From an uncultured bacterium (lineage in GTDB: Bacteria; Lernaellota; Lernaellaia; Lernaellales; Lernaellaceae), in the NCBI GenBank assembly GCA_964511015.1, contig CAZEDX010000002.1, positions 197 through 64,196 on the forward strand: a stretch of DNA of 64,000 nucleotides, given 5' to 3'. The notes under the pieces are model-generated. The model was not told the DNA's origin and searched no databases. It saw only the letters and a list, made by a program, of their open reading frames with translations. Made by a program: the position numbers and the translations under genes. Positions within the stretch are counted from its first letter, which is position 1, and each line of letters opens with the position of its first letter. Below, piece by piece: positions 1-64,000 of this stretch.

Positions 1-2
1 CG

Positions 3-1340
3 CACCGGGCCTGGTGGAGCAACGGCCGGCTCTCGCTGGCGTCGTGGTGGCGCCTGGGCACGAACTACGCCACCGCCGTCACGACCGACCAACTCGCCGC
101 ACTGATCGCCGATTCCGTGCGCCTGCGCTTGCGTTCGGATTTCCCCACCGGCCTGTTTCTTTCCGGCGGGCTCGATTCATCGGGTCTGTTGGCGACAATG
201 ACTCGCTTCTCCGGCGCGGTGCACACCTTCACCGCCACGTTGTCGGGCCTGCGCGCCGTGCGCCACGCCGGTCCACTGCAGGCGCGCTTCGGCAACCGCC
301 ACCACGATGTCGCGGTCGGGCCGGAAGCCATGGCGCATTGGCCGCGCATTGTTTGGCATTACGACGAGCTCAATGCCGACCCGGCGTCGCTGCCGATGTA
401 CGTGCTGGCGCGGCACGCCCGGCAACACGTCAAGGCGGTGCTATCGGGTGAAGGCGCCGACGAGGTGTTTGTCGGCTACGAACGCGCGGCGATTCTGCGC
501 TGGGCCTGGTCCTTGGCGCGCGTGGCACCGGCGGGCGCGTTGCGGCTGATCCCCGCCTTGCTGCGGCGCCTGCCGCCGCGTTGGGGCAACCTGCTGTTCC
601 GCTACTACTCGATTCTGGTTCCCGAAGGGATCGACCGACTGCAGCAGTTCCTGATCGATCTGCCCTCGCCCATCCGCGCGTATCTCGGCGTGCAATCGGT
701 GCTGATGCCCGGCGAGGCCGCGGCGCTGCTGTTGCCCGAGCACGCGCGCGACATCGGCGCGGATCGTCTGGCGGAAAAGCTGATGGCGCCGTGGTTCACC
801 CATGAGCCCGGTCCGGCCGCGGTGGGCGACATGCTGCGCTTCGAGCTGGCCAACCGCTTGCCGACCGACCTGCTGCTCAAAAGCGACGCCATGACCATGG
901 CGCACGGCCTCGAGTGCCGCGTGCCGTATCTCGACTACCGCCTGGTAGAAGCGGCGATGCGCCTGCCGCTTCGCGAACACCTGGGTCTGGCGACCAACAA
1001 GAAGCGGCTGCGCGCGGCGCTGGCGCGCGTATTGCCGCCGCACGTGGCGCAAGCCGGCAAGGAGAACTTCTTCGTGCCGATCCACCTCTGGCTCGACCGC
1101 GCGCGTCCGTGGATGGAAGAACTGCTCGCGGAAAAGCGCCTGCGCGAGCAAAGCATCTTCCGGCCGGAGGCGGTGCGGCAGATGATCGACCGCTACCGGG
1201 CCGGCGGCTTGTACTATGCCCGGCCATTGTGGAGTCTTTTGCACTATCAGCTCTGGCACCACATCTATTTGGAAAACGGCGGAGCTCAGCCGCCTGAGGA
1301 GGATGGTCCGCACCTGTCGCCGGGAGGATGCAACGAGTAA
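3..1340 (+). CDS. Asparagine synthetase (glutamine-hydrolysing) family amidotransferase, C-terminal synthetase domain; 5'-partial (runs off window start)
   Basis: Frame 3 is open from the window edge to the stop at 1340. PP-loop ATP-pyrophosphatase motif LSGGLDSS sits near the start of the fragment. The remaining ~400 aa look like the AsnB/WbpS-type synthetase domain. The N-terminal glutaminase domain must lie upstream of the window. Confidence 0.8.
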   Translation, partial: HRAWWSNGRLSLASWWRLGTNYATAVTTDQLAALIADSVRLRLRSDFPTGLFLSGGLDSSGLLATMTRFSGAVHTFTATLSGLRAVRHAGPLQARFGNRHHDVAVGPEAMAHWPRIVWHYDELNADPASLPMYVLARHARQHVKAVLSGEGADEVFVGYERAAILRWAWSLARVAPAGALRLIPALLRRLPPRWGNLLFRYYSILVPEGIDRLQQFLIDLPSPIRAYLGVQSVLMPGEAAALLLPEHARDIGADRLAEKLMAPWFTHEPGPAAVGDMLRFELANRLPTDLLLKSDAMTMAHGLECRVPYLDYRLVEAAMRLPLREHLGLATNKKRLRAALARVLPPHVAQAGKENFFVPIHLWLDRARPWMEELLAEKRLREQSIFRPEAVRQMIDRYRAGGLYYARPLWSLLHYQLWHHIYLENGGAQPPEEDGPHLSPGGCNE

Positions 1341-1618
1341 AAATATCGCGCGCTTTTTGGATGGCCTTCGCGCTGTTAATTAGTTTGGCCCCGGTGACCG
1401 CCGGTTGCGCGAATGAGTCGGCGTCGGGCAATGACGAGGATACCGGCCCGCCACCGGTTGACGACGACACCACCGATGCGGACGACGACGCGATCGATAA
1501 CGGAGTCGTGCATTTCCCGGCCGGATTCCAATTCGGAACCGCCACCACGGGTTTTTTCGTGGACATGAGTGGACCCACCCTTTCCCTGGTGTTGTGCACC
1601 GACGCCAATTCCGACTAG
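1328..1618 (+). CDS. Possible small acidic lipoprotein (signal peptide + lipobox VTAGC + D-rich linker); may be a gene remnant
   Basis: Signal-peptide-like N-terminus MQRVKISRAFWMAFALLISLAPVTAGC followed by an Asp-rich low-complexity stretch. It ends abruptly after FPAGFQFGTATTGF. Downstream a similar motif (YQFGTSP) appears in another frame, and GC drops there. Real gene or decayed fragment is uncertain. Confidence 0.3.
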   Translation: MQRVKISRAFWMAFALLISLAPVTAGCANESASGNDEDTGPPPVDDDTTDADDDAIDNGVVHFPAGFQFGTATTGFFVDMSGPTLSLVLCTDANSD

Positions 1619-2242
1619 TACCAGTTCGGGACCTCGCCGGCGAAACAGTCAACGCGAGAACATGGCTAGGCGACTAAATTTTTTCGGCCTGAACAATTGC
1701 GCCTGCCTGACCGTGCCTGGGCTGCTGTTCTCGCTGACGCCGTGGTCTACGCACCGCGGCATGTTCGAGGTCGATATCGACAATACGAGCAAGCCGCGCT
1801 GCGCGAGGAACATCGTCAGCCGCTGTCGCTCGATCGCCAGAACAAACGAAAGCCCGCCGGAGCTCACCGCCGAGAATCCGATAGATTTCGAAAAAGAAGA
1901 ACTTTTCGAAACAACGATAGCGTGACGCGCCGTAAGGTGAAAACGGAAAAATCGCTTATATTACAAACATTTCGTTCATTTTCCACAATTCGTATTTTGG
2001 CACTTAATGTCACTTTTGCGACAAAAATCCCGTTGTTGAAACGTCCAATTCTGCCGATTACATATTTGCGAGAATCGGTTGACCAGAAATCAAAATTAAA
2101 GTACGCTATGAGGTTAAGTGACCTAGTGAAAAGGTTTTGTTGTGTTTTTTGTATCCGCCACGATCCTCCTCCCCATCGCTAGGAATCGTGTGAGGGTATT
2201 GGCCAATTCGGCTGAGGTTGGAACGAAGAGGAGAGAAACAGC

Positions 2243-5200
2243 ATGGCCGAACTGCAGGAGCGCACCCCGGGAACCGTCTGGCTAGGACACAGAAAAGAAG
2301 CGAGAAAATCCTATCGTAGAAAGACCCTTGCGAGGGTCAGCGATTTGACCGGTCCATTTTCCGATTCCGAAGCCTTGGTCATGGACCTCAGTCTCGACGG
2401 CGTGTATTTACGGACCAAGGATCATCCCCCCGTTGGCGAGCGCATCGGCATGAACTTGTATCTGCCGTCCGGCGCCAAGCGGCCGATTCACATCGCCGGC
2501 CAGATCGTGCGCAACGACGAGCGCGGGCTTGGGCTACGATTCGAAGAGCTGCAATCGCGCGACCGGGCGAAGATCCGGCATTACTCGGCCTTCGTCGAAC
2601 TCGACGAAGCGATTGTGGAACTGCAGAACAAGCTGAAGGGCACGGTTTCCGGCAATCTGTTGCCGGTGAGCGAATGGCGCCTGATCGAAGAACGCCTTCT
2701 TGCCGCCAGCGAGCGGCGTCTTCCGGTGCGTGTGGTCTACTCCTTGCGCACGGGGCAGTTCGCCGAAGGCGAATTACAGTATCAAAACTGCGAATTGCGT
2801 TTGCAGCACCTGAAGACTGCCCTGCCTGAGGGCACGCGTGTGGTGTATTGCATCGTTGACGACGGCCCATTGCATTCGGTGTTTGAAGGTTTGATTCTGG
2901 AAAAGGGCATCAACCCGCTGCTGGTTCTGCCCGAGCGCATGTATCACAACGAGCGCCGCTGGAGCCGCCGCGAGGCCGTGACCAACACCTGGATGGTGGT
3001 TGAAGCCCCCCATCTGGAAAAGAGAGAACTGCGGTTGTCAGTCAACGACCTGAGCGAAGGCGGTTGTTCCGTTATGGCCCACCGCGACGCCGCATTGACC
3101 GTCGGTATGCGCTTTCCGGCCTTCCAACTGCTGAACCATGGCCGGGTATACAACCACGACGGCGCGACGATTACGCGCGTGACGCCCCAACCGCCGGAAG
3201 GCTGGTTGCTGGGCTTGAACTTCCTCGACCAGTCGCAGGACCGCGACGCCTTCGCCGAGATCAAAGACCGCAGCCTGCGCTCGAACTTCTGGACTTCGCT
3301 GCAGCGGGTCACCGGCATGGCACGCGACAAGATCACCCGCATGGTCGGCGGCAAGGCGGATGCGACCCGCGAGCGTCTGCACTTGGCGCACTACAAGAAC
3401 ACCCGCGGCGACATGGTGGCCGCGCTGCTCGACGCGACCTTCGACCTCAACGGCGACGCCCCGCCGGTGGACGTGGCCGTGGTCATCGGTCCGCCCTTCC
3501 CCGTGCGCAAAGAGGTCTTCAGCCTGCTGGCGCGCACGCTGATCGACAACTTCGCGGCGCAGGGTCTGCAAGCGGTGGTTTGCCGTTTCGACCTGACGCA
3601 TGCGTTGGGCGAAAGCGAAGTCGACCCGGAAATGGAGGCGAAGGGACACCCGTACCTGCGGTGGACCTACTCGCACCTCGAATCCGATATGATCGGTAGT
3701 TTCTCCTATCTGGAGCGCCGGTTCCGGCCGCGCAAGCGCGTTGTGGTCGCCTACTCGGTGGCCGCCATCGCCGCACGGCGTATGGTCGCCGACGGCAATA
3801 AGCCGCCGGTCGACCTGTTCATCGCGCCGTTCGGCTGCCCGGACGGCCAGGACATGTTCAAGAACCTGCTGGCGGGCGTCGACCTCTTTCCGATCTACCT
3901 GCGCGGCGAGAAGGCCGAACCGTTCCTGATTTACGGCCGCCTCTCCGACCCGAGCGGCGTGTTGCCCGACGCAATCAAACGCGGCATGGCGTTCCTCGAA
4001 GACGCGCGCAAAGACATGTCGAAGATCACCGTGCCGGTGGTGTGGATTGTCGGCACTTATGACTTCATGGTCACGCGCTCCCGTGTGCGTCAGATGCTCA
4101 ACGCGCCGGGCGGTGGTCCGCGCGAAATCATCGAAGTGGCCACCGGGCACAATCCGAAGATCGGCAGCGAGGCCATTGAATCGTTCAAGATCATCAGCGA
4201 GTCGATCAGCAAACACCTGTTCAACAACGCTCGCCCCGCCATCGAGCCCGACCTGGTCCGCGCCCAGCGGCAGTACGAGATCGAATGGGCGCGCACCAAG
4301 CGCAAGAAGTTCGTCAACGCCGCGGAGTACTGGAATCGTCACCTGTTCGGCACCGAGAAGTCAAAAGAAGGCTACGACGTGCTGCTCTACAACCCCGATT
4401 ACGTCGAATTTATCGAAAAGCAGGTCGACCTGCTCGATGTGCAGCCGGGCCACCGCGTGGCGGACATCGGTTGCGGCACGGGCAATTTGTCGGTCAAGTT
4501 GCTGGAGAAGAACGCGTTCAAGGCGCTGGACCTGAACTGCCTCGACCTGGTGCCCAACGCAGTCGACTGTACGCGCGGGAAAATCCAGGCCATGATCGCC
4601 AGTCCGGACGGCAGTTGCCGCAACGTGAATCTACATTGCCGGGTGGTCGATCTGGAAGCCGCTCGCCTTACCTGCTGGCAGGAATTCCTGTCCGGCCAGT
4701 TGCACGGGGTCGGCGCGGTCATCGGCCGCATCGAAGGACTGAATGCTCCCGCCATCCGCAAGATCGAACAGCACTACGGGCCGGAAATCCACCGCATCCT
4801 GCGCGGCGAAAAGGCGACGGTGAGCGACGTCCGCCGCTTGGTGACGGAGTTGGACGAAACCGAAGCCGAACTGGTGCTCGAGTTGTCGATGGCCAGCCGG
4901 TTCCTATTGGGCCGCACGCTGCCGGACGACCTGCGTCCGGGTGCGACCGTGGCGACCACTGCGGCCGATCTACGATTCCAACACCTGCATTTCGGACAGG
5001 CCAGCCCCACCTGCCGCATCGATTGCCCCGACGGGGCGTTCGACCGCATCGGTGGCTCGCTCATCCTGCCCTATCTCTACGACCCGGGCGCCGTACTGCG
5101 CGAATTGCGCCGCATGTTGGCGCCGGGCGGTGTGCTGGTGCTCTCCAGCCTCAAGCCGAATTTCGACTCGTCGAAGTCGTATCTCGAAGAAGCCGAAACG

Positions 5201-5440
5201 ATCAGCAAGCGCAAGGATCTGACCGATCTCGAGCGCGAACGGCTGCTGGCCAGCCTACGCGAGTTCTCGGCGTTTGTCGCGAGCATCATGGAAATGGAAG
5301 ACGAAGGTCGCTTCCGGTTCTTCGCGGCGGATGAATTCGCCAGCCTGGTGCGAGATGCCGGCTTCGTGAACGTGCAGACCGCGGAGAGCTTCGGCAAGCC
5401 GCCGACCGCCGTGATTGTGCGCGCGGAAAAAGGACGATGA
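2243..5440 (+). CDS. Multidomain c-di-GMP effector candidate: tandem PilZ domains + alpha/beta-hydrolase-like middle region + C-terminal class I SAM-dependent methyltransferase
   Basis: RBS GAGGAGAG lies 7 nt upstream of the ATG. PilZ motif pair 1 is RKSYRR...DLSLDG. PilZ motif pair 2 is RRWSRRE...NDLSEGG. A central region carries a nucleophile-elbow-like AYSVA plus a later GHNP. The methyltransferase motif I is VADIGCGTGNL, followed by LAPGGVLVL. Stop overlaps the next gene start (ATGA). Confidence 0.85.
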   Translation: MAELQERTPGTVWLGHRKEARKSYRRKTLARVSDLTGPFSDSEALVMDLSLDGVYLRTKDHPPVGERIGMNLYLPSGAKRPIHIAGQIVRNDERGLGLRFEELQSRDRAKIRHYSAFVELDEAIVELQNKLKGTVSGNLLPVSEWRLIEERLLAASERRLPVRVVYSLRTGQFAEGELQYQNCELRLQHLKTALPEGTRVVYCIVDDGPLHSVFEGLILEKGINPLLVLPERMYHNERRWSRREAVTNTWMVVEAPHLEKRELRLSVNDLSEGGCSVMAHRDAALTVGMRFPAFQLLNHGRVYNHDGATITRVTPQPPEGWLLGLNFLDQSQDRDAFAEIKDRSLRSNFWTSLQRVTGMARDKITRMVGGKADATRERLHLAHYKNTRGDMVAALLDATFDLNGDAPPVDVAVVIGPPFPVRKEVFSLLARTLIDNFAAQGLQAVVCRFDLTHALGESEVDPEMEAKGHPYLRWTYSHLESDMIGSFSYLERRFRPRKRVVVAYSVAAIAARRMVADGNKPPVDLFIAPFGCPDGQDMFKNLLAGVDLFPIYLRGEKAEPFLIYGRLSDPSGVLPDAIKRGMAFLEDARKDMSKITVPVVWIVGTYDFMVTRSRVRQMLNAPGGGPREIIEVATGHNPKIGSEAIESFKIISESISKHLFNNARPAIEPDLVRAQRQYEIEWARTKRKKFVNAAEYWNRHLFGTEKSKEGYDVLLYNPDYVEFIEKQVDLLDVQPGHRVADIGCGTGNLSVKLLEKNAFKALDLNCLDLVPNAVDCTRGKIQAMIASPDGSCRNVNLHCRVVDLEAARLTCWQEFLSGQLHGVGAVIGRIEGLNAPAIRKIEQHYGPEIHRILRGEKATVSDVRRLVTELDETEAELVLELSMASRFLLGRTLPDDLRPGATVATTAADLRFQHLHFGQASPTCRIDCPDGAFDRIGGSLILPYLYDPGAVLRELRRMLAPGGVLVLSSLKPNFDSSKSYLEEAETISKRKDLTDLERERLLASLREFSAFVASIMEMEDEGRFRFFAADEFASLVRDAGFVNVQTAESFGKPPTAVIVRAEKGR

Positions 5441-8043
5441 GCGAAGCGCAGTCCCCGACGCTCGAACAGACGCCACAGTTCCGGGAACGCCTTGTTTTCG
5501 AAACGCACGAACTGTTGGTGTCGCGTCTGCGCTATCTACTGATCATCGCCTGCTTCCTGTATTCCGCCTTCGTCATTCTGGATTTCGCCACTTCGCCGGA
5601 GCATGCTTGGCTCTTCTTGGCGATGCGCCTGTTCGTGATCGTCAATTACATCGCCGGCATCGCGCTGCTGGCCACGCAGGTCGGGCGCAAGATCGTGCTG
5701 CCGCTGTCGGTCTGGTCGGTCTTCGTCTCGAACCTGGGCGTGGTCGTGATGACCATCTATCTCGGCGGCTTCGCCAGCGTCTACTACATCGGCATCGTGT
5801 TCATTATTTTCGTCGCCGGCCTGTTCCTGCCGTGGACGGTGGCGCCGACGGTCACGCTCGGCCTATTGACCATAGGCAGCTACTTCCTGCTTAACTTCCT
5901 ACTGACCTTCACGCCGGATGTACCGGCCGCGCAGATTCTGCAGCCGTTCTTTTTCATGGGCGGCGCGGTGGTGTTCACGATCTTCGCCAACATCGGCCAA
6001 GCGCGCACCCGGCAACGCGACCTCGCCCAGCGCATGCAGATCGAAAAGGCCAACGAGGATCTCAAGGAACTCGACAAGGCCAAAATGCGCTTTTTCTCCA
6101 ACGTCAGCCACGAACTGCGCAGCCCGCTGACGCTGATTCTCGGCCCGCTGGAGGCCATGCTGCAGGGCGAGTCGCCCATGGATTCGCGGCCGCTGCTGGA
6201 AGCCATGGAGACCAACGCCCGCCGGCTGCTGCGGCAGGTCAACACGTTGTTGGATTTCGCCAAGATCGACGCCGGCAAGCTCGAGTGCAAGTTTGCCTAC
6301 GGCAACATCGGCCGCTTGCTCGAAGAGTTGCATCGCGCCACCTTCCCCCATACCGAACGCCGGCGCATTGCGCTTACGCTGGAAGGCACGGCGGATCTGC
6401 CCGATTCGATCCTCGACATCAACAAGGCCGAAACGATCGCCGCCAACCTGATCTCCAACGCGGTGAAATTCACACCCGACGGCGGCCGGATCGCGATCCG
6501 CGCCGGCTTCGACGAAGACCGCGTGTGGTTCGAGGTCGAGGACACCGGCAGCGGCATTCCGGAAGACCAGCTCAGCCGCATTTTCGAACGTTTTCTGCAA
6601 CTCGACGACGCCCTCTCCCGCCGCGCCGAGGGCACGGGCCTGGGCCTGGCCATGGTGCAGGAACTGACCAAACTGCACGGCGGCCGGGTCAATGTGAAAT
6701 CTCAGGTCGGCGTCGGCACCACCTTCACGGTGGAACTACCGCGCCGTCCGGACGTCAAACCGATCGATCGCCGCCGCATCATCGGCCGTCGCAAGATCGA
6801 CCAGTTGGCGCAAGAACGCACGATCTCGATGCTCGGCGTGACCTACGAACAACGTTCGGGCACCAAGACGCTGCTGGCCGATGTCGCCGGCGCGCGCCTG
6901 ACCGGCGGCGTGTTGAGCGACCAGGAAGTCAAACAGACGGCCCCGCCGGACGCGCAGAAGGTACTGGTGGTCGACGACAACCCCGATATTCGCACCTTCA
7001 TAGCCAGCAACCTGACGGCGGAATACCGCATCGCAATGGCCGGCGACGGCATTGAAGCGCTCGAGGTCGCGTCCCGCTTCCAGCCCGATCTGATCATTTC
7101 AGACATCATGATGCCGCGAATGGACGGCTACGAACTGTGCCGCCGCATTCGCGAAGACAAGACGTTGAACCAGACGCCGATCATTCTGGCCACCTCGAAA
7201 TCCGGCAGCGAGGCGGTGGTCGAAGGTTTGCAGACCGGCGCCAACGACTACATCGCCAAGCCCTTCGAGATCCGAGAACTGCGGGCGCGCGTGGCGGCCC
7301 ACCTGCGCACCCGGCGCTTGGAGCGCAGCTTGAACGAGCGCGAGAGCCGGTTGGCGGCGATCGGCCAGATGACCAGTTCGATCGTGCACGACCTGAAAAA
7401 CCCGTTGAGCACGATCATCGGTTTCGCCGAGATGGCCAAAGAAGACGCCCAACTCGGCAACACCAAGGATCTGGCGGCGAATCTCGACCCGGTAATCACC
7501 GAATCCCGCCGCCTTGGCCGCATGATCGCCGAAGTGCTGGATTTCGCGCGCGGCTACAGCGCCGAGGTCAACCTCGAACCGACCGCGCTGGTGCCCTATC
7601 TGTCCATGGCCTACACCACGTGGAAAGGCAAGTTGGAGCAGCTGGGCATTGAGTTGATCGCCGAACACCGGATTCCCGAACGACTGCAAATCAATCTGGA
7701 CCCGGATCGCATGATGCGGGTCATGGAGAACCTCTTCCGCAACGCACAGGAAGCATTGGCGGGTGAAGGTCGCGACCCCAAGGGCAAGCACGTCTGGTTG
7801 ACCACCGATGCCGACGGCGAAACCGTCAAGATTCGCGTGGCCGACGACGGCCCGGGCATTCCCGACGAACTGGCGGCACGGCTGTTCGAACCGTTTGCCA
7901 CCGCCGGCAAGAAATCGGGAACCGGCCTGGGGCTGGCCACCGTGCGGAATCTCGTGAAAGCGCAAGGGGGCGAGATTTCGGTGGTGCCCAAGTGTCCGGA
8001 GGGCGGCGCGGCTTTTGTCATGACTTTCCCGGTCCAAGCGTAG
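5437..8043 (+). CDS. Hybrid sensor histidine kinase with membrane sensor, HisKA+HATPase, receiver, then a second HisKA+HATPase core
   Basis: About 6 N-terminal TM helices. First H-box FFSNVSHELRSPL and G2 box GTGLGLA. Receiver: VLVVDDNPDIR...DLIISDIMMPRMDG. Second H-box IVHDLKNPLSTI with N box NLFRNAQEA, DDGPGIP and GTGLGLATV. Translationally coupled to the upstream gene. Confidence 0.9.
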   Translation: MSEAQSPTLEQTPQFRERLVFETHELLVSRLRYLLIIACFLYSAFVILDFATSPEHAWLFLAMRLFVIVNYIAGIALLATQVGRKIVLPLSVWSVFVSNLGVVVMTIYLGGFASVYYIGIVFIIFVAGLFLPWTVAPTVTLGLLTIGSYFLLNFLLTFTPDVPAAQILQPFFFMGGAVVFTIFANIGQARTRQRDLAQRMQIEKANEDLKELDKAKMRFFSNVSHELRSPLTLILGPLEAMLQGESPMDSRPLLEAMETNARRLLRQVNTLLDFAKIDAGKLECKFAYGNIGRLLEELHRATFPHTERRRIALTLEGTADLPDSILDINKAETIAANLISNAVKFTPDGGRIAIRAGFDEDRVWFEVEDTGSGIPEDQLSRIFERFLQLDDALSRRAEGTGLGLAMVQELTKLHGGRVNVKSQVGVGTTFTVELPRRPDVKPIDRRRIIGRRKIDQLAQERTISMLGVTYEQRSGTKTLLADVAGARLTGGVLSDQEVKQTAPPDAQKVLVVDDNPDIRTFIASNLTAEYRIAMAGDGIEALEVASRFQPDLIISDIMMPRMDGYELCRRIREDKTLNQTPIILATSKSGSEAVVEGLQTGANDYIAKPFEIRELRARVAAHLRTRRLERSLNERESRLAAIGQMTSSIVHDLKNPLSTIIGFAEMAKEDAQLGNTKDLAANLDPVITESRRLGRMIAEVLDFARGYSAEVNLEPTALVPYLSMAYTTWKGKLEQLGIELIAEHRIPERLQINLDPDRMMRVMENLFRNAQEALAGEGRDPKGKHVWLTTDADGETVKIRVADDGPGIPDELAARLFEPFATAGKKSGTGLGLATVRNLVKAQGGEISVVPKCPEGGAAFVMTFPVQA

Positions 8044-8107
8044 TAGGATCAGGCGGCAGACAAGCCGCCCCGACTGAGTACGAACAGCGCACAAGGGGGA
8101 GAGGATC

Positions 8108-9190
8108 GTGGAAGAAGCCAAACGCATTCTGGTTGTTGACGACGAGGAGATGATCCGCCGCTTGTCGTCCACCCTCCTGACCCGGTTGGGTTACGAGGTG
8201 ACCGAAGCCGTCGACGGCGTGGATGGCCTGGAAAAGGTTATCGCCAACCCGCCCGACCTGATCCTGCTGGACATTCAGATGCCTCGGATGGACGGTTTGG
8301 AAGTCGCCCGACGCCTGAAGGAATCGCCCGACACCAAACACATTCCGATCGTCATCGTTTCGTCCTTCTCCGATCTCGAACCGCGGGTGAAAGCGCTGGA
8401 GATCGGCGTCGACGACTTCCTGTCCAAACCGGTCGACCGCACTGAACTGCGCGCGCGTGTGCAATCGTTGCTCAAGGTCAAGGCCTACAACGACCACATG
8501 TTGCACTATCAGAAGGTGCTCGAAGAGGAAGTCATCAAGCGCACCGAACAGCTGCGCCTGGCCTACGACGAATTGAAGACCACGACCGATCGTCTGCAAC
8601 GCGCGTCGCTCGACACGATCTTCCGGCTGTCGCAGGCGGCGGAATACAAGGACGAAGACACCGGCAGCCACATCAAGCGGATGGGCTACTACTCGGCGAC
8701 CATCGCCCGCCAGTTGAACATGAACGATGCGGAAGTGGAGGCGATCCTCTACGCCGCGCCGATGCACGATATCGGCAAGATCGGCATACCCGACCGCATT
8801 CTGCTCAAGCCCGGCAAGCTCGACAAAGACGAATGGGAAACGATGAAACAACATACGGTGATCGGCAAGGATCTGCTCAAGGGGTCCGAATCCGAATTGC
8901 TGCGCATGGGCGAAACCATCGCCTTGTCGCACCACGAGAAGTGGGACGGAACCGGCTATCCGGTCGGCATGCGGGCCGCCGACATTCCGCTGGTCGGCCG
9001 CATTACCGCAATCGCCGATGTCTTCGATGCGCTGACCTCGCGCCGACCTTATAAGGATCCCTTCCCCGTCGAAAAAGCGCTGGCCATTATCCAAGAGAAC
9101 CGGGGCACGCACTTCGACCCGACGGTTGTCGACGCGTTTTTCACGGTTAAAGACAAGATCATGGAAATCCGGGTTGGCTGGCCGGAATAA
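8108..9190 (+). CDS. Response regulator with HD-GYP c-di-GMP phosphodiesterase domain (RpfG-like)
   Basis: GTG start preceded by GGGGGAGAGGA. REC motifs ILVVDDEE...DLILLDIQMPRMDG. HD-GYP motifs HDIGKIGIP and HHEKWDGTGYP. Confidence 0.9.
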   Translation: MEEAKRILVVDDEEMIRRLSSTLLTRLGYEVTEAVDGVDGLEKVIANPPDLILLDIQMPRMDGLEVARRLKESPDTKHIPIVIVSSFSDLEPRVKALEIGVDDFLSKPVDRTELRARVQSLLKVKAYNDHMLHYQKVLEEEVIKRTEQLRLAYDELKTTTDRLQRASLDTIFRLSQAAEYKDEDTGSHIKRMGYYSATIARQLNMNDAEVEAILYAAPMHDIGKIGIPDRILLKPGKLDKDEWETMKQHTVIGKDLLKGSESELLRMGETIALSHHEKWDGTGYPVGMRAADIPLVGRITAIADVFDALTSRRPYKDPFPVEKALAIIQENRGTHFDPTVVDAFFTVKDKIMEIRVGWPE

Positions 9191-9220
9191 CGGTTTTCTG
9201 GCTTTTAGGGAACCGGAATA

Positions 9221-9520
9221 CTAACTGGCGTGGCGCATCTCGGGCGGCTGGTTCAGCCACTCCATTGAGGCGCTTGTCACCCTGAACGACAGCCGGCCGT
9301 AGAAACCGGCGGCCTTGGCCTTTTCCAGCAACATGGCCATACCCATCATGGACAGGCCCTGAGCGTGGCTGAGATCGACCACGGCCACCCGCTCGGTGGC
9401 TTTTAGAATCTGCTCCAGACGGCTGACCATGGCCAAGCCGCAGGCGCTGTCCAGCTCACCGGTTACAAACATAACTATTCGATTTGACGTCCATATTTCG
9501 TTCCAACCGGCATCCTTCAT
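9221..9520 (-). CDS. STAS-domain protein (anti-sigma-factor antagonist SpoIIAA-like)
   Basis: STAS-like sequence VTGELDSACGLAMV...VAVVDLSHAQGLSMMGMAMLL. Start moved to the internal ATG at 9520 because AAGGAG sits 9 nt upstream on the minus strand. The longer ORF to 9604 has no RBS. Confidence 0.65.
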   Translation of the reverse strand: MKDAGWNEIWTSNRIVMFVTGELDSACGLAMVSRLEQILKATERVAVVDLSHAQGLSMMGMAMLLEKAKAAGFYGRLSFRVTSASMEWLNQPPEMRHAS

Positions 9521-9681
9521 CACATTGCACTCCTTTGCGTCATACCCAACGACGCTTGCGCGCCTTCTCCTTACCTGCTGGCGTGCTGCCGAACCATTCG
9601 ACACACGGAAACCCCGATTTGTTCACGCCGTACACGTAAAACAATTCCAATCTCACGGCGCATCTTTTTCAAGGTACAAGT

Positions 9682-9700
9682 ATATCGGCAGATATCGGCA
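9682..9700. promoter_or_regulatory. Tandem direct repeat ATATCGGCA-g-ATATCGGCA in the divergent intergenic region between the STAS gene and the macA-like gene
   Basis: Exact 9-nt direct repeat with 10-bp period, read directly from the sequence. Candidate transcription-factor binding site. Confidence 0.3.
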
Positions 9701-9941
9701 AATAGTTTACCTCTCTTTGTCCTTCTCACCCTCGCCGTTTGTATCGATTGCGTATCCAATATTGAACCGGCCATCGAATCGTTCCATCTCTGTGTTAGTC
9801 GGGAGCGAGGGAGAAGCCCCTGAAGAAACGCGGGCGATTCCCTTGGCTAGGCCTACGGTCGGAACCTGAACAACGCCCAAGACCGACCGCGGGCCACCAC
9901 GGCGCCGGTGGTTCCCCTCGACGGCGTAGTGAGGGACAATC

Positions 9942-11204
9942 ATGAGTACACGCAAGACAAAAACGCGATTGATGTTGGTCGTTTTGCTCGTGGCCATGGT
10001 GGCGGCCGGCTTCCTCGTGCTGGGACGCAACCGCACCGTCGTTCCCCAGTACGAAACGGCGAAGGTAGAACAAGGTGCAATTGTCGCGAAAGTCACGGCC
10101 ACCGGATCGTTGTCGGCGTTGGTCACGGTCGAGGTGGGCAGCCAGGTTTCCGGCCGTCTCGCGGAATTGCTGGTGGACTACAATTCCCCAGTCAAGAAAG
10201 GTCAGGTACTGGCGCGAATCGATCCGCAGTTTTTTCAAGCGGCGCTCGAGCAGTCGCGCGCCAACTATCAGGCGTCACAGGCCAACTTGACCAAAGCCCA
10301 GGTGCAGGCCGAGGAAGCCCGGCGTAACTTCGAGCGCGCCAAAAGCCTGCGCGAACGGAATCTGATCGCCCAGGCCGATCTCGACGCGGCCCAGGCCACG
10401 TATGATGCCATGCGCGCGGAGATCGACGCCGCCCAGGCCGCGCTGTCGGTGGCGCGCGCGACATTGCATCAGGCGGAATTGAATCTGAGCTACACCACCA
10501 TCGTTTCCCCCGTGGACGGCATCGTGATTTCGCGCGCTGTATCCGTCGGTCAGACGGTGGCCGCGTCGCTCCAAGCCCCTACGCTGTTCACTATCGCTGA
10601 AGACCTGCGCCGCATGCAGGTCGACACCAGTGTGGCGGAATCCGACGTCGGCCGCCTCGCGCCTGGTTTGAAAGCGACCTTCACCGTCGATGCTTATCCG
10701 ACCGAGGAGTTTGTCGGCACAATCCGCCAGGTGCGCAACTCCCCGCAGACGGTGCAAAATGTCGTGACTTACGACGCGGTGATCAATGTGGACAACCCCG
10801 ACCTGCGCCTCAAGCCCGGCATGACCGCCAACTGCACGTTCGTCTATGCCGAACGCGCCAATGCCGTGCGCATTCCGAACGCAGCGCTTCGTTTCAAGCC
10901 GGCCGCTCCGCTCGTCACGGCGGACGTCGACACCTCCGACGTCGCCGTAGCCTCACCAGCCGTCTCACCACCGGCCGCGGTGGCTACGGCCGACAGCCGA
11001 ACCATTTGGGTGCTGCGAAATGGCTACCCACAGGCCGTGACCATTCGGATCGGCATCACCGACGGCTCCTGGACCGAAGTGACTGCCGGCGAACTTCGCC
11101 CGGGCGACGAGGTCATCACCGGCCAGGCCAGTGGCGAGGCAGCGGGCGGCAACGGCAAATCGTCGGCCAAACGTAACAGCGCACCGCCGCCTCCGATGTT
11201 CTAG
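9942..11204 (+). CDS. Periplasmic adaptor (HlyD/MacA-type membrane fusion protein) of a tripartite efflux system
   Basis: N-terminal TM/signal anchor, coiled-coil region and lipoyl/beta-barrel motifs typical of MacA-family adaptors. Directly upstream of MacB-like ATPase and permease genes. GAGGGA precedes the ATG. Confidence 0.85.
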   Translation: MSTRKTKTRLMLVVLLVAMVAAGFLVLGRNRTVVPQYETAKVEQGAIVAKVTATGSLSALVTVEVGSQVSGRLAELLVDYNSPVKKGQVLARIDPQFFQAALEQSRANYQASQANLTKAQVQAEEARRNFERAKSLRERNLIAQADLDAAQATYDAMRAEIDAAQAALSVARATLHQAELNLSYTTIVSPVDGIVISRAVSVGQTVAASLQAPTLFTIAEDLRRMQVDTSVAESDVGRLAPGLKATFTVDAYPTEEFVGTIRQVRNSPQTVQNVVTYDAVINVDNPDLRLKPGMTANCTFVYAERANAVRIPNAALRFKPAAPLVTADVDTSDVAVASPAVSPPAAVATADSRTIWVLRNGYPQAVTIRIGITDGSWTEVTAGELRPGDEVITGQASGEAAGGNGKSSAKRNSAPPPPMF

Positions 11205-11212
11205 GTATCGCC

Positions 11213-11944
11213 ATGAACGCCCAATCGCCCCTGATCCAGTTGGAGAATGTGACCAAGGTCTATCTGGCCGGCGACCTCGAGGTGCCTGCGTTGCATGGAT
11301 TAGATCTGACTATCGAAACGGGCGACTTCGTTGCCATCATGGGCGCATCCGGCTCGGGCAAATCCACGTTGATGAACATCTTGGGTTGTCTGGACCGCCC
11401 CACCAGCGGCCGCTATCGCCTGTCCGGCCGCGACGTTTCCCAGTTAAGCAAGGACGAGCTGGCGGGCATACGCAACCAACTTCTGGGCTTCGTATTCCAA
11501 AGTTTCAATCTGCTCCCGCGCACCAGCGCACTGGAAAACGTGGAACTTCCTCTTCTCTACTCGACTACTCCCGCCCGCACCCGACACGAGCTGGCCCGGC
11601 TGGCGTTGCAACGAGTCGGCCTGAAAGACCGCATGGAACACCACCCGAATCAACTGTCCGGCGGCCAGCAACAACGTGTAGCGATCGCCCGGGCGTTGGT
11701 AACCTCTCCCCAACTGGTACTGGCCGACGAGCCGACCGGCAATCTCGATTCGCGAACCAGCGTCGAAATCATGGGACTGTTCCAGGAACTTGGTCGCGCG
11801 GGCATTACCGTTATATTGGTCACCCACGAACCGGACATCGCGCAGTACGCCTCACGCGTCCTGGTCATGAAAGACGGACGGGTCGTCTCAGACCGGCGCC
11901 AGACTCCGCTCGCGACCAACCCAGCCAAACAGGAGGCGTCATGA
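11213..11944 (+). CDS. ABC transporter ATP-binding protein (MacB/LolD-like)
   Basis: Walker A GASGSGKST, Q-loop, signature [15 protein letters not shown], Walker B LVLADEPTGNLD. Confidence 0.95.
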   Translation: MNAQSPLIQLENVTKVYLAGDLEVPALHGLDLTIETGDFVAIMGASGSGKSTLMNILGCLDRPTSGRYRLSGRDVSQLSKDELAGIRNQLLGFVFQSFNLLPRTSALENVELPLLYSTTPARTRHELARLALQRVGLKDRMEHHPNQLSGGQQQRVAIARALVTSPQLVLADEPTGNLDSRTSVEIMGLFQELGRAGITVILVTHEPDIAQYASRVLVMKDGRVVSDRRQTPLATNPAKQEAS

Positions 11945-13170
11945 GCTTGTTGCAAACCTTCCGCATCGCCGTGCGCGCCGTGCGTCGCAACAAGATGCGT
12001 TCGTTTCTCACCGCGCTAGGCATCATCATCGGCGTTTCCGCGGTGATTGCGATGATGGCGCTCGGCGAAGGAGCAAAGGCGCAAGTGGCGAATGTGTTCC
12101 AATCGATGGGCTCCAACATGCTGATCGTGCTGCCGGGCTCTACCACGTCCGGCGGCGCTCGGGGCGGGTTCGGCTCCATGCCCACGCTTACCTGGGCGGA
12201 CCTGAAAGCGATTCAGTCCGAGCTTTCCAGCGTGCGCTATGCGGCGCCGGAGTTGCGCACCAGCGCCGCGGTCGCCAGCGAAGAACAGAACTGGACCACC
12301 CAGGTCAACGGCACGACCCCCGACTTCTTTGCAATTCGCAACTGGAAACTGGCCAGCGGTGCGCTCTTCAGTGAGGCCGACGTGGAGGCCAATGCCAAGG
12401 TCGTCGTCCTCGGCCAGACGGTCGTGACGCAACTGTATGGCGCTTCCGCCGACCCGGTCGGCCAAGTAGTCCGCATTAACAAGGTTCCGTTCCAGGTTGT
12501 CGGCGTGCTGGCCAAGAAGGGCCAATCAGCGATGGGCATGGACGTCGACGATGCCGTCTTCATTCCAGTCACGGCCTACCAGACCAAGATCCAGGGCGGG
12601 CTGCAGGAGTACGTCAACGGCGCCATACTGGTGGGATCGTATTCCCCGGAAGCGACGGTTCGCGCGGAGACGGAAATCAGCGATCTGCTTCGCGAACGTC
12701 ACCATCTGGCGGCCGGAGCCGAAAACGACTTCTCGATTCGCAACCTGCAAGAGATGGCCAGCGCCATGGAGTCAAGCACCGCGACCATGACTACGCTGCT
12801 GGCGGGCATCGCCGCGGTGTCTCTGCTGGTCGGCGGCATCGGCATCATGAACATCATGCTCGTTAGCGTCACCGAACGCACGCGCGAAATCGGCTTGCGC
12901 ATGGCCGTGGGCGCGCGGCCCCGCCACATTCTGGCCCAGTTCCTGGTCGAATCCTTCACCCTCTCGGTGGGTGGCGGGCTGATCGGACTGATCGTCGGCA
13001 TGGTTGCCGCCCAACAAGTCTCCTCGCGACTCGGCTGGCAACTCGTGATCCAACCCGGTATCGTGGCGCTCGCTATCGGCTTTAGTGCCGTGGTCGGCAT
13101 TGGTTTCGGCCTGTACCCGGCCACCAAAGCCTCGCGGCTCGACCCCATCCAGGCCCTGCACTACGAATAG
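11941..13170 (+). CDS. ABC transporter permease, FtsX/MacB-type (4 TM with large periplasmic domain)
   Basis: The ATG at 11941 overlaps the upstream stop (ATGA) and is preceded by CAGGAGG. Product shows the MacB/FtsX topology with a periplasmic domain between TM1 and TM2. The longer track ORF starting at 11131 is a frame artefact running across the ATPase gene. Confidence 0.9.
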   Translation: MSLLQTFRIAVRAVRRNKMRSFLTALGIIIGVSAVIAMMALGEGAKAQVANVFQSMGSNMLIVLPGSTTSGGARGGFGSMPTLTWADLKAIQSELSSVRYAAPELRTSAAVASEEQNWTTQVNGTTPDFFAIRNWKLASGALFSEADVEANAKVVVLGQTVVTQLYGASADPVGQVVRINKVPFQVVGVLAKKGQSAMGMDVDDAVFIPVTAYQTKIQGGLQEYVNGAILVGSYSPEATVRAETEISDLLRERHHLAAGAENDFSIRNLQEMASAMESSTATMTTLLAGIAAVSLLVGGIGIMNIMLVSVTERTREIGLRMAVGARPRHILAQFLVESFTLSVGGGLIGLIVGMVAAQQVSSRLGWQLVIQPGIVALAIGFSAVVGIGFGLYPATKASRLDPIQALHYE

Positions 13171-13268
13171 CCTACGCTGACAACGCGCTTGGCGTTTGGC
13201 GCAAGAACCCTTACAATTCGTTTCGTTTGTGTCCCATTTCCTTTTCCACCTCTGCAAGGCGGGCGTCA

Positions 13269-15923
13269 ATGAGGAATCCGTTCCATTTGTGGTTGCTCTT
13301 TGCCCTGTTGTCGATATTGGTTCCGACCATGTTGGGTTGCGCCGCGGAAGATGACGATGACGAAGTGGCCGACGATGACAGCGGCGGACAAGATGACGAT
13401 CAAATGGCGGACGATGACAACGGCGGCGACGATGACGACTTCAACCTCTCCGATCCGCTCGGTCCGGGCGAAGTGCGCGCCGGCAAAATCACCGCCGAGG
13501 ATGAACTGATCGGCGGACCCCGCGCGCGCGGCGAAATCGGCGATTACAAGATCTACAACTCGCGCATCGAGTTGATCATTCGCTCGCCGGAACACGTCGG
13601 CGTGAGCTTCACCGGCTACGCGGGAAACATCATCGACGCCGACCGCGCCCGGCCGCCGGAAGAGCCCGGCCAGGACAACCTGCAAGGCCTCGACCATATC
13701 GTGTGCCTGGTGCGGGGTTTCTGGGCTCAGCAGGTCCAGGTGCTCAGCCACGGCGAAGACGGCCAGGCGATCATTCGAGTCATCGGCGAAGACGGGGGCG
13801 TGCAGTTCACCGATGCCCTGCTCGGCTCGTATATCAATCTTTACAAGAAGGACTACAAAGTCCGCATCGTCAATGACTACATTCTCGATCCAGATTCCGA
13901 CTACATTACCGTCCGGACCTTTGTGCAGAACGACGGCGACGCCGACCGCAACGTGGCGATCGCGGATCTGCCGTTCTGGGGCTTCGATACCGACACGTTC
14001 CTACCGCGCACCGGTTTCAACGTCGGCGATCTCGATCTGCTGGCCTCGGTGCGTTGGGTTGGCGGCCTGAACCTGTGGGGCACCGGTGTTTCCTACGCAC
14101 TTGCAACGGCCACATCGTCGGCCAATCTGTACATTCCGTACATCTACGGCAACGTCATTCCGTCGGTGGAAACTCTGCTGAAGGTCAAAGCGCACGAGCA
14201 CAATTCCTGGGAACGCATCTTTATCGTCGGCGACGGCGACACCAGCGTGATCTTCTCCGCCCTCAATGACTTCGACCACAACAACATCTACGGCGTACTC
14301 TCCGGCACGCTGACGTTGGCCGACGGCGGCTCGTTCGACAAAACTCGCGTGTACATCAAAGACCACCGGCCGGAGGGCCTGAACTACGTCGGCATGCTGT
14401 TGCCCGACCGCGAGGGCAAATTCAGCGCGCAACTCGCGCCGGGCACCTACCAACTCGTGGCCGTGGGCGAAGGTCGCGCGGACTCCTCCCCGGTGACCGT
14501 CAACATCGTGAACGAACAGGTGACCCCCGCCGCGCTCTCGCTCGACGCGCCGGGCTACCTGGACATCGCAATCACCGGCGAAGACGGCGGTCCGCTGCCG
14601 TGCCGTGTCGGGTTCCAGAACGGCTACTGGGCCGATCCGAATTCGTCGATCGTCTCCCTCTTCTTCTCGGCCACCGGCACCGACCGCATTCCGATTCAAC
14701 CGGGCGACTACACGGTCACCATTGCGCGCGGCTACGAATATGAACTGATCCGCGAGAACGTCACGATCGTCGCCGGCGCAGACAACGCACAGTACATCAT
14801 GGGCGAGTTGGCGCGTTCGGTCGACACCACCGGCTGGATCTCCACCGACTTCCATATTCACGGTGCCTTCTCGACCGATTCCGGCACGCGGCCGGTCGAG
14901 CGTACTCTCCAGTTCGCCGCCGAAGGCCTGGAGATGCCAGTCATCACCGAACACGACTACGTCGCGCCCTATGCGGACTACGTCGCGGAAGCCGGCGTTT
15001 CCGGCTGGGTGCAAGTCGTCACCGGCACCGAAATCAGCCCGGGCATCGGGCACTTCAACGCTTGGCCGTTGACACCCAACCCCGCATTCCCCGATTTCTA
15101 CGGCCTACCCTTCATGCTGTACGACGAGGAGCGCGAGGTGCTGCGCAACTACGAGTTCCCCGAAATGTGGCAGATGGCGCGCGAAGACTACGGCGCCCGC
15201 AGCATTCAGATCAACCATCCTCGCGATTGGTTCGACTACATCGGGTATGATCTGAGCATCGGCCTGGATTCCGCGGACCCCGATCGCTTCAGCACGGATT
15301 TCGACGCGATGGAGGTCTGGAACGGCACGGGCGGCAATACCCTGGAGTACTGGTTCAGTTTCATCGACCAGGGCCTGAACGTTACGCTGCACGGCAACTC
15401 TGATTCGCACAACTACCTGCCCGACGATCTCGGCAGCCCGCGCAATCTGATCGCGGTGCCGCTCGGCGGCGATGATCCGGCTACCGCTGAACAACAGGAA
15501 TTCATCGACAGCGACCTGGAACATCACGCCCAGTTGACCAGCGGACCGGTAATTGATTTCACTATCGCCGACCAGACCATCGGTGAATTGGTTATCGGCT
15601 TGGGCATCAACCAGGTGCCGATACACGTGACCGTGCAGGCGCCGTCCTGGGTGCGGGTCGACTACCTGAAGATCTACTCGAACCACGGCGAGGTCGTTTA
15701 CGAAGAACCGATCGCTGAAACCACCAATATCGTCCGTTATGACGACACGATCACGCTGACCGCCGACGAAGACGCCTATTTCGTCGTGGAAACCGGTCAT
15801 ACGACGGCGACGCTCGGGCCCGTCACGCCCGGAGCGCGCACCTTTGCGATCACCAACCCGATTTGGGTGGACATCGACGGCGACGGCGAATTCGACGCGC
15901 CTGGCTTGCCGGAATCGCATTAG
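13269..15923 (+). CDS. Lipoprotein with PHP-type metal-dependent phosphoesterase domain (CehA/McbA-like) and N-terminal poly-Asp linker
   Basis: Start placed at MRNPFHLWLLFALLSILVPTMLGC, a signal peptide plus lipobox. The post-Cys tail is AAEDDDDEVADDDSGGQDDD. PHP motifs are DFHIHGAFSTDSG, ITEHDYV, INHPRDW and HGNSDSHNY. Confidence 0.85.
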   Translation: MRNPFHLWLLFALLSILVPTMLGCAAEDDDDEVADDDSGGQDDDQMADDDNGGDDDDFNLSDPLGPGEVRAGKITAEDELIGGPRARGEIGDYKIYNSRIELIIRSPEHVGVSFTGYAGNIIDADRARPPEEPGQDNLQGLDHIVCLVRGFWAQQVQVLSHGEDGQAIIRVIGEDGGVQFTDALLGSYINLYKKDYKVRIVNDYILDPDSDYITVRTFVQNDGDADRNVAIADLPFWGFDTDTFLPRTGFNVGDLDLLASVRWVGGLNLWGTGVSYALATATSSANLYIPYIYGNVIPSVETLLKVKAHEHNSWERIFIVGDGDTSVIFSALNDFDHNNIYGVLSGTLTLADGGSFDKTRVYIKDHRPEGLNYVGMLLPDREGKFSAQLAPGTYQLVAVGEGRADSSPVTVNIVNEQVTPAALSLDAPGYLDIAITGEDGGPLPCRVGFQNGYWADPNSSIVSLFFSATGTDRIPIQPGDYTVTIARGYEYELIRENVTIVAGADNAQYIMGELARSVDTTGWISTDFHIHGAFSTDSGTRPVERTLQFAAEGLEMPVITEHDYVAPYADYVAEAGVSGWVQVVTGTEISPGIGHFNAWPLTPNPAFPDFYGLPFMLYDEEREVLRNYEFPEMWQMAREDYGARSIQINHPRDWFDYIGYDLSIGLDSADPDRFSTDFDAMEVWNGTGGNTLEYWFSFIDQGLNVTLHGNSDSHNYLPDDLGSPRNLIAVPLGGDDPATAEQQEFIDSDLEHHAQLTSGPVIDFTIADQTIGELVIGLGINQVPIHVTVQAPSWVRVDYLKIYSNHGEVVYEEPIAETTNIVRYDDTITLTADEDAYFVVETGHTTATLGPVTPGARTFAITNPIWVDIDGDGEFDAPGLPESH
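13347..13440 (+). repeat. Coding (GAY)n low-complexity tract encoding poly-Asp linker
   Basis: Direct reading shows gatgacgatgac-type codon repeats encoding D-rich sequence inside the CDS. Confidence 0.6.
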
Positions 15924-15943
15924 CCGAACAAGGAGTCATCGGT

Positions 15944-17506
15944 ATGACAAGGATACGCAACCTCGGATTGACCATGGCCTTGGTGTTCGTCGTTGCCGGC
16001 CTAGCTACGGCCGAAGTGCCCACGATGGCCGGTTGGCCGCAAACGGTCCCGGGTTCGACCTACTTCGCGAACATGGGCGGTCTGGTGTTGGCCAACATCG
16101 ATGACACTCCCGATTTGGAAGTGATCGTCGGCACCACGGCACAAAAACTGCACGTCTGGAAATACGACGGCAGCCTGGTCTTCACGGTAAACCTGACCGG
16201 TTGCGCCCAGGGCGTTCCCGCCGTCGGCGACGTCATCGGCGATAGCGCGCCTGAGATTGTCGTCACCACCCGCCCGTCGTTGAAAGCCAACGTCGGCACG
16301 GTGCACGTCTTCTCGGGCGCGGGCGACCTGCTCTACTCGGCCGCGATGGATCACAACGGCAGCCTGATGAACTCGCCGACGCTGGCCGACCTCGACGCCG
16401 ACGGCAAAAAAGAGATCATCGTGGGGGAAGAGGACAATCCGGACGGCTGGCTGTATGCGCTCGAGGGTGACCTCACCGCGATGAACAAAGCCTGGCCGGC
16501 CAAGCTCGACCATGTGCCGGCAACCAGTGCGGCGGCCGGCGACATCGACGGCGACGGCGACCCCGAAATCGCCGTCTGCTCGTTCCTGAGCCTCTATGCG
16601 TTCGAAACTGACGGCACGCTCCTCGCCGGCTTCCCCGTCACGTTGGCCGACGAAACCTACAGCTACGGCTCGCCGGCGTTGGCCGACCTCAACAGAGACG
16701 GGACGTTGGAGATCCTCACCATCACGCACGGTGATGAGAGCTTCGTTCACGCGATTCAGTATGACGGTTCCGAACTCACTGGCTGGCCGTACAGCCTCGG
16801 CAACTACTGGAGCTTCGGACCGCCGTCCGTCGGCGATCTTGACGGTGACGGCGAGCTGGAAGTCGTGGCCGGTCGGCAAGGCGGTAGCGTGGTATCCGAA
16901 GAGCTGTTCGTCATCACTCATGAAGGCGACGACTTCGGTAACTTCCCCTACGCCATCGCCGGCGGCGTCGAAGGCAATATCCTGCTCGCCGATTTCACGG
17001 GTGACAACAGGGTGGAAATCGTCTTCAGCAGCAACCTGGCCAACAGCGGTCAGGGCTACATGCACGCGGTCGATGCAGCGGCCCAGCCGCTTGCCGACTG
17101 GCCGTTGCGGCCTGAAGGCCTCACTTACCTAAACGGCGCGACCATGGGCGATGTGAACAACGACGGCGTGCCCGAATTCGGCGTGCTGGCTGTGGATTCC
17201 GTCGGCGACGGCTCGGTGAGTGTGGGCCTGTACCGCAACCCCGACTATTTTTTTGGCGCGGGCGGCGTGCACTGGCGCACCTACCAAGCCGACGACGGGC
17301 ACACCGGGCTGTACGACCCGATCTGGCCCGATGACGACGACACCACCGACGACGACGCGACGGATGACGACTCCGACGACGACCAGACCGACGACGACAG
17401 CGACGACGACAATGACGACAATGATGACGCCTCCGACGGCGACGCCGATGACGATCAGGCCGACAACAACGGCGATGATGACGACGACAACGGCTGCGGC
17501 AATTAG
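15944..17506 (+). CDS. Secreted FG-GAP/VCBS-type beta-propeller repeat protein with C-terminal poly-Asp tail ending GCGN
   Basis: AAGGAG lies 8 nt upstream of the ATG at 15944. Signal peptide MTRIRNLGLTMALVFVVAGLATA. Repeated Ca-binding-like motifs DLDADGKKEI, DIDGDGDPEI, DLNRDGTLEI, DLDGDGELEV and DVNNDGVPEF. About 70 C-terminal residues are almost entirely D/N/T/S. Confidence 0.85.
   Translation: MTRIRNLGLTMALVFVVAGLATAEVPTMAGWPQTVPGSTYFANMGGLVLANIDDTPDLEVIVGTTAQKLHVWKYDGSLVFTVNLTGCAQGVPAVGDVIGDSAPEIVVTTRPSLKANVGTVHVFSGAGDLLYSAAMDHNGSLMNSPTLADLDADGKKEIIVGEEDNPDGWLYALEGDLTAMNKAWPAKLDHVPATSAAAGDIDGDGDPEIAVCSFLSLYAFETDGTLLAGFPVTLADETYSYGSPALADLNRDGTLEILTITHGDESFVHAIQYDGSELTGWPYSLGNYWSFGPPSVGDLDGDGELEVVAGRQGGSVVSEELFVITHEGDDFGNFPYAIAGGVEGNILLADFTGDNRVEIVFSSNLANSGQGYMHAVDAAAQPLADWPLRPEGLTYLNGATMGDVNNDGVPEFGVLAVDSVGDGSVSVGLYRNPDYFFGAGGVHWRTYQADDGHTGLYDPIWPDDDDTTDDDATDDDSDDDQTDDDSDDDNDDNDDASDGDADDDQADNNGDDDDDNGCGN
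17331..17503 (+). repeat. Coding (GAY)n low-complexity tract encoding C-terminal poly-Asp tail
   Basis: Codon-level gac/gat repeats read directly. They encode DDDDTTDDDATDDDSDDD...DDDDDNGCGN. Confidence 0.6.
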
Positions 17507-20500
17507 TCGTCGAGCGCTTCGCGCACCGCGCGCGCTAGGCCGTCGATCGAAAACGGCTTCTGAATGAAGCGGGTACCTGATTCCAGCACCCCGCGGTGGG
17601 TGATGGTTTCCTCGGTGTAGCCCGACATGAACAAGACCTTCACATTGGGCCGGATGCTTTTGACCTGCGCGTAGAGTTCCCGCCCATTCGTCCGGGGCAT
17701 CACCACATCGCTGAGCAGCAGGTCGATCCGGTCGGATGTTTCGTTGACGAGGCGGAGGGCGGTTTCGGCGCCATCGGCCACCAGCACCCGGTATTGCTGC
17801 CGTTCCAGCGCGCGAACGGCCAGGTTGCGAACCAATTCCTCGTCTTCTACCAGTAATATCGTCTCGCCTCCCGCGGAGCGCGAGATCTGTTCGGGCGCAA
17901 CTTCCTCGGTAACCTCATCGTTCACCGCCGGTAGAAAGATCTTGAAACAGGTGCCACGATTGATTTCGGAATAGACGTTGATGAATCCGTGGTTCTGCCG
18001 CACGATGCCGTACACCATCGACAGCCCCAGGCCGGTGCCCTTGCCCTTTTCTTTCGTAGTAAAGAAGGGCTCGAACAGGTGGGGCAGCACATCCTCGCTG
18101 ATACCGGTGCCCGTGTCGCTCACCGCGATCATGATGTATTGCCCGGCGACGGCTTCCGGATGGCTGCGGCAGTACTCTTCGTCGATCCGTACTTGGGCCG
18201 TTTCCACCGTCAGGCGCCCGCCATTGGGCATCGCATCACGCGCATTGATCGCCAAATTGATGAGCGCCTGTTCGATCTGTCCTGGATCGGCCTTGACCCG
18301 CAGCGCGCCGCCGCCCGGCGCAAACAAGAAGTCGACGTCTTCCCCGATCACACGCTTGACCATGCGGCTGGACTGGCCGAGCAGTTCGTTCAAATCGACC
18401 ACCCGTGGATTGATGATCTGTTTGCGTCCGAACGCCAACAACTGTGCGGTCAGCGACGCCGCCCGATCGGTGGCTTTCTTGATTTCCGCCAGGTCGGCAT
18501 AGATGGGGTCCTCGGTACGGACCGAACCCATCAGCATCTCGGTGTAGCCGGTGATGCCGGTCAACAGGTTGTTGAAGTCGTGGGCGATGCCGCCAGCCAA
18601 ACGCCCGATGGCTTCCATCTTCTGCGCCTGACTGAGTTGTTCCTCCAAACGGCCCCGTTCTTCTTCGGCGCGTTTGCGGTCGGAGATGTCGCGCGACAGC
18701 CCGAGAATGCCCACCGGCTGTCCGTTCTCACCGCGCAGAAAGGTGATCCGTGATTCGAACCACAGCAGGTGCCCGTTCTTGTGCCGGTGTTGCGACTCCA
18801 CCACGCGCGAGTGCCGCGGGTCTTTTTCCGGGCTGTCCTCCCGCATTAATTCCTCGGCCAGAATACGTTTGAGCAATTCCAACGAATCGGGTGGGGTAAT
18901 GTGCGACAGCGGCGCGCCCTTGAATTCGTCGACCGAGTAGCCCAACACGCTCTCTACCGCCGGGCTGAGGTAGACGAATTGCAGACTCATCGAGGTGATC
19001 CACACGATGTCGCGGATGTTTTCGGCCAGCATGCGGTATCGCGCTTCACTCTCGCGCAAAGCCTCTTGCTGCTCTTTCTTTTCGGTGATGTCGCGAATCG
19101 ACTCGATCGCGCCGACGATGTTGTGGTTGGAATCAAAGAGCGCGGCCGCCGTGCCCGACAGGAAGCGGGCTCCGCCCGGCAGTGCGGGCGCGTAGGCTTC
19201 GCCGGTCAACGTCTGGCCTTGCCATTCCATGACCAGATAGCGTGAATCCAGCCGGGTTTCTCCGCCCAGGACCTGATCGATCAGAATCGGGCGGCGGTGA
19301 CCATAGAACGGCAGCGAATACTCGTGGTCGCCCCGGCCGAGGATGTCGGACGCCGCTACTCCTGTCATGGTTTCCATCGCCCGGTTCCAGGCGATCACCA
19401 CCCCGTTCTGATCGACCACGAAGGTTGCGTCCGGCAAAAAATCGATGACGTTGGCCAGCGTCTGGCGTGATTCGCGCAACGCGATCTCGGCGTTTTTTCG
19501 GTCGGTGATATCCCGCGTGACTCCGATCAGGCCGATGGCCCGCCCCTGCTCGTCGCGCAGGAAGGTGATTTCGTTCTCGGTCCAGATCAGCGTGCCGTCT
19601 TTGCGGTATTCCTGCAGTTCGACATTGCGCGCCCGGTTGGGGTCGGCGGTGCCGGTTTGCTCCAATTCGAGTTCCTCGGCCAACATGCGCAAGGCCAGTT
19701 CCAACGACGAGGGAGGCAACGAGTCCCCCGGATCCAACGCTAGCATCTCCTCAACGGTGAAACCGCGCACCCGCAGCACCGACGGGCTGATGTAGGTTAG
19801 ACGCAATTCGAGATCCGTCGCCCAGATGATGTCGGCCGCGTTTTCCGCAATCAGCCGGTAACGGCGCTCGCTTTCGCGCAAGGCGTGTTCGGCCAACATC
19901 CGTTCGGTAACGTCGTCGTAGATCACCACGACCTCGCCGGAGGGGAGCCGGTAGAAGAACCAATCGCGCCACCCGCTGCCGTAGCGCGTGGTCGATCGCC
20001 GGTTGGGCAAGAATTCCGGCTTGCCGGTTTGGGTGACCCGTTCGAGCGCCGGTCCAACATCCCAGTGTTCCATTCCCGGGAACAAATCTTTCAGGTGGGC
20101 ACCGGCGGCCTGTTCACGGGTCAGACCGCTGATGCGCAGCGCCGATTCGTTAAAATCAGTAAGAATGAAGTCCTTGCCGTTGTCGATCGGCTGCAGCACG
20201 GCCACGCCACTACGCAGGTTTTCAAACATGGCGCGGTAACGCGATTCGCTTTCGCGCAACGCCTGTTCCATCTGCTTTCTGGCTGAGATGTCCACAAACG
20301 AGCCCATCAGGCATAGCGGCACGCCGCCGGGGTCGGTTACCAACGAACCCGAAAACAGAACTTGGAACTCCACACCGTCCCGCCGCCGCGCGGGGAACTC
20401 GGCCACATACTGCCGCGCACCCTTCATTCTTTCGATCACTGCGCTGTCGTGGTTACGCACACCGCACACTTCGAGCACCGATCTCCCAATCACTTGCCGG

Positions 20501-22029
20501 TCGTCGTCATAACCCCACATAACCAAAAATGCGGGATTGACGTAGGTAACCATCCCGGTCGGATCGGCGATAGCGATGGCGTTGATGGAAGACTCGATGG
20601 CCGCATCTTTGATGCGCAGCGCGCGTTCCGCTTCCCATCGCTTGGTGATGTCGATGCCCAGACCGAAAAAGTAATCGATGCGGCCGGCTTTCATTACCGT
20701 CCGTGCGCGCCATTCGACGAGCAACCGGCGCCCGTCCCGCGCAACCATCCGCAAGACTATTTGCCCGGCGTCGAGGGACTTGAGCAATGTGTCGATCCAA
20801 GATGCACAGAGATCGCGATCGTTCGCGTCCACAAAAGTCGTCAGATAGTCGACGCCAATCACGTCGTCCTGCTCGTAACCCAATGCCGTCAGCATGGATT
20901 CGTTCATCATCAGAGTCGTGCCTTCGGGGCGGACGGCGACAAAGAAGGCGGGAGATGATTCGACAAGATTACGGTTCAATTCCGCCTGAAACTCCAGCGC
21001 CTCGTTGGCTCGGCGTTGGTCGGTAACGTCTTCACCGGAACTCACCAGGTGAGTGATTTCGCCGGTTTCGTCACGCAGCACGGCGTTGCGCCAGGCGATT
21101 CTCTTTTCCTGCCACGAACTGGTAAGCACCGAGTTTTCGTGGAACTCCACCGTGCCGACCTCGCCGGCCATGGCTTCCACAAAAACGCGCCGTGCCTCTT
21201 CCCGTTCCGCCGGCGGCACAAAACGATCGAACCAGTTCTGCCCGATGATGTCTTTGCGTTCACGTTCCAACACCTGGCAGCCGCGATCATTAATGTGTTG
21301 GACCTGCTGGTTGGTGTCCAGCACAATGAGCATCACGTTGGCGATGTTGAAGTAGGTCTGCGCCCGGGCTTTTTCTTCCATCATTTCCCGGTGGGCTTGA
21401 AAGGCCAGAGCCTCACTCTCACGGCGAGCGACGAGTTCGCCCAACATGGACGCGGCGCAATCCAGTTGCTGTTTGGCGTTCTTGACCACGTACGCCGGCC
21501 GGGGCTGATATGCCGCGGCCAGCTTTTTCAGCTTCGCCAAGGGTATGCGATACTCTTCGGCGATCCGTTTGAGCGCGCGGGAGTCGCGCGGCGGCGCACC
21601 AGTAGCCAGACACATCGCCCCGATGACCCTGCCGGCGGCCACAACCGGAACCGCGTAGACCTTCATGCCGCCGCTGCATTTGCGCTCTTTCGGGCGGCCA
21701 GTGGCGATGGCTGCTTTGGAACATCGGCTCCAACACGATTCGTGACACAGCCAACGTCCCGAAGCCATCGCTTCTTTGTCGTCGTCGGTCTCGGCTAGGC
21801 GGCGGGATGCTCGGTCCAATGCCAAACACCAGCCCCGCGAAAAGCGGCCGTAAGCACAATCGCCGTTTGCTTCGAAGAAAGTGACCGATGTGCCTAGCAA
21901 ATCAAGCAGACGGGTAGCGATATTTGCCAGGGTTTCGGTCCCAAGCGCCGTCGCCATCGACCCAGGAGGATTCAAAGACTCCTGGGCTGCGCCGGTTTCG
22001 CGATAGTCCTTTGCTTTTAGTACCCGCAT
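17503..22029 (-). CDS. Giant multi-PAS hybrid sensor histidine kinase/response regulator with Cys-rich N-terminal (possibly PocR-like) sensory domain
   Basis: 1508 aa with at least 7 PAS/PAC-like modules. H-box is LAGGIAHDFNNLLTGITGYTEM. HATPase motifs DTGTGI and GTGLGLSMV. C-terminal receiver ILLVEDEELVRN...IDLLLSDVVMPRTNG. N-terminal region with CHESCW/CSGG motifs. No obvious RBS at 22029, so the start is uncertain. Confidence 0.9.
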   Translation of the reverse strand: MRVLKAKDYRETGAAQESLNPPGSMATALGTETLANIATRLLDLLGTSVTFFEANGDCAYGRFSRGWCLALDRASRRLAETDDDKEAMASGRWLCHESCWSRCSKAAIATGRPKERKCSGGMKVYAVPVVAAGRVIGAMCLATGAPPRDSRALKRIAEEYRIPLAKLKKLAAAYQPRPAYVVKNAKQQLDCAASMLGELVARRESEALAFQAHREMMEEKARAQTYFNIANVMLIVLDTNQQVQHINDRGCQVLERERKDIIGQNWFDRFVPPAEREEARRVFVEAMAGEVGTVEFHENSVLTSSWQEKRIAWRNAVLRDETGEITHLVSSGEDVTDQRRANEALEFQAELNRNLVESSPAFFVAVRPEGTTLMMNESMLTALGYEQDDVIGVDYLTTFVDANDRDLCASWIDTLLKSLDAGQIVLRMVARDGRRLLVEWRARTVMKAGRIDYFFGLGIDITKRWEAERALRIKDAAIESSINAIAIADPTGMVTYVNPAFLVMWGYDDDRQVIGRSVLEVCGVRNHDSAVIERMKGARQYVAEFPARRRDGVEFQVLFSGSLVTDPGGVPLCLMGSFVDISARKQMEQALRESESRYRAMFENLRSGVAVLQPIDNGKDFILTDFNESALRISGLTREQAAGAHLKDLFPGMEHWDVGPALERVTQTGKPEFLPNRRSTTRYGSGWRDWFFYRLPSGEVVVIYDDVTERMLAEHALRESERRYRLIAENAADIIWATDLELRLTYISPSVLRVRGFTVEEMLALDPGDSLPPSSLELALRMLAEELELEQTGTADPNRARNVELQEYRKDGTLIWTENEITFLRDEQGRAIGLIGVTRDITDRKNAEIALRESRQTLANVIDFLPDATFVVDQNGVVIAWNRAMETMTGVAASDILGRGDHEYSLPFYGHRRPILIDQVLGGETRLDSRYLVMEWQGQTLTGEAYAPALPGGARFLSGTAAALFDSNHNIVGAIESIRDITEKKEQQEALRESEARYRMLAENIRDIVWITSMSLQFVYLSPAVESVLGYSVDEFKGAPLSHITPPDSLELLKRILAEELMREDSPEKDPRHSRVVESQHRHKNGHLLWFESRITFLRGENGQPVGILGLSRDISDRKRAEEERGRLEEQLSQAQKMEAIGRLAGGIAHDFNNLLTGITGYTEMLMGSVRTEDPIYADLAEIKKATDRAASLTAQLLAFGRKQIINPRVVDLNELLGQSSRMVKRVIGEDVDFLFAPGGGALRVKADPGQIEQALINLAINARDAMPNGGRLTVETAQVRIDEEYCRSHPEAVAGQYIMIAVSDTGTGISEDVLPHLFEPFFTTKEKGKGTGLGLSMVYGIVRQNHGFINVYSEINRGTCFKIFLPAVNDEVTEEVAPEQISRSAGGETILLVEDEELVRNLAVRALERQQYRVLVADGAETALRLVNETSDRIDLLLSDVVMPRTNGRELYAQVKSIRPNVKVLFMSGYTEETITHRGVLESGTRFIQKPFSIDGLARAVREALDD

Positions 22030-22127
22030 TGATTAACTAATCGGAAACTCACTCGCCGATCATTAGCATACTTAGAACAATAGTGACTTCGCGGAGTTCC
22101 GAAAAGCCCGGGTCATAAAAGTGGCAC

Positions 22128-22781
22128 TTAGTCGCGGTGTCGGACGATTTCCCCCTGCACCAAATAAATGACGTCCTCGGCAATATTGGTGGCGTGATCG
22201 GCAATACGTTCGAGATGGCGTGCCGCCAGCATCATCCAGACATAGTTTTCCAATTGGTCCGGGCGACGGCGAATCGCCCCGAGAATCTGATCATGAATGT
22301 GGTAGTACTCGCGGTCGACAGCATCGTCGTCCGCCAGAACCCGGCGCGCCAGTTCTTCGTCTTGGTTGACTAAAGCATCGAGCCCGCATTTCAACATCGA
22401 CTGGACTTTGCCGGTTATCGTGGTGATGTCAAAAGGCAATTCCACAGCCCCGTTTTCGCAGGCTTCCTTGGCCCGCCGAGCGATGTTGGCGGCCATGTCG
22501 CCGATACGTTCCAGGTCGTTGTTGATTTTCAGCACAGCGACAATGAAGCGCAGATCGGTCGCCACCGGCTGGTAGAGGGCCAATAGCTTGAGGCACTCTT
22601 CTTCGAGATCGACCTCCATCAGATCAATGGCGGCATCGCGTTCGACCACCTTTTGCGCACGGACCGGGTCCATACTTGCTAGCGCCTGCACGGCCTCGTA
22701 CACAATGGCTTCCACTTCGCCACCCAGATCGAGCAACATGCGTTTCACGCGGTCGATCTGACGGGGCAATTTGTTCGCCAT
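22128..22781 (-). CDS. phoU: Phosphate signalling complex protein PhoU
   Basis: Two PhoU repeats with characteristic E(D)xxxD motifs. Sits immediately downstream of pstB. Confidence 0.9.
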   Translation of the reverse strand: MANKLPRQIDRVKRMLLDLGGEVEAIVYEAVQALASMDPVRAQKVVERDAAIDLMEVDLEEECLKLLALYQPVATDLRFIVAVLKINNDLERIGDMAANIARRAKEACENGAVELPFDITTITGKVQSMLKCGLDALVNQDEELARRVLADDDAVDREYYHIHDQILGAIRRRPDQLENYVWMMLAARHLERIADHATNIAEDVIYLVQGEIVRHRD

Positions 22782-22798
22782 GGCTTTTTCCTCCCGTC

Positions 22799-23685
<887 letters not shown>

Positions 23686-23689
<4 letters not shown>

Positions 23690-24546
23690 CTGACTCTCCT
23701 TGCCGTTCCCCAACGCGCCGCGATGTTGAGCAACAACACTGCGGCCATGATCAACAGCGATGCGCCCCAGGCGATCTGCTGCCAATCGGCAAACGGCGAC
23801 ATGGCATAGTTGAATATGGTGACGGTCAGATTGGCCGTCGGTTGCGCCAACGACGACGGCCAGAAGCTGCTGTTGAGCGCGGTAAACAACAAAGGCGCGG
23901 TCTCGCCGCTGATGCGCGCAACCGACAGCAACATGCCGGTGATCAACCCGGTGCGGGCTGCTCGAAAAACCACCCCCAAGGTGACCTTCCAGCGTGGCGC
24001 GCCTAGCGCCAGGGCTGATTCGCGCAAGGCGTTCGGCACTAGCAGCAACATGTCCTCGGTGGTACGCGCGACGACGGGTAACATAATGATCGCTAGTGAC
24101 ACGGCACCGGCGTAACCACTGAAATGGCCGACCGGTTTGACCATCACGGTGTAGACGAATAGCCCGACGATAATCGAGGGCATTCCCATGACCAGATTGA
24201 CGCCGAAACGAACCATAGCGCTGAAGCGTCCGTAGCGGCCGAATTCCGCCAGATAGATGCCAGACAACACTCCGACCGGCACCCCGAGCGCGGTACCGAT
24301 GAGCGTCATCAGCAGGGTGCCAACCAAGGCATTGGCCACCCCTCCACCCGGCATCCCCGGCGGCGCCGGCAACTCCACGAAAAAGGACCAGTTAATGGCA
24401 GCGACACCACGTTGAATAACTACCCAGAGAATCCAACCCAAAAAGAAAATCCCCGCCGCCGCGGCCAGCGTCGCAACGCAATTAACCATCCAATTAATTG
24501 CGATACGCGGGGTGCTAGAACGATGGGGTATCGGCTTGCTGGTCAT
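23686..24546 (-). CDS. pstA: Phosphate ABC transporter permease PstA
   Basis: 6-TM BPD permease with the EAA-like loop. The start at 24546 overlaps the pstC stop (ATGA). The longer ORF to 24588 is possible. Confidence 0.85.
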
Positions 24547-25487
24547 AGCCCGCCCCCACTCCGCAGTCGAATGCGTTTGAGCCACCATTGGGTGAGAGTT
24601 TGTATCACCAATGTGATAACAAACAGCACCAAACCCAGTTCGACCAAGGCGCTCGTATACAGGGGTTCCGAAGCCTCGGTGAACTCATTGGCCAGTGTCG
24701 AGGCAATAGTGTTCCCGGCGGCAAAAAGCGAAACCGACAAGTTATGGCTATTACCAATGACAAAGGTGACGGCCATGGTTTCACCGATGGCCCGGCCAAG
24801 ACCGAGAAATACCGCGCCTAACATACCGCTCAAACCATAGCGAACGGTGATCTGCGAAGTTACTTCCCACGTCGTTCCGCCCATGCCGAAACCGGCCTCT
24901 TTCACCACCGCCGGAACCATGCGGAAAACGTCGCGCATCACGGCACTGACGAAGGGCAGAATCATGAGCGCCAGGACGATGCCGGCGGAAAGCATCCCGA
25001 TCCCCATCGGAGGACCTTGGAACAGCGGGAGAAAACCCAGTGTGCGACCGAGCAGCGGTTGCACGTGCTCGCTCATGAACGGAGCGAATACAAACAGCCC
25101 CCACATGCCGTAGATGATGCTTGGAACCGCTGCCAGCAGTTCAATTGCCTGACCGACCACCGAACTCAACCAAGGGGGTGCCAACTCGACCAGGAACAGC
25201 GCGATGACCAGCCCCATCGGCACCGCCAGCATCATGGCAATAACAGTAGAAACCAGCGTGCCAAACAGGCTGCTCAGGGCGCCGAATTCCCCCGTGACCG
25301 GATTCCAAGCCGTCGACCACAGAAAACCCCAGCCGAACTTGCCGATCGAAAGCTGAGAATTACGCACTAGTTCGATAAACAGTCCGAACACAATGACCAA
25401 AACCAGCGCCGCGGCGCTGGTCATGATCATCTTGAAAGCCCGGTCCAATCGGTTTTCTCGAGCGTGTTGCATACTGCGTTCGGTCAT
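24543..25487 (-). CDS. pstC: Phosphate ABC transporter permease PstC
   Basis: BPD permease homologous to PstC. ATG at 25487 is preceded by GGAGAGAGG with an 8-nt spacer. The track's GTG at 25520 has no RBS. Confidence 0.85.
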   Translation of the reverse strand: MTERSMQHARENRLDRAFKMIMTSAAALVLVIVFGLFIELVRNSQLSIGKFGWGFLWSTAWNPVTGEFGALSSLFGTLVSTVIAMMLAVPMGLVIALFLVELAPPWLSSVVGQAIELLAAVPSIIYGMWGLFVFAPFMSEHVQPLLGRTLGFLPLFQGPPMGIGMLSAGIVLALMILPFVSAVMRDVFRMVPAVVKEAGFGMGGTTWEVTSQITVRYGLSGMLGAVFLGLGRAIGETMAVTFVIGNSHNLSVSLFAAGNTIASTLANEFTEASEPLYTSALVELGLVLFVITLVIQTLTQWWLKRIRLRSGGGL

Positions 25488-25547
25488 CTCACAGACCTCT
25501 CTCCGATTCAGGCAGTGCACCGTCCATCCTTGAATGACGTCACCAAG

Positions 25548-26597
25548 CTAGGGCCAGACCGGATTGCCGCCTGCGCGAATCTCGGCATTCCAGGATTCCT
25601 CCACCAGAGTGACGATGTTCAACGGCATTGGCACGTAGTGCAGGTTGCGGGCGAGATCGGCACCGTAACGGAATCCCCAGTCGAAAAACTTCAGCATCTC
25701 CTTTGCCTTAGCGGCATCCGACTGTTGCCGGTGCAAGAGGATGAAGGTCGCACCGGTAATCGGCCACGTACCGGCGCCAGGCTGGTTGGTCAACACCATG
25801 TAAAAGCCGGGAGCATTAGCCCAGTCGGCATTGGCCGCGGCCGCCTGGAACGACTGAATCGTCGGTTGAACAAAGACACCGGCTTGATTCTGCAGGGCCG
25901 TATGGACCATGCGGTTCTGAAGTGCATAGGCGTATTCTACGTAGCCGATCGCGCCTTTGGTCTTTTGCACAAAGGCTGCCACCCCTTCATTGCCTTTACC
26001 GCCCACGCCGACCGGCCAGGATACAGATTTGCCAAAGCCGACACGCTGATGCCATTCGGCTGAGACCTTGTCCAAATAGTTGGTGTAAATCCATGTAGTT
26101 CCGGAACCGTCCGACCGATAGACGACTGTAATTGCCAAATCGGGCAGCGCCACGCCCGGATTCAGCGTTTTCAAAACCGGGTCGTTCCACTTGACTATTT
26201 TTCCGAGGTAGATGTTGCTCAAAGCCACAGGGGACAAGCGAATCTGTCCTGCTTTGACCCCGGGCACGTTGATCACCGTGACTACCCCTCCAACAACCAT
26301 CGGGAATTGGGTTAAACCGGCCGCGTCTAGCTCGTTTTTATCCAACGGCGCGTCGGAACCGGCGAAGTCCACCGTCTTGGCCTTGATCTGGGCAATGCCG
26401 CCGCCAGACCCGATTGACTGGTAGTTGACTTGGACACCGGCGAGTTTCTGGTATTTGAAGGCCCATTGGGCATATAACGGATAAGGGAAACTGGCCCCTG
26501 CGCCATTCAGGGTGACCGCCGCGTACAATAGGGATCCGCCAACTACGAATAGAACAAAGGCCGCCAAGCCGACAAGAATCCAACCTTTATGTCTCAT
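25548..26597 (-). CDS. pstS: Phosphate-binding protein PstS
   Basis: Signal peptide followed by a periplasmic phosphate-binding fold (NGAGASFPYPLY...SGTT). Heads the pst operon. Confidence 0.9.
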   Translation of the reverse strand: MRHKGWILVGLAAFVLFVVGGSLLYAAVTLNGAGASFPYPLYAQWAFKYQKLAGVQVNYQSIGSGGGIAQIKAKTVDFAGSDAPLDKNELDAAGLTQFPMVVGGVVTVINVPGVKAGQIRLSPVALSNIYLGKIVKWNDPVLKTLNPGVALPDLAITVVYRSDGSGTTWIYTNYLDKVSAEWHQRVGFGKSVSWPVGVGGKGNEGVAAFVQKTKGAIGYVEYAYALQNRMVHTALQNQAGVFVQPTIQSFQAAAANADWANAPGFYMVLTNQPGAGTWPITGATFILLHRQQSDAAKAKEMLKFFDWGFRYGADLARNLHYVPMPLNIVTLVEESWNAEIRAGGNPVWP

Positions 26598-26661
26598 GCC
26601 ATCTCCTTTCGAAGGCCGGTATGTTCCCGGCTATTGATTGCGCTCGGAATGTAAAACCGGG

Positions 26662-26712
26662 CTGTTAGAGGGCCGTTAGCGAATGGATAGTTGTTGGTTT
26701 CCGGTCTGTTAG
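26662..26712. promoter_or_regulatory. Pho-box-like phased direct repeats (CTGTTAG n4 CCGTTAG ... CTGTTAG; 11-bp phasing) in the pstS / PAS-GGDEF divergent intergenic region
   Basis: Repeats begin at 26662, 26673 and 26706, i.e. spacings of 11 and 33 bp. They sit 65-115 bp upstream of the pstS start codon. They resemble the enterobacterial PhoB box CTGTCAT-n4-CTGTCAT. The TGT-containing strand is the + strand, pointing toward the divergent PAS-GGDEF-HD-GYP gene. Confidence 0.4.
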
Positions 26713-27046
26713 CATTTGCTTCTCTTCTCCGTCAATCAGATTGCGCAAAACACCTATTGGTCGCTCGTGCGCCTGCCGATACCAAGACTAGCGAGAAGGT
26801 ATATTCGGGAGCAGTCGGTCTATCTCGGGCAAAAATGAACGGACAAGAGTCGATGGAACGCGTAACGCTTGACTGCGAATGGCGGTTGTCGGATTCTGGT
26901 TTGGGGCATCAAAAGCTCACGCGAAAAATGCATCTTAGCTAACCTCCGGATCGGGATTCGGTGCCTCCAACGGCTTGTTACAGACCGTTCTTGACGAGGT
27001 ATTGAAGAAATATCGTTTGGGTCAAGGCCGAGGGGAAGCCGATACG

Positions 27047-29908
27047 ATGGACGAGGCAGCAAAAAATCGGCGTCGTTCGGAACTAGCGGCGGCCAAGGAG
27101 CGCATCGCTGAACTGGAGGCCCAACTCGCCGAGGCGCAAGCTCAAGCCACTAAGTACCTTCTCTTCCACGACACTTTCTTTTCCCTATTTGAGTTGACCA
27201 GTGCGGGGGTCGGTCTGATCCAGGACCACGCAATCATTTATGCGAACGACCGTTTAGGGCAGTTGTTGGGTCGGCCACCGGCAGAGATCCTCGGTCATCA
27301 TTTCACAGACTTCGTGGTGCCAGAACAACGCGAATGGCTCGCCGGTCTGTACGCGGCACATCTCGGTGGCAACAATGAGATCGACTGGACTACAGCGGCG
27401 TTGTTGAACAGCGATGGTTCGCCGGTGGACGTCGAACTGGAAGCTGCGGTGATCCGATACGACGGTAAGCCTACCGAGGTCGTGCTGGTTCGTGATATCC
27501 GGCGTCGCATCCGCGCCGAGCGCCTGTTACGTGATTCCGAAGAACGCTTCCGCATCGCCGCTTCGATTGCCGGCGACCTGATTTTCGAATGGACCTTGGA
27601 GGACAACCAGGTACGCTGGTTCAGCGATATCGACCGTTTGCTCGGCTACGAACCGGGCGGCTTCCCGCGTGAAGTGGCCGCGATGAACCAGCAAATCCAC
27701 CCCGACGACCGCGAACGCTTCTACCAAGCGGCGATGGAGTCCATCCGTACAGGTAATCCGTTTCGCGAGGAATACCGTCTGCGAAAGAAAAACGGCGAAT
27801 ACATTTATGTTTCCAGTCGTGGAATCGTGGTACACGATCGCGATGGTTGGCCGATCAAGTGGATCGGTGTGAACACGGACATTACCGAGCAACGCACAGC
27901 CGCTGATTCGCTGGCGGAATCACAAAGATACCTGGCCAATATCATCGACTTCCTGCCGGATGCCACGTTGGTCATCAACCACGAAGGCCGCGTCATCGCC
28001 TGGAACCGGGCGATGGAAGAGATGACCAGTGTTCCAGCCAAGGACATGCTCGGCAAAGGTAATTACGAATACGCGCTCCCCTTCTATGGCGAACGCCGCC
28101 CGATTCTAGTCGACATGGTGATGCAGAGACACCCGGAATTCGAGGCTCGTTATTCCGCCATTGTACGCAAAGACGAGACAATCTGGGGCGAGGCGTACAC
28201 GCCTTTCCTGGGCGGCGGGAAGATGTACCTTTCGGCCACGGCTGCGGTACTGCGAGATTCCAAAGGCAATGTCGCCGGGGCCATCGAGTCCATTCGGGAC
28301 AATACCGAACGTCAACAGGCCCAGGAAGCATTGCGCGCCAGCGAAGAAAAATTTCGCGCCTTAGCCGAGGGTTCGGCGGACGTCATCATGCGGTTCGACA
28401 CCGACTTCCGCCATGTCTATGTCAACCCCGCCGTCGAGGCCCAAACCGGCATTCCGCCAGCGGATTTTATAGGTAAAACCCATGCGGAATTGGGCTTCCC
28501 GCCACACCTGGTCGAGATCTTCGAAACCGCTCTGCACAAGACCGTCGAAACCCGCTCACCCAATCGTGTTGAATTCGAGTTGCCGAAACACATCTGGATA
28601 GACTGGGTGTTGACGCCGGAGTTTGGTCCTGACGGAAAGGTACAAGGGGTGATGACCGCCGCGCGTGACATCACCAACCTTAAGAACATTGAAAAGGCGT
28701 TGCAGGACAGTTTGGACCTGCTCGAAATGCGTGTGGCCGAACGAACCGCCGAACTCAGAGCACTCAATGAGTCGATGCAGATTGAAATCGCCGAACGCAA
28801 GCGCGCCGAAGAGTCTTTGCGCCGCAGCGAAGAGCGTTTTCGCTTTATGTCCTTCCACGACGCCATGACTGGCCTGTTCAACCGTACCTATTTCGACGAC
28901 AAAATGAAAGAGATCGACCAACAACTTGCCACGCTCTCCCCCCTGGCGATCATGGTCATGGACGTGGATGGACTAAAAATCGTCAACGACACATTGGGTC
29001 ACTCTGCCGGTGACGCGCTGCTGAACGCGGCGGCACGGGCGATCGGGCGTTCTTTCTCCGACGGTGCCATTCTCTGTCGCGTCGGTGGTGATGAATTCTG
29101 CGCCCTGTTGCCCGGAGTCGGTTGGGATGAAGCGGCGGCCAAACGCGATCAGATTCTAGAAAACGTACACTCGATTCAAGGCGAAAGTGAGGGGCCACGG
29201 CTGAGCCTCTCGATCGGCGTGGCTTGTTCGCTCGGTCACGAACGCGAAACCGCTTATGACGTATACCAGCGCGCCGATGAAGACATGTACCACTACAAAA
29301 TGATGCAGATCGGAAGCCCCAAGAGCCGCTTGATCGATGCCTTGTTGACCGCTCTGTCCCAGCGAGACTATGTCGCACAGGGACATGTGGAGCGACTGGC
29401 ACGGATAGCACGCATGATGGCCGACCGCCTTCGCCTACCGGAAAATCGCAAGAAAGATCTGTTGCTTTTGGCCAGAATGCACGATTTGGGAAAAATGGGC
29501 GTACCGGACCACATTCTATTCAAACCGGCGGCTTTGGATGATGCCGAATTCGATGCAATCAAAAAGCACGCTCACATCGGCCATAAAATCGCGACGCGGT
29601 CGCGAGAGCTTTCGCACATCGCGGCGCTTATTCTGCACCATCATGAATGGTGGGACGGCTCGGGCTATCCCTCCCACCTGCGTGCGGAGGCCATCCCACT
29701 CGAATGTCGCATCTTACATATTGCCGACGCTTTCGATGCCATGACCAATCCCCGGCCTTATCGCGGACCGCTAACAGGACGGGAAGCGATCGCCGAACTA
29801 ACGCGTAAGGCGGGCACCCAATTTGACCCCCATTTGGTGGAATGTTTTATTGAGCTGTACGATCAAGGGTTCTTCCGTGTAACACCCACTCCCGACAAAA
29901 ACCAGTAG
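27047..29908 (+). CDS. PAS/PAC-sensor protein with GGDEF (diguanylate cyclase) and HD-GYP (phosphodiesterase) domains
   Basis: ATG at 27047 has GAGGGGAAG 8 nt upstream; the track's TTG at 26975 is less likely. At least 4 PAS modules. GGDEF motif RVGGDEF. HD-GYP motifs HDLGKMGVP and HHHEWWDGSGYP. Confidence 0.9.
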   Translation: MDEAAKNRRRSELAAAKERIAELEAQLAEAQAQATKYLLFHDTFFSLFELTSAGVGLIQDHAIIYANDRLGQLLGRPPAEILGHHFTDFVVPEQREWLAGLYAAHLGGNNEIDWTTAALLNSDGSPVDVELEAAVIRYDGKPTEVVLVRDIRRRIRAERLLRDSEERFRIAASIAGDLIFEWTLEDNQVRWFSDIDRLLGYEPGGFPREVAAMNQQIHPDDRERFYQAAMESIRTGNPFREEYRLRKKNGEYIYVSSRGIVVHDRDGWPIKWIGVNTDITEQRTAADSLAESQRYLANIIDFLPDATLVINHEGRVIAWNRAMEEMTSVPAKDMLGKGNYEYALPFYGERRPILVDMVMQRHPEFEARYSAIVRKDETIWGEAYTPFLGGGKMYLSATAAVLRDSKGNVAGAIESIRDNTERQQAQEALRASEEKFRALAEGSADVIMRFDTDFRHVYVNPAVEAQTGIPPADFIGKTHAELGFPPHLVEIFETALHKTVETRSPNRVEFELPKHIWIDWVLTPEFGPDGKVQGVMTAARDITNLKNIEKALQDSLDLLEMRVAERTAELRALNESMQIEIAERKRAEESLRRSEERFRFMSFHDAMTGLFNRTYFDDKMKEIDQQLATLSPLAIMVMDVDGLKIVNDTLGHSAGDALLNAAARAIGRSFSDGAILCRVGGDEFCALLPGVGWDEAAAKRDQILENVHSIQGESEGPRLSLSIGVACSLGHERETAYDVYQRADEDMYHYKMMQIGSPKSRLIDALLTALSQRDYVAQGHVERLARIARMMADRLRLPENRKKDLLLLARMHDLGKMGVPDHILFKPAALDDAEFDAIKKHAHIGHKIATRSRELSHIAALILHHHEWWDGSGYPSHLRAEAIPLECRILHIADAFDAMTNPRPYRGPLTGREAIAELTRKAGTQFDPHLVECFIELYDQGFFRVTPTPDKNQ

Positions 29909-30022
29909 CCTTTACAAGCAGATTACAACGTGCAATATTGAAAAGTATAAGATAGTTAGCCAATTACTAGTGTAATAGACCAGAAAAGTGCAAGAAGTCA
30001 CAGGTGGAGTTTTCCGCCTATT

Positions 30023-33000
30023 TTGAGGACATTTTTATTCACCACTGCGCTTGATTGGGGAGGGCGCATGGCGAAGCATCCTGGCATCTGGTCGCGGCGA
30101 ACAGACAGCGAAGGCTATTGGAATCTCTTGCTGGTTACCGCGCTGGCAATAGCCGTTCTCCTTTTTCTGTTACGATCTAATGCAGTCAATCTTGACGAAT
30201 TCTGGCTTGCGTTCCTGTTTGAATACGTCGTCGCACTCTGGATTTCCTTCTCCATGCCCACGACACGTGTTATCACGTTGGCCTTGGTCGGAGCAGGGGT
30301 CGGCTGCGGCACCGAATTCACCGCTGCTCACGCGGAGTTGTGGACCTACGCCAACGACGTCGGTGTCGTCGCCGGCATTTTGATCTACAGCCTTACTGCG
30401 ATCGCGCTATTCGGCTTGGTCTATGTCATTAACCGTGTGCTGGCCCACCACAAATTCTTTCGGGCTACCGCCTGGGGCAATAGCCTGATCGTCCTGCTAT
30501 TGTTTCTGAGCCTATTCGCCTGGGCATATGGCCAAGAAAACAACCAATACTGGGCCAATATCTTTGCTCATCCAGTGGTGGTGATCTACTACTTCTTCCT
30601 GTTTCTTTTTGCGGTGACCATCGCATACTGCCTTCGGCTGAGTGCCTTGCTGGCAATCATCGCCGCGGCGGTGTTGGTCAGTCTCGTCGGACAGACGGCC
30701 GGCGGCATCTGGGCCGGGATCTGGCGATTCCTGCCCACTGCGCCAAAACCGGTCACCAGTCCACCCGACTACCTGGTCTACGCCTTGTGGCCGCTGGAGT
30801 ATTTTGTCGAGTTCGGATTCTCGGCCTTCCTGAGCGATCTGTTGATATATCTTTTCAAGGTTCGCCCGGAGCGCAATGGGAAAGACAATAAAGATCCGCA
30901 TCTTCCCATCCCTTTCTGGGATTGGAGCCATCCGGAAGGCCGGGTCGCCGGGCTGACTCGCGAAACCGGTCACTCCCTGGTTAAAATGTTGCGGCGCACG
31001 CCAGAAACCGGCGAGTTGATCGTGGCGATGGTTGGGCCGCTGGTCGTTTTCCTGTCCCTATTTCCCGAGCATCATTGGCGCCCCAGCCCCGGTGCGGCGA
31101 TCGCAAGCGCGGCGGTCTTTGGCATCGCACTGTTCGTCTCGTCGCGCCCCTACTGGAAGCGGACGGCGGCGCTGGTTGTCGGCGGTCTGGTATTCGGGGG
31201 TATGATCTGGATCGCGGCGGAAATGAAAGTACTTGGAGAAGCGCCGACGTTGCACTTGACCGCCCTGCCCTTGTCCGCGTTGCTTTTGGTGTCGATCTAC
31301 GGACTGGCGCATCTGACCACGCAGCTCTTTGCGCGACTGTTACCGGCCCAAAAGGAATGGGAGGACCATGGCGAGCCTAAACGGGCAGTCGTGTCGGTCG
31401 TGACGATTCTGATGCTGATCATTGTCGCCTTGTTTGTCTGGAATCCGGCATTCCTGTTTCCAGATCCCCACGCCGAGCCGGCCGGTGCGCCTGCGCTGTT
31501 CGTGTTCGGTTTTGGCGTGCTGCTGATCTTCACCCTTTGGTGGTACTTTTTTATGGTGCCGCTGCGGCGTAGTGCCATTCAGACCGTGGTTGCGGCACTG
31601 GCGACAGTTGTCTTCTTGCTGCCGATCGACTGGCGCGACGGACAGTTGGCCTGGCAACGTCTATTGTGGCAATCGGTCGGTCTAGTCATCGCTTATCTTT
31701 TTGTTTTTACAACCAGCGCACATGTGGCCAATGAACCATTGGCCAAAGCGATTCGGCGTACTTACTGGTGGCGGCGATGCGCCGGCAAGCGCGAGGTTGT
31801 ATTCCATGACAAACCGCACCAACAGGGTCGGCATCGAGTACTCGACAAAGATACCGGCGTGATGCACACCTACCCGCCAAAGGAGACCGGCGTCAGCGTT
31901 GCTGTAGCCACGCAACCCGAAGAGCCGGGGCAAACATTACCGACAATTCGGGAAACAGTCAGGTTGGCACTTGAACAACTCCGTGGGCACTGGCCAAAAC
32001 CCGGCACCACCGACCAGACGGTGGAAAAGGTCAAAGAAGCGGTGGCCGGCAAGACGGTCTTCATCAAACCGAACATCGTCGTGCCTACCGGCAGCCCCTA
32101 TACGACCGATGCGGACCTCGTCGACGAAGTTGCCAAGTACTGCCTTGAACACGGCGCCGCGAAGGTGCTGATCGGCGAAATCGCCATCAGCAACATTACT
32201 TCGCGCATGTCGCTGGTGGGTACCGGCGTGTACGACTACTGGAAACGAAGAAATGGCGTAGAGGTACACCTGCTTGATGAGGAAATGCTGATCCGCGTGC
32301 ACCTCAGCGACGATCCGGGTAACAAAATTCACCCCGCCGACCCGACGGGCGCGCCTGATCCGCAATGCCCCGTTCCAGCCGAAACGCAAAACCGGGTCGT
32401 CTTCAATCAGTTTCACATGCCGTATTTGATGGTCGACGCCGACACCTTCTTCATCGATATCCCGAAGATGAAAACGCACTTACAGTCGGCGGTCACGCTG
32501 GGCATCAAGAACTCCCACGGCGCCATCGCCGAGTGCGACCGCGGCTGCAAACACCAGCAGATCTCGCAGAAGGTGGTCGACATCACCAAGGTGTGGCTGC
32601 CTGATTTGACAATCGTCGACGGCTACGATGCGTTGGAAGGCATCGGACCCTGGCCTGGCGATCTAGTGCCGCTACGCGCCGTGATTGCCTCCAATGACGT
32701 GGTCGCCGCCGACCTCGTGGCCGGCCAGATGATGTGGAAAGAGCCGGTGGAGGGTAGAACGCCGGCCGAGAGTGCTCCCGATTTCCGCTCGCCGGTCGAT
32801 TTCGACACGAAGTTTGTCAAGACGACCTGGCTGGGCTACGAGCAGCGGCTGGGCCTACTCGATCCACGCGCGGTGAAATACGACTATTCCACCAACGACC
32901 CAGACTGGAACACCTTCCTGAGGAGACACTGCTACGAGCGGCCGTTCCGCGATCCGGACTACTGCGACGAAGGCCTGATTATGAACATCGGCCAGCGAGT

Positions 33001-33538
33001 CGGCGGCGAAGTCGATTTCGCCACGAAACCGTTGGTGCAAGAATATGATCCGCTGGAAAACAAATGGCTCAAGTGGCCGGCCAATCGCGAGTACCTGCCG
33101 CTCAGGGTAAACACTATCGTGCCCCCTTTCCCGGCGCTGCAGCAACCCACGCGTGCCTGGGGTCCGGCGCAAATGATCGCCGACGAATTCCGCTTCCCCG
33201 ACCTTGGTTCGTCGGTGATGTTCTCCGGCGTTTTCGGCCTGATGAAATGCGTGTTGGAGGACCACTTCACCCGCGAACTGAACGTACTGGACGGCTTCGC
33301 CATTGTGTATGGCCCGCTACGGAAGCCGCTGGTCTGCGAGGGCGCCATTCTGTTTGGCGACGGCGCAATCTCTACCGAATACCTGGTGTTCTCGCCGCGC
33401 ATCTACCCGTTGGCGGGCAAGGGCAAACCGCCAAACCGATACTCCGACATCTTCGAGCGCTTGTCGCAGGAGCTGGGTGGCAAGATTCTTAGCTTCGCTA
33501 CCGAAGCCATCACCGCCACCCGAGGATGGTACTGGTAA
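30023..33538 (+). CDS. Giant polytopic membrane protein (~14 predicted TM helices, aa 1-600) fused to a cytoplasmic DUF362 domain plus ~270-aa C-terminal extension
   Basis: Long hydrophobic helices throughout the N-terminal 600 aa. DUF362 hallmark VFIKPNIVVP...TDADLV...IDIPKMKTHLQSAVTLGIKNSHG...IVDGYDALEGIGPWPGD...IASNDVVAADLV. Alternative start is the ATG at 30068 (GGGGAGGG upstream). Confidence 0.8.
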   Translation: MRTFLFTTALDWGGRMAKHPGIWSRRTDSEGYWNLLLVTALAIAVLLFLLRSNAVNLDEFWLAFLFEYVVALWISFSMPTTRVITLALVGAGVGCGTEFTAAHAELWTYANDVGVVAGILIYSLTAIALFGLVYVINRVLAHHKFFRATAWGNSLIVLLLFLSLFAWAYGQENNQYWANIFAHPVVVIYYFFLFLFAVTIAYCLRLSALLAIIAAAVLVSLVGQTAGGIWAGIWRFLPTAPKPVTSPPDYLVYALWPLEYFVEFGFSAFLSDLLIYLFKVRPERNGKDNKDPHLPIPFWDWSHPEGRVAGLTRETGHSLVKMLRRTPETGELIVAMVGPLVVFLSLFPEHHWRPSPGAAIASAAVFGIALFVSSRPYWKRTAALVVGGLVFGGMIWIAAEMKVLGEAPTLHLTALPLSALLLVSIYGLAHLTTQLFARLLPAQKEWEDHGEPKRAVVSVVTILMLIIVALFVWNPAFLFPDPHAEPAGAPALFVFGFGVLLIFTLWWYFFMVPLRRSAIQTVVAALATVVFLLPIDWRDGQLAWQRLLWQSVGLVIAYLFVFTTSAHVANEPLAKAIRRTYWWRRCAGKREVVFHDKPHQQGRHRVLDKDTGVMHTYPPKETGVSVAVATQPEEPGQTLPTIRETVRLALEQLRGHWPKPGTTDQTVEKVKEAVAGKTVFIKPNIVVPTGSPYTTDADLVDEVAKYCLEHGAAKVLIGEIAISNITSRMSLVGTGVYDYWKRRNGVEVHLLDEEMLIRVHLSDDPGNKIHPADPTGAPDPQCPVPAETQNRVVFNQFHMPYLMVDADTFFIDIPKMKTHLQSAVTLGIKNSHGAIAECDRGCKHQQISQKVVDITKVWLPDLTIVDGYDALEGIGPWPGDLVPLRAVIASNDVVAADLVAGQMMWKEPVEGRTPAESAPDFRSPVDFDTKFVKTTWLGYEQRLGLLDPRAVKYDYSTNDPDWNTFLRRHCYERPFRDPDYCDEGLIMNIGQRVGGEVDFATKPLVQEYDPLENKWLKWPANREYLPLRVNTIVPPFPALQQPTRAWGPAQMIADEFRFPDLGSSVMFSGVFGLMKCVLEDHFTRELNVLDGFAIVYGPLRKPLVCEGAILFGDGAISTEYLVFSPRIYPLAGKGKPPNRYSDIFERLSQELGGKILSFATEAITATRGWYW

Positions 33539-34824
33539 TGGTCACCCCTCAACTGTTCAACGATGACCTAGCGCTGAAGGAATGGTTTTACGTCTACTAC
33601 ATCAAATGGATGGAAGTTGCCGAGAATGGGCGCTGGATGGCAGAGGGGCGCGGAATTAAGAACCCTTTGGTCTGGATTCCTCTCATGCCTTTCGGTCAAC
33701 AGCCGGCCGAACCATTCCACTACCTATTGACCGCATTGATCGACGCGCAACTGTGCAAGGTCGCACATAAACCGACCCACCGCTATGGCGGCGTCGGGAA
33801 TATGGCGACGATCATCGTCGACCCGCCGTCATCCAATCCGAGCGGGCCGGTGCCGTTCGTCATGTTCGAAGAAGTGGATGGCGGCATCGTCACCGACTAT
33901 CGCATGTACCCCAACGTGAACTGGCCAACGGCGGCGCGGCAACTGCAAATCGAGGGCTTTGATACCGCTGGCTGCTATCGCAAGTTTGTGCACACCTCCT
34001 TCCTGCGCCAGATCTACGAACTCCATCAGCAATGGCTGACCGACAGCGACAACGCGCGCTATCTGATCGGTTTCGCGGTCGCCCTGTTCAAGGCCCTGGA
34101 CAAGAAGAAGGCAAATGTCGATCCGCGGCCGCCGATGTTGGCCAACCTGCTAGCGGTGAAGAAGCAGATCAAGGTCGGCGACATCGACGTGGGCGGTACG
34201 TTGCTCAAGTACGCCCACCTGATGCCGAATCTGATTATCGAAGGACGCGGCGGCGACATGTTCATCGACCTGGGTGGACGCTTCAACCTGGTGTTGACCG
34301 ATGTGGCCCTCTTGTCCCTACTCGACTGTTTCAAATTCAACAATACATTGCCCACCCTGTCCTCTTCGCTCATCGCCTTCGCGAGCCAGGGGTTGCAGCG
34401 CGGCTGGATCAAGATCGACGGCGTGCGCTGGATGTCCAAGCTTTCGGCCGTTTTCTTGCGCCGCCGCATACGGTCCCTACCGCAAAAGGTGGCCCTGCTG
34501 ACCAAGATCATGGGGAACCCCTTCCGTCTGATGTTGAGCACCAACAACAAGGGCGTCGTCATCACCTTGAAAGACGGCCTGCCCGAGTCGATCAACCCGG
34601 CGGTCTTCCCCAGCGATCCAACCGACCTGCGCGGTCTGTGGCTTCACAATTGCGAAAAGCACGGGTTCATTCATCTCGCGGCGCGGCCGCGAGGCGGCGA
34701 ACTCAGCTTGCAGTTGTCGGATCAACTCGACTATTATCCGCAAAACGATTTTGTAAAATACATTATGCGAAAAGGAGCGTTGCAATTCCTGTTCGGGTTG
34801 GTATTCCCGTTTTTGTCTGACTAG
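33538..34824 (+). CDS. Hypothetical soluble protein (428 aa), no recognisable motifs
   Basis: The ATG at 33538 overlaps the upstream stop (TAATG). Uniform coding composition, no TM segment, no recognisable domain. 6-nt gap to the next gene. Confidence 0.7.
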   Translation: MVTPQLFNDDLALKEWFYVYYIKWMEVAENGRWMAEGRGIKNPLVWIPLMPFGQQPAEPFHYLLTALIDAQLCKVAHKPTHRYGGVGNMATIIVDPPSSNPSGPVPFVMFEEVDGGIVTDYRMYPNVNWPTAARQLQIEGFDTAGCYRKFVHTSFLRQIYELHQQWLTDSDNARYLIGFAVALFKALDKKKANVDPRPPMLANLLAVKKQIKVGDIDVGGTLLKYAHLMPNLIIEGRGGDMFIDLGGRFNLVLTDVALLSLLDCFKFNNTLPTLSSSLIAFASQGLQRGWIKIDGVRWMSKLSAVFLRRRIRSLPQKVALLTKIMGNPFRLMLSTNNKGVVITLKDGLPESINPAVFPSDPTDLRGLWLHNCEKHGFIHLAARPRGGELSLQLSDQLDYYPQNDFVKYIMRKGALQFLFGLVFPFLSD

Positions 34825-34830
34825 TGGGAC

Positions 34831-37800
34831 TTGAAAACGATGGTGGGCAGGACACTCCGTAATCGCTACCAATTGCGCCACAAGATCGGCCAAGGAGGCT
34901 GGAGCGAGGTCTACGAAGCGTTCGACCTGCAAGAAAACGTGCCGGTTGTCGCTAAAATTATGGAAGCTGGCCGAGACACCACTCATGACAATATGGTGTT
35001 GTTGTTCCAGCGCGAAGCCGTGTCCCTCTTGCGCTACCACCACCGGCACATCGTCAAGATTGTTGACTTCGGCGAAGACCAAGGCTCCTGCTTCATCATC
35101 ATGGAACACGACAACGGATTGTCACTGTTCCACTACCTGACCACCCAGGAATGGCCGACCATTTCCGAAGTCGTTCGCCTGATGATCCAGATCACCGAGG
35201 CGCTGCAGTACCTGCATGCCACCGGCAGCGTGCACCAGGATCTCAAACCATCTAACTTGATTCTGAAGGACGGCCGTATTGACCAATGCAAGATCGTGGA
35301 CTTTGGCTGTGTGCTGCTGAAGAATCTCGTCTACAGTTCGACCAAGCAGATCATCACCGGCACATTCCCCTATATTTCTCCGGAACAACTCGGTGCATAC
35401 AACAACGTCGTCGACCACCGCAGCGATCTCTACTCACTCGGCGTCATCTTTTACGAGTTACTTTCCGGCACCCGTCCATTTCCGCCGGACATGACTGCCA
35501 ACGACATTCTGCAAGGACGCTTCGATCGCATCGTGCCTCCTAGCCGGCTGAATCCGCTGATCCCGGAAGTGCTCGACCGCATTGTCATGAAGCTGATCGA
35601 GCACGATCCGAAGAACCGCTATCAGACTAGTGCCGGCTTGTTGGAGGATCTGAGCCAGTACCAGATACTGTCCACGCGAACGGTCGGCTCACCGTATTTT
35701 CGCATTGGCAAAGCCGACGCGAAAGGCAATTTGGAGTTCGACGTTCCGTTAATCGGACGTGAAGAAGAGTTGGCCGATCTTCGTCAGATGTTGCAACAAG
35801 CCAAAACCAAAGGCGCAATGCTGCTGTTAGGGGGCGAGACCGGATCAGGCAAGTCGCGTTTGCTCGAAGAGTTCCGCCTGTCATTGGCCGCATCGGAGCA
35901 GATCTACCTCTTCAGCAAATGCAGCGAAAGCAATATCAACTTCCCGTATTTTCCGCTGATCCAGATCTTTCATGACTATTCCGAATACCTCTCGACCTTG
36001 TCGCCCGAGGATGCCGCGCCACACCACGCCATCATCCGCGAGGCGCTGACCCCGTTCCACACGGAGTTGGCCAACCTGGCGCCGGCCATCGTCAAACTAT
36101 TGCCACCCACTCCTCCTGCGGCTCATACTGATGACCCGACAACCCGCATGCTGCAGTTCCAGGAAAAAATTGGTGAGTTTTTCGCGACAGTTGCCGAACG
36201 CATCAAACCGTTGGTGGTAGTGTTCGAAGACATGCACTGGGCCGACGCCGGCACATGTCGTTTCTTGCAAGTGCTGACGCCGATGCTGAATGAAAGACGA
36301 AATCTGTTGTGCATTCTGTCGTACCGGTCGGAAGAGGTCGATGATCACCCGAATCTGAAAGAGCTGCTGAATCGCGTTCGGACCAACAAGGGAAACCTGG
36401 TCTGGCTGCGCGTATCACCGCTGCCACCGATGACGGTTTGGGATTTCGTCGCCACCATCGTCCCGGAGGGCACGGAAGGCTACTCCGATCTCATGCGACT
36501 GCTGATTGAGTTCGGCCGTGGCAACCCGTTGTTCTTGATCGAATTGATCCGGGCCTTAATGGTGGAAGAAGCGATCGTGCGTGATGGGACTCGTTGGCAA
36601 ATCGCCCGCGAACGATTGAACGTTCCGGCGGTCGGATTGTCGCTCGCCGAGATCATCATTCGTCGCACCAAACAGCTCTCGAACGAGTGCAAGAAGGTAC
36701 TGGGAACCGCCTCGTGCGTCGGCCGCACCTTTTCCTCACACCTGCTGGCGGACATTGTCGGCTTGCCGGTTCGCGACCTGCTTACTTATCTGGATGAAGC
36801 TCTGCGCTCGCGGCTGGTTCTGCGGCGAGGTGTGGTCGACGGTGACAACTATTCCTTCACCCACGACCGCATCCACGAGACGTTTTACCAGAGCGTCGAT
36901 CCGATTGTCCGGCGAAACTTGCATCTGCTGATCGCCCAAACGTTGGAGCGGCAGAACCAAGCCGATCCTCGTAAAGCGGTCTACGAACTCGCCTTCCACT
37001 TCCTGCGAGCCGACGAGCCTGCCCGTGCATTCCGCTATGTCTTACAGGCGGCCGATGCCGCCCAGTATTCCATGGCCATGCACCAGGCCGCGCAGTACCT
37101 GGAACAAGGGCTCGACCTATTGGGGCGTCTGCCTACCGGAGTGGATTTCCTGGCGGCTGATCCCTCCCCACTGCGCGCGGCAGTCCGACAACGCACGAAC
37201 AAACCGGTCAGTCCGCGACGCGAGTTGGAAGAACGCATCCGGGAAGACCTGGCCGATGTTTACCTGTTCATCGGCGAATACGACAAGGCTATCGAAAACT
37301 ACAATCGGGTGCGTTCGGAAGGCATGGATTTGGTCAGTCTAGCGGTCTTGGAACGGAAGATCGGTACCGTGTATGTCCGGCGCGGGGATTTGCCGTTGGC
37401 TATTGAACACTTCCACGCCGGCATACGACATCTGCGCGGTGGCATGTCCCAAACGCGCGTCGGCGCGATCGCGCACAGCATCTGGTATATGCTTTTGAAC
37501 GGCTGTCAGTTTCTGCTACCGGCCCGGTTGCGGCGCCTATGCTTTAGCCGCCGCCAACAACAGGTCAAGGAACTGGTGGCCATGTACAACCTCACCTCCT
37601 TCGCCTATTTCTGGGTGGATGTCGGACGTGCTTTGGAGGTACAGGCCAAGGCCCGCTTCCTGGTCAATTTCCTGGATCACTCGTCCGTGGTCACGCGCGT
37701 TCTCGACCAGATGATCGTATTCTGGTCACTCTTCTCGGTCGGTTGGCTGTCACGGCGCAATGCTCGGGTCAGCCAGTCGATATGCCGCGAGTTGGGTGAC

Positions 37801-38865
37801 CAGCACGCACTGGGCAACAGTCTGTACTACGAAGGCCTCTCCCATCAGTTCGCCGGCCGCCTTGAACAGGCAAGCAAGGTTTTCCAACAAGCGATAAAAA
37901 TCCATGAACAGATCGGCGCGCTGTTCGAACTGGAATTGGAATATACCTCCTATGCACAATCGTTGCGTCACATGGGCCGCCTGGACCAGGCCTGCGACTA
38001 CCTGCTGAAATCAAAAGAAATCGCCGAAGCGGTGCGTGACTTCCGGGGCATCGCCGACGCCCACTATGAGCTGGCCGAGTATTTCTACTACACCGGGAAC
38101 TTCGAAGAAGCGCGGCGCAACGTGGCGATCTGCTTCGAATACACAACCAAAGACTCCAACCCATTGTTGTATGCCATCGCCAAGCGGGTACTGGCCAAGA
38201 TCTTGCTGCGGGAAGGCAAGACCGAGCAGGCCATCGAATTGTTGGAAGAAAGCCGGCAGGTAGCCGCCGGAAGGAAACTGGCCGGGGAATACATCATCGA
38301 CAACGAGTTGAGCCTCGGCGAGGCATATTTGCGCCGGTTGAAGGAAAACCCGGAAATGTCTCCCAAGGAACGTCGCCGCACTCTACGTCGGGTGGCTTCC
38401 TTGCAGAGGCAAACACGTTTTAGTTCCTCCACTTATCGCAACTACCTTGGCTCGTCCTATCGCCTCAAAGGCCTATTGCGCGCCGCGCAACACCGGACTC
38501 GCGAAGCCCGTTTTTTCCTGGGACGGGCAGCATCCATGATGGAGCGCGCCGGCCAACTCTACGAGTTGGGCCGTACCAAAGTAGCGCTGGCCGACCTGCT
38601 CGAGTCCACCGACCAGACAGCGGCCACGCGTTTGCGGGCCGACGCATACTTGTTGTTTGAGTCCTGCAACGCACGGGGTGATATGAGGCAGTTGGCAATC
38701 TCGGCCAAGGCAATCGATCCCGGCCGGATATCGTCTCGGTTGGTGGCGGATTCGTCGCGTGGAGGTGGCTCGCCATTGGCCTCTCCCACACTCGACAGCA
38801 TTCTGGTTTCATCAAGCCGGCGCAAGGTCGACGAAAAACCCACTGAGCCGGTCTGTCAGGATTAG
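34831..38865 (+). CDS. Ser/Thr protein kinase fused to STAND/AAA ATPase and TPR-rich C-terminal region
   Basis: Kinase motifs are the Gly-loop IGQGGWSEVY, Lys VVAKIM, catalytic HQDLKPSNL (Q replaces the usual R), DFG and SPE. Walker A GETGSGKS and Walker B VVVFEDMHWAD. About 700 aa of TPR-like helical repeats follow. Confidence 0.9.
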   Translation: MKTMVGRTLRNRYQLRHKIGQGGWSEVYEAFDLQENVPVVAKIMEAGRDTTHDNMVLLFQREAVSLLRYHHRHIVKIVDFGEDQGSCFIIMEHDNGLSLFHYLTTQEWPTISEVVRLMIQITEALQYLHATGSVHQDLKPSNLILKDGRIDQCKIVDFGCVLLKNLVYSSTKQIITGTFPYISPEQLGAYNNVVDHRSDLYSLGVIFYELLSGTRPFPPDMTANDILQGRFDRIVPPSRLNPLIPEVLDRIVMKLIEHDPKNRYQTSAGLLEDLSQYQILSTRTVGSPYFRIGKADAKGNLEFDVPLIGREEELADLRQMLQQAKTKGAMLLLGGETGSGKSRLLEEFRLSLAASEQIYLFSKCSESNINFPYFPLIQIFHDYSEYLSTLSPEDAAPHHAIIREALTPFHTELANLAPAIVKLLPPTPPAAHTDDPTTRMLQFQEKIGEFFATVAERIKPLVVVFEDMHWADAGTCRFLQVLTPMLNERRNLLCILSYRSEEVDDHPNLKELLNRVRTNKGNLVWLRVSPLPPMTVWDFVATIVPEGTEGYSDLMRLLIEFGRGNPLFLIELIRALMVEEAIVRDGTRWQIARERLNVPAVGLSLAEIIIRRTKQLSNECKKVLGTASCVGRTFSSHLLADIVGLPVRDLLTYLDEALRSRLVLRRGVVDGDNYSFTHDRIHETFYQSVDPIVRRNLHLLIAQTLERQNQADPRKAVYELAFHFLRADEPARAFRYVLQAADAAQYSMAMHQAAQYLEQGLDLLGRLPTGVDFLAADPSPLRAAVRQRTNKPVSPRRELEERIREDLADVYLFIGEYDKAIENYNRVRSEGMDLVSLAVLERKIGTVYVRRGDLPLAIEHFHAGIRHLRGGMSQTRVGAIAHSIWYMLLNGCQFLLPARLRRLCFSRRQQQVKELVAMYNLTSFAYFWVDVGRALEVQAKARFLVNFLDHSSVVTRVLDQMIVFWSLFSVGWLSRRNARVSQSICRELGDQHALGNSLYYEGLSHQFAGRLEQASKVFQQAIKIHEQIGALFELELEYTSYAQSLRHMGRLDQACDYLLKSKEIAEAVRDFRGIADAHYELAEYFYYTGNFEEARRNVAICFEYTTKDSNPLLYAIAKRVLAKILLREGKTEQAIELLEESRQVAAGRKLAGEYIIDNELSLGEAYLRRLKENPEMSPKERRRTLRRVASLQRQTRFSSSTYRNYLGSSYRLKGLLRAAQHRTREARFFLGRAASMMERAGQLYELGRTKVALADLLESTDQTAATRLRADAYLLFESCNARGDMRQLAISAKAIDPGRISSRLVADSSRGGGSPLASPTLDSILVSSSRRKVDEKPTEPVCQD

Positions 38866-38894
38866 GAATTTGATTCTAGGAAGGGCCCACTGCT

Positions 38895-40178
38895 ATGAAG
38901 ATCGTGCTGATATCGCCGAAAGCCAAGGTGAATGAGGCCATTAAAAGCGTGACCGGTTTCCGCATCGCACAGATGAGCCTGGCGCAAGTCGCCGCTTGTA
39001 TGCCTCCGGATGTCGAAATCGAATTGGTGGACGAACTTATCCGTCCGGCGCCTCCGGATACCGACGCCGATCTCGTCGGAATTTCAGTAATGACCGAAGT
39101 GGTCGAACGAGCGTACGAAATCGCCGACGAATACCGCCGACGCGGCAAGTCCGTCATCATGGGTGGTATTCACCCCACCCTGCTGCCACAAGAAGCATTG
39201 CAACACTGCGACGCCGTCGTCGTCGGTGAGGCCGAAGGCCAGATGGAACAGCTAGTCAAGGATTTCCGCGCCCAACGCATGCGTAGCATCTACGCTCGTG
39301 ATTCATTGGCTGATCTGAAAGGCCTGCCGTGGCCACGTCGCGATCTGCTAGATCGGCGCAACTACCGAACCATCAACTGCGTTCAAGTCAGCCGCGGCTG
39401 CCCCAACCAGTGTGATTTTTGCATTGTGCCTGTGGTCCACGGACGTAAGTATCGTTCACGGCCGGTCGACGACGTGTTGGCGGAAATCGACACCCTAGAA
39501 GGTCGCGAGTTGTTTTTCGTCGACGACAATCTGGCGGGTAATCGCAAGCACGCCCTGGAATTCTTCAAGGCGTTGGCCTCGCGGAACCGGCTTTTCGTCG
39601 GCCAATTGTCAGCCACGACGCTCAAAGACGAAGAAATGCTGCGGACATTGCGGCGAGCGGGCGGAGTCGGGTTCTTCATCGGCCTGGAATCAATCTCTCA
39701 GAACACACTGGATTCGGTCGGCAAGCGCCAAAAGGCCGCGGAGTACATCGACGGTATCAAAAGGCTCCATGACCACGGTATGACAATGGCAGGAGCCTTC
39801 GTTTTCGGCTTGGATTCCGACGAGGTGGACGTTTTCGAACGCACGATCGAGTTTGTGGATAAGTCCGAAATCGACATTGTCCAGTTCACGTTGTTAACAC
39901 CCTTTCCGGGCACCCCGATCTATAAACGCCTTAGCCAGGATGGCAGACTGGTCGATCCCCAATGGTGGCTGACCAGCACATGGAATCATGTTCCATATCA
40001 ACCACTTAGATTTTCCAGACAAGAGCTTCGAGAGAAATGGATCTGGGCTCTGAAGGAGACTTACCGATTGCCCCGGGTATTCAAACGAACCACCAGATTG
40101 CTACACCGGCGGTCATTTCCGGCCAACCTGATCACCTACCGAGCCAACCTAGCTTATCGAGAAGGCTTGGCTTTCTAG
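38895..40178 (+). CDS. B12-binding domain radical SAM protein (class B radical SAM)
   Basis: AGGAAGGG upstream of the ATG. N-terminal Rossmann-like cobalamin-binding region. Radical SAM cluster motif VSRGCPNQCDFC. 29 nt downstream of the kinase gene. Confidence 0.85.
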   Translation: MKIVLISPKAKVNEAIKSVTGFRIAQMSLAQVAACMPPDVEIELVDELIRPAPPDTDADLVGISVMTEVVERAYEIADEYRRRGKSVIMGGIHPTLLPQEALQHCDAVVVGEAEGQMEQLVKDFRAQRMRSIYARDSLADLKGLPWPRRDLLDRRNYRTINCVQVSRGCPNQCDFCIVPVVHGRKYRSRPVDDVLAEIDTLEGRELFFVDDNLAGNRKHALEFFKALASRNRLFVGQLSATTLKDEEMLRTLRRAGGVGFFIGLESISQNTLDSVGKRQKAAEYIDGIKRLHDHGMTMAGAFVFGLDSDEVDVFERTIEFVDKSEIDIVQFTLLTPFPGTPIYKRLSQDGRLVDPQWWLTSTWNHVPYQPLRFSRQELREKWIWALKETYRLPRVFKRTTRLLHRRSFPANLITYRANLAYREGLAF

Positions 40179-40221
40179 AAATTGCTCAAATTCCATGGCG
40201 AAAAAAATCATGGAAAAATAC

Positions 40222-40250
40222 TTTACAAGTGGTTTTGTACGTGCTATTGT
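40222..40250 (+). promoter_or_regulatory. Sigma-70-like promoter TTTACA-n17-TATTGT upstream of the RRM protein gene
   Basis: Read directly: -35 TTTACA at 40222-40227, 17-nt spacer, -10 TATTGT at 40245-40250. Implies a 5' UTR of about 200 nt containing a GCGGGC-n6-GCCCGC hairpin. Confidence 0.45.
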
Positions 40251-40455
40251 CCACGTGGTATTTGGTTCATTTCATGTGTGTATGGTGAGGGTTTCGTATC
40301 GAGAGCGCCTACCTGCTTTACGGAATTTCCCATCCATTTGAGATGGCACGGTAGCTTTGCGACCATCGTGGTTGTTGAGCGATAGCGGGCGCGGTTGCCC
40401 GCACGGACCCAAGCAAAGCCCTTGAGGCAATGCGAAACAGAGAAGGACAGAAGGT

Positions 40456-40764
40456 ATGCCGAAGAAGTTGTTTGTAGGGAGTCTGGGCTGGAACACGAAA
40501 GACGATGCTTTGCGCGATGCGTTCGCTCGTTTTGGCGAAGTGACTGAAGCCAAAGTCATCACCGACCGCGAAACTGGCCGTTCGCGTGGTTTCGGTTTCG
40601 TGACGTTCGCCAACTCCGAAGATGCCGATGCGGCTGTGGCCGAGATGAACGGCGCCGAACTGGAAGGCCGTACGATCAAGGTCGATGTCGCTCAGGACAA
40701 GCCGAAAGGTGGCGGCCGCCCCGGTGGTCGTGGCGATTTCGGTGGCAATCGCAATCGTTGGTAG
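40456..40764 (+). CDS. RRM-type RNA-binding protein with glycine-rich C-terminus
   Basis: RNP2 LFVGSL and RNP1 RGFGFVTF. Gly-rich tail GGGRPGGRGDFGGNRNRW. AGAAGGT precedes the ATG. Confidence 0.95.
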   Translation: MPKKLFVGSLGWNTKDDALRDAFARFGEVTEAKVITDRETGRSRGFGFVTFANSEDADAAVAEMNGAELEGRTIKVDVAQDKPKGGGRPGGRGDFGGNRNRW

Positions 40765-40832
40765 TTCCGCCTAGTACCTACGCCCTGTATAGCCTCAGGG
40801 CTTGCTCGTAGTTGGACGGAAATGGCTCGGTA

Positions 40833-40856
40833 GCTGTGCCCCTTTTGGGGCACAGC
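40833..40856 (+). terminator. Hairpin GCTGTGCCCC-tttt-GGGGCACAGC downstream of the RRM gene
   Basis: Perfect 10-bp stem with a 4-nt loop, 69 nt after the stop. A T-rich stretch (cttgttctttt) follows shortly but not immediately. Confidence 0.5.
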
Positions 40857-41868
40857 GCCGGGCTTGTTCTTTTAAGGCCTCCCCTTTGCGAACACGATAC
40901 TTGTTCGTCGCCAACACTGCTGTTGCTTATGTCCATATTTCTGGCGTGAGCAGTATTCTCGTCTTTTGTTCCCGTTTCAGCAAAAGAGCCCACCTTAGGA
41001 CACGGTATTTCCTATACTTTGACCTTAGATGTCGCTGCACATATAGCCACAACTGTTCGTTCTGGCATCGTCGCCCAGTCCGCCCGGGTCTCAACAGCGC
41101 GGCAGCGGCCGGCTAAAGCCAGTGCCTTGTACGACCCATCTTCATGAGCGGCAATTACAAGCTGCCGGTGAACTTCGTGAAAGTAGGCTACATGTTCCAG
41201 CTTTGCCAACCATCTCCGCTCTCACGACGTCTGGCGCACCAAGCCGAGTTGGCGGATTCGGCAGCCGCAGCCTTACCGCAAAATGGCGGTGTTCATCTTG
41301 AGGAGCGGCGAACAGCCACAGACGGCAACACCCTGGTCCTCGTCAACGTGTCCTGTTACAAGGGTGTGGTCTATGCAGGTGAATATGTTTCTCCAAAAGG
41401 ATTTCAACACCGCCGCTCTAAGGTGTCCATCTGAAGTTGTGCCAATTCCGATCAAGCCGAAGTTGAAAAGTAGTCCGTTTTCTTCGCGCAACACCGCGAA
41501 AACCAGGACCAGCAAGGCGATTAGCGCTTGTACCATTTGGAATCTCAGAGCCGCCCCATTCGGCGTTGGTTGACTGAATACCTCTTGCTGATTGCACGTT
41601 CATAAATAACTTGACAGTACAGCAATCGACCGCCCTGGAGCGTCGGAAGCGGCGGCTTGATGACACCAACTGGCAGATGTCTCACCTCTGGACGGAGACA
41701 GCCTACCTTACCCTCATTCTCTGTGCGTTCAACTGACCTCAACAACACCCCTTACCGAAGGGCTACATTTGTCCATGAGGCCCTGACGACAAACACTCTA
41801 TTTGTACTGGAAGCGGCTGGAGTCGCGTAACAAAGTTCCGCGCGGCGCGCAGCTGGTTCTGCATATAT

Positions 41869-42183
41869 TTGTTCATTGAATTATGCGCCTTGACTGCAGC
41901 ATTTGTCGGTTCGTCTCCGTGGGTCGCCCGAATTCTCATGCTACTGCTGGTTGGACTCTTCGCCACCGACGGCGTATTGCTGTGGCGAGGTGGCCGTGTG
42001 GTGATTCTCTTGCAGGTAAGCGCCGACTTGGCATTGGCGGCTTTCGGCGCGGTGGCATTGGCCCTGGCCAATGCTTCGCCGTTGGCGTTCGCCGAGCCTA
42101 TAGCGGCCGCAGTGATCGGCCTGGCGATGTTGGCTTCACCCATTCGAAAACTACTGCACCATACTCCCGATCCCAACGTATAA
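41869..42183 (+). CDS. Possible small membrane protein (3 TM), TTG start or internal ATG
   Basis: High-GC, hydrophobic ORF (LMLLLVGLFATDG..., ALAAFGAVALALA...). No clear RBS. Low confidence. Confidence 0.3.
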   Translation: MFIELCALTAAFVGSSPWVARILMLLLVGLFATDGVLLWRGGRVVILLQVSADLALAAFGAVALALANASPLAFAEPIAAAVIGLAMLASPIRKLLHHTPDPNV

Positions 42184-42190
42184 CACGGGT

Positions 42191-42649
42191 TCACATCAAT
42201 CCAGCCTGGTGCAGTCTGTTCAACATCCGCTCTTTGTGTGTACCGGCCCAATAGATCCGCCCACACTGCAGACAGCGGGAAAATGTCTTTTGAGTGGCAA
42301 AAACATAGGGCGGCACCAGTCCGCGCACTTGGTCCCGTGTTAGAGTCTCGACCTTCGCATCACACACTGAGCAAACGGTCAGCATCCGATCGGATTCAAT
42401 CGCGAGAGCGAATCGCTGCACAACTTGCCGCAACTGCACCATGGTATCGCTTGACGACAGTTGGCAGACCGTGGACGCGTCACCCATCCGGCGGTTCTTG
42501 GTCAACAGAACACGGTCTTCTTCCAGTGCGTGTGCCAACAGACGGTCGGGATCCGACTCGCGATCAATCCGGCAGTCGTAGCCCAACAGACGCAGCCATC
42601 GCGCCAAACGGCCTACGGTTTTGTCGGCGAGAAACCTTGGTGCGTCCAT
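42191..42649 (-). CDS. Mut7-C/DUF82 family protein (PIN-like RNase domain + C-terminal zinc ribbon)
   Basis: N-terminus PRFLADKTVGRLARWLRLLGYD. C-terminal CSVCDAKV...CLQCGRIYWAGTH. Start placed at the internal ATG (152 aa, family-typical size). The longer track ORF to 42883 would overlap the divergent glycosyltransferase gene. Confidence 0.7.
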   Translation of the reverse strand: MDAPRFLADKTVGRLARWLRLLGYDCRIDRESDPDRLLAHALEEDRVLLTKNRRMGDASTVCQLSSSDTMVQLRQVVQRFALAIESDRMLTVCSVCDAKVETLTRDQVRGLVPPYVFATQKTFSRCLQCGRIYWAGTHKERMLNRLHQAGLM

Positions 42650-42706
42650 GCAGGCATGATAACACATACGCTTGTCAGGCCAGCGCCAGTAGGGCATTCT
42701 GCGCAC

Positions 42707-44230
42707 ATGTATCTCCTCCGTGCGCGTTGGTGGTATCCGGTTGTTCCGGCGGCGGCCTTGCGGCTCTTTGGTCTCGGCAGCCAAAGCTATTGGACCGACG
42801 AAGCGATTACCGTCCAGACTGCCACTTGGTCGTGGGCTAAAATGCTCGCGTATTGGCAAGTCGACCCCCACCCGCCATTGCACTACCTTCTGATTCGTCT
42901 GCTCGTTCTTCTCGGCGGCTCCGGGGAAGGTTGGCTGCGTTTGAGCTCAGCGGCGGCGGGGATCGGTGCAGTACTGTTGGTCTGCGCCGCACTTCAACGC
43001 GCTTTCGACGATCGAACGGCGCTGGTCGGTGGATTACTGGCGGCGTTGAATCCGGCCCTCATCTGGGCATCGCAGGACTTGCGCGGTTCGGCGCCCGCCG
43101 GTTTGTTCCTGGCGTTGACCTTTTACGGCGTTCAGCGGATGGAGAAAAGCGACGGCCGTCACGGCTATCGCATGGCCGCTCTAGGCCTCACCTTGGCCTT
43201 CTACACGCACTACTACGCGTTATTGGCTGCTCCGCTGTTGTTGTTTGGTTCGCGCCACGTCCGCCGGGTGACCTTGTTGGCGCTCCTGGCTTTCGCGCCG
43301 TGGTTTCTGTTCCTGATCAGCCAGACTGCCGCCGCTGCGCAATTCCGTGCCGTAAGCCCTTGGTGGCGGAATCTGGTGGAGACTCTGCTTTACGCCAACG
43401 CAGGTCATTTCCCGTGGCATTGGCCGACCTGGATCGGCACTCTGGACGGTCTGCTGCAACGTCACTTTGCCCTTTACTTGGCCTTGGCCCTGGCGCTGGT
43501 GGCGCCGGTATTCGCCCTGGCCTTCTCTTCCGGACGACGAGGTCTTGCACTCGCCCGGTGGTATCTTATCCCCGCCCTGCTGGCCTGGCTGACCGGCCTT
43601 GTATTGCCGTCGTTCAGTCCGAAGTACCTCGCGCCTTTCCTGCCGTTCCTTGCCGCCGCGGCCGGCGTTGGTTTCGTGAAACTGCACAAGCGCCGTGTCC
43701 GGCTGTCGTACGTCTTGCTGCTAGCCGCCCTGTGCGTTCCCGCGGCTAGCCTATTTGATCTCTATACGAACCCGGCGTTTCAAAAAACGCCGTGGCGAAA
43801 AGAATTGCCACGCCTCGTCGCTGCGCTGAACGAACAGGATCTCATTGTTTTCTACAGCGCCACAGAAGCGACGGATGCGCGTTACTACTTGCCCCACCGG
43901 GCGCAGATCATCGATTTATTGCCGGACTATGCCGCCTATGCGTCGGCGTCGCCCGAAGTGATCGCCGCAGAACTAGACCGACTGGCCGCCCGCCGTTCTG
44001 CGCAGGTAGTGCTCGTGGATCTGAATGGCGCATTGTACGACCGTCTGCGGCAGTCGTTGCTCGAGGTCTTAGGGAATACGCGGAAGAAACTGGTCGATGC
44101 CGAATTGCAGCCGGCGATGGGAGTTCGTTGGATAATGTGGGGTCGTGGGCCTAATCCTTGTCTTTCCTGCTCCGAAACACCAACCGCACCGGCGTCCCCT
44201 CAAACGGCGCAAAGTCCCGCAACCGATTGA
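42707..44230 (+). CDS. Glycosyltransferase family 83/39-like membrane protein (ArnT/PMT_2-type)
   Basis: Multi-TM protein with periplasmic loop motif GLGSQSYWTDEA after TM1. C-terminal soluble domain. The start is chosen as MYLLRARWW; the ATG at 42656 is the alternative. The 3' end overlaps convergent der by about 80 nt. Confidence 0.7.
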   Translation: MYLLRARWWYPVVPAAALRLFGLGSQSYWTDEAITVQTATWSWAKMLAYWQVDPHPPLHYLLIRLLVLLGGSGEGWLRLSSAAAGIGAVLLVCAALQRAFDDRTALVGGLLAALNPALIWASQDLRGSAPAGLFLALTFYGVQRMEKSDGRHGYRMAALGLTLAFYTHYYALLAAPLLLFGSRHVRRVTLLALLAFAPWFLFLISQTAAAAQFRAVSPWWRNLVETLLYANAGHFPWHWPTWIGTLDGLLQRHFALYLALALALVAPVFALAFSSGRRGLALARWYLIPALLAWLTGLVLPSFSPKYLAPFLPFLAAAAGVGFVKLHKRRVRLSYVLLLAALCVPAASLFDLYTNPAFQKTPWRKELPRLVAALNEQDLIVFYSATEATDARYYLPHRAQIIDLLPDYAAYASASPEVIAAELDRLAARRSAQVVLVDLNGALYDRLRQSLLEVLGNTRKKLVDAELQPAMGVRWIMWGRGPNPCLSCSETPTAPASPQTAQSPATD

Positions 44231-45482
44231 CCAGATAGCGGCGATAGGAAAAGTGCACGCCCGCGGGGTTGTTGGCGAAAATGACGAATGTCGGCGGCCG
44301 CACCGACGCCTGTGTCATGTAGTATAGCTTGAGTGTCCGGCCACCGATCATCGGCGCGCCGTGATGCGCAACCGCTTCCTCAAGAAACCGGTTGAGCGGT
44401 CCGGTTTGCAAACGTCGCAACTGGTTCTCGCGCACGATGGGAATCGTTTCGAACAGCTTCTTGATGCCTTTGCCTGTTTCTGCACTGCAATACATGATCG
44501 GAATCCAATCAAGGCCAACCATGCGGCGACTGATGTCACGTTTAACGGCTTGACGCCACGCGTCCTGGTCTTTCACCAGATCGACCTTGTTGAACACCAG
44601 AATAATGCCGCGGCCACGCTCCTCGGCGTAGGACAACACGTGCAACGTCTGGTCGGTCAGTGGCGTAGTCGCGTCATGCAGCAGCACGGCGATGTCGGTG
44701 TCGTCCAATGCCTGTAGCGCCTTGACGACCGCGAACTTCTCGACCATTTGCGTCACCCGGCCTTTTCGCCGGATTCCCGCCGTATCAATGAGTTCAAAAG
44801 GCTGATCATGCAAGGAGAATGGCACGTAGATCGCGTCGCGGGTCGTGCCGGGAATCGAGCTAGTGATCAGCCGCTTCTCGCCGAGAATGCGGTTGATCAT
44901 GGTCGACTTGCCAACATTCGGCGCCCCCACGAACGCGATGCGCGTGGGGCGCCGTTCGTCCTGGCTGTCTTCTGCTTCCGCGACCTTGGGAAAGTCGGCG
45001 GTAATTTTGTCGAACAACGCAGCGACGCCGTAATTTTCGCGCGCACTGATGGTGTAAAGCTCCGCCACGCCCAGGCGGTAGAACTCGTAGGCGAGCTTCT
45101 CTTGCCCTTCGGCGTCTACTTTGTTGACCACCCAATAGATCGGTTTGTTCACCGGCCGCAGTTTTACTACGATATCTTCGTCTTCGGGATTCAGTCCCTC
45201 ATGTCCATCCATCAGCAGCACGATCACATCTGCCGCTTCGATGGCAAAATCCACCTGCGTATTGACCTCGGCCGTCAACTCGTCCGTATGTACTGTCGAG
45301 AGGCCACCGGTGTCGACCAATGTGAACTGGCGGCCGCGAAATGTCACCGACGCGTAGTGTAGGTCGCGCGTGACCCCCGGCTGTGGAGCGACGAGCGCCT
45401 TATTCTTGCCGGCCAAGCGGTTGAACAGCGTGGATTTACCTACGTTTGGACGACCAATAATGGCAACCAACGGAAGACTCAT
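44151..45482 (-). CDS. der: Ribosome-biogenesis GTPase Der (EngA), two GTPase domains + KH-like domain
   Basis: Two G-domains: GRPNVGKSTLFN...DTGG and GAPNVGKSTMIN...DTAG, with NKVD and NKxD motifs. Start overlaps the era stop. Confidence 0.95.
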   Translation of the reverse strand: MSLPLVAIIGRPNVGKSTLFNRLAGKNKALVAPQPGVTRDLHYASVTFRGRQFTLVDTGGLSTVHTDELTAEVNTQVDFAIEAADVIVLLMDGHEGLNPEDEDIVVKLRPVNKPIYWVVNKVDAEGQEKLAYEFYRLGVAELYTISARENYGVAALFDKITADFPKVAEAEDSQDERRPTRIAFVGAPNVGKSTMINRILGEKRLITSSIPGTTRDAIYVPFSLHDQPFELIDTAGIRRKGRVTQMVEKFAVVKALQALDDTDIAVLLHDATTPLTDQTLHVLSYAEERGRGIILVFNKVDLVKDQDAWRQAVKRDISRRMVGLDWIPIMYCSAETGKGIKKLFETIPIVRENQLRRLQTGPLNRFLEEAVAHHGAPMIGGRTLKLYYMTQASVRPPTFVIFANNPAGVHFSYRRYLVNRLRDFAPFEGTPVRLVFRSRKDKD

Positions 45483-46389
45483 GAGTATCCCATTTCACGT
45501 AGCTTGCCGGCCGAACGAGTCCAGTCTTCCTTAACCTTCACATGCAGATCGAGAAATACCTGGCGTCCCAACAGCGCCTCGATTTTCGCCCGCGCCTGGG
45601 TGCCGATGCGTTTGAGCATGGCGCCGCCCTGTCCAATCACGATTCCCTTCTGGCCTTCACGTTCGACAAAGAGCTCGGCCCGGATGCGCACCAGCTTTTC
45701 TTCCTCTTTGAATTCTTCAACCACGACCGCCGAGGCGTAAGGAATTTCTTGCTTGGTCAGCAGGAACACTTGCTCGCGCACAAGTTCACCACAAAGGAAG
45801 CGCTCGGTAACGTCGGTGATTTGGTCTGGCGGATAGTACAGCGGGCCGCGGGGCAGCGCCGCGGTCACTTCAGCCAACAGGCCGTCCACCCCGCCTCCAC
45901 GCCGGGCGCTGACCGGCACGATTGCCATGAATGGGAAGCGTTGCCGGTAATCGTCGATCAATGGCAACAGTGTCGGTTTGGCCACCTTGTCGACCTTATT
46001 GATCGCCAGGATGACCGGTCGTTTTTTTTCGCGCAGTTTTTCGATCAGAAGTTCCTCGGAATGCTTGGCCGGCTCGAAAGCCTCGACGATCATCACGATC
46101 ACATCGGCATTTTCCATGCCGCGTTGGACTTCTCGGGCCAGGAACGCATTGAGCCCACGGGAATCGCGCACGACGCCCGGCGCGTCCATGAAGATGATCT
46201 GATGATCGGGTCGTGTATGAATGCCCAGAATGCAATTGCGGGTGGTTTGCGCTTTCGGCGTGACGATGGCCAGTTCGGTTTTCATGATAGTGTTGAGCAG
46301 CGTCGATTTGCCTACATTGGGGCGCCCCAAAAGCATCACGTAGCCCGAACGGAAATCTTCATTCGGCTTGATCGGCGACGCTTTGGCCA

Positions 46390-46393
<4 letters not shown>
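45479..46393 (-). CDS. era: GTPase Era
   Basis: GRPNVGKSTLLN, DAPG and NKVD motifs plus a C-terminal KH domain. Start overlaps the rnc stop. Confidence 0.95.
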
Positions 46394-47091
<698 letters not shown>

Positions 47092-47210
47092 CTTGCACCT
47101 CAACGACGTAGCGATTGTCTCGGTAGCAGACCCACCGCAGCCTGTCAACACGGACTTGCCACTGGTTCCGCGACGGCTATGATGGTGACGTTTTTCAGCC
47201 GGAGGTTCTG

Positions 47211-47660
47211 ATGCGTTGGGGGTCGATTGGTTTGTGGTTGCTCGGCATGTTGTTGATGGCCGTTGCCTGCTCGGGCGGCGGTGACGGTCCGGAAATCCAT
47301 TTGACTCCCTCGCTCTTTGCCGATTCGCTGAGTCTCTATCCGAACCCGGTTGACCCGGGTTCTCCCGTCACATTCTGGGTTGGATGGGAAGACGGCGATG
47401 CCGATTTTGCCGACGCGGTAGTCCGCGTTCGGCGGGTGAACGACTACGAAGAAAGCATCGACATGACGGTCGAAAACCTCGTCATCGAAGGCCAAACGCG
47501 CGGGGTACTTTTCTTCACGGTGACGGTTGGCGAAGACGACCAAGGCACCTACTACGTTTCCGCCGAAGACGAAGCCGGACATGTGAGCAAGGAAGTCAGC
47601 GAGTATCTGTTGGTCAACGCCCCACACCCTGGTGCTGACGACGAGACGGCCAACGACTAG
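47211..47660 (+). CDS. Small acidic lipoprotein (signal peptide, lipobox AVAC)
   Basis: N-terminus MRWGSIGLWLLGMLLMAVACSGGGDG. Acidic mature part. Divergent from rnc and convergent with the miaB-like gene (4-nt overlap). Confidence 0.6.
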   Translation: MRWGSIGLWLLGMLLMAVACSGGGDGPEIHLTPSLFADSLSLYPNPVDPGSPVTFWVGWEDGDADFADAVVRVRRVNDYEESIDMTVENLVIEGQTRGVLFFTVTVGEDDQGTYYVSAEDEAGHVSKEVSEYLLVNAPHPGADDETAND

Positions 47661-48940
47661 CCCAGCAATTCGCCTTTTTCATTGATTTCCTGTACGAAGA
47701 CTTGCTCTTCGCACCCGACCGGAGTCTTTCCCGTCCAAATAACCGGCAGATAGTTGCGACTCATTCCGCGCCGAGTTCCGCCGGGGAGGAAATCCTCCAC
47801 CAGCACATTCAGCCGACGTCCAACGAATCCCGACCGAAAGGCTCGTTGGTGTTCGGCGGCCACTGCTCTGACCTGCGCCGCTCGTTCCCGCGCAAGACTA
47901 CGCGGCACCTTATTTGGCATCTTAGAGGCCACTGTGCCCGGCCGGTCCGAATAGGGAAAAACATGTACATGCGGCAAGCGCAGTCGGGCCAACGTCGCCA
48001 TGGTTTCCGCAAACGCGTCTTCGGTCTCGCCTGGAAAGCCGACCAAGACGTCAGCGCCAATCGTGATATCAGGCACTCGCGCGCGACAGGCGGCCACCGT
48101 CGCCTCGTAGTCCGCAACCCGGTAAGGCCGGTTCATCGCCTCCAGAATTCGATCGCTACCACTCTGCAACGGAATGTGCAGGTGGTTGCAGAATCGCGGC
48201 TCGTTGGCCAACAGATCAATCAACTCGGAAGAGACCTCGCGAGGTTCGAGTGAAGACAAACGCAACCGTGCCACCGGCGTTTGGGCGAGTATCGCGCGAC
48301 ATAAGCGTGCCAAATCGGTCGGCGGTTCTAAGTCGGCGCCGTAAACGCCAAGATGAATGCCCGTTAGAACTACCTCGCCTTGGCCCATGCGAACCAAGTC
48401 ATCGACCGCGCGCACCACATCGCCCGGAGGAACACTCCGGCTTCGTCCTCGCACTCGGGGCACCACACAATACGTGCAATTCGCCGGGCATCCGTCCTGG
48501 ACTTTCAGAAATGCGCGTACATGTCCATTAATCAACGCCGCGTTGCTAGCAGATACGCCTGTTTGGCAGGTAACGTCACCGAGCAAGCGCTCGGTAATAC
48601 CCCGCCGCGAATCGCGCACGAGGCTTACCAATTCGTCCTTTTCCACATTGCCAGTGACCAGATCGGCTTCGGCAAAGGCATCGACCATGCCCCCCCCGCT
48701 TAGTGGAGCACAACCGGTCACGATGACCAATGCGTCCGGATTCGCTCGCCGTCCGCGCTTGACCATCTGGCGAGACTGCCGGTCCGCCAGCGCTGTCACT
48801 GTGCAGGTATTGACCACTACCACGTCCGCCGGACCGGGCCACGGCACAACCTGGTAACCGGCGGCAGAAAACGCCGCTTCGAGATGGGCGGTGTCCACCT
48901 GATTCACCTTGCAGCCCAACGTGGCGAAAGCAACACGCAT
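47657..48940 (-). CDS. MiaB/MtaB-family tRNA methylthiotransferase (radical SAM + TRAM domain)
   Basis: N-terminus MRVAFATLGCKVNQ...VVVNTCTVT (MTTase domain). Radical SAM motif GCPANCTYC. Start moved to the internal ATG at 48940 (427 aa). The longer ORF to 49210 adds a non-conserved Cys-rich leader. Confidence 0.85.
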   Translation of the reverse strand: MRVAFATLGCKVNQVDTAHLEAAFSAAGYQVVPWPGPADVVVVNTCTVTALADRQSRQMVKRGRRANPDALVIVTGCAPLSGGGMVDAFAEADLVTGNVEKDELVSLVRDSRRGITERLLGDVTCQTGVSASNAALINGHVRAFLKVQDGCPANCTYCVVPRVRGRSRSVPPGDVVRAVDDLVRMGQGEVVLTGIHLGVYGADLEPPTDLARLCRAILAQTPVARLRLSSLEPREVSSELIDLLANEPRFCNHLHIPLQSGSDRILEAMNRPYRVADYEATVAACRARVPDITIGADVLVGFPGETEDAFAETMATLARLRLPHVHVFPYSDRPGTVASKMPNKVPRSLARERAAQVRAVAAEHQRAFRSGFVGRRLNVLVEDFLPGGTRRGMSRNYLPVIWTGKTPVGCEEQVFVQEINEKGELLG

Positions 48941-48941
48941 G

Positions 48942-49895
48942 TCAGTCCGATAGCCGTTTGGGTTGGGCGTGTTGCAGAAAAGAGAGCACCTCGTCACGGC
49001 TGGCGATTCCCGCGCGTCCGCCCAACTGTCGGCATTTGAGCGCACTAGCCGCAGCCGCAAGTCGCAGACATTCCTCGATATCCCACTGCCAGAGCAGGCC
49101 GGCCGCGAAACCGGCATGCCACACATCACCAGCGCCGGTAGTATCCAACACCTCGACTTCAAACGCCGGTGTGTGAATGATTTGATCGCCAACCAACGCC
49201 AGCGATCCACGAGGTCCCATGGTCATCGATACGAAGGGGGAGCGGTGCCGGTCACGAATCGCGCGCAATGCACGTTCGGCATCGCGCTCGCCCGTGTAGG
49301 CTACGGGAAAAGACTCGTCACAAAGTACATAGTCGGTCAGGTCAAGCAGCGCCGGCGTTTCCGGCAAATTGCGTTCCATGTCGAGGACGAACGGAACTCT
49401 CACCTCCCGAGCCCATCGGGCGAGTTGAATCGTGGCCGGCATGTTGTGGGCATCGGCCAGAATCAGCCCTCCAGAGAGCAACGTGTCGCGAGAGATTTCG
49501 TCCGCGGAAATCTCCAGTCCCGGCTCGCGCACGTAGGTGATCGTCCGCTCGCCGGTCGATTCACTGATCCAGATCACGGCAACTTGGTTTTGAGTGCCTT
49601 GGGCGGTGAAGCAGGCGGCGATGTCAACTCCCACACGAGTCAGGCTTTCGCGCGCAAAATCGCCTTCCGGCGTGTCGCCAAACTTGCCGACATAACGCGT
49701 GCGTAGACCCATGCGCTGTAGGGCAAAGGCAGCGGTAGCCGCCTGCCCCCCTCCTTCGCGAATCAGCCGCTGTAAACGCATTTTGGTGTTGGGCCGGGGA
49801 TACGACGGCATGAGACACAGGATGTCGCAGGAATTGTAGCCAAAACAAACCGCGTCGAAGACCTGGCCGAAGCGCGGTGGAACAGGAGGTTTCAT
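48942..49895 (-). CDS. PfkB-family carbohydrate/nucleoside kinase (ribokinase-like)
   Basis: N-terminal GG dipeptide region and C-terminal anion-hole motif DTTGAGDVWHAGF. Start at the internal ATG MKPPVPPRF, which overlaps the upstream stop (ATGA). Confidence 0.8.
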   Translation of the reverse strand: MKPPVPPRFGQVFDAVCFGYNSCDILCLMPSYPRPNTKMRLQRLIREGGGQAATAAFALQRMGLRTRYVGKFGDTPEGDFARESLTRVGVDIAACFTAQGTQNQVAVIWISESTGERTITYVREPGLEISADEISRDTLLSGGLILADAHNMPATIQLARWAREVRVPFVLDMERNLPETPALLDLTDYVLCDESFPVAYTGERDAERALRAIRDRHRSPFVSMTMGPRGSLALVGDQIIHTPAFEVEVLDTTGAGDVWHAGFAAGLLWQWDIEECLRLAAAASALKCRQLGGRAGIASRDEVLSFLQHAQPKRLSD

Positions 49896-50743
49896 CGGCC
49901 GATTCTCTTTTTCTCCTGATAGGTCCGCAAGGCTGGCTGCGGCCGTTCCTTGACCATCTGGGCTGCGTCGTGTTGGCAGGCGCGCGCGCAGAGCGCGCAG
50001 CCAAAGCACTTCTCGATATCCACCCTCGCCCGGCCATCCACCATTGTCCGTGCTTCCCAAGGGCAGACCCGCAGGCATTCCCCGCAACCGACGCAGTTTT
50101 CGTGCGCCATGTGCGCAACGTACTCGCCCCGCACCAGCGGAAACCCGTCCTGGCCGAAGACCTTGTTGAGCAAAAATGGTACGCAGCCATCAGTGCAACA
50201 ATTGCAGACTACATACTCATTCAGCCCCGTTTCACTCGGGCAGTGCAGAAAGACCATGTGCCAGAGGCCATCATCGGCGCATTCGGTGACCAGCTGTTTG
50301 GCTTCCTCGCGAGTCAACACGCGGTAATCGTGCGGCCACGCTTTGGTGAAGGCCGCAGTTCCTGTACGGATGACCAAGTCGGTTTCCAAGCGGTGAGAGC
50401 AACTGCGATGGGCGATACGGCAACGACAGCGTCCCACGGCCATCGCAGAGGTCTGGTCATCGATTAACGCCAGCACATCGGCTGTCGGCATTGGATGGGC
50501 GGTGTCAGCATAAGAACCGATCGGATGCAACAGGAAGTGTTTCAGGAACAAACGGCTGATGGAATTGGTCGATAAAAAGCCGAATCGCCCACGCATACCG
50601 GCGTAGGCGATTCGGAGCATGGGAATTTCGATGTACCGCGCAAAGACGAACAACAGCGCCTTGCGCAGGGCGCTTTCTTCGCTGGTCACCAAGTGGCCTA
50701 CCAGCAGCAGGACACCCGGATCCAGCGCGCCGCCGTCTAGCAA
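49892..50743 (-). CDS. 4Fe-4S dicluster domain protein with unknown N-terminal domain
   Basis: Cys motifs CNCCTDGC, CVGCGECLRVCP and CFGCALCARAC. Confidence 0.75.
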   Translation of the reverse strand: MLDGGALDPGVLLLVGHLVTSEESALRKALLFVFARYIEIPMLRIAYAGMRGRFGFLSTNSISRLFLKHFLLHPIGSYADTAHPMPTADVLALIDDQTSAMAVGRCRCRIAHRSCSHRLETDLVIRTGTAAFTKAWPHDYRVLTREEAKQLVTECADDGLWHMVFLHCPSETGLNEYVVCNCCTDGCVPFLLNKVFGQDGFPLVRGEYVAHMAHENCVGCGECLRVCPWEARTMVDGRARVDIEKCFGCALCARACQHDAAQMVKERPQPALRTYQEKKRIGR

Positions 50744-50747
50744 AGCC

Positions 50748-52097
50748 CTAGAAGCGGAATGACGCTGTCAGCGCGGAGTACAGCATGTGCCCGCGTGCCG
50801 TAAAGCGCGGATAAGCCGGATTCGTCGTCGGGTCTTCTTCCTGCATCTCGCTGTCGGATTTCGACGCCCAGCGTTCGGTCATGTAGTGATCCATCAGCGC
50901 GAAGTTGATCTTCACCAAATCGCCGTTCGGGCCGCCGAAGTTGCCGGCGATGCCGAAGCTCATGACGTGCATCGTCGAATCGAGGATCGTGGTCGTGCCT
51001 TGCTGATCGGGCGAAGCCGACGGATCCAACGCATAGCCGGCCTGCAGGGTCAGATACTTGTACGGCCGAACCTCGATGCCGAAGCGCGGCACAAAGACGT
51101 CGCGGAAATCGGCCTCATCAACGTCCAAAACCGCCGGACGGGTGTAGTCGAGGCCCGCGTCCGCCATCTGGGAGAAGTCGATGCGTGTCTTGGCGAAGGG
51201 CGGCTCATAGGCCGACCAGTTCACCCAGTCGACGCCGGCGGTCAATGTCACGTGTTCGTCCGGAACGCCCGCCACACCGAACGCGAGGCGACGCGGAATA
51301 AAATCGTATTTGGCTTCGTATTCGATGTCGACCACGCTGTCCGGATCGGAGGGATCGATCTTCTGCGACACCGTCTTGTGGTAGTAGCAATAGCTCTGAC
51401 CGAAGTAGGTCAGACCAAAGCGCAGGAATTCGAACGGCTTGGCGTAGAAGCCGATAATCGGCGATGCCTGGCCGGTGAACTGACTGTCGCTCAACGTCTG
51501 CGCCTGGTAATCGCCAGACGCGATCGGCACGTCGGTCGTAAACGAGCCTAGTGAATCCACTGTGATGCGGGCAGCAACGCCTAAGCCGTAATTCGGCGCC
51601 AATTGCACGGCCACAGCCGGCAAGAAGGTCAGACCGAAAATGCTGGTGTCGAAATCGACAAAGTACGGCCGGTTCGGACTGAAGATCTTCTCACGCCGTA
51701 GCCCGTCGATCGGCACCTGCATACCCAGGCCGAGGTAGACCCGATTGAAAAGGCCGCCGGATACGCCGGTCGAGATGAATTGCGCGGCGCCGGGCATCCG
51801 CGCTTGTTTGATCTCGTCGGTATCGCTTGCGTCCGCGCCATCCCGCGACTGACGATCGAGCGTTAGGGCGGGCAGCGTGTAGGAGTAACCCACGAAGGCC
51901 ATCATCTGTTTGGACTCGATCAGGGCGCCGGGGTTGTAAAACGTGGCTTCCGGTCCTTCGGCCAACGCGGTGTATTCGTTTGCCAAACCGGTTGCCCTGG
52001 CATTGAAGCCGAACATATCGAGTTGGTTGGCCAGTGCGAGGCCCGGAATGAGCAGCGCCAGTGCCATGACAAAAATGAGACAAACCGCTTTGTACAT
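50748..52097 (-). CDS. Outer-membrane beta-barrel transporter, FadL/TodX (OMPP1) family-like
   Basis: Signal peptide MYKAVCLIFVMALALLIPGLALA. N-terminal hatch-like NQLDMFGFNARATGLANEYTA. Ends with aromatic F (…LTASFRF). Confidence 0.7.
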   Translation of the reverse strand: MYKAVCLIFVMALALLIPGLALANQLDMFGFNARATGLANEYTALAEGPEATFYNPGALIESKQMMAFVGYSYTLPALTLDRQSRDGADASDTDEIKQARMPGAAQFISTGVSGGLFNRVYLGLGMQVPIDGLRREKIFSPNRPYFVDFDTSIFGLTFLPAVAVQLAPNYGLGVAARITVDSLGSFTTDVPIASGDYQAQTLSDSQFTGQASPIIGFYAKPFEFLRFGLTYFGQSYCYYHKTVSQKIDPSDPDSVVDIEYEAKYDFIPRRLAFGVAGVPDEHVTLTAGVDWVNWSAYEPPFAKTRIDFSQMADAGLDYTRPAVLDVDEADFRDVFVPRFGIEVRPYKYLTLQAGYALDPSASPDQQGTTTILDSTMHVMSFGIAGNFGGPNGDLVKINFALMDHYMTERWASKSDSEMQEEDPTTNPAYPRFTARGHMLYSALTASFRF

Positions 52098-52206
52098 TGC
52101 GTCTCTCCTACCAGCCTCTATAGATATGCGGACTAAGATTGCCGAATGATATCACCGGCCAAGAGCGGTGTAAAGAAAGTCTTCCGCCCCCCGTCACCTC
52201 CCCCAA

Positions 52207-54369
52207 TTAGTCTGTTTTCCGCAATTCTTGGGCATGGACCACCCGGTTGCGCCCCCCCTGCTTGGCAGCATAGAGCGCTTGATCGGCCAGGGTGACGAGC
52301 CCCTTTTTGTCGGCGGAGTCGCGGGGATAGCCAGCAATACCCATGCTCACCGTCAAGCGCAGTTTTCCTGCGGGATAGACAACGTCGGTCTGCGAAATGC
52401 GTTCGCGCACACGGTTCGCGAAACGAACAGCCCCCTTGGCGTCGGTGTTCAACAGCACCAACGCAAATTCCTCACCTCCATAACGGGCGACCAGGTCGCT
52501 TTGCCGCACGCTGGACCGTAAAATTCGTGCCACTTCGCGCAAAGCCACATCGCCCACCGGATGACCGTGGGTGTCGTTGATCTTTTTGAAGAAGTCAATG
52601 TCCGTCATGATCAACGCGATGTCGATCGGCATACGCCGGGTGCGGGCTAGTTCCTGATCAAGCCATTCCTGGAAATAGCGATGGTTGTAACATTCGGTCA
52701 GACCATCGATGGTCGCGAGTTCCTCCATCTTGGCGTGCACCGAAGCATTCTCCAGACTGACCGCCGCCTGCACCGCAAGCACCTCGAAAAATTTGATCTC
52801 GTGCGAGGTAAACGCCTCCGGTTCGGCCAGACCAAAAACCAACAGGCCACTGACAAAATTACGCCGCATCAACGGCAAACATAGAAGGCTCTCCACGTTC
52901 TTGATCGCCAATTCCTTGGAAAATACCGGCCGGCGTCGTTCGGATTTGCCTAACCGTTCTTGCAGACGCGGGTAATGCAGGTAGGTCTTGGAGCCAACAA
53001 CCCACCCCACCAGGCTCTCGCCAAGCAGGAAAGTTTTGCCCAACCATTTTTCCGGCGGCAGGCCGGCAACGGCGACGATTACAGCCGACTGCCCATCGGC
53101 TTCAACGTGCGCCAGCACACCAAAGTCGTACGGCAAAATAGCCTGCCCCGACTCAAGAATGACGCGGCTGACGGTGTCCAAATCGATCGACGAAGTCAGC
53201 TTCTTGATAATGTCATAGAAAGCCGTGATCTCTGTTTTCTGCGCGGCGACCTGACGATAAGCACGTTCCCGACCGAGGGACTCGACCACTTGCCGGCCCA
53301 TCATCTCCAGAAAACGTTTCTCTTCCTCGCCGAAGTGGTACGGCTGTTGATGGTCGGCAGCCAGCACGCCGATGACCCGCCGCCCTTCCACCAACGGCAC
53401 CGCCAACAGGGCTCGCGGCCGGGCTCCCCAACTGCGATGCCGGCCGCGCGTATAGAAGCGGCCGAGGTCTTCCGCCACCACATTGCGTTGTTGCTCGAGC
53501 ACCTGCATCAGCACTGAGTCTGACACATCCTGCCCTAATACACCTGCAGGCGGCGTCTCGTCCGACGAAACCGCACGCAAGGTCAGCGAACGTCCGTCCT
53601 CGTCGGCGAAAGCAATCAATGCGGTGTGGGCGGTCATCGCGCGCTTGGTGATCTCAGCAATGTCCGCCAACACCCGGTCGATCTGCAACAAGGCATTGAC
53701 GTCTGCCTTGGCCATTTCCTCCCGACTCAATGCCGCCGCCCCCTGCTCGCGCGCGGCGGCAAGTTGTTCGGCGTCAGTGGTCAATCGATAGAGCGCGCGT
53801 TGAGCGCGCAATGCGCGGTCGCGGGCAATTTTGACATAGAGACCAATTGTCAATAGCGAAACGACGGACAGACCGGCGGCAACCAGAAAACTCATCGGAG
53901 CGACGGATTTGGTTTTCCATTCATGAGCCACCAAGACCACCAATGAAAACGCGGTGAGGGCTGCGCTGACGGCGAAACCGACCAGGGCTACCATCACGCC
54001 GGCCAGCAAGTAGAACACCGGCAACAACGGACTGGTAAGTCCGCCGGTGGCCTGCAACACAACGGAAACGGCGAGGAACAACAACAACCCGAGCTCCGCC
54101 TTGGCCCAATTGCCAAGCGAGGTCGGGGGAACCATAGCCGCCAGAGCCAGGCGCCAAATCAACAGTAGCAGTAGCAATCCGTACAAGCCGATTTGTAAAA
54201 GGCTGGGACCACTTACCAGAACTTCGTTCACGGAAAAGTAGCCGACAACAAGCAATACAACATACACGGCGGCCATCAAAGCGGTATAGTACTTGGCAAG
54301 GAAAGAGGCGAACCGGGCGGCTACAACGCCCAACCTATGGCTCTCCGCGACGCTCTTCGGGGAATACAA
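52207..54369 (-). CDS. Membrane-anchored diguanylate cyclase (multi-TM + GAF domains + GGDEF)
   Basis: About 6 N-terminal TM helices. Active-site motif RYGGEEF with upstream RxxD-like context. Confidence 0.9.
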   Translation of the reverse strand: MYSPKSVAESHRLGVVAARFASFLAKYYTALMAAVYVVLLVVGYFSVNEVLVSGPSLLQIGLYGLLLLLLIWRLALAAMVPPTSLGNWAKAELGLLLFLAVSVVLQATGGLTSPLLPVFYLLAGVMVALVGFAVSAALTAFSLVVLVAHEWKTKSVAPMSFLVAAGLSVVSLLTIGLYVKIARDRALRAQRALYRLTTDAEQLAAAREQGAAALSREEMAKADVNALLQIDRVLADIAEITKRAMTAHTALIAFADEDGRSLTLRAVSSDETPPAGVLGQDVSDSVLMQVLEQQRNVVAEDLGRFYTRGRHRSWGARPRALLAVPLVEGRRVIGVLAADHQQPYHFGEEEKRFLEMMGRQVVESLGRERAYRQVAAQKTEITAFYDIIKKLTSSIDLDTVSRVILESGQAILPYDFGVLAHVEADGQSAVIVAVAGLPPEKWLGKTFLLGESLVGWVVGSKTYLHYPRLQERLGKSERRRPVFSKELAIKNVESLLCLPLMRRNFVSGLLVFGLAEPEAFTSHEIKFFEVLAVQAAVSLENASVHAKMEELATIDGLTECYNHRYFQEWLDQELARTRRMPIDIALIMTDIDFFKKINDTHGHPVGDVALREVARILRSSVRQSDLVARYGGEEFALVLLNTDAKGAVRFANRVRERISQTDVVYPAGKLRLTVSMGIAGYPRDSADKKGLVTLADQALYAAKQGGRNRVVHAQELRKTD

Positions 54370-54649
54370 AGACCGTTTCGTCTTCGCGGATCATTCCCAT
54401 CTGTTGACGTATGATCTGTTCTTGCGCCTCGGTATTGGTGTCCAGTCGCCTAATTTCTTCCTGAAGTGATAGCTTGGTCTGTTCCAGATCGAAGATACGT
54501 TTCTCGATTTGCATTTTTCCTATCGACAACTGGCGCACGTGCAATAGGCCGTTATCGCTAAAAACCAAGTAGGCGAGCGCCAGAGCCAAGGATACGACTA
54601 CAGCTGCCAATTTCCACTTGGGTTTTTCCAACTTCAAGTCGGACACCAA
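54335..54649 (-). CDS. ftsB: Septum formation initiator family protein (FtsB/DivIC-like)
   Basis: Single TM followed by a coiled coil LSIGKMQIEKRIFDLEQTKLSLQEEIRRL. Typical size. Its 3' end overlaps the GGDEF gene start by 35 nt. Confidence 0.75.
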   Translation of the reverse strand: MVSDLKLEKPKWKLAAVVVSLALALAYLVFSDNGLLHVRQLSIGKMQIEKRIFDLEQTKLSLQEEIRRLDTNTEAQEQIIRQQMGMIREDETVFVFPEERRGEP

Positions 54650-54946
54650 ACTTGATGAAGTGGTTGAAGGATAGCATTGAAGTTATGGAAAGGCAAGGAA
54701 AATCTTCGATACCGTATGTCGAAGAAATACCCTGTTACGTCTCCTTCTTTAACGCCAGCGACGTTGGAACACCACCAAGGTGACGCATAAAACCGACAAT
54801 AAGCTTAGATTGACCACAATTTCGCCCATCGCACTTCCTCCTTTCGCAAAGAACGGCTAGTAAGGAAGTGTTACAACGACTGTGCCAACACATTTTCACC
54901 CTGTTTTTCATATACTTATCAAGCATTACGTCAAATAGCGAAAAGC

Positions 54947-54989
54947 ACATTTCGTAATCAATTGTCATATTGATTTACATTTCGTAATC
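54947..54989. promoter_or_regulatory. Operator-like element: 13-nt direct repeat ACATTTCGTAATC x2 flanking inverted repeat AATCAAT-tgtcat-ATTGATT
   Basis: Read directly, in the AT-rich ftsB / GT39-like divergent intergenic region, 35-75 nt upstream of the glycosyltransferase start. Confidence 0.35.
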
Positions 54990-55024
54990 TTGCGCGAGTT
55001 GGCCTATCGGCCTAACTTGTCACA

Positions 55025-58967
<3,943 letters not shown>

Positions 58968-58972
58968 ACGGA

Positions 58973-59004
58973 CTCCGGCCGGCGCCTCGAGGCGCCGGCC
59001 GGAG
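58973..59004. terminator. Perfect palindromic GC-rich hairpin CTCCGGCCGGCGCC-tcga-GGCGCCGGCCGGAG between convergent acyP and ald (bidirectional terminator candidate)
   Basis: 14-bp perfect stem read directly. No adjacent U-tract. Confidence 0.45.
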
Positions 59005-59026
59005 ACAAATCACTCGACGACCAAAC

Positions 59027-60130
59027 TCAACCGACGTACGCTTCGTACTTTAGCTTGAAGGCTTCCGCGACTGGTTTGCAGGTCACTTTGCCTTTGTAGA
59101 TGTTGATGCCCTTGCGCAAAGCGTCGTTTTCCGCCACGGCTCGGGTGAAGCCCTTGTCTGCCAGTTCCAACACGTAGCTCAATGTCGCGTTGGTCAACGC
59201 GTAGGTGCTGGTGCGAGGCACGATGCCCGGCATGTTGGCGACGCAGTAGTGTACGACATCATACTTGCGGAACGTCGGGTTGAGGTGCGTCGTGGCGTGG
59301 GTCGTCTCAATGCAACCACCCTGATCCACGCTGATATCGACCACCGCACTGCCCGGCCGCATGCGTTTGATCATGTCGGCAGTCACAAGCTTCGGGGCCT
59401 TGGCGCCGGCAATCAGCACTGCGCCAATGACCAGGTCTGCGTCGATGACAGCCTGTTCAATATTGCCGTGGTTGCTCATCAGGGTAATGACCTTGCCCCG
59501 ATGGATGTCATGAATGTAACGCAGCCGCGCCGGGCTGATGTCGAGAATCGTTACCTGGGCGCCCATGCCGACGGCGATTTCGCATGCGCAGGAACCAGAC
59601 ACGCCCGCGCCGACGATCGCGACCTTGGCCGGGGCCACGCCCGAAACGCCGGCCAGCAGTACGCCGCTGCCGCCGTGACTCGCCTCGAGGCACTGCGCGC
59701 CAACCTGCGGCGCCAACTTGCCGGCCACTTCGCTCATCGGCGTCAGCAACGGCAAGCTGCCGTCCTCGAGCTGAATCGTCTCGTAGGCGATGCCGATGCC
59801 GTTCGATTTGATCATTTCGAAAGTTAGTTCCTTGGCCGCAGCGAGATGCAGATACGTGAAGAGGAGCTGGTTTTTGAGGAATTTGTATTCGCTCGGTAAC
59901 GGCTCTTTGACCTTGACCACCAAGTCCGCCGCATTCCAGACCTCCGCCGCCTTGGGCAGGATCTTGGCGCCCGCGCGCACATACGCCTCGTCGGTGATTC
60001 CACTGCCGACACCAGCCGACTTTTCAATGACCACTTTGTGCCCGTGCGCCACCAGCGCAGAAACGCCCGACGGTGTCATCGCCACGCGTTTCTCCTCGGT
60101 TTTGATCTCTTTCGGGACACCGACAATCAT
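59027..60130 (-). CDS. ald: Alanine dehydrogenase
   Basis: N-terminus MIVGVPKEIKTEEKRVAMTP. NAD-binding VAIVGAGVSG. Start at ATG 60130 with GGAGAGG 7 nt upstream. Confidence 0.95.
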   Translation of the reverse strand: MIVGVPKEIKTEEKRVAMTPSGVSALVAHGHKVVIEKSAGVGSGITDEAYVRAGAKILPKAAEVWNAADLVVKVKEPLPSEYKFLKNQLLFTYLHLAAAKELTFEMIKSNGIGIAYETIQLEDGSLPLLTPMSEVAGKLAPQVGAQCLEASHGGSGVLLAGVSGVAPAKVAIVGAGVSGSCACEIAVGMGAQVTILDISPARLRYIHDIHRGKVITLMSNHGNIEQAVIDADLVIGAVLIAGAKAPKLVTADMIKRMRPGSAVVDISVDQGGCIETTHATTHLNPTFRKYDVVHYCVANMPGIVPRTSTYALTNATLSYVLELADKGFTRAVAENDALRKGINIYKGKVTCKPVAEAFKLKYEAYVG

Positions 60131-60229
60131 GATTACCTCTCCACCTGTGATTGGAAGTGATTTGCGTCTACGTACCAAGAACCGAAGAATGCTTCAAGGT
60201 TCGAACTTTATCCTCAGTCTGGCCGGACG

Positions 60230-62176
60230 TCAACGCTTCTTGCGCTTCTTGGCTTCCGGTTTGTGCGAGCCTGTGTCGCCGTTAATCAACAAATAGGTTG
60301 TGCTTAGCAAACCGTCGCTGTAAAACTCAGAAATCCGTTTGGCCTCGGCCGGCAATAAGGTCCCATCCTTGATCTGTTTTTCCAACTCACGTTGGAAAAT
60401 CGTTTCAATCTCCTGGGGATCGTAGCGCACATAGGCCAAAGACTCGCGGATACAGTCGCCGCGGATGATCTTCTGAATATGCGGACGGCCGTCTTCGTCC
60501 ACCACGACGATTGCTTCGTTGGTTTTGCCGTACAGATTATGAAAGTCACCTAGAATGTCTTGGTAGGCGCCAACCAGGAAGACACCGATCCAGTACAGTT
60601 CGTCATTGGTCTTATGCAATTCCAGGAAGCGGCGCTCGTCGTGGATGTCAATGAAGTTGTCGATCACGCCGTCCGAATCACAAGTGATGTCGCACAAGAT
60701 CGCGCCCGTGTCAGGTTCCTCATTCAGGCGGTGAATCGGCATGACAGGAAATAGCTGTTCGATCGCCCAGCTATCCGGTATGGACTGGAAAACCGAGAAG
60801 TTGCAAATGTAGCGCAAAGCCAGGTCGCGTTGCAGGTCGGCGAATTCCTCCCGGAGCGGGCCCGGCTCGCGGAAGGCATAGTGCACTGCTTGGCGGCAGA
60901 TGTCCCAATAGAGCGCCTCGCCGCGCGCCCGGTCGTCGAGATCCAGATACCCCAGGCTGAATAGTGAGAACAACTCATCCCGGTGTTCCAGTGCGTCGTG
61001 ATAGTACTCGCGATAGTTCTTGCGCGAGATGTTCTTCCAGATGTCATACAACTCGGCGACGACCTGCGGGTCGTCGTCTTTGGTCCGAATCGTTTCCGGG
61101 TCGAGGTACGTTTGCGGAACACGATGCACGTTCATCACCAGCACCGCGTGGTGGGCGGTGATCGCACGACCCGACTCACTGACGATCACCGGCGGTTCGA
61201 TATCTTCGTTTTCGCAAACGTCCATGATTGTATAGACCACGTCGTTGGCGTATTCCTCTACGCTATAGTTGGTCGAGCTATCGCTACTGGTCTTCGATCC
61301 GTCGTAGTCTACACCCAGGCCGCCGCCGACGTTCAGATAGCGTAACGATCTCACTTCTTTCTTGAGCTTTGCGTAGACACGGGCCGCTTCCTTGATCGCG
61401 TTCTTGATACGTTTGATTTCCGTGATCTGGCTGCCAACATGGAAGTGCAGCAACTCCAGCCATTCGAGCTTGTCCGCTTCACGGAGCATCTTGACGACTT
61501 CCAGCACTTCCGCGGTGCTCAGCCCGAACTTGCTGCGGTCACCACCCGACTCTTCCCAGCGACCCGATCCCCGCGCGTTAAGCCGAACCCGCATGCCGAG
61601 TGGCACACGAATGCCTTCTTTGGCGACCAACGCCAAGAAACGTTGGACTTCGTGTACCGATTCCAGCACCACGACTACGTTCCTCCCCATTCGTTTGGCC
61701 TGCAACGCCAACATGTGGTAGTTGGCGTCTTTGAAGCCATTGCACAGCAATAGGCTGTCTTCGGCTAGCGGCAGCGTGCAGGCTACATACATCTCGGGCT
61801 TGGAGCCAACTTCAATGCCGTAGCTGAAGCGCTTGCCTGCCTTCAGAATGGCTTCCACCACCTCCTTGCGGTGGTTGACCTTCATGGGAAATACGCCCAG
61901 ATAGCGGTTCTTGTATTTGAATTCACGGATCGCGCTGGTAAACGCCCAATGGAGTTGCTCTAGCCGATGCTCCAGGATCTGGGGGAAACGGAACAAGAAC
62001 GGTGGTGTGAGGCCTTTTTGCTGTACGGATTCCACCAATTCCGCCAAGTCGAGTTTCTGGTGGCCGTCAGCGTTAACGTCGACCTGCACGTGCCCGCGGT
62101 GATTAATGGTGAAATAGCCAGCCCCCCACTTTTCGGGAAAATACACCTTCTCCGCGTATTTGGTTCGAACCGCCAT
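60230..62176 (-). CDS. speA: Biosynthetic arginine decarboxylase
   Basis: SpeA-type PLP decarboxylase sequence FPMKVN and full-length ~650-aa architecture. ATG at 62176 preceded by GGAGGAG. Confidence 0.9.
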   Translation of the reverse strand: MAVRTKYAEKVYFPEKWGAGYFTINHRGHVQVDVNADGHQKLDLAELVESVQQKGLTPPFLFRFPQILEHRLEQLHWAFTSAIREFKYKNRYLGVFPMKVNHRKEVVEAILKAGKRFSYGIEVGSKPEMYVACTLPLAEDSLLLCNGFKDANYHMLALQAKRMGRNVVVVLESVHEVQRFLALVAKEGIRVPLGMRVRLNARGSGRWEESGGDRSKFGLSTAEVLEVVKMLREADKLEWLELLHFHVGSQITEIKRIKNAIKEAARVYAKLKKEVRSLRYLNVGGGLGVDYDGSKTSSDSSTNYSVEEYANDVVYTIMDVCENEDIEPPVIVSESGRAITAHHAVLVMNVHRVPQTYLDPETIRTKDDDPQVVAELYDIWKNISRKNYREYYHDALEHRDELFSLFSLGYLDLDDRARGEALYWDICRQAVHYAFREPGPLREEFADLQRDLALRYICNFSVFQSIPDSWAIEQLFPVMPIHRLNEEPDTGAILCDITCDSDGVIDNFIDIHDERRFLELHKTNDELYWIGVFLVGAYQDILGDFHNLYGKTNEAIVVVDEDGRPHIQKIIRGDCIRESLAYVRYDPQEIETIFQRELEKQIKDGTLLPAEAKRISEFYSDGLLSTTYLLINGDTGSHKPEAKKRKKR

Positions 62177-62224
62177 CTCGTCGTTCTCCTCCACCCAAGC
62201 GCGCCGCACGGCGCGTCGCCTTAC

Positions 62225-63364
62225 TTACTCTGCATCAGGTAGCGAGTCAAACGGTCGTTCAATTCGCACTGTTCCGTCAAGAGGTACATCGACGATCAAT
62301 AGCTTTTTACGCCCCTGGGCATCAATCAGGTTTAGCAAGTGGTGTCCAGCCGGCACCGCGTCGTCGAAAGGAGTCTCGCCCGCGAGGCGGTCTTGGCGAT
62401 AGATCTTACACGGACGACCGACGTCGATCACCAGCCGCCCGTTGAATTCGTAACGTTTGCGCCAGGTCTGATTGGCCGGCACTTCGATATCTTCGCGATG
62501 GTAGATACCAACTGTATCGTTCACCAATTCGAGCACATGGTGGCCAGGGGCCACGCCAATGCGATCCACCGGCGAATAACCGATCCATTCTCCGTCAAGT
62601 TTCACCCGAACGCGAGGCTGGCTAACCACATGCAAACCCGATCCGCCTCGCGACAGCGAAAATTCGATCATCCGTGGTTCGTCGGGCCGGAGGGTGATCA
62701 CCTGTTCGCTGGTCAAATAGCCTTCGAGTTCGGCTCGTACGTGCAACGGAACCCCGGCGTTCAAGCGCTTGACTTTGAGCGGGGTTATGCCGGCCAAACG
62801 AACACCGTCGACATACACCTTGGCGCCGGGGGGCGTGGTTTCGATCGACACCTCGCCCGCCACCGCTGTAACATCCGCCGCCATAACAAAATACGGCATG
62901 TCACCGGTACGTAGTCGGAACTGACGATATTGCCAGGTGAACTGCCGAACATGACCGTTGACCACGGTTACTTCGTCTAGGAACGACTGTGCCTGTCCTT
63001 CACGATCCAGCGCATAGCCGTAACTAGCGTCATCTCGCTTGGTCACTTGGTAGGTACCGCGCAACACCGTGACCTGGTCTGGGTAGCGATCATAATCAGT
63101 GTCCAAATGCACGACCATCGTCCACGTATAGTCGATGGCGAAGTCGATGAATCCGGCTTCGTACCCATCATCGGTTTGCCGCCAGAAGGTGTAAGTGCCG
63201 TACAGCCGGTCCGGCGATACCGTCAGCTCCGGCGCGGCCTGCTCCAACGTCGGCGGAGGAGGCTCCTCCGCGGCCCACGACCAAGCCGCCATGAGACAAC
63301 AAACCAGCAGTAGCCAACGAGCCGTATTACGCAATGTGTTCCTCCGGTCAACAAGCGAGATCAA
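62225..63364 (-). CDS. Secreted protein with three PEGA-like domains
   Basis: Signal peptide LLLVCCLMAAWSWAAE. Three PEGA-like segments: PPGAKVYVDGVRLAGITP, VRVKLDGEWIGYSP and ETPFDDAVPAGHHLLNL. Confidence 0.65.
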   Translation of the reverse strand: MISLVDRRNTLRNTARWLLLVCCLMAAWSWAAEEPPPPTLEQAAPELTVSPDRLYGTYTFWRQTDDGYEAGFIDFAIDYTWTMVVHLDTDYDRYPDQVTVLRGTYQVTKRDDASYGYALDREGQAQSFLDEVTVVNGHVRQFTWQYRQFRLRTGDMPYFVMAADVTAVAGEVSIETTPPGAKVYVDGVRLAGITPLKVKRLNAGVPLHVRAELEGYLTSEQVITLRPDEPRMIEFSLSRGGSGLHVVSQPRVRVKLDGEWIGYSPVDRIGVAPGHHVLELVNDTVGIYHREDIEVPANQTWRKRYEFNGRLVIDVGRPCKIYRQDRLAGETPFDDAVPAGHHLLNLIDAQGRKKLLIVDVPLDGTVRIERPFDSLPDAE

Positions 63365-63443
63365 TTAACGACGATTGGACGCGATTGTAAAGCCAGTTGC
63401 GTCGGCAACAACAACAAAAAAGTGATCCGTTGTAACAATTTGA

Positions 63444-63471
63444 TTGCATCTGAAAACGGACGAATTATAAT
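63444..63471 (+). promoter_or_regulatory. Candidate sigma-70 promoter TTGCAT-n16-TATAAT in the AT-rich intergenic region
   Basis: Read directly. Oriented toward the downstream ddl-like gene. Confidence 0.3.
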
Positions 63472-63695
63472 GCCCCACCGAAGAGAACATGCGGCAACAC
63501 GTTCTCGCTCGATAATCCAAGCCAACTAAGGTTCGAAGGAAAATGGAAGAGAGCTTACCAGACCGACGACCGCAACAGGCTCGACGTAACACTGTACTTC
63601 ATTGCTCGAACCCCAAAAAACCGATCTAGTTTGAACCAGATGCGATTCACCGACCGGCCGCCATTAAGAATTATCAGATCGCGGGGGATGTAGCG

Positions 63696-64000
63696 ATGAG
63701 GATCGCCTTTACTTACAACCTGCAAGTCAACCAGGGCGAGGAAGAAGCTGAATTCGACCGCCTGGACACCGTGCGCGCGATCGCCGAGTCGTTGGAGCGA
63801 TTGGGACACGAGGTCGAGCAGATCGAAGTCTCGGGACCGGCATCACGGTTGGTTGCCCGACTGGAAGCCCTCAATCCCGCCCTGATCTTCAACACGGCGG
63901 AAGGGCGCCATAGCCGTTACCGCGAAGCGTTCTACCCCGGTTTGTTCGAGCAACTGGGCTTGCCCTATACCGGCTCCGATGCGTACGTCTGTTCGCTCAC
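63696..64000 (+). CDS. D-alanine--D-alanine ligase family (ATP-grasp) protein, N-terminal fragment; 3'-partial (runs off window end)
   Basis: ATG preceded by GGGGGA. Translation MRIAFTYNL...FNTAEGRHSRYREAFYPGLFEQLGLPYTGSD resembles the Ddl N-domain (hGxxGEDGxxQG...PyvGs). No stop before the window end. Confidence 0.5.
   Translation, partial: MRIAFTYNLQVNQGEEEAEFDRLDTVRAIAESLERLGHEVEQIEVSGPASRLVARLEALNPALIFNTAEGRHSRYREAFYPGLFEQLGLPYTGSDAYVCSL

Follow-up and report, generated by a model that had tools for sequence, protein, structure and literature searches.

A PilZ, LuxD-like hydrolase and methyltransferase fusion paired with a hybrid kinase: a candidate c-di-GMP-gated synthase of a lipid signal

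The window, the whole stretch of 64,000 nucleotides of DNA analysed here, carries on its forward strand a gene for a 1065-residue multidomain protein (hereafter the target), followed by the genes of a membrane hybrid kinase and of an HD-GYP response regulator. The features of the three genes are as follows.

2228..2233, +: Shine-Dalgarno-like GAGGAG, read from the sequence, 9 nt before the ATG of the target
2243..5440, +: target gene with ATG start, a PilZ / xPilZ-PilZ / LuxD-like hydrolase / SAM methyltransferase fusion of 1065 aa (translation, Pfam, homologues)
2291..2587, +: PilZ domain 1 (PilZ1), aa 17-115 (Pfam PF07238, E = 2.8e-13, 50.5 bits against a cut-off of 22.5)
2660..2938, +: PilZN-like (xPilZ) β domain, aa ~140-232, which pairs with PilZ2 as in YcgR (AF2, profile, Foldseek)
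2939..3232, +: PilZ domain 2 (PilZ2), aa ~233-330 (hhalign, Pfam matches of family members, YcgR matches)
3233..3370, +: low-confidence linker, aa 331-376 (pLDDT below 50 for aa 329-376; one long helix, 349-368, in the AF2 model)
3371..4228, +: LuxD-like α/β-hydrolase, putative acyl thioesterase/acyltransferase, aa ~377-662
3755-3757, 4061-4063 and 4148-4150, +: codons of the proposed triad Ser505, Asp607 and His636 (conservation, LuxD alignment)
4250..5437, +: class I SAM-dependent methyltransferase with an N-terminal helical extension, aa ~670-1065 (Pfam, profile, AF2)
4646..5032, +: helical insert of ~130 aa between β3 and β4 of the methyltransferase, aa ~802-930 (split Pfam matches; only helices in the AF2 model)
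5437..8043, +: partner kinase, 868 aa (Pfam HisKA-HATPase, REC and a second HisKA-HATPase; about six transmembrane helices)
8108..9190, +: RpfG-type REC-HD-GYP response regulator, 360 aa (Pfam Response_reg and HD_5/HD)

The open reading frame of the target is real, and every motif listed for it in the initial annotation is found in the translation. From the N-terminus, the protein consists of a PilZ domain, a YcgR-like xPilZ-PilZ pair, an α/β hydrolase and a class I SAM methyltransferase that is interrupted by the helical insert; the full-length AF2 model has a pLDDT of 81.9. Homologues of full length, with 43-99% identity, make up 80 protein clusters and occur in 58 species genomes of at least three phyla, including Thermodesulfobacteriota, Acidobacteriota and Myxococcota, so that the fusion lies far beyond chance. 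At E ≤ 1e-30, a further circle of distant relatives comprises 415 representatives at the 50%-identity level, among them variants of ~830 aa, and residue conservation was checked both in the close family and in 148 distant representatives. Some family members carry the JGI label 'pimeloyl-ACP methyl ester carboxylesterase'.

The N-terminal region is predicted to be a canonical PilZ domain joined to a YcgR-like xPilZ-PilZ pair, with both c-di-GMP motif sets intact and binding of the nucleotide expected. PilZ1 contains R21-x3-R25 (R26) and D48-x-S50-x-x-G53, which vary little or not at all in the close family, and ends in a C-terminal helix in the AF2 model; it is missing from many distant relatives. 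The xPilZ domain is modeled with one helix and five strands. A profile of residues 136-365 matches YcgR/MrkH-type chains across xPilZ and PilZ2 (5ked, E = 0.017), and in a Foldseek search the pair aligned over 237 columns (E = 4e-10) with the c-di-GMP-bound YcgR of Escherichia coli (5y6f). The Pfam PilZN model gave no match in the xPilZ region, except for one family member at E = 0.29. In PilZ2, the R239-x3-R243 motif sits in the inter-domain linker and is followed by D269-x-S271-x-x-G274. The Pfam PilZ model scores PilZ2 alone under its threshold in the window protein (13 bits, E = 0.13) and matches the same region in 27 of 35 family members (best E = 2.9e-5); hhalign places PilZ2 against PilZ1 at E = 1.3e-4 with the motifs in register. 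Residues R239, R243 and G274 are retained in 123-124 of the 125 sequences aligned here from the 148 distant representatives, and the motif Ser is replaced by Gly in the Acidobacteriota clade. Two PilZ domains with intact motif pairs had been claimed previously, and motifs, profile and structure bear this out, but PilZ1 is the single stretch that is significant by Pfam.

The middle domain is assigned, from fold and alignment, as an α/β hydrolase of LuxD type with a putative acyl-ACP thioesterase/acyltransferase activity. Its fold order is canonical (β-α-β, nucleophile elbow after β5, acid after β7 and His after β8), and the motifs AYS505VA and G635-H636-NP hold the proposed nucleophile and His. 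The earlier reading of a hydrolase from these two motifs stands, together with the fold, and is completed here by the acid partner Asp607. Ser505, Asp607 and His636 are kept without exception in the close family and are near-invariant in the 148 distant representatives, and an alignment with LuxD (hhalign E = 8.1e-5) pairs them with Ser114, Asp211 and His241. By structure, profile and Pfam, the nearest relative is LuxD (PDB 1THT) and no esterase family, at 13-15% identity. A search of the hydrolase profile against PDB sequences yielded no significant match, and the window hydrolase has no match to Pfam Acyl_transf_2 (PF02273) even at E ≤ 10; of the distant superfamily members, P0130 reaches 23.7 bits (cut-off 20.3) and P0112 19.3 bits. 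LuxD of Vibrio harveyi (1THT, PF02273) is a myristoyl-ACP thioesterase/acyltransferase, a stand-alone lux enzyme that feeds fatty-acid reductase, whereas the domain described here is fused to PilZ and methyltransferase domains and is unrelated to luminescence.

The C-terminal part is predicted to be a class I SAM methyltransferase of the small-molecule type. Six class I models of Pfam score above their cut-offs, with matches split around the insert, and the matched families (Methyltransf_11/12/23/25/31 and UbiE) are of the small-molecule type; the profile likewise matches small-molecule methyltransferases in PDB. The AF2 model shows the Rossmann strand order, which, along with the Pfam matches, upholds the class I assignment of the initial annotation. 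Motif I lies in VADIGCGTGNL (D741 and G743-x-G745-x-G747), D768 closes β2, and LAPGGVLVL follows. In the close family, G743, G745, G747 and D768 show no or almost no variation, and almost all distant representatives keep them. Within the helical insert, which is absent from the ~830-aa variants, residues E805, R808, R829, E831, H850 and R886 do not vary across the close family. The catalytic, SAM-binding and PilZ2 motifs are near-invariant in the 148 distant representatives, so that the receptor and both enzymes are under selection. The substrate specificity of α/β-hydrolases and class I methyltransferases cannot be read from the fold.

The stop codon of the target overlaps the start codon of the kinase in an ATGA at 5437-5440. 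The transmembrane helices of the kinase, read by eye in the translation, span residues ~30-190 (nt 5524-6006) with no large loop, and its sensor domain gave no significant family match. The HD-GYP regulator starts 64 nt after the kinase stop and has an intact receiver Asp (LLDIQMP), HDIGK and HHEKWDGTGYP; its best NCBIfam match, below the cut-off, is a NosR-family c-di-GMP phosphodiesterase response regulator. The next listed ORF (9221-9604) lies on the opposite strand. Among homologous loci, a six-helix HK-REC-HK kinase follows the target in 53/53 that could be tested, and a REC-HD-GYP gene adjoins the module in about 32 of 37, five close loci being without an adjacent HD-GYP. The placement of this gene varies: Acidobacteriota have it upstream of the target, the Thermodesulfobacteriota clade has it downstream of the kinase, and in L009 and L061 it forms a fusion with the kinase. 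An operon with a hybrid kinase and an HD-GYP protein, as first suggested from the window sequence, is thus backed by the stop/start overlap and by conservation across phyla. The target is predicted to be translationally coupled to the membrane kinase and co-transcribed with the REC-HD-GYP gene, in a module kept across phyla.

The neighbourhoods of the distant variants add genes linked to lipids. They include genes for an acyl carrier protein and an acyl-AMP ligase together with a FadL-type channel, for a radical SAM enzyme with an AMP ligase, and for MMPL lipid exporters. The operon in the window carries none of the genes for acyl carrier protein, acyl-AMP ligase, FadL or MMPL, each of which occurs in one to three loci of distant variants. 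For the putative acyl activity of the hydrolase, the acyl carrier protein and AMP-ligase genes give support from context. A kinase of the same type also adjoins distant variants; two of these variants (L065 and L066) have no neighbouring kinase.

Altogether, these features point less to a protein methylation switch than to a lipid-derived signal whose production c-di-GMP may control. We propose, with a probability of about 0.45 on computational evidence, that the target makes a methylated fatty-acyl signal, is gated by c-di-GMP and takes part in a Phc/Rpf-like feedback circuit. The LuxD-like domain would load Ser505 with a fatty-acyl group taken from a thioester of acyl carrier protein or CoA and then release it, and the methyltransferase would methylate the released product, in the simplest case to a fatty-acid methyl ester of the kind that PhcB makes in Ralstonia. 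The partner kinase would detect the lipophilic product in the membrane and phosphorylate the HD-GYP regulator, which would set the c-di-GMP level; c-di-GMP would in turn bind the PilZ module and switch the synthase on or off, closing the feedback.

Two known systems resemble such a loop. The phcBSRQ operon encodes a methyltransferase, a sensor kinase, a protein with REC and kinase domains, and a REC protein, and makes and senses methyl 3-hydroxymyristate (PMC8578825). The window module resembles it in combining a methyltransferase with a membrane sensor kinase, REC-plus-kinase and REC components, and its kinase looks like PhcS and PhcR fused; the parallel is one of operon architecture only. 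PhcB of Ralstonia is the methyltransferase for methyl 3-hydroxymyristate/palmitate, and PilZ or thioesterase domains are not mentioned for it in the sources. The Phc output is the regulator PhcA, in Betaproteobacteria, compared to an HD-GYP phosphodiesterase in Thermodesulfobacteriota, Acidobacteriota and Myxococcota. The Rpf/DSF system of Xanthomonas, with its genes clustered, likewise joins a lipid-signal synthase (RpfF) and a polytopic-membrane hybrid kinase (RpfC) to c-di-GMP through the REC-HD-GYP protein RpfG. The receiver domain of RpfC also regulates the synthase directly, as cited in PMC6989110, and the phosphodiesterase activity of the RpfG family depends on REC phosphorylation (10.1101/2021.11.05.467447). 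The proposed synthase is not of the crotonase family like RpfF; moreover, it carries c-di-GMP receptor domains, none of which are described for Rpf in the sources.

The same domain evidence could fit lipid biosynthesis or remodelling without signalling. The enzyme would then make or modify a structural or secondary-metabolite lipid, such as a surfactant, an ester resembling a wax, or a dicarboxylate masked by methylation in the manner of BioC/BioH. In that case c-di-GMP and the two-component proteins would regulate only the output, and the kinase would sense another cue. The genes for acyl carrier protein, AMP ligase, radical SAM enzyme and MMPL beside distant variants do recall clusters of lipid biosynthesis and export, and both the weak, generic BioC/BioH matches and the JGI esterase naming point the same way. 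However, the matches to the NCBIfam equivalogs are far below their cut-offs (BioC 33.4 bits against 184.95; BioH 16 against 206.95), and strict pairing with one particular membrane kinase, coupled in translation, is expected of a synthase and its sensor more than of metabolic genes. We regard this alternative as the strongest competitor, with a probability of about one in four.

A minor role for catalysis was also considered. The target might act mainly as an adaptor: through binding of its PilZ module to the kinase, perhaps at the REC domain, it would tune the phosphorelay in response to c-di-GMP, and the enzyme domains would be accessory or act as ligand-binding sensors. HapZ, a PilZ adaptor on the hybrid kinase SagS as cited in PMC12564702, provides a precedent; the invariant enzyme-kinase pairing agrees with it, as does the C-terminal helix of PilZ1 in the AF2 model, the usual protein-interaction surface of such domains (10.1101/814665). 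The near-invariance of Ser/Asp/His and of the SAM-binding motifs in the 148 distant representatives favours real catalysis instead, which makes a mainly adaptor role improbable, although kinase binding would be compatible with, and complementary to, a signal synthase. Equally improbable is the c-di-GMP-gated write/erase methylation switch of the initial annotation, in which the methyltransferase would modify a protein such as the kinase, or a small molecule, and the hydrolase would remove the methyl ester again, in a CheR/CheB- or BioC/BioH-like manner: two conserved catalytic centres, the occurrence of methyl esterases among α/β hydrolases and the tight coupling to the kinase as a possible target speak for it, but the hydrolase is nearest to an acyl-ACP thioesterase and not to an esterase family, the methyltransferase belongs to small-molecule families, neither CheR nor CheB appears in the Pfam and NCBIfam matches of the target, and the lipid-handling neighbours of the distant variants would be without function in a switch based on protein methylation. 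A methyl-esterase activity as such would still be compatible with the sequence.

Returning to the proposed signal synthase, its receptor part has known counterparts. YcgR/MotI-type PilZN-PilZ proteins match residues ~140-330 by profile and structure (5y6f), and tandem PilZ-PilZ proteins in which both motif sets are intact have been described (10.1101/814665). All of these are small adaptors that act on flagellar motors and similar partners, whereas the module described here would be the N-terminal regulator of a two-enzyme body of ~700 residues. The stand-alone PilZ adaptors of MapZ-CheR1 and HapZ-SagS are similar in that c-di-GMP controls a methyltransferase or a hybrid kinase via PilZ; however, MapZ works in trans on a chemotaxis protein methyltransferase, compared to PilZ domains in cis with a small-molecule-type enzyme that has no similarity to CheR.

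The PilZ effectors covered in the reviews consulted act on polysaccharide synthases, flagellar motors, transcription factors, and adaptors of kinases or CheR1. A pair of enzymes acting on fatty-acyl thioesters and small-molecule methylation would, if true, be a new kind of c-di-GMP output. Should the product be the ligand of the kinase, lipid signalling of the Phc/DSF type would be wired directly to c-di-GMP, with the synthase itself as the receptor. Literature searches returned no published description of this effector class, consistent with the novelty claimed for it at the outset. The target could tentatively be viewed as the first of a large and so far undescribed class of synthases of autoinducer type that c-di-GMP gates directly. 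Its self-contained circuit would join cell-cell or autocrine lipid signalling to c-di-GMP in anaerobic Thermodesulfobacteriota, Acidobacteriota and Myxococcota, a broader proposal that we hold with less confidence than the synthase function itself. To our knowledge, the anaerobic phyla with this family are poorly studied, and we know of no quorum-sensing chemistry from them. The family includes a protein (DSLASN_30670) of a cultured strain with a complete genome, Desulfoluna limicola ASN36.

The fusion gene under study (2243-5440, +) matches the description in the initial annotation, beginning with an ATG and spanning 1065 codons; GAGGAG lies 9 nt 5′ of the ATG. Full-length AlphaFold2 modelling, using a 73-sequence alignment, gave a pLDDT of 81.9 and a pTM of 0.61. 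The model comprises the following parts:

aa 29-102, PilZ β-barrel 1, with a helix at 105-115
aa 140-232, second β domain, PilZN-like
aa 233-326, PilZ β-barrel 2
aa 329-376, linker of low confidence, containing a single long helix
aa 380-660, α/β domain
aa 738-1062, Rossmann methyltransferase, preceded by helices at 671-731
aa ~802-930, all-helical insert between β3 and β4 of the methyltransferase

Two PilZ domains had been proposed from motif pairs that are legible in the translation: R21-x3-R25 with D48-x-S50-x-x-G53, and R239-x3-R243 with D269-x-S271-x-x-G274. Pfam detects a single significant PilZ stretch, placing the protein in the PilZ family through PilZ1 (aa 17-115; 50.5 bits against a cut-off of 22.5), and left PilZ2 alone at E=0.13. 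The PilZ1 profile aligns with the PilZ2 region (E=1.3e-4), having RRxxxR, DxSxxG and also the final strand in register, and Pfam PilZ matches this region in 27 of 35 family members (best 2.9e-5). A profile of aa 136-365 retrieved YcgR/MrkH-type two-domain receptors from the PDB (E=0.017), the match covering the part before RxxxR, and Foldseek aligned the model with E. coli YcgR in complex with c-di-GMP over 237 columns (E=4e-10). Since these four comparisons agree, the N-terminus is predicted to consist of a PilZ domain and a YcgR-like xPilZ-PilZ pair. Of the PilZ2 residues, R239, R243 and G274 are kept in 123-124 of the 125 aligned sequences from 148 distant representatives, in which PilZ1 is often missing. 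By sequence, PilZ2 is the universal predicted receptor of the superfamily, and PilZ1 an addition of the clade studied here. The Thermoanaerobaculia/Holophagales clade (Acidobacteriota loci L016-L058) carries Gly for the Ser of the PilZ2 DxSxxG motif (DLGEGG).

Homologues of equal length and part order form 80 protein clusters at 43-99% identity, and a scan of species-representative genomes located the gene in 58 of them. The carriers are Thermodesulfobacteriota (Syntrophus, Desulfobacula, Desulfotignum and Desulfoluna limicola ASN36), Acidobacteriota (Thermoanaerobaculia, Holophagales) and one MAG each from the Myxococcales and the Planctomycetota. Exhaustive searching with the family profile recovered 415 representatives of 50%-identity clusters at E<=1e-30. 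Given this spread across clusters, genomes and distant representatives, the predicted gene is neither a chance ORF nor a one-off fusion. Public annotation names the family only 'PilZ domain-containing protein' or 'methyltransferase domain-containing protein', and every NCBIfam model scored below its cut-off on the protein. A tblastn search of PLSDB plasmids gave no match to the hydrolase and methyltransferase part. Two contigs of the same Syntrophus MAG (L003 and L004) each bear a whole copy of the module; their near-identical identities to the window proteins suggest duplication or assembly redundancy.

The middle domain had been called α/β-hydrolase-like from AYS505VA and G-H636-NP, both present in the translation. 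Hydrolase profiles found no significant match among PDB sequences (LuxD at E=0.55), so structure prediction was needed. Modelled separately, aa 372-700 reached a pLDDT of 86 and a pTM of 0.88, and follow the canonical element order, β1-β2-β3-αA-β4-αB-β5-[Ser505]-αC and then β6-cap-β7-[Asp607]-αE-β8-[His636]-αF, which agrees with the earlier call and places the domain in the α/β-hydrolase fold. LuxD of Vibrio harveyi (PDB 1THT), an acyl-ACP thioesterase/acyltransferase, was the top Foldseek match also for the full-length model, and the family profile aligned with the 1THT sequence over 240 columns (E=8.1e-5). In the alignment with LuxD, Ser505, Asp607 and His636 fall on Ser114, Asp211 and His241, which we take to be the catalytic triad of the 1THT structure; in the same alignment, RFDLTHALGES pairs with RYDSLHHVGLSS and the small-x-Ser-x-small elbow with LuxD AASLS. 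The proposed triad is kept in distant representatives at 139/143 (Ser505), 145/145 (Asp607) and 146/146 (His636). Two distant superfamily members match Pfam Acyl_transf_2, the LuxD family, one of them (P0130) above the gathering score (23.7 vs 20.3 bits). The protein itself falls below this model, and its hydrolase domain drew only sub-threshold Pfam matches, to FSH1 and Hydrolase_4. Fold and profile thus support a putative LuxD-like hydrolase, without Pfam support on the protein's own sequence.

For the C-terminal methyltransferase, recognized earlier by VADIGCGTGNL and LAPGGVLVL (both legible in the translation), six class I Pfam models scored above their cut-offs, confirming the class. Motif I (D741, G743, G745, G747) and the β2 acid D768 are near-invariant in the close family and in distant representatives. 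Against the PDB, the methyltransferase profile retrieved small-molecule class I enzymes only, such as RebM and the phosphoethanolamine, glucose and juvenile-hormone-acid methyltransferases. The helical insert has family-invariant charged residues; in ~830-aa variants it is absent and the methyltransferase is uninterrupted, and these forms also lack PilZ1. CheR had no match in the Pfam scan. The protein was assigned neither to CheR/CheB (Pfam, NCBIfam) nor to BioC/BioH (NCBIfam).

Both downstream partners reported earlier, a hybrid kinase and an HD-GYP phosphodiesterase, were found, followed by an ORF on the opposite strand:

5437-8043 (+), 868-aa kinase, its start overlapping the stop of the fusion gene (ATGA)
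8108-9190 (+), REC-HD-GYP regulator, beginning 64 nt past the kinase stop
9221-9604 (-), 127-aa ORF, within a gap of 750 nt that follows the operon

The kinase has ~6 transmembrane (TM) helices (aa 30-190, by eye), followed by two complete HisKA-HATPase cores with a receiver domain between them. Pfam assigned no family to its TM sensor domain, and MASE8 appeared weakly in kinases of distant variants only. In the regulator, the receiver Asp and the HD, HHE and GYP motifs are intact. The operon consists of three genes, as the next listed ORF (9221-9604) is on the other strand; the presence of this ORF suggests that the transcription unit ends at 9190. Scanning of 1300-10000 revealed no promoter-like site (including sigma-70-like, by a simple scan), and terminator-like sites at chance rate. 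GC is ~0.53-0.59 in 1500-2240, upstream of the fusion gene, vs ~0.62-0.65 inside it, which fits an intergenic control region; a 161-aa ORF at 1697-2182 has no Pfam match.

Among the 58 species loci, a kinase of the same kind directly follows the fusion gene in 53/53 of those that have 300 nt or more of DNA downstream. The HD-GYP gene was counted where there was room on both sides.

Position of the HD-GYP gene (n=37 loci)
Adjoining, upstream of the fusion gene (Acidobacteriota): 21/37
Adjoining, after the kinase (Thermodesulfobacteriota clade): 9/37
Part of a kinase fusion (L009), or present upstream as a frameshifted copy (L055): 2/37
Not adjoining: 5/37

At the Acidobacteriota loci with Gly in the PilZ2 motif, the HD-GYP gene lies upstream of the fusion gene, not after the kinase. 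All-vs-all clustering of flanking ORFs from the 58 loci, in which spurious antisense ORFs from the high-GC DNA prevailed, gave no further conserved neighbour; the candidates checked proved to be housekeeping genes unrelated to the module (F420 oxidoreductase-like, DNA alkylation repair). Beyond the gap, 9942-13170 (+) encodes a membrane-fusion protein of the HlyD family and a permease resembling MacB (MacB_PCD, FtsX), the ORFs overlapping as listed. These genes were considered as a product exporter but excluded from the module, because of the 750-nt gap with its opposite-strand ORF and because they are not conserved beside the module elsewhere.

Neighbourhoods were sampled for eleven distant representatives; the L064 contig stops at the homologous gene.

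Neighbours of the homologous gene at distant loci (handles denote loci)
L060, 1185 aa: FadL-type channel upstream; overlapping acyl carrier protein, acyl-AMP ligase, then kinase downstream
L069/L070, 1193 aa: small ORF, radical SAM enzyme, AMP ligase downstream
L059, ~830 aa: MMPL transporter downstream
L062/L063, ~830 aa: MMPL transporter, then hybrid kinase of the same layout
L067, ~830 aa: HK-REC-HK, weak MASE8 match
L071, 1187 aa: HK-REC-HK downstream
L061, 1184 aa, N-terminal REC: TM-HK-REC-HD-GYP fusion (31% identity to window kinase aa 2-619)
L065, L066: without kinase

Throughout the superfamily, the enzyme is accompanied by a kinase of this type and by genes for loading, carrying or exporting fatty-acyl compounds.

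From the domains, conserved residues and linked genes established by computation, we infer both a chemistry and a circuit. In the simplest chemistry, the LuxD-type acyl-ACP thioesterase would free a fatty acid and the methyltransferase would O-methylate it to a fatty-acid methyl ester. A lipophilic ligand would fit the kinase, since its sensor is membrane-embedded and has no large loop. The HD-GYP output could feed back on synthesis, because the synthase itself bears predicted c-di-GMP receptors, and these would be the new element. Ralstonia PhcB was reported to make a fatty-acid methyl ester, and the Phc operon encodes, in order, a methyltransferase, a sensor kinase, a REC and kinase-domain protein, and a REC protein (PMC8578825). 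A fusion of PhcS with PhcR would be expected to have the domain layout of the window kinase, a likeness by architecture alone. The order of enzyme, hybrid kinase and REC-HD-GYP mirrors rpfF-rpfC-rpfG, and in RpfG-family regulators phosphodiesterase activity needs REC phosphorylation (10.1101/2021.11.05.467447). We propose, at a probability of roughly 0.45, a c-di-GMP-gated synthase of a methylated fatty-acyl signal within such a kinase and HD-GYP feedback circuit. A regulated lipid pathway without signalling, which the same fatty-acyl genes would fit and against which the kinase found at 53/53 loci speaks, is a distinctly less probable reading. We doubt both the write/erase methylation switch of the initial annotation, set beside the small-molecule enzymes retrieved by the methyltransferase profile, and, about equally, a mostly adaptor role on the linked kinase (HapZ-SagS-like), set beside the conserved triad and motif I.

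In reviews on PilZ architectures and on c-di-GMP effectors, methyltransferases come up solely where MapZ interacts with CheR1 (10.1101/814665, PMC12564702), and full-text literature searches turned up no account of a protein that fuses PilZ, hydrolase and methyltransferase domains, in line with the earlier view of an undescribed effector class. The protein is a predicted PilZ effector whose enzymatic output would be new and whose signalling partner is conserved.

Other signalling and enzyme genes in the window are:

17503-22029 (-), 1508-aa hybrid histidine kinase carrying five or more PAS domains; weak PocR-like and diguanylate-cyclase-sensor-like matches at its N-terminus
26975-29908 (+), 977 aa, several PAS, then GGDEF and an HD domain of the HD-GYP type, some 17 kb away from the module; by its domains a predicted composite c-di-GMP cyclase/phosphodiesterase
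30023-33538, 1171-aa DUF362 protein, upstream of the next gene
34831-38865 (+), 1344-aa Ser/Thr kinase-AAA_16-TPR protein
38895-40178 (+), B12-binding radical SAM enzyme, following it

What the first reader, a model, noticed from the sequence alone, without database searches (positions are those of the whole stretch)
30023..40178. Tightly coupled four-gene operon: polytopic-membrane::DUF362 giant, orphan protein, Ser/Thr-kinase-STAND-TPR, B12-radical-SAM. Candidate undescribed membrane-associated system.
The four + strand genes are packed with a TAATG overlap, a 6-nt gap and a 29-nt gap, so they are almost certainly co-transcribed. The combination is unusual. The first gene is a 1171-aa protein whose first ~600 aa are about 14 TM helices, fused to a cytoplasmic DUF362 domain of unknown function. 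The second is a 428-aa soluble protein with no recognisable motif. The third is a eukaryotic-type Ser/Thr kinase with HQD instead of HRD in the catalytic loop, fused to a STAND NTPase and a long TPR array, i.e. a signal-integrating regulator. The fourth is a cobalamin-dependent radical SAM enzyme. Members of that class carry out difficult methylations or C-C chemistry on lipids, cofactors and peptides. I know of no characterised pathway with this gene set. A membrane-embedded modification system (for example lipid or envelope polymer tailoring under kinase control) is one reading, but it is inference only.
Basis: partly seen in the sequence, partly recalled or inferred. Interest (0 to 1): 0.78.

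Follow-up and report, generated by a model that had tools for sequence, protein, structure and literature searches.

The report
Membrane LarA-like enzyme module with kinase
The four genes are real and recur together, but the conserved unit is an undescribed pair found in bacteria and archaea (a membrane-anchored enzyme-like protein shaped like lactate racemase, plus a dedicated partner of a new family), and the kinase and the B12 radical-SAM enzyme are optional add-ons.

Summary
All four + strand genes exist as described, with small corrections to two start codons. Domain calls are confirmed: g1 is a polytopic membrane domain plus DUF362. g2 has no known family. g3 is an HQD (non-RD) Ser/Thr kinase with a STAND ATPase and TPR array. 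g4 is a cobalamin radical-SAM enzyme.

Comparative data change the picture. The g2 family is tiny: 25 representatives among 1.84 billion proteins. In all 13 lineages whose context I could read, plus one fragment, g2 lies directly downstream of a DUF362 gene, usually overlapping it. The g1 membrane domain is built from repeats of a ~100-aa unit. In two lineages, one clearly archaeal, that unit is a free-standing 110-aa gene upstream of a soluble DUF362 gene.

The kinase-STAND gene accompanies the pair in 4 of 13 lineages. Elsewhere its place is taken by a cyclase-STAND protein or a PAS histidine kinase. The B12 radical-SAM gene is present in 4 of 13 lineages and a calcineurin-like phosphoesterase in 3 of 13.

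Function is still unknown. I favour a membrane-bound, cofactor-dependent small-molecule-converting complex coupled to a signalling switch.

The parts
29911..29939 (+). sigma-70-like promoter candidate upstream of g1 (TTTACA-17-AATATT). It overlaps a TTTACA-N5-ATTACA direct repeat.
   Evidence: consensus match only, and the count does not exceed shuffles. Repeat seen. Weak.
30068..33538 (+). g1: 1156-aa membrane-anchored DUF362 protein (1171 aa if the TTG at 30023 is used). It ends in the conserved ...RGWYW.
30068..31747 (+). g1 membrane domain (aa ~1-560, 13-16 TM helices). It is built from repeats of a ~100-aa unit carrying intramembrane motifs TE..A...LW.Y and G..W.F..PP.YL...WP.E. No Pfam or NCBIfam family matches.
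   Evidence: Archaeal-type 110-aa stand-alone homologues match aa 24-124 and 172-260 at 94% hhalign probability.
32057..32722 (+). g1 DUF362 domain (aa 664-885). Conserved residues: KPN (aa 667-669), KTH (His804), IKN (Lys814), His829.
32723..33535 (+). g1 C-terminal extension (aa 886-1156). This is the most conserved part of the family (VYGPLRKPLxCEGAILFGDGA ... RGWYW).
33538..34824 (+). g2: 428-aa soluble partner protein of a new family. Its start overlaps the g1 stop (TAATG).
34840..38865 (+). g3: non-RD (HQD) Ser/Thr kinase, STAND (AAA_16) and TPR. Kinase 34867-35628, AAA_16 35746-36312, TPR about 37228-38265. Start could be the TTG at 34831.
38895..40178 (+). g4: class B (cobalamin-binding) radical-SAM enzyme with a DUF4070 tail. 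B12-binding 39057-39254, radical-SAM core 39384-39854, CxxxCxxC at 39399-39422.
26975..29908 (+). Context only: PAS-GGDEF-HD-GYP c-di-GMP protein directly upstream on the same strand. Lineage C has an FHA-GGDEF protein at the same position.

Best explanation
Shown:
- The locus holds a conserved core made of three elements: a ~100-aa four-helix membrane unit (here repeated and fused), a cytoplasmic DUF362 domain with a lactate-racemase-like fold, and a dedicated soluble partner (g2).
- g1 and g2 are translationally coupled.
- A signalling protein is attached to this core in a modular way. Here it is a PknK-like non-RD Ser/Thr kinase with a STAND ATPase and TPR sensor. Elsewhere it is a cyclase-STAND protein or a PAS histidine kinase.
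- A tailoring enzyme is also attached in some lineages. Here it is a B12 radical-SAM enzyme, and elsewhere a calcineurin-like phosphoesterase.

Inferred mechanism:
- The membrane repeats hold or deliver a hydrophobic or imported small molecule at the cytoplasmic face.
- The DUF362 domain converts it, using a His...Lys...His site equivalent to LarA's catalytic His174, cofactor-tethering Lys184 and metal-ligand His200. The likely chemistry is a hydride-shuttle isomerisation or a redox step.
- g2 is an obligatory subunit, for example for substrate presentation or cofactor handling.
- g4 adds a radical modification, such as a methylation, to the same substrate or product.
- The STAND kinase couples the state of this complex to cellular signalling.

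My confidence in the anatomy and the modular evolution is about 0.85. My confidence in the enzymatic mechanism is about 0.4.
For: - Domain calls.
- The g2 family has only 25 hits among 1.84 billion representatives.
- Every readable context (13 lineages plus one fragment) has a DUF362 gene immediately upstream of g2.
- Stop/start overlap TAATG or TGATG is present in the four closest lineages.
- Stand-alone 110-aa membrane proteins upstream of soluble DUF362 in two lineages, one clearly archaeal, match the g1 TM domain twice at 94% probability. There is also an internal duplication.
- DUF362 and the LarA N-terminal domain (DUF2088) share Pfam clan CL0471 (PMC11770544).
- H-x9-K-N-x2-G-x~10-H is conserved across DUF362. 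A non-significant hhalign alignment places it on LarA His174 and Lys184.
- Accessory genes recur in different flanks: kinase-STAND in A, B, C, F; cyclase-STAND in G; PAS histidine kinase in I, J, L; radical SAM in A, B, C, G; Metallophos in E, F, G.
- None of these neighbours has a DNA-binding output, which argues for post-translational coupling.
Against: - No biochemical datum exists for any DUF362 protein.
- The LarA alignment is not significant at sequence level (E 0.31). LarA His108 and Arg75 have no equivalents.
- No larB, larC or larE genes are in the window or in any of the 13 contexts (and the context tables).
- The g2 structure model is poor (pLDDT 53), so its role is a guess.
- Lineages D, K and M carry the core without any signalling or tailoring neighbour, so g3 and g4 are dispensable for the core function.
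- No Ser/Thr columns specific to kinase-bearing lineages were found in g1 or g2.
Confidence: 0.45

Rival explanations
1. Sensor reading. g1+g2 is not a metabolic enzyme. It is a membrane-embedded ligand sensor, with the LarA-like domain acting as a ligand-binding module. It feeds the adjacent cytoplasmic or membrane transducer: STAND kinase here, cyclase-STAND or PAS histidine kinase elsewhere.
For: - A signalling or regulatory protein (CBS counted) is adjacent and co-oriented in 10 of 13 lineages, and the transducer type is swapped between lineages.
- The histidine kinases have no adjacent response regulator, and no neighbour has a DNA-binding domain.
- g3 has no TM segment of its own.
- Non-deltaproteobacterial lineages sit among pectin or uronate genes. 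LarA homologues act on 2-hydroxy or sugar acids.
Against: - Strict family-wide conservation of the His/Lys/His and KPN residues fits catalysis at least as well as binding.
- The archaeal-type three-gene modules and lineage D have no transducer nearby.
- A B12 radical-SAM enzyme or a phosphoesterase is not expected in a pure sensor.
Confidence: 0.25
2. Only g1+g2 form a functional unit. g3 and g4 are unrelated neighbours, kept together in a few related deltaproteobacterial genomes by shared ancestry.
For: - The window and lineage B share flanks (pst-phoU upstream, RRM gene downstream), so that conservation is vertical.
- 9 of 13 lineages lack the radical-SAM gene and 9 of 13 lack this kinase.
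- Lineage C has a 165-nt hairpin-rich spacer between g2 and g3.
- STAND kinases and B12 radical-SAM paralogues are, from general knowledge, abundant in such genomes. A second radical-SAM gene lies 4 kb downstream in L001.
Against: - The g1-g2-STAND order persists in four different flanking contexts (A/B, C, F, G). The radical-SAM gene persists in three (A/B, C, G) at 43-68% identity.
- In G the kinase head is replaced by a cyclase while a STAND protein and the g4 orthologue stay in place.
- Gaps in the window are 1, 15 and 29 nt, with no terminator-like site standing out above shuffles.
Confidence: 0.17
3. Anti-phage or conflict system: the STAND-TPR sensor has a kinase or cyclase signalling head and activates a membrane effector (g1/g2).
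For: STAND-TPR sensors, swapped signalling heads (kinase or cyclase), Metallophos and Roc-GTPase neighbours and TM effectors are features I associate with defence systems from general knowledge. The g3 kinase domain hits PD-T4-6 and mad6 models.
Against: - PADLOC has no hit for g1 or g2, and g3 hits cover only the generic kinase domain.
- Flanks are housekeeping or transport genes (pst, RRM, der, era, rnc).
- The module is absent from plasmids.
- It also occurs as a three-gene module among archaeal informational genes without any sensor.
- The family is extremely rare, unlike widely transferred defence systems.
Confidence: 0.05
4. Peptide (RiPP-type) maturation cluster, in which the radical-SAM enzyme and the kinase modify a small precursor peptide.
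For: g4's nearest solved relative, MgmA, methylates a protein. g3 gives sub-threshold hits to the TOMM kinase/cyclase and lanthionine synthetase kinase models.
Against: - There is no room for a precursor gene inside the block (gaps of 1, 15 and 29 nt).
- No RiPP-type protease or exporter was seen among the flanking genes scanned.
- All RiPP-related NCBIfam scores are far below cut-off.
- The core g1/g2 occurs without the radical-SAM gene in 9 of 13 lineages.
Confidence: 0.03

Closest known systems
LarA lactate racemase and LarA-superfamily 2-hydroxy-acid racemases/epimerases (DUF2088; PDB 5HUQ, 7S91, 9EIA, 9Q3J)
   Same: - Same Pfam clan, CL0471.
- A conserved His-x9-Lys...His pattern lies where LarA has catalytic His174, nickel-pincer-nucleotide (NPN)-tethering Lys184 and Ni-ligand His200.
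   Different: - 10-13% identity and no significant sequence or profile match.
- No equivalents of LarA His108 or Arg75.
- No lar cofactor-synthesis genes nearby.
- g1 is fused to a 13-16-helix membrane domain and always paired with g2. LarA enzymes are soluble and stand alone.
DUF362 family (Pfam PF04015), uncharacterised
   Same: g1 aa 664-885 matches at 105.8 bits against a cut-off of 24. It shares all family-wide invariant residues.
   Different: g1-type proteins form a sharply separate subgroup: close relatives have E below 1e-100, then scores drop to 1e-27. They carry an N-terminal membrane domain and have the g2 partner.
PknK of Mycobacterium tuberculosis and the MalT subfamily of STAND proteins
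   Same: The architecture is an N-terminal Hanks-type Ser/Thr kinase, then a STAND NTPase (AAA_16), then a helical-repeat sensor. PknK is cited as a STAND kinase of the MalT subfamily in PMC4381067.
   Different: - The HQD (non-RD) catalytic loop is conserved in all four orthologues.
- TPR_MalT scores below cut-off (30.7 against 45).
- Orthology to PknK was not tested.
- The genomic partner (g1/g2) is different.
Class B cobalamin-dependent radical-SAM enzymes (MgmA 9CCB, AprD4 6FD2, BchE, HpnJ/HpnR/HpnP, ladderane-lipid rSAM)
   Same: - B12-binding, radical-SAM and DUF4070 domains and the CxxxCxxC motif.
- The best solved relatives are MgmA (E 4e-16) and AprD4.
- DUF4070 is mentioned in a paper on hopanoid methylase HpnP (PMC10697835). 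I did not read the passage, and its presence in HpnP is from general knowledge.
   Different: Every named equivalog scores at about 10-35% of its cut-off (for example BchE 98 against 481, ladderane 95 against 360). Substrate and reaction cannot be assigned.
TOMM system kinase/cyclase fusion protein (TIGR03903)
   Same: A kinase or cyclase head on an AAA_16-TPR body. The head swap between lineages A-C, F (kinase) and G (cyclase) mirrors that family's mixed architecture.
   Different: The score is 239 bits against a cut-off of 705.75, and only the STAND part aligns. No TOMM genes are present.

Membership tests
DUF362 (PF04015) | HMM match above the gathering score | tested here: met
   105.8 bits against a cut-off of 24, aa 664-885, profile positions 1-198 of 200.
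LarA superfamily (DUF2088 / nickel-pincer racemases) | LarA-type two-domain fold | tested here: met
   [not shown]
LarA superfamily (DUF2088 / nickel-pincer racemases) | Sequence or profile match to LarA/DUF2088 | tested here: not met
   No Lar_N/DUF2088 hit in Pfam. No PDB hit with the sequence or the profile. hhalign against LarA gives E 0.31.
LarA superfamily (DUF2088 / nickel-pincer racemases) | Cofactor and catalytic residues Arg75, His108, His174, Lys184, His200 (roles from PMC11770544) | tested here: inconclusive
   g1 His804, Lys814 and His829 reproduce the H-x9-K spacing and nearly the K-x15-H spacing, and they are family-wide invariant. The non-significant hhalign puts His804 on His174 and Lys814 on Lys184. 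No equivalents of His108 or Arg75 were found.
LarA superfamily (DUF2088 / nickel-pincer racemases) | larB, larC and larE cofactor-synthesis genes in the genome | tested here: inconclusive
   None is in the 64-kb window or in the 13 neighbourhoods. The rest of the genome is not available.
Hanks-type Ser/Thr protein kinase | Pkinase HMM plus catalytic Lys, HxD loop, DFG and APE-like motifs | tested here: met
   152 bits against 31.7. VAKI at aa 40, HQDLKPSN at 135, DFG at 157, SPE at 183. HQD replaces HRD in all four orthologues.
STAND NTPase, MalT/PknK type | AAA_16 NTPase with Walker A and B, followed by a helical-repeat sensor | tested here: met
   AAA_16 89.7 bits against 32.6. GGETGSGKS and VVVFEDMHW motifs. 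TPR_12 71.5 bits against 30.1. TPR_MalT itself is below cut-off (30.7 against 45).
TOMM kinase/cyclase fusion (TIGR03903) | Equivalog score above cut-off | tested here: not met
   239 bits against 705.75.
Class B (cobalamin) radical SAM | B12-binding domain, radical-SAM core and CxxxCxxC | tested here: met
   PF02310 51.8 bits against 32.1. PF04055 79 bits against 29.5. CPNQCDFC at aa 169.
Named B12-rSAM equivalogs (BchE, HpnJ, HpnR, ladderane rSAM, MgmA, PhpK) | Equivalog score above cut-off | tested here: not met
   Best scores are 98 against 481 (BchE), 95 against 360 (ladderane) and 93 against 578 (HpnJ).
Known anti-phage defence systems (PADLOC) | Model hits to the system's specific components | tested here: not met
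   g1 and g2 give no hit. g3 hits only with its kinase domain. g4 gives E 1e-6 to one candidate model.
Lycopene-cyclase-domain / carotenoid membrane proteins (idea from memory of a PxEE motif) | HMM match of the g1 membrane domain | tested here: not met
   No relevant Pfam or NCBIfam hit at E up to 10 in eight lineages.

The most novel reading that the evidence does not exclude
The core is a previously unrecognised three-component membrane enzyme shared by Bacteria and Archaea. Its parts are a ~100-aa four-helix membrane unit, a LarA-fold DUF362 domain and the g2 partner. The DUF362 domain carries a Lys-tethered cofactor, either nickel-pincer-like or new. The complex acts on a membrane-embedded or imported substrate, and its state is read by swappable signalling heads. 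This would give the first function and cofactor for the large DUF362 family.
Probability: 0.25. Interest if true: 0.8.

Novelty: categorically new. Interest (0 to 1): 0.6.

Why it matters
- DUF362 has no assigned function in any paper I could find. From general knowledge it is a large Pfam family.
- This locus shows that one DUF362 subgroup is always coupled to a dedicated partner protein and to a specific membrane unit. It has a LarA-like fold with a conserved His/Lys/His site.
- Those results give concrete, testable handles: cofactor analysis, g1-g2 complex formation and point mutants.
- It also gives a natural example of one STAND scaffold carrying either a kinase or a cyclase head next to the same target module. 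That is useful for understanding how bacterial STAND switches are wired.
- If the cofactor is nickel-pincer-like, the known reach of that chemistry would extend to membranes and to Archaea.

Tried and rejected
1. The full-length g1 homology search returned only itself, because hydrophobic words filled the candidate list. Searching with the C-terminal half worked.
2. The exact-match look-up of the window's g2 found no contig.
4. The PDB sequence/profile searches found nothing for the g1 C-terminal half, a chance-level CheA hit (E 0.06) for g2, and nothing relevant for the DUF362 profile.
5. The lycopene-cyclase-like idea for the membrane domain got no HMM support.
6. Defence-system reading: PADLOC matched only the generic kinase domain.
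7. RiPP reading: there is no space for a precursor gene and all scores are sub-threshold.
8. Pho-box search upstream of g1 found no motif shared across lineages.
9. Kinase-lineage-specific Ser/Thr sites in g1 and g2: none found.
10. Rfam: no family in the window, so no cobalamin riboswitch.
11. g2 is not found on plasmids.
12. The Foldseek afdb50 library was unavailable.
13. The apparent split of g1 in lineage B is rejected as an assembly artefact.
Full report
**Observation**

The window carries four co-directional ORFs at 30023/30068-33538, 33538-34824, 34831/34840-38865 and 38895-40178. The g1 stop and the g2 start overlap as TAATG, and g3 and g4 are 29 nt apart.

Two starts need correcting. 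The public protein for g1 is 1156 aa (ATG at 30068). Orthologues of g3 begin at the ATG at 34840, so the g2-g3 gap is 15 nt and not 6.

Pfam confirms the following:
- g1: DUF362 at aa 664-885, E 3.9e-30.
- g2: no family.
- g3: Pkinase, AAA_16 and TPR.
- g4: B12-binding, Radical_SAM and DUF4070, with CPNQCDFC.

The kinase has VAKI, HQDLKPSN, DFG and SPE motifs. The HQD loop is conserved in all four orthologous kinases. Hydropathy gives 13 peaks in g1 aa 17-554, and probably 16 helices once merged stretches are split.

**Surroundings**

The region is chromosomal:
- pstSCAB-phoU lies divergently upstream.
- A PAS-GGDEF-HD-GYP gene lies directly upstream on the same strand.
- An RRM RNA-binding gene lies downstream, followed by der, era, rnc, ligA and others.

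There are no tRNAs, no Rfam families and no cobalamin riboswitch. A promoter-like site sits at 29911-29939. Promoter-like and terminator-like counts do not exceed shuffles.

**Neighbourhood conservation**

g2 has five homologues in a 5.8-billion-protein word-indexed search. It has 25 in an exhaustive profile search of 1.84 billion representatives. None of the ten remote members scanned carries a Pfam domain.

I read the context of 13 lineages plus one fragment. In every case g2 is immediately downstream of a DUF362 gene.

| Lineage | Loci | What is there |
|---|---|---|
| A | window | g1, g2, g3, g4 |
| B | L007 = L008 (Deltaproteobacteria MAG fen_1099) | Same four genes, same flanks as A |
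| C | L001-L006 | Same four genes, different flanks, FHA-GGDEF upstream, 165-nt hairpin-rich g2/g3 spacer |
| D | L009-L013 | Only g1+g2, among sulfatase, pectate-lyase-like and TonB-receptor genes |
| E | L014 | g1+g2, with a TPR protein and a Roc-GTPase::Metallophos protein upstream and GH28 downstream |
| F | L015 | g1, g2, g3, then a Metallophos phosphoesterase. NaPi-cotransporter/PhoU upstream |
| G | L016 = L017 | g1, g2, Zn-ribbon + nucleotide cyclase + AAA_16, g4 orthologue (43% identity), Metallophos |
| H | L025 | Soluble DUF362, g2, CBS protein |
| I | L026-L028 | TM-DUF362, g2, PAS histidine kinase in one string |
| J | L029-L030 | TM-DUF362, g2, PAS histidine kinase in one string |
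| K | L031-L032 | 110-aa membrane protein, soluble DUF362, g2. Low-GC locus, domain not established |
| L | L033 | PAS histidine kinase, TM-DUF362, g2 in one string |
| M | L034-L035 | 110-aa membrane protein, soluble DUF362, g2, among archaeal TFIIB, S8e and CGI-121 genes |
| fragment | L036 | g2 overlaps the end of a DUF362 C-terminal fragment |

Among the closest lineages, g1 identity to the window is 42-47% for C-G alike. Carriers and non-carriers of the kinase and radical-SAM genes are therefore at similar distances from the window, and I infer that the accessory genes have been gained or lost more than once.

**The fusion is real**

TM::DUF362 is one ORF in ten lineages. The split in lineage B comes from a 28-nt palindromic insertion in L007 and an NN gap in L008 at the same spot. 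Removing it gives a 1139-aa ORF.

**The membrane domain**

No Pfam or NCBIfam family matches the membrane domain in eight lineages. It has invariant intramembrane polar and aromatic residues: R67, E83, W92, Y94, N138, R190, W219, P233, W241-P242 and E244. It is internally duplicated (hhalign 88%).

The 110-aa proteins of lineages K and M match it twice at 94% probability (aa 24-124 and 172-260) and once weakly. The bacterial domain is therefore an amplified, fused version of a small membrane subunit that is a separate gene in K and M. The basic stretch after the last helix places the DUF362 domain in the cytoplasm (inference from the positive-inside rule).

**The DUF362 half**

LarA binds its nickel-pincer nucleotide through Lys184, Arg75 and His200, and it catalyses with His108 and His174. 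DUF362 proteins, including g1, have invariant KPN, K-T-H, I-K-N..G and a later His. The spacing H-x9-K is identical to LarA's, and K-x14-H compares with LarA's K-x15-H.

I verified the LarA sequence against 5HUQ. A low-stringency hhalign puts g1 His804 on His174 and Lys814 on Lys184, but the alignment is not significant (E 0.31). His108 and Arg75 have no counterparts. No lar genes are nearby. So g1 works like LarA at the level of fold and possibly of cofactor tethering, but it is not a member of the LarA family.

**g2**

**g3 and g4**

g3 has the architecture of the PknK/MalT-type STAND kinases and has no TM segment. g4 is a class B radical-SAM enzyme. Its nearest solved relatives are MgmA and AprD4, and it reaches no named equivalog. 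PADLOC matches only the generic kinase domain.

**Interpretation**

Its system hypothesis is partly right:
- A conserved, undescribed module does exist, but it is the TM-unit/DUF362/g2 core.
- The kinase-STAND and B12 radical-SAM genes are one of several interchangeable accessory sets.
- The adjacent signalling proteins never carry DNA-binding outputs, and their type is swapped between lineages. I read this as post-translational coupling between the core and a signalling switch.

I favour an enzymatic core with a LarA-like cofactor site acting on a membrane-held or imported small molecule. g4 would be a tailoring enzyme and g3 a coupling switch. The main rival is that the core is itself a ligand sensor.

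Substrate class is open:
- Weak hints point to lipids or isoprenoids: g4's relatives include hopanoid and ladderane enzymes, g2 gives SCP2/LCP-like hits, and HMG-CoA synthase and lipid genes lie near the modules of lineages K and M.
- Other hints point to sugar or hydroxy acids: LarA chemistry, and pectin/uronate genes around lineages D, E, I, J and L.

**Novelty**

No paper in the searchable library links DUF362 to a function or to this gene set. The core fails every membership test for a characterised family, so I rate it as lying outside known kinds of system. Its function is unproven.

Noticed in passing
window 22128-26597 (minus strand) and ~26660-26700; L015 5688-7352 and ~7400-7440: Phosphate genes sit divergently upstream of the module in separate contexts: pstSCAB-phoU in the window and lineage B, and a NaPi-cotransporter/PhoU gene in L015. 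Metallophos genes flank it in L014, L015 and L016. 11-bp-spaced direct repeats (CTGTTAG/CCGTTAG upstream of pstS, and GCTAAC repeats in L015) look like Pho boxes. A link to phosphate limitation is possible.
   Followed up: partly
window 29911-29927: A direct repeat TTTACA-N5-ATTACA overlaps the -35-like hexamer upstream of g1. It may be a response-regulator site. It is not conserved in other lineages.
   Followed up: partly
window 26975-29908; L001 5153-6061: A c-di-GMP enzyme gene lies directly upstream of g1 on the same strand in two lineages: PAS-GGDEF-HD-GYP here and FHA-GGDEF in lineage C. An FHA domain next to a Ser/Thr kinase module suggests phospho-Thr-dependent coupling to c-di-GMP.
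   Followed up: no
L007 7730-7760 / L008 8270-8280: A 28-nt insertion in L007 is the reverse complement of the sequence just upstream, and L008 has an NN gap at the same site. Together they create a false split of g1 in lineage B.
   Followed up: yes
L009 5711-6585: The region between the sulfatase gene and g1 holds several tandem copies of a ~76-nt unit, a TGCAAAT microsatellite and a run of N. The nature of the repeat array is unknown.
   Followed up: no
window 40800-42200: About 1.4 kb downstream of the RRM gene has no convincing ORF and no Rfam hit. The short ORFs there were not scanned against Pfam.
   Followed up: partly
window 13227-15923 and 55025-56653: Two long ORFs (898 aa and 542 aa) have no Pfam family at E up to 1e-5.
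   Followed up: no
window 2243-5440: A 1065-aa protein combines an N-terminal PilZ domain (a c-di-GMP receptor) with methyltransferase-domain hits in two regions (aa ~739-783 and ~907-1046). This is an unusual architecture.
   Followed up: no
L009, L014, L026, L029, L033: Outside the deltaproteobacterial lineages, the DUF362+g2 module sits next to pectin or uronate-related genes: a Pect-lyase-like gene, GH28, Pec_lyase+GH123, PcRGLX and UxaC.
   Followed up: partly
L001 20518-20979: A second B12-binding radical-SAM gene lies 4 kb downstream of the module in lineage C. It may be a paralogue of g4.
   Followed up: no

What the first reader, a model, noticed from the sequence alone, without database searches (positions are those of the whole stretch)
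30023..33538. DUF362 domain fused to a ~600-aa multi-pass membrane domain plus a long C-terminal extension
DUF362 proteins are normally small soluble proteins, sometimes ferredoxin-fused. Here the DUF362 signature is embedded in a 1171-aa protein after about 14 TM helices and before a 270-aa tail with no recognisable motif. This is a rare architecture and could anchor the unknown DUF362 activity at the membrane. Start-codon choice (TTG 30023 vs ATG 30068) is unresolved.
Basis: partly seen in the sequence, partly recalled or inferred. Interest (0 to 1): 0.6.

Follow-up and report, generated by a model that had tools for sequence, protein, structure and literature searches.

The report
Membrane-anchored, cysteine-less DUF362 protein operon
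A real but rare 1156-residue bacterial membrane protein joins 16 membrane helices to an uncharacterised enzyme-like domain distantly related to lactate racemase, and it always sits next to the same unknown partner gene and to signalling enzymes, which gives a testable lead to a protein family whose function nobody knows.

Summary
ORF 30068..33538 (+), starting at the ATG, encodes 1156 aa. It has about 16 TM helices (aa 17-553), then a cytoplasmic DUF362 domain (Pfam E=4e-30).

The "motif-less tail" is not an extension. Its last ~125 aa are the C-terminal subdomain that ordinary ~400-aa DUF362 proteins also carry. There it holds four Cys in a NuoB-like GDCA...GCPP pattern. All four are lost in this family, and a ~135-aa insert precedes it.

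The membrane part is a tandem duplication of a new 8-TM module (hhalign E=3e-10). That module also occurs, C-terminally, in a second, probably archaeal class of DUF362 fusions (E=8.5e-11). The soluble model matches only LarA-like nickel-pincer enzymes in the PDB (Foldseek E=3.7e-4).

The family is rare: 13 hits at E<=1e-30 among 1.84 billion representatives.

Its neighbourhood is conserved. An unknown partner gene is translationally coupled to it. Next comes a soluble signalling enzyme with an interchangeable head: Ser/Thr kinase or nucleotide cyclase on an AAA16-TPR chassis, or a PAS histidine kinase. Clade A adds a B12-radical-SAM gene.

Best guess (about 0.35): the protein and its partner are a membrane-anchored ligand- or cofactor-binding input module for these signalling enzymes. 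Function is untested.

The parts
30059..30064 (+). Shine-Dalgarno-like GGAGGG, 3 nt before ATG 30068
   Evidence: Sequence read directly. It lies inside the TTG-30023 extension and therefore argues for the ATG start.
30068..33538 (+). Fusion gene, 1156 aa (P0001): 16 TM helices + cytoplasmic DUF362 + Cys-less C-terminal subdomain
   Evidence: ORF. Identical 1156-aa NCBI protein. Full-length homologues at 41-49% identity.
30185..30871 (+). First 8-TM module (aa 40-268), built as 4+4 helices. Family-invariant residues: R67, G79, W92, Y94, G208, G213, W219, W241, P242. E82 and E244 are conserved in most members. TM1 (aa 17-37) precedes it.
   Evidence: Invariant columns. pLDDT 80-94. hhalign against the C-terminal TM module of P0084/86/111: probability 97%, E=8.5e-11, with reversed and shuffled controls at E 0.5-0.95. 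First half against second half: E=7e-6.
30887..31006 (+). Basic cytoplasmic linker between the two TM modules (aa 274-313; 10 K/R), containing an amphipathic helix
31007..31726 (+). Second, more diverged 8-TM module (aa 314-553). Invariant residues: R365, G377, Y411, G412, S550.
   Evidence: hhalign of the first module against the second: probability 96.8%, E=3e-10. Helices in the model. Only a sub-threshold Pfam MFS_1 hit (E=0.004, 16.5 bits against a cut-off of 33.4).
31727..32056 (+). Cytoplasmic neck (aa 554-663). It contains a clade-A-conserved His-rich beta element, FHDKPHQQGRHR...MHTYPP (aa 578-601, nt 31799-31870).
   Evidence: Alignment. pLDDT about 96 in the soluble model.
32057..32722 (+). 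DUF362 (PF04015) domain, aa 664-885. It keeps the residues that are nearly invariant across the family: K667-P-N669, K802-T803, K814-N815, H829, D838, D851, D882. H804 is also invariant within this family. It includes a window-specific, low-confidence, Pro-rich loop at aa 752-778.
   Evidence: Pfam E=4.1e-30. Nearly invariant columns in 112 sequences. Foldseek best PDB matches are LarA-like NPN enzymes 9q3j and 9q3k (E=3.7e-4, probability 1.0).
32750..33157 (+). Family-specific insert (aa ~895-1030) between the DUF362 core and the C-terminal subdomain. It is partly low-confidence in the model.
   Evidence: Absent from ~400-aa DUF362 proteins and shorter in clades B and C. pLDDT 35-65 over part of it.
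33158..33535 (+). C-terminal subdomain (aa ~1031-1156), homologous to the 4-Cys, NuoB-like subdomain of ordinary DUF362 proteins. The Cys positions here are D1045, S1048, G1099 and K1120. Motifs: VYGPL..P, LFGDGA, PPN, RGWYW.
   Evidence: Cys-column census. Consensus G..C.GC...GDCA...GCPP. Weak profile hits to NdhK/NuoB/PSST (E 0.3-2.7).
33538..34824 (+). Partner gene, 428 aa, no known domain. Its ATG overlaps the fusion's stop codon (TAATG).
   Evidence: NCBI protein P0151, 428 aa. Homologues lie directly downstream of the fusion in L002, L005, L006, L010-L014, L093 and L095-L097. One also follows a soluble Cys-less DUF362 gene in L015. No Pfam, NCBIfam, PADLOC or PDB match.
34831..38865 (+). 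Soluble Ser/Thr kinase-AAA_16-TPR protein (1344 aa), starting 6 nt after the partner
   Evidence: Pfam. No TM segment. Orthologues in L002, L010 and L093. The same chassis carries a class III cyclase head in L013, L014 and L095.
38895..40178 (+). B12-binding radical SAM protein (427 aa), starting 29 nt after the kinase. It is the last gene of the apparent operon.
   Evidence: Pfam. Below every NCBIfam cut-off. Orthologues at 43-68% identity in L010, L013, L014, L093 and L095.
26975..29908 (+). Upstream PAS-GGDEF-HD-GYP c-di-GMP protein (977 aa). It is a possible member of the neighbourhood, not a proven one.
   Evidence: Pfam. An FHA-GGDEF gene occupies the same position in L093 and L094.

Best explanation
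The gene encodes the membrane subunit of a conserved two-protein module: a Cys-less DUF362 protein plus an unknown ~430-600-aa partner.

Shown:
- The protein is a tandem pair of a previously undescribed 8-TM module.
- This is followed by a cytoplasmic LarA-superfamily (DUF362) domain. That domain keeps the nearly invariant polar residues of the DUF362 family, but has lost the four-Cys site of ordinary DUF362 proteins.
- The partner gene is translationally coupled to it.
- The pair is followed by a soluble signalling enzyme whose output head varies: a Ser/Thr kinase or a nucleotide cyclase on one AAA16-TPR chassis, or a PAS histidine kinase in a distant clade.

Inferred:
- The DUF362 domain binds a small ligand or cofactor in a LarA-like pocket (H804, K814, H829). 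Because it has no electron-relay cluster, it does so without net redox turnover.
- The first TM module, whose conserved residues cluster toward the periplasmic side, couples that pocket to a membrane or periplasmic cue or substrate.
- The state of the fusion-partner complex is read by the repeat or PAS sensor part of the neighbouring signalling enzyme, which then acts through kinase, cAMP/cGMP or c-di-GMP outputs.
- The B12-radical-SAM enzyme may make or modify the ligand or cofactor.
For: Architecture.

TM duplication, and homology with a second class of TM-DUF362 fusions in a different domain order: with reversed and shuffled controls. This is a Rosetta-stone-type argument that the TM module and DUF362 work together.

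LarA relationship:
- Same Pfam clan, CL0471 (PMC11770544).
- The only significant PDB fold matches are LarA-like NPN enzymes.
- Two hhalign runs were not significant, but both aligned H804 to LarA His174 and K814 to LarA Lys184. The roles of those LarA residues are taken from PMC11770544.

Loss of the Cys4 site: 0 of 10 family members have any of the four Cys, against 82 of 102 soluble relatives with all four.

Partner coupling: start and stop overlap by 1-14 nt in the window, L005, L006, L011, L012, L093 and L015. The pair also exists without the TM domain in L015.

Constant input genes with a variable output head:
- Ser/Thr kinase in the window, L002, L010 and L093.
- Cyclase in L013, L014 and L095, and nearby in L012.
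- PAS histidine kinase in L005, L006, L096 and L097.

The AAA16-TPR proteins have no TM segment, so the fusion is the only polytopic membrane protein in the cluster. GGDEF genes lie upstream in two lineages, one of them with an FHA domain that would read phospho-Thr.
Against: - No experiment exists for any DUF362 protein. None was found in the paper library.
- Signalling genes beside an operon can simply be its regulators.
- The window is generally rich in signalling genes, which raises the chance of incidental adjacency here, though not in the other loci.
- L011 and L004 lack an adjacent kinase, and L004 also lacks the partner.
- Retention of every invariant DUF362 residue, together with a conserved radical SAM gene, fits an enzyme at least as well as a sensor.
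- The residue mapping onto LarA rests on non-significant sequence alignments. No residue-level structural superposition could be obtained.
- No larB, larC or larE gene is present in the 64-kb window.
- The topology is inferred from hydropathy and charge alone.
Confidence: 0.35

Rival explanations
1. Membrane-associated biosynthetic or modifying enzyme complex. The TM modules give access to a lipid or other membrane-bound substrate. The DUF362 domain catalyses a redox-neutral, LarA-like isomerisation or another group transformation. The B12-radical-SAM enzyme methylates or cross-links the same substrate. The partner is an accessory subunit, and the kinase or cyclase merely regulates the operon.
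For: - All nearly invariant DUF362 residues are retained.
- The B12-radical-SAM gene is conserved at 43-68% identity in five clade-A lineages and sits 29 nt after the kinase gene in the window.
- Its nearest, sub-threshold NCBIfam models include lipid-modifying class B enzymes: BchE, the ladderane lipid rSAM, HpnJ and HpnR.
- LarA relatives are enzymes.
Against: - The radical SAM gene is absent from clade-B loci, which keep the fusion, partner and kinase.
- Its NCBIfam scores are far below every cut-off, so no substrate class is indicated.
- This reading does not explain why the head domain of the adjacent AAA16-TPR protein is swapped while its position stays fixed.
Confidence: 0.3
2. Secondary transporter or channel with a cytoplasmic DUF362 domain that gates it, or that processes the transported solute.
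For: - It has 16 TM helices built from repeated units, with conserved membrane-embedded Arg and Glu residues.
- The top, non-significant, Foldseek PDB hits are MFS and MATE transporters.
- There is a weak Pfam MFS_1 hit on the second module (E=0.004).
Against: - No hit is significant: best Foldseek E=0.11, TM-scores 0.1-0.2, and the MFS_1 score is half the gathering cut-off.
- With an even helix count per unit (4+4, twice), the repeats would be parallel, not the inverted repeats typical of secondary transporters. This is an inference.
- The soluble form of the module in L015 works without any TM part.
Confidence: 0.12
3. The long ORF is an annotation or assembly artefact: two genes fused by a sequencing error, or a decaying pseudogene.
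For: Two relatives have the gene split near the TM/DUF362 junction: L010 (591+569 aa) and L011 (688+469 aa).
Against: - At least nine independent assemblies carry the uninterrupted fusion, with conservation along its whole length.
- In L010 the partner gene is also broken, which points to frameshift errors in that assembly.
- Both AlphaFold2 models are confident (pTM 0.79 and 0.87).
Confidence: 0.02

Closest known systems
Ordinary soluble DUF362 proteins (Pfam PF04015, ~300-450 aa)
   Same: - The DUF362 core is the same, with the same nearly invariant residues: KPN, K-T(-H), KN, H, D, D.
- The C-terminal subdomain has the same layout.
- The nearest soluble relatives, P0012 and P0013, are also Cys-less. 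One such gene (L015) has the same partner gene downstream.
   Different: - About 570 aa of membrane domain precede the core.
- A ~135-aa insert precedes the C-terminal subdomain.
- The four Cys present in 82 of 102 soluble relatives are all missing.
- The operon with signalling genes is conserved.
- The function of the parent family is itself unknown.
LarA / DUF2088 lactate-racemase superfamily (nickel-pincer nucleotide enzymes; PDB 5HUQ, 9Q3J, 9Q3K)
   Same: - Same Pfam clan, CL0471 (PMC11770544).
- These are the only significant PDB fold matches (E=3.7e-4, probability 1.0, about 280 aligned columns).
- A His-x9-Lys pair (H804, K814) aligns with LarA catalytic His174 and the NPN-tethering Lys184.
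   Different: - No DUF2088 Pfam hit, and no sequence-level significance.
- TM-scores are low, 0.26-0.32.
- The equivalents of Arg75, His108 and His200 are unresolved.
- No lar biosynthesis genes are in the window.
- LarA enzymes are soluble.
NuoB / NdhK / PSST-type [4Fe-4S] domain (complex I subunit B; by my own recollection also the [NiFe]-hydrogenase small subunit)
   Same: The C-terminal subdomain of ordinary DUF362 proteins carries the pattern vilvGdCA...pGCPP. This aligns with the cluster-N2 motif region of NdhK, NuoB and PSST chains.
   Different: - The match is weak (E 0.3-2.7).
- In this family none of the four Cys survives (LFGDGA, GKPPN), so no cluster can be bound in the same way.
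Second class of membrane DUF362 fusions (P0084, P0086, P0111, P0136; 743-872 aa; P0086 sits in an archaeal-type gene context)
   Same: They contain a homologous 8-TM module with the repeated E..G....W.Y motif, fused to DUF362.
   Different: - The domain order is reversed: a short N-terminal TM segment, then DUF362, then the 8-TM module.
- The 8-TM module is present once, not twice.
- P0086 has no partner or kinase gene beside it; its neighbours are housekeeping genes plus a CooT gene.
AAA16-TPR (STAND-type) signalling proteins with kinase or cyclase heads, such as the TOMM kinase/cyclase fusion model TIGR03903
   Same: The neighbouring gene matches TIGR03903 over the AAA16-TPR part (E=1e-70, but 239 bits against a cut-off of 706). 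It shows the same kinase/cyclase head interchange.
   Different: This describes the neighbour, not the fusion. No TOMM biosynthesis genes were seen in the window.

Membership tests
DUF362 (Pfam PF04015) | Full-length match to the family HMM above the gathering score | tested here: met
   105.8 bits against a cut-off of 24, E=4.1e-30, profile positions 1-198 of 200. All full-length homologues also match.
DUF362 (Pfam PF04015) | Family-wide nearly invariant polar residues (KPN; K-T; KN..G; H; D; D) | tested here: met
   K667, P668, N669, K802, T803, K814, N815, G818, H829, D838, D851 and D882 are present. They are at least 90% conserved across 112 aligned sequences.
Typical full-length DUF362 protein with the 4-Cys C-terminal subdomain | Four conserved Cys (C..C, GDCA, GCPP) | tested here: not met
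   The positions are D1045, S1048, G1099 and K1120. None of the 10 family members has a Cys at any of them; 82 of 102 soluble relatives have all four.
LarA / lactate racemase superfamily (DUF2088, NPN-dependent) | Match to the DUF2088/LarA sequence models | tested here: not met
   No Pfam or NCBIfam LarA hit. No PDB sequence hit to LarA. hhalign E=0.24-0.3.
LarA / lactate racemase superfamily (DUF2088, NPN-dependent) | LarA-like fold | tested here: met
   The top four Foldseek PDB hits are 9q3j and 9q3k (E=3.7e-4 to 3.4e-3, probability 0.99-1.0). TM-scores are only 0.26-0.32. Pfam places both families in clan CL0471.
LarA / lactate racemase superfamily (DUF2088, NPN-dependent) | NPN-binding and catalytic residues (Arg75, His108, His174, Lys184, His200 of LarA1) | tested here: inconclusive
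   H804 and K814 align to His174 and Lys184 in two non-significant hhalign runs. H829 lies 15 residues after K814, against 16 for His200 after Lys184 in LarA. Arg75 and His108 are unresolved. No residue-level structural alignment was available.
LarA / lactate racemase superfamily (DUF2088, NPN-dependent) | Co-occurrence with the NPN biosynthesis genes larB, larC and larE | not testable with these tools
   None is present in the 64-kb window. The rest of the genome is not available.
Major facilitator or other known secondary transporters | Significant sequence or fold match to a transporter family | tested here: not met
   MFS_1 scores 16.5 bits against a cut-off of 33.4. Best Foldseek PDB hit is E=0.11, with TM-scores 0.1-0.2.
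Known anti-phage defence systems (PADLOC) | Match of the fusion or the partner to a defence-protein model | tested here: not met
   No hit for the fusion or the partner. The kinase matches only through its generic kinase domain.

The most novel reading that the evidence does not exclude
A new kind of signalling input. A LarA-fold pocket that binds a cofactor or ligand is tethered to a previously undescribed duplicated 8-TM module and paired with an unknown partner protein. This unit acts as a detachable sensor that plugs into STAND-type kinases and cyclases, or into histidine kinases. If so, this would be the first functional context for the DUF362 family, and possibly a non-racemase use of a nickel-pincer-like site.
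Probability: 0.25. Interest if true: 0.75.

Novelty: new variant of a known kind. Interest (0 to 1): 0.5.

Why it matters
DUF362 is a large family found in bacteria and archaea. I found no experimentally defined function for it in the paper library. This subfamily offers several handles on it:
- A fixed cellular location, at the cytoplasmic face of the membrane.
- A natural loss of the putative Fe-S site, which separates the LarA-like pocket from any electron-transfer role.
- An obligate-looking partner protein.
- A conserved link to signalling enzymes and to a B12-radical-SAM enzyme.

Each of these can be tested directly, through cofactor analysis, K814/H804 mutants, interaction assays, and mutant metabolomics or phosphoproteomics. 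The duplicated 8-TM module has no Pfam model and no fold match among solved structures, so it is an uncharacterised membrane family in its own right.

Tried and rejected
Searches and tools that led nowhere:
- Word-indexed homologue searches with the whole protein and with the TM alignment returned only the query itself or P0005. The 8000-candidate limit was reached in both, probably filled by common hydrophobic words. The exhaustive phmmer search was needed instead.
- An exact look-up of the window's own protein found no contig. Relatives come from 'delta proteobacterium' MAGs and from an Olavius symbiont bin.
- Pfam at E<=10 on the two TM halves and on the tail found nothing usable.
- NCBIfam gave only a sub-threshold Npun_F2552 hit (50 bits against a cut-off of 500).
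- The partner has no match in Pfam, NCBIfam, PADLOC or PDB. Weak SurA and ubiquitin hits (E 0.01-1) were dismissed as chance.

Ideas considered and rejected:
- A defence-system reading was rejected.
- An artefactual gene fusion was rejected (see the rival explanations).
- hhalign of the DUF362 profile against LarA, with one and with three sequences, was not significant. I use it only as a lead for residue mapping.
- Promoter and terminator scans were at chance level.
- tblastn of the TM modules against 150 loci that carry ordinary DUF362 genes found no separately encoded copy of the module next to them.

Full report

A single ORF runs from 30023 to 33538 on the + strand. Pfam finds one domain, DUF362 (PF04015), at E=4.1e-30 and 105.8 bits against a cut-off of 24. 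It covers almost the whole profile, at aa 679-900 of the TTG version, which is aa 664-885 from ATG 30068.

Hydropathy gives about 16 membrane segments between aa 17 and 553. An AlphaFold2 model of aa 1-568 (9-sequence alignment, pLDDT 75.8, pTM 0.79) shows 16 long helices. K/R residues concentrate in alternate loops: the N-terminus, aa 121-132, 264-313, 360-364, 416-435, 497-501, and the segment after TM16. This implies an N-in, C-in topology with a cytoplasmic DUF362 part. That is an inference from the positive-inside rule, not from a dedicated predictor.

The start-codon question resolves in favour of ATG 30068:
- A GGAGGG sits 3 nt upstream, inside the TTG extension.
- The public NCBI protein is the 1156-aa version.
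- Homologues start at the equivalent position.

**2. How rare is it, and is the fusion genuine?**

An exhaustive phmmer search of 1.84 billion cluster representatives found 2360 proteins at E<=0.001, but only 13 at E<=1e-30. They fall into these groups:
- Full-length relatives at 48-49% identity: P0002, P0003, P0004.
- More distant full-length ones of 941-1047 aa: P0008, P0009, P0010, P0011.
- Fragments or split genes: P0005, P0006, P0007.
- Two soluble 399-aa proteins: P0012, P0013.

A scan of one genome per GTDB species found two full-length relatives. One is an uncultured 'delta proteobacterium' MAG (L013). The other is the Olavius algarvensis symbiont Delta 3 (L014). A metagenome scan added L095, L096 and L097.

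The fusion is therefore real and recurrent, but rare. Two loci have the gene split near the junction between the TM region and DUF362 (L010, L011). In L010 the partner gene is also broken, so frameshift errors are the likely cause.

**3. The membrane part**

None of it matches Pfam, even at E<=10. The model has no significant match among solved structures: best Foldseek E=0.11, TM-scores 0.1-0.2.

Profile-profile comparison gives three results:
- aa 40-268 and aa 300-560 are homologous to each other (probability 96.8%, E=3e-10). The 16 helices are therefore a tandem duplication of an 8-TM module.
- The two halves of the first module resemble each other (probability 84%, E=7e-6), giving a 4+4 structure.
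- The first module is homologous to the C-terminal membrane domain of a second class of DUF362 fusions, P0084, P0086 and P0111 (probability 97%, E=8.5e-11). Reversed and column-shuffled controls gave E=0.5-0.95.

In that second class the order is a short TM segment, then DUF362, then the 8-TM module. P0086 lies among archaeal housekeeping genes. Two independent fusions of the same membrane module to DUF362, in different orders, argue that the two parts work together.

Invariant residues in the first module are R67, G79, W92, Y94, G208, G213, W219, W241 and P242, with E82 and E244 conserved in most members. Under the inferred topology, the W.Y motifs and the WPLE motif lie toward the periplasmic side. 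This placement is an inference.

**4. The soluble part**

A model of aa 575-1156 (112-sequence alignment) is confident: pLDDT 82.6, pTM 0.87. Its only significant PDB matches are LarA-like nickel-pincer-nucleotide enzymes, 9q3j and 9q3k (E=3.7e-4, probability 1.0, about 280 columns, TM-score 0.26-0.32). This agrees with Pfam, which places DUF362 and DUF2088/LarA in one clan (PMC11770544).

Sequence methods do not reach LarA. hhalign against the verified 5HUQ sequence, and against three LarA sequences, is not significant (E=0.24-0.3). Both runs nevertheless place H804 on LarA His174 (catalytic) and K814 on Lys184 (the lysine that tethers the cofactor). H829 follows K814 by 15 residues, where His200 follows Lys184 by 16. 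I treat this as a lead only.

**5. The 'tail'**

Ordinary ~400-aa DUF362 proteins continue past the Pfam domain into a C-terminal subdomain. Its consensus is G..C.GC ... GDCA ... GCPP. A profile of the alignment weakly hits the cluster-N2 region of NdhK, NuoB and PSST (E=0.3-2.7). This fits the old note (from my own recollection of the Pfam entry, not a tool result) that DUF362 occurs in iron-sulfur proteins.

The last ~125 aa of the window protein align to this subdomain (VYGPL..P, LFGDGA, PPN). The four Cys columns, however, read D1045, S1048, G1099 and K1120. No family member has a Cys at any of them, whereas 82 of 102 soluble relatives have all four and 10 have none.

The tail is thus a degenerate, Cys-less version of a normal DUF362 feature, preceded by a ~135-aa family-specific insert that is partly low-confidence. 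The nearest soluble relatives, P0012 and P0013, are also Cys-less.

**6. The neighbourhood**

In the window the four genes are tightly packed:
- The fusion and the partner overlap (TAATG).
- The partner and the kinase gene are 6 nt apart.
- The kinase gene and the radical SAM gene are 29 nt apart.
- The next gene is on the other strand.

The 428-aa partner has no match in any library. Yet a homologue follows the fusion in every lineage with enough downstream sequence, except L004.

Gene order by clade:

| Clade | Loci | Third gene | Fourth gene |
|---|---|---|---|
| A | window, L002, L010, L093 | soluble AAA16-TPR protein with a Ser/Thr-kinase head | B12-radical-SAM in the window, L010 and L093; in L002 only a distant one on the opposite strand |
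| A | L013, L014, L095 (cyclase also nearby in L012) | same chassis with a class III nucleotide-cyclase head | B12-radical-SAM in L013, L014 and L095 |
| B | L005, L006, L096, L097 | PAS histidine kinase | none seen |

The B12-radical-SAM orthologues in clade A are 43-68% identical.

A GGDEF protein lies upstream in the window (PAS-GGDEF-HD-GYP) and in L093/L094 (FHA-GGDEF).

In L015, a Micrarchaeota bin, a soluble Cys-less 398-aa DUF362 gene is followed by a partner homologue that overlaps it by 14 nt and ends ...FYPKNEFV. The conserved core is therefore the Cys-less DUF362 plus the partner. The membrane domain is an addition.

**7. What it most likely does**

Shown: the architecture, the duplication, the LarA-type fold, the loss of the Cys site, the coupled partner, and the recurring signalling neighbour with an interchangeable output.

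Inferred: without the Cys4 site, the domain cannot relay electrons the way typical DUF362 proteins presumably do. It either binds a ligand or cofactor, or performs a redox-neutral reaction as LarA does.

The pattern of constant upstream genes with a variable output head, together with the fact that the fusion is the only polytopic membrane protein in the cluster, makes a membrane-anchored input module for the neighbouring signalling enzyme my preferred reading (about 0.35).

A membrane-associated biosynthetic complex working with the radical SAM enzyme is nearly as likely (about 0.3). A transporter with a cytoplasmic DUF362 domain is less supported (about 0.12). An artefact is effectively excluded.

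**8. Novelty and verdict**

Public annotation carries only the DUF362 Pfam label for this protein and gives it no name. I found no paper on the function of DUF362.

I class the finding as a new variant of a known but uncharacterised family. It is membrane-anchored, Cys-less and partner-dependent, with a new duplicated 8-TM module and a conserved link to signalling genes.

Interest is moderate (0.5). Nothing here overturns current knowledge, but it gives concrete experiments for an orphan family.

**Limits**
- The structure was predicted in two pieces.
- No AlphaFold-database search was possible.

Noticed in passing
window 31799-31870 (aa 578-601 of the fusion): A His-rich element, FHDKPHQQGRHR...MHTYPP, is conserved in clade A only. 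It is modelled as beta strands with pLDDT about 96. It could be a metal site. It is absent from clade B and from soluble DUF362 proteins.
   Followed up: partly
window 32321-32401 (aa 752-778): A window-specific, Pro-rich, 27-aa loop is inserted in the DUF362 domain (pLDDT about 53). No homologue has it.
   Followed up: partly
L010 10001-13448 and 13457-14720; L011 2745-6181: The fusion gene is split into two overlapping ORFs near the TM/DUF362 junction in two metagenome assemblies. In L010 the partner gene is split too. These are probably frameshift errors, but genuine split versions are not excluded.
   Followed up: partly
L175 3216-3404: A CooT gene (Pfam PF10133, CooT) lies two genes from the archaeal TM-DUF362 fusion P0086. 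CooT is, by my own recollection, a nickel-binding protein, which is curious given the LarA (nickel-pincer) relationship. This is a single instance.
   Followed up: no
L012 3319-4614 and L013 6496-7911: A further conserved gene with no Pfam match (431 and 471 aa, 53% identical) lies directly upstream of the fusion in two cyclase-type loci. It is absent from the window.
   Followed up: partly
window 2243-5440: A 1065-aa protein has an N-terminal PilZ (c-di-GMP receptor) domain and matches to SAM-methyltransferase models over two separate stretches (aa ~730-785 and ~907-1046). This is an unusual combination.
   Followed up: no
window 5437-8043 and 17503-22029 (-): Two large hybrid sensor kinases. 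One has two HisKA/HATPase units around a receiver domain. The other, 1508 aa, has a PocR-like domain, at least five PAS domains, a kinase and a receiver. The window is very rich in signalling genes.
   Followed up: no
window 22128-26597 (-): A complete pst phosphate-uptake operon (PstS-like binding protein, two permeases, ATPase, PhoU) lies just upstream. The same synteny is seen in the closest relative, L010.
   Followed up: partly
window 42461-44230 and 55025-56653: Two PMT_2-type (dolichyl-phosphate-mannose-like) membrane glycosyltransferase homologues. Several small ORFs without any Pfam match lie at 40272-42266.
   Followed up: no
L001 1233-3752; L002 14436-15698: Metallophosphoesterase genes, one fused to a Ras/Roc GTPase domain, occur next to the module in two lineages. 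This is another type of signalling neighbour.
   Followed up: no
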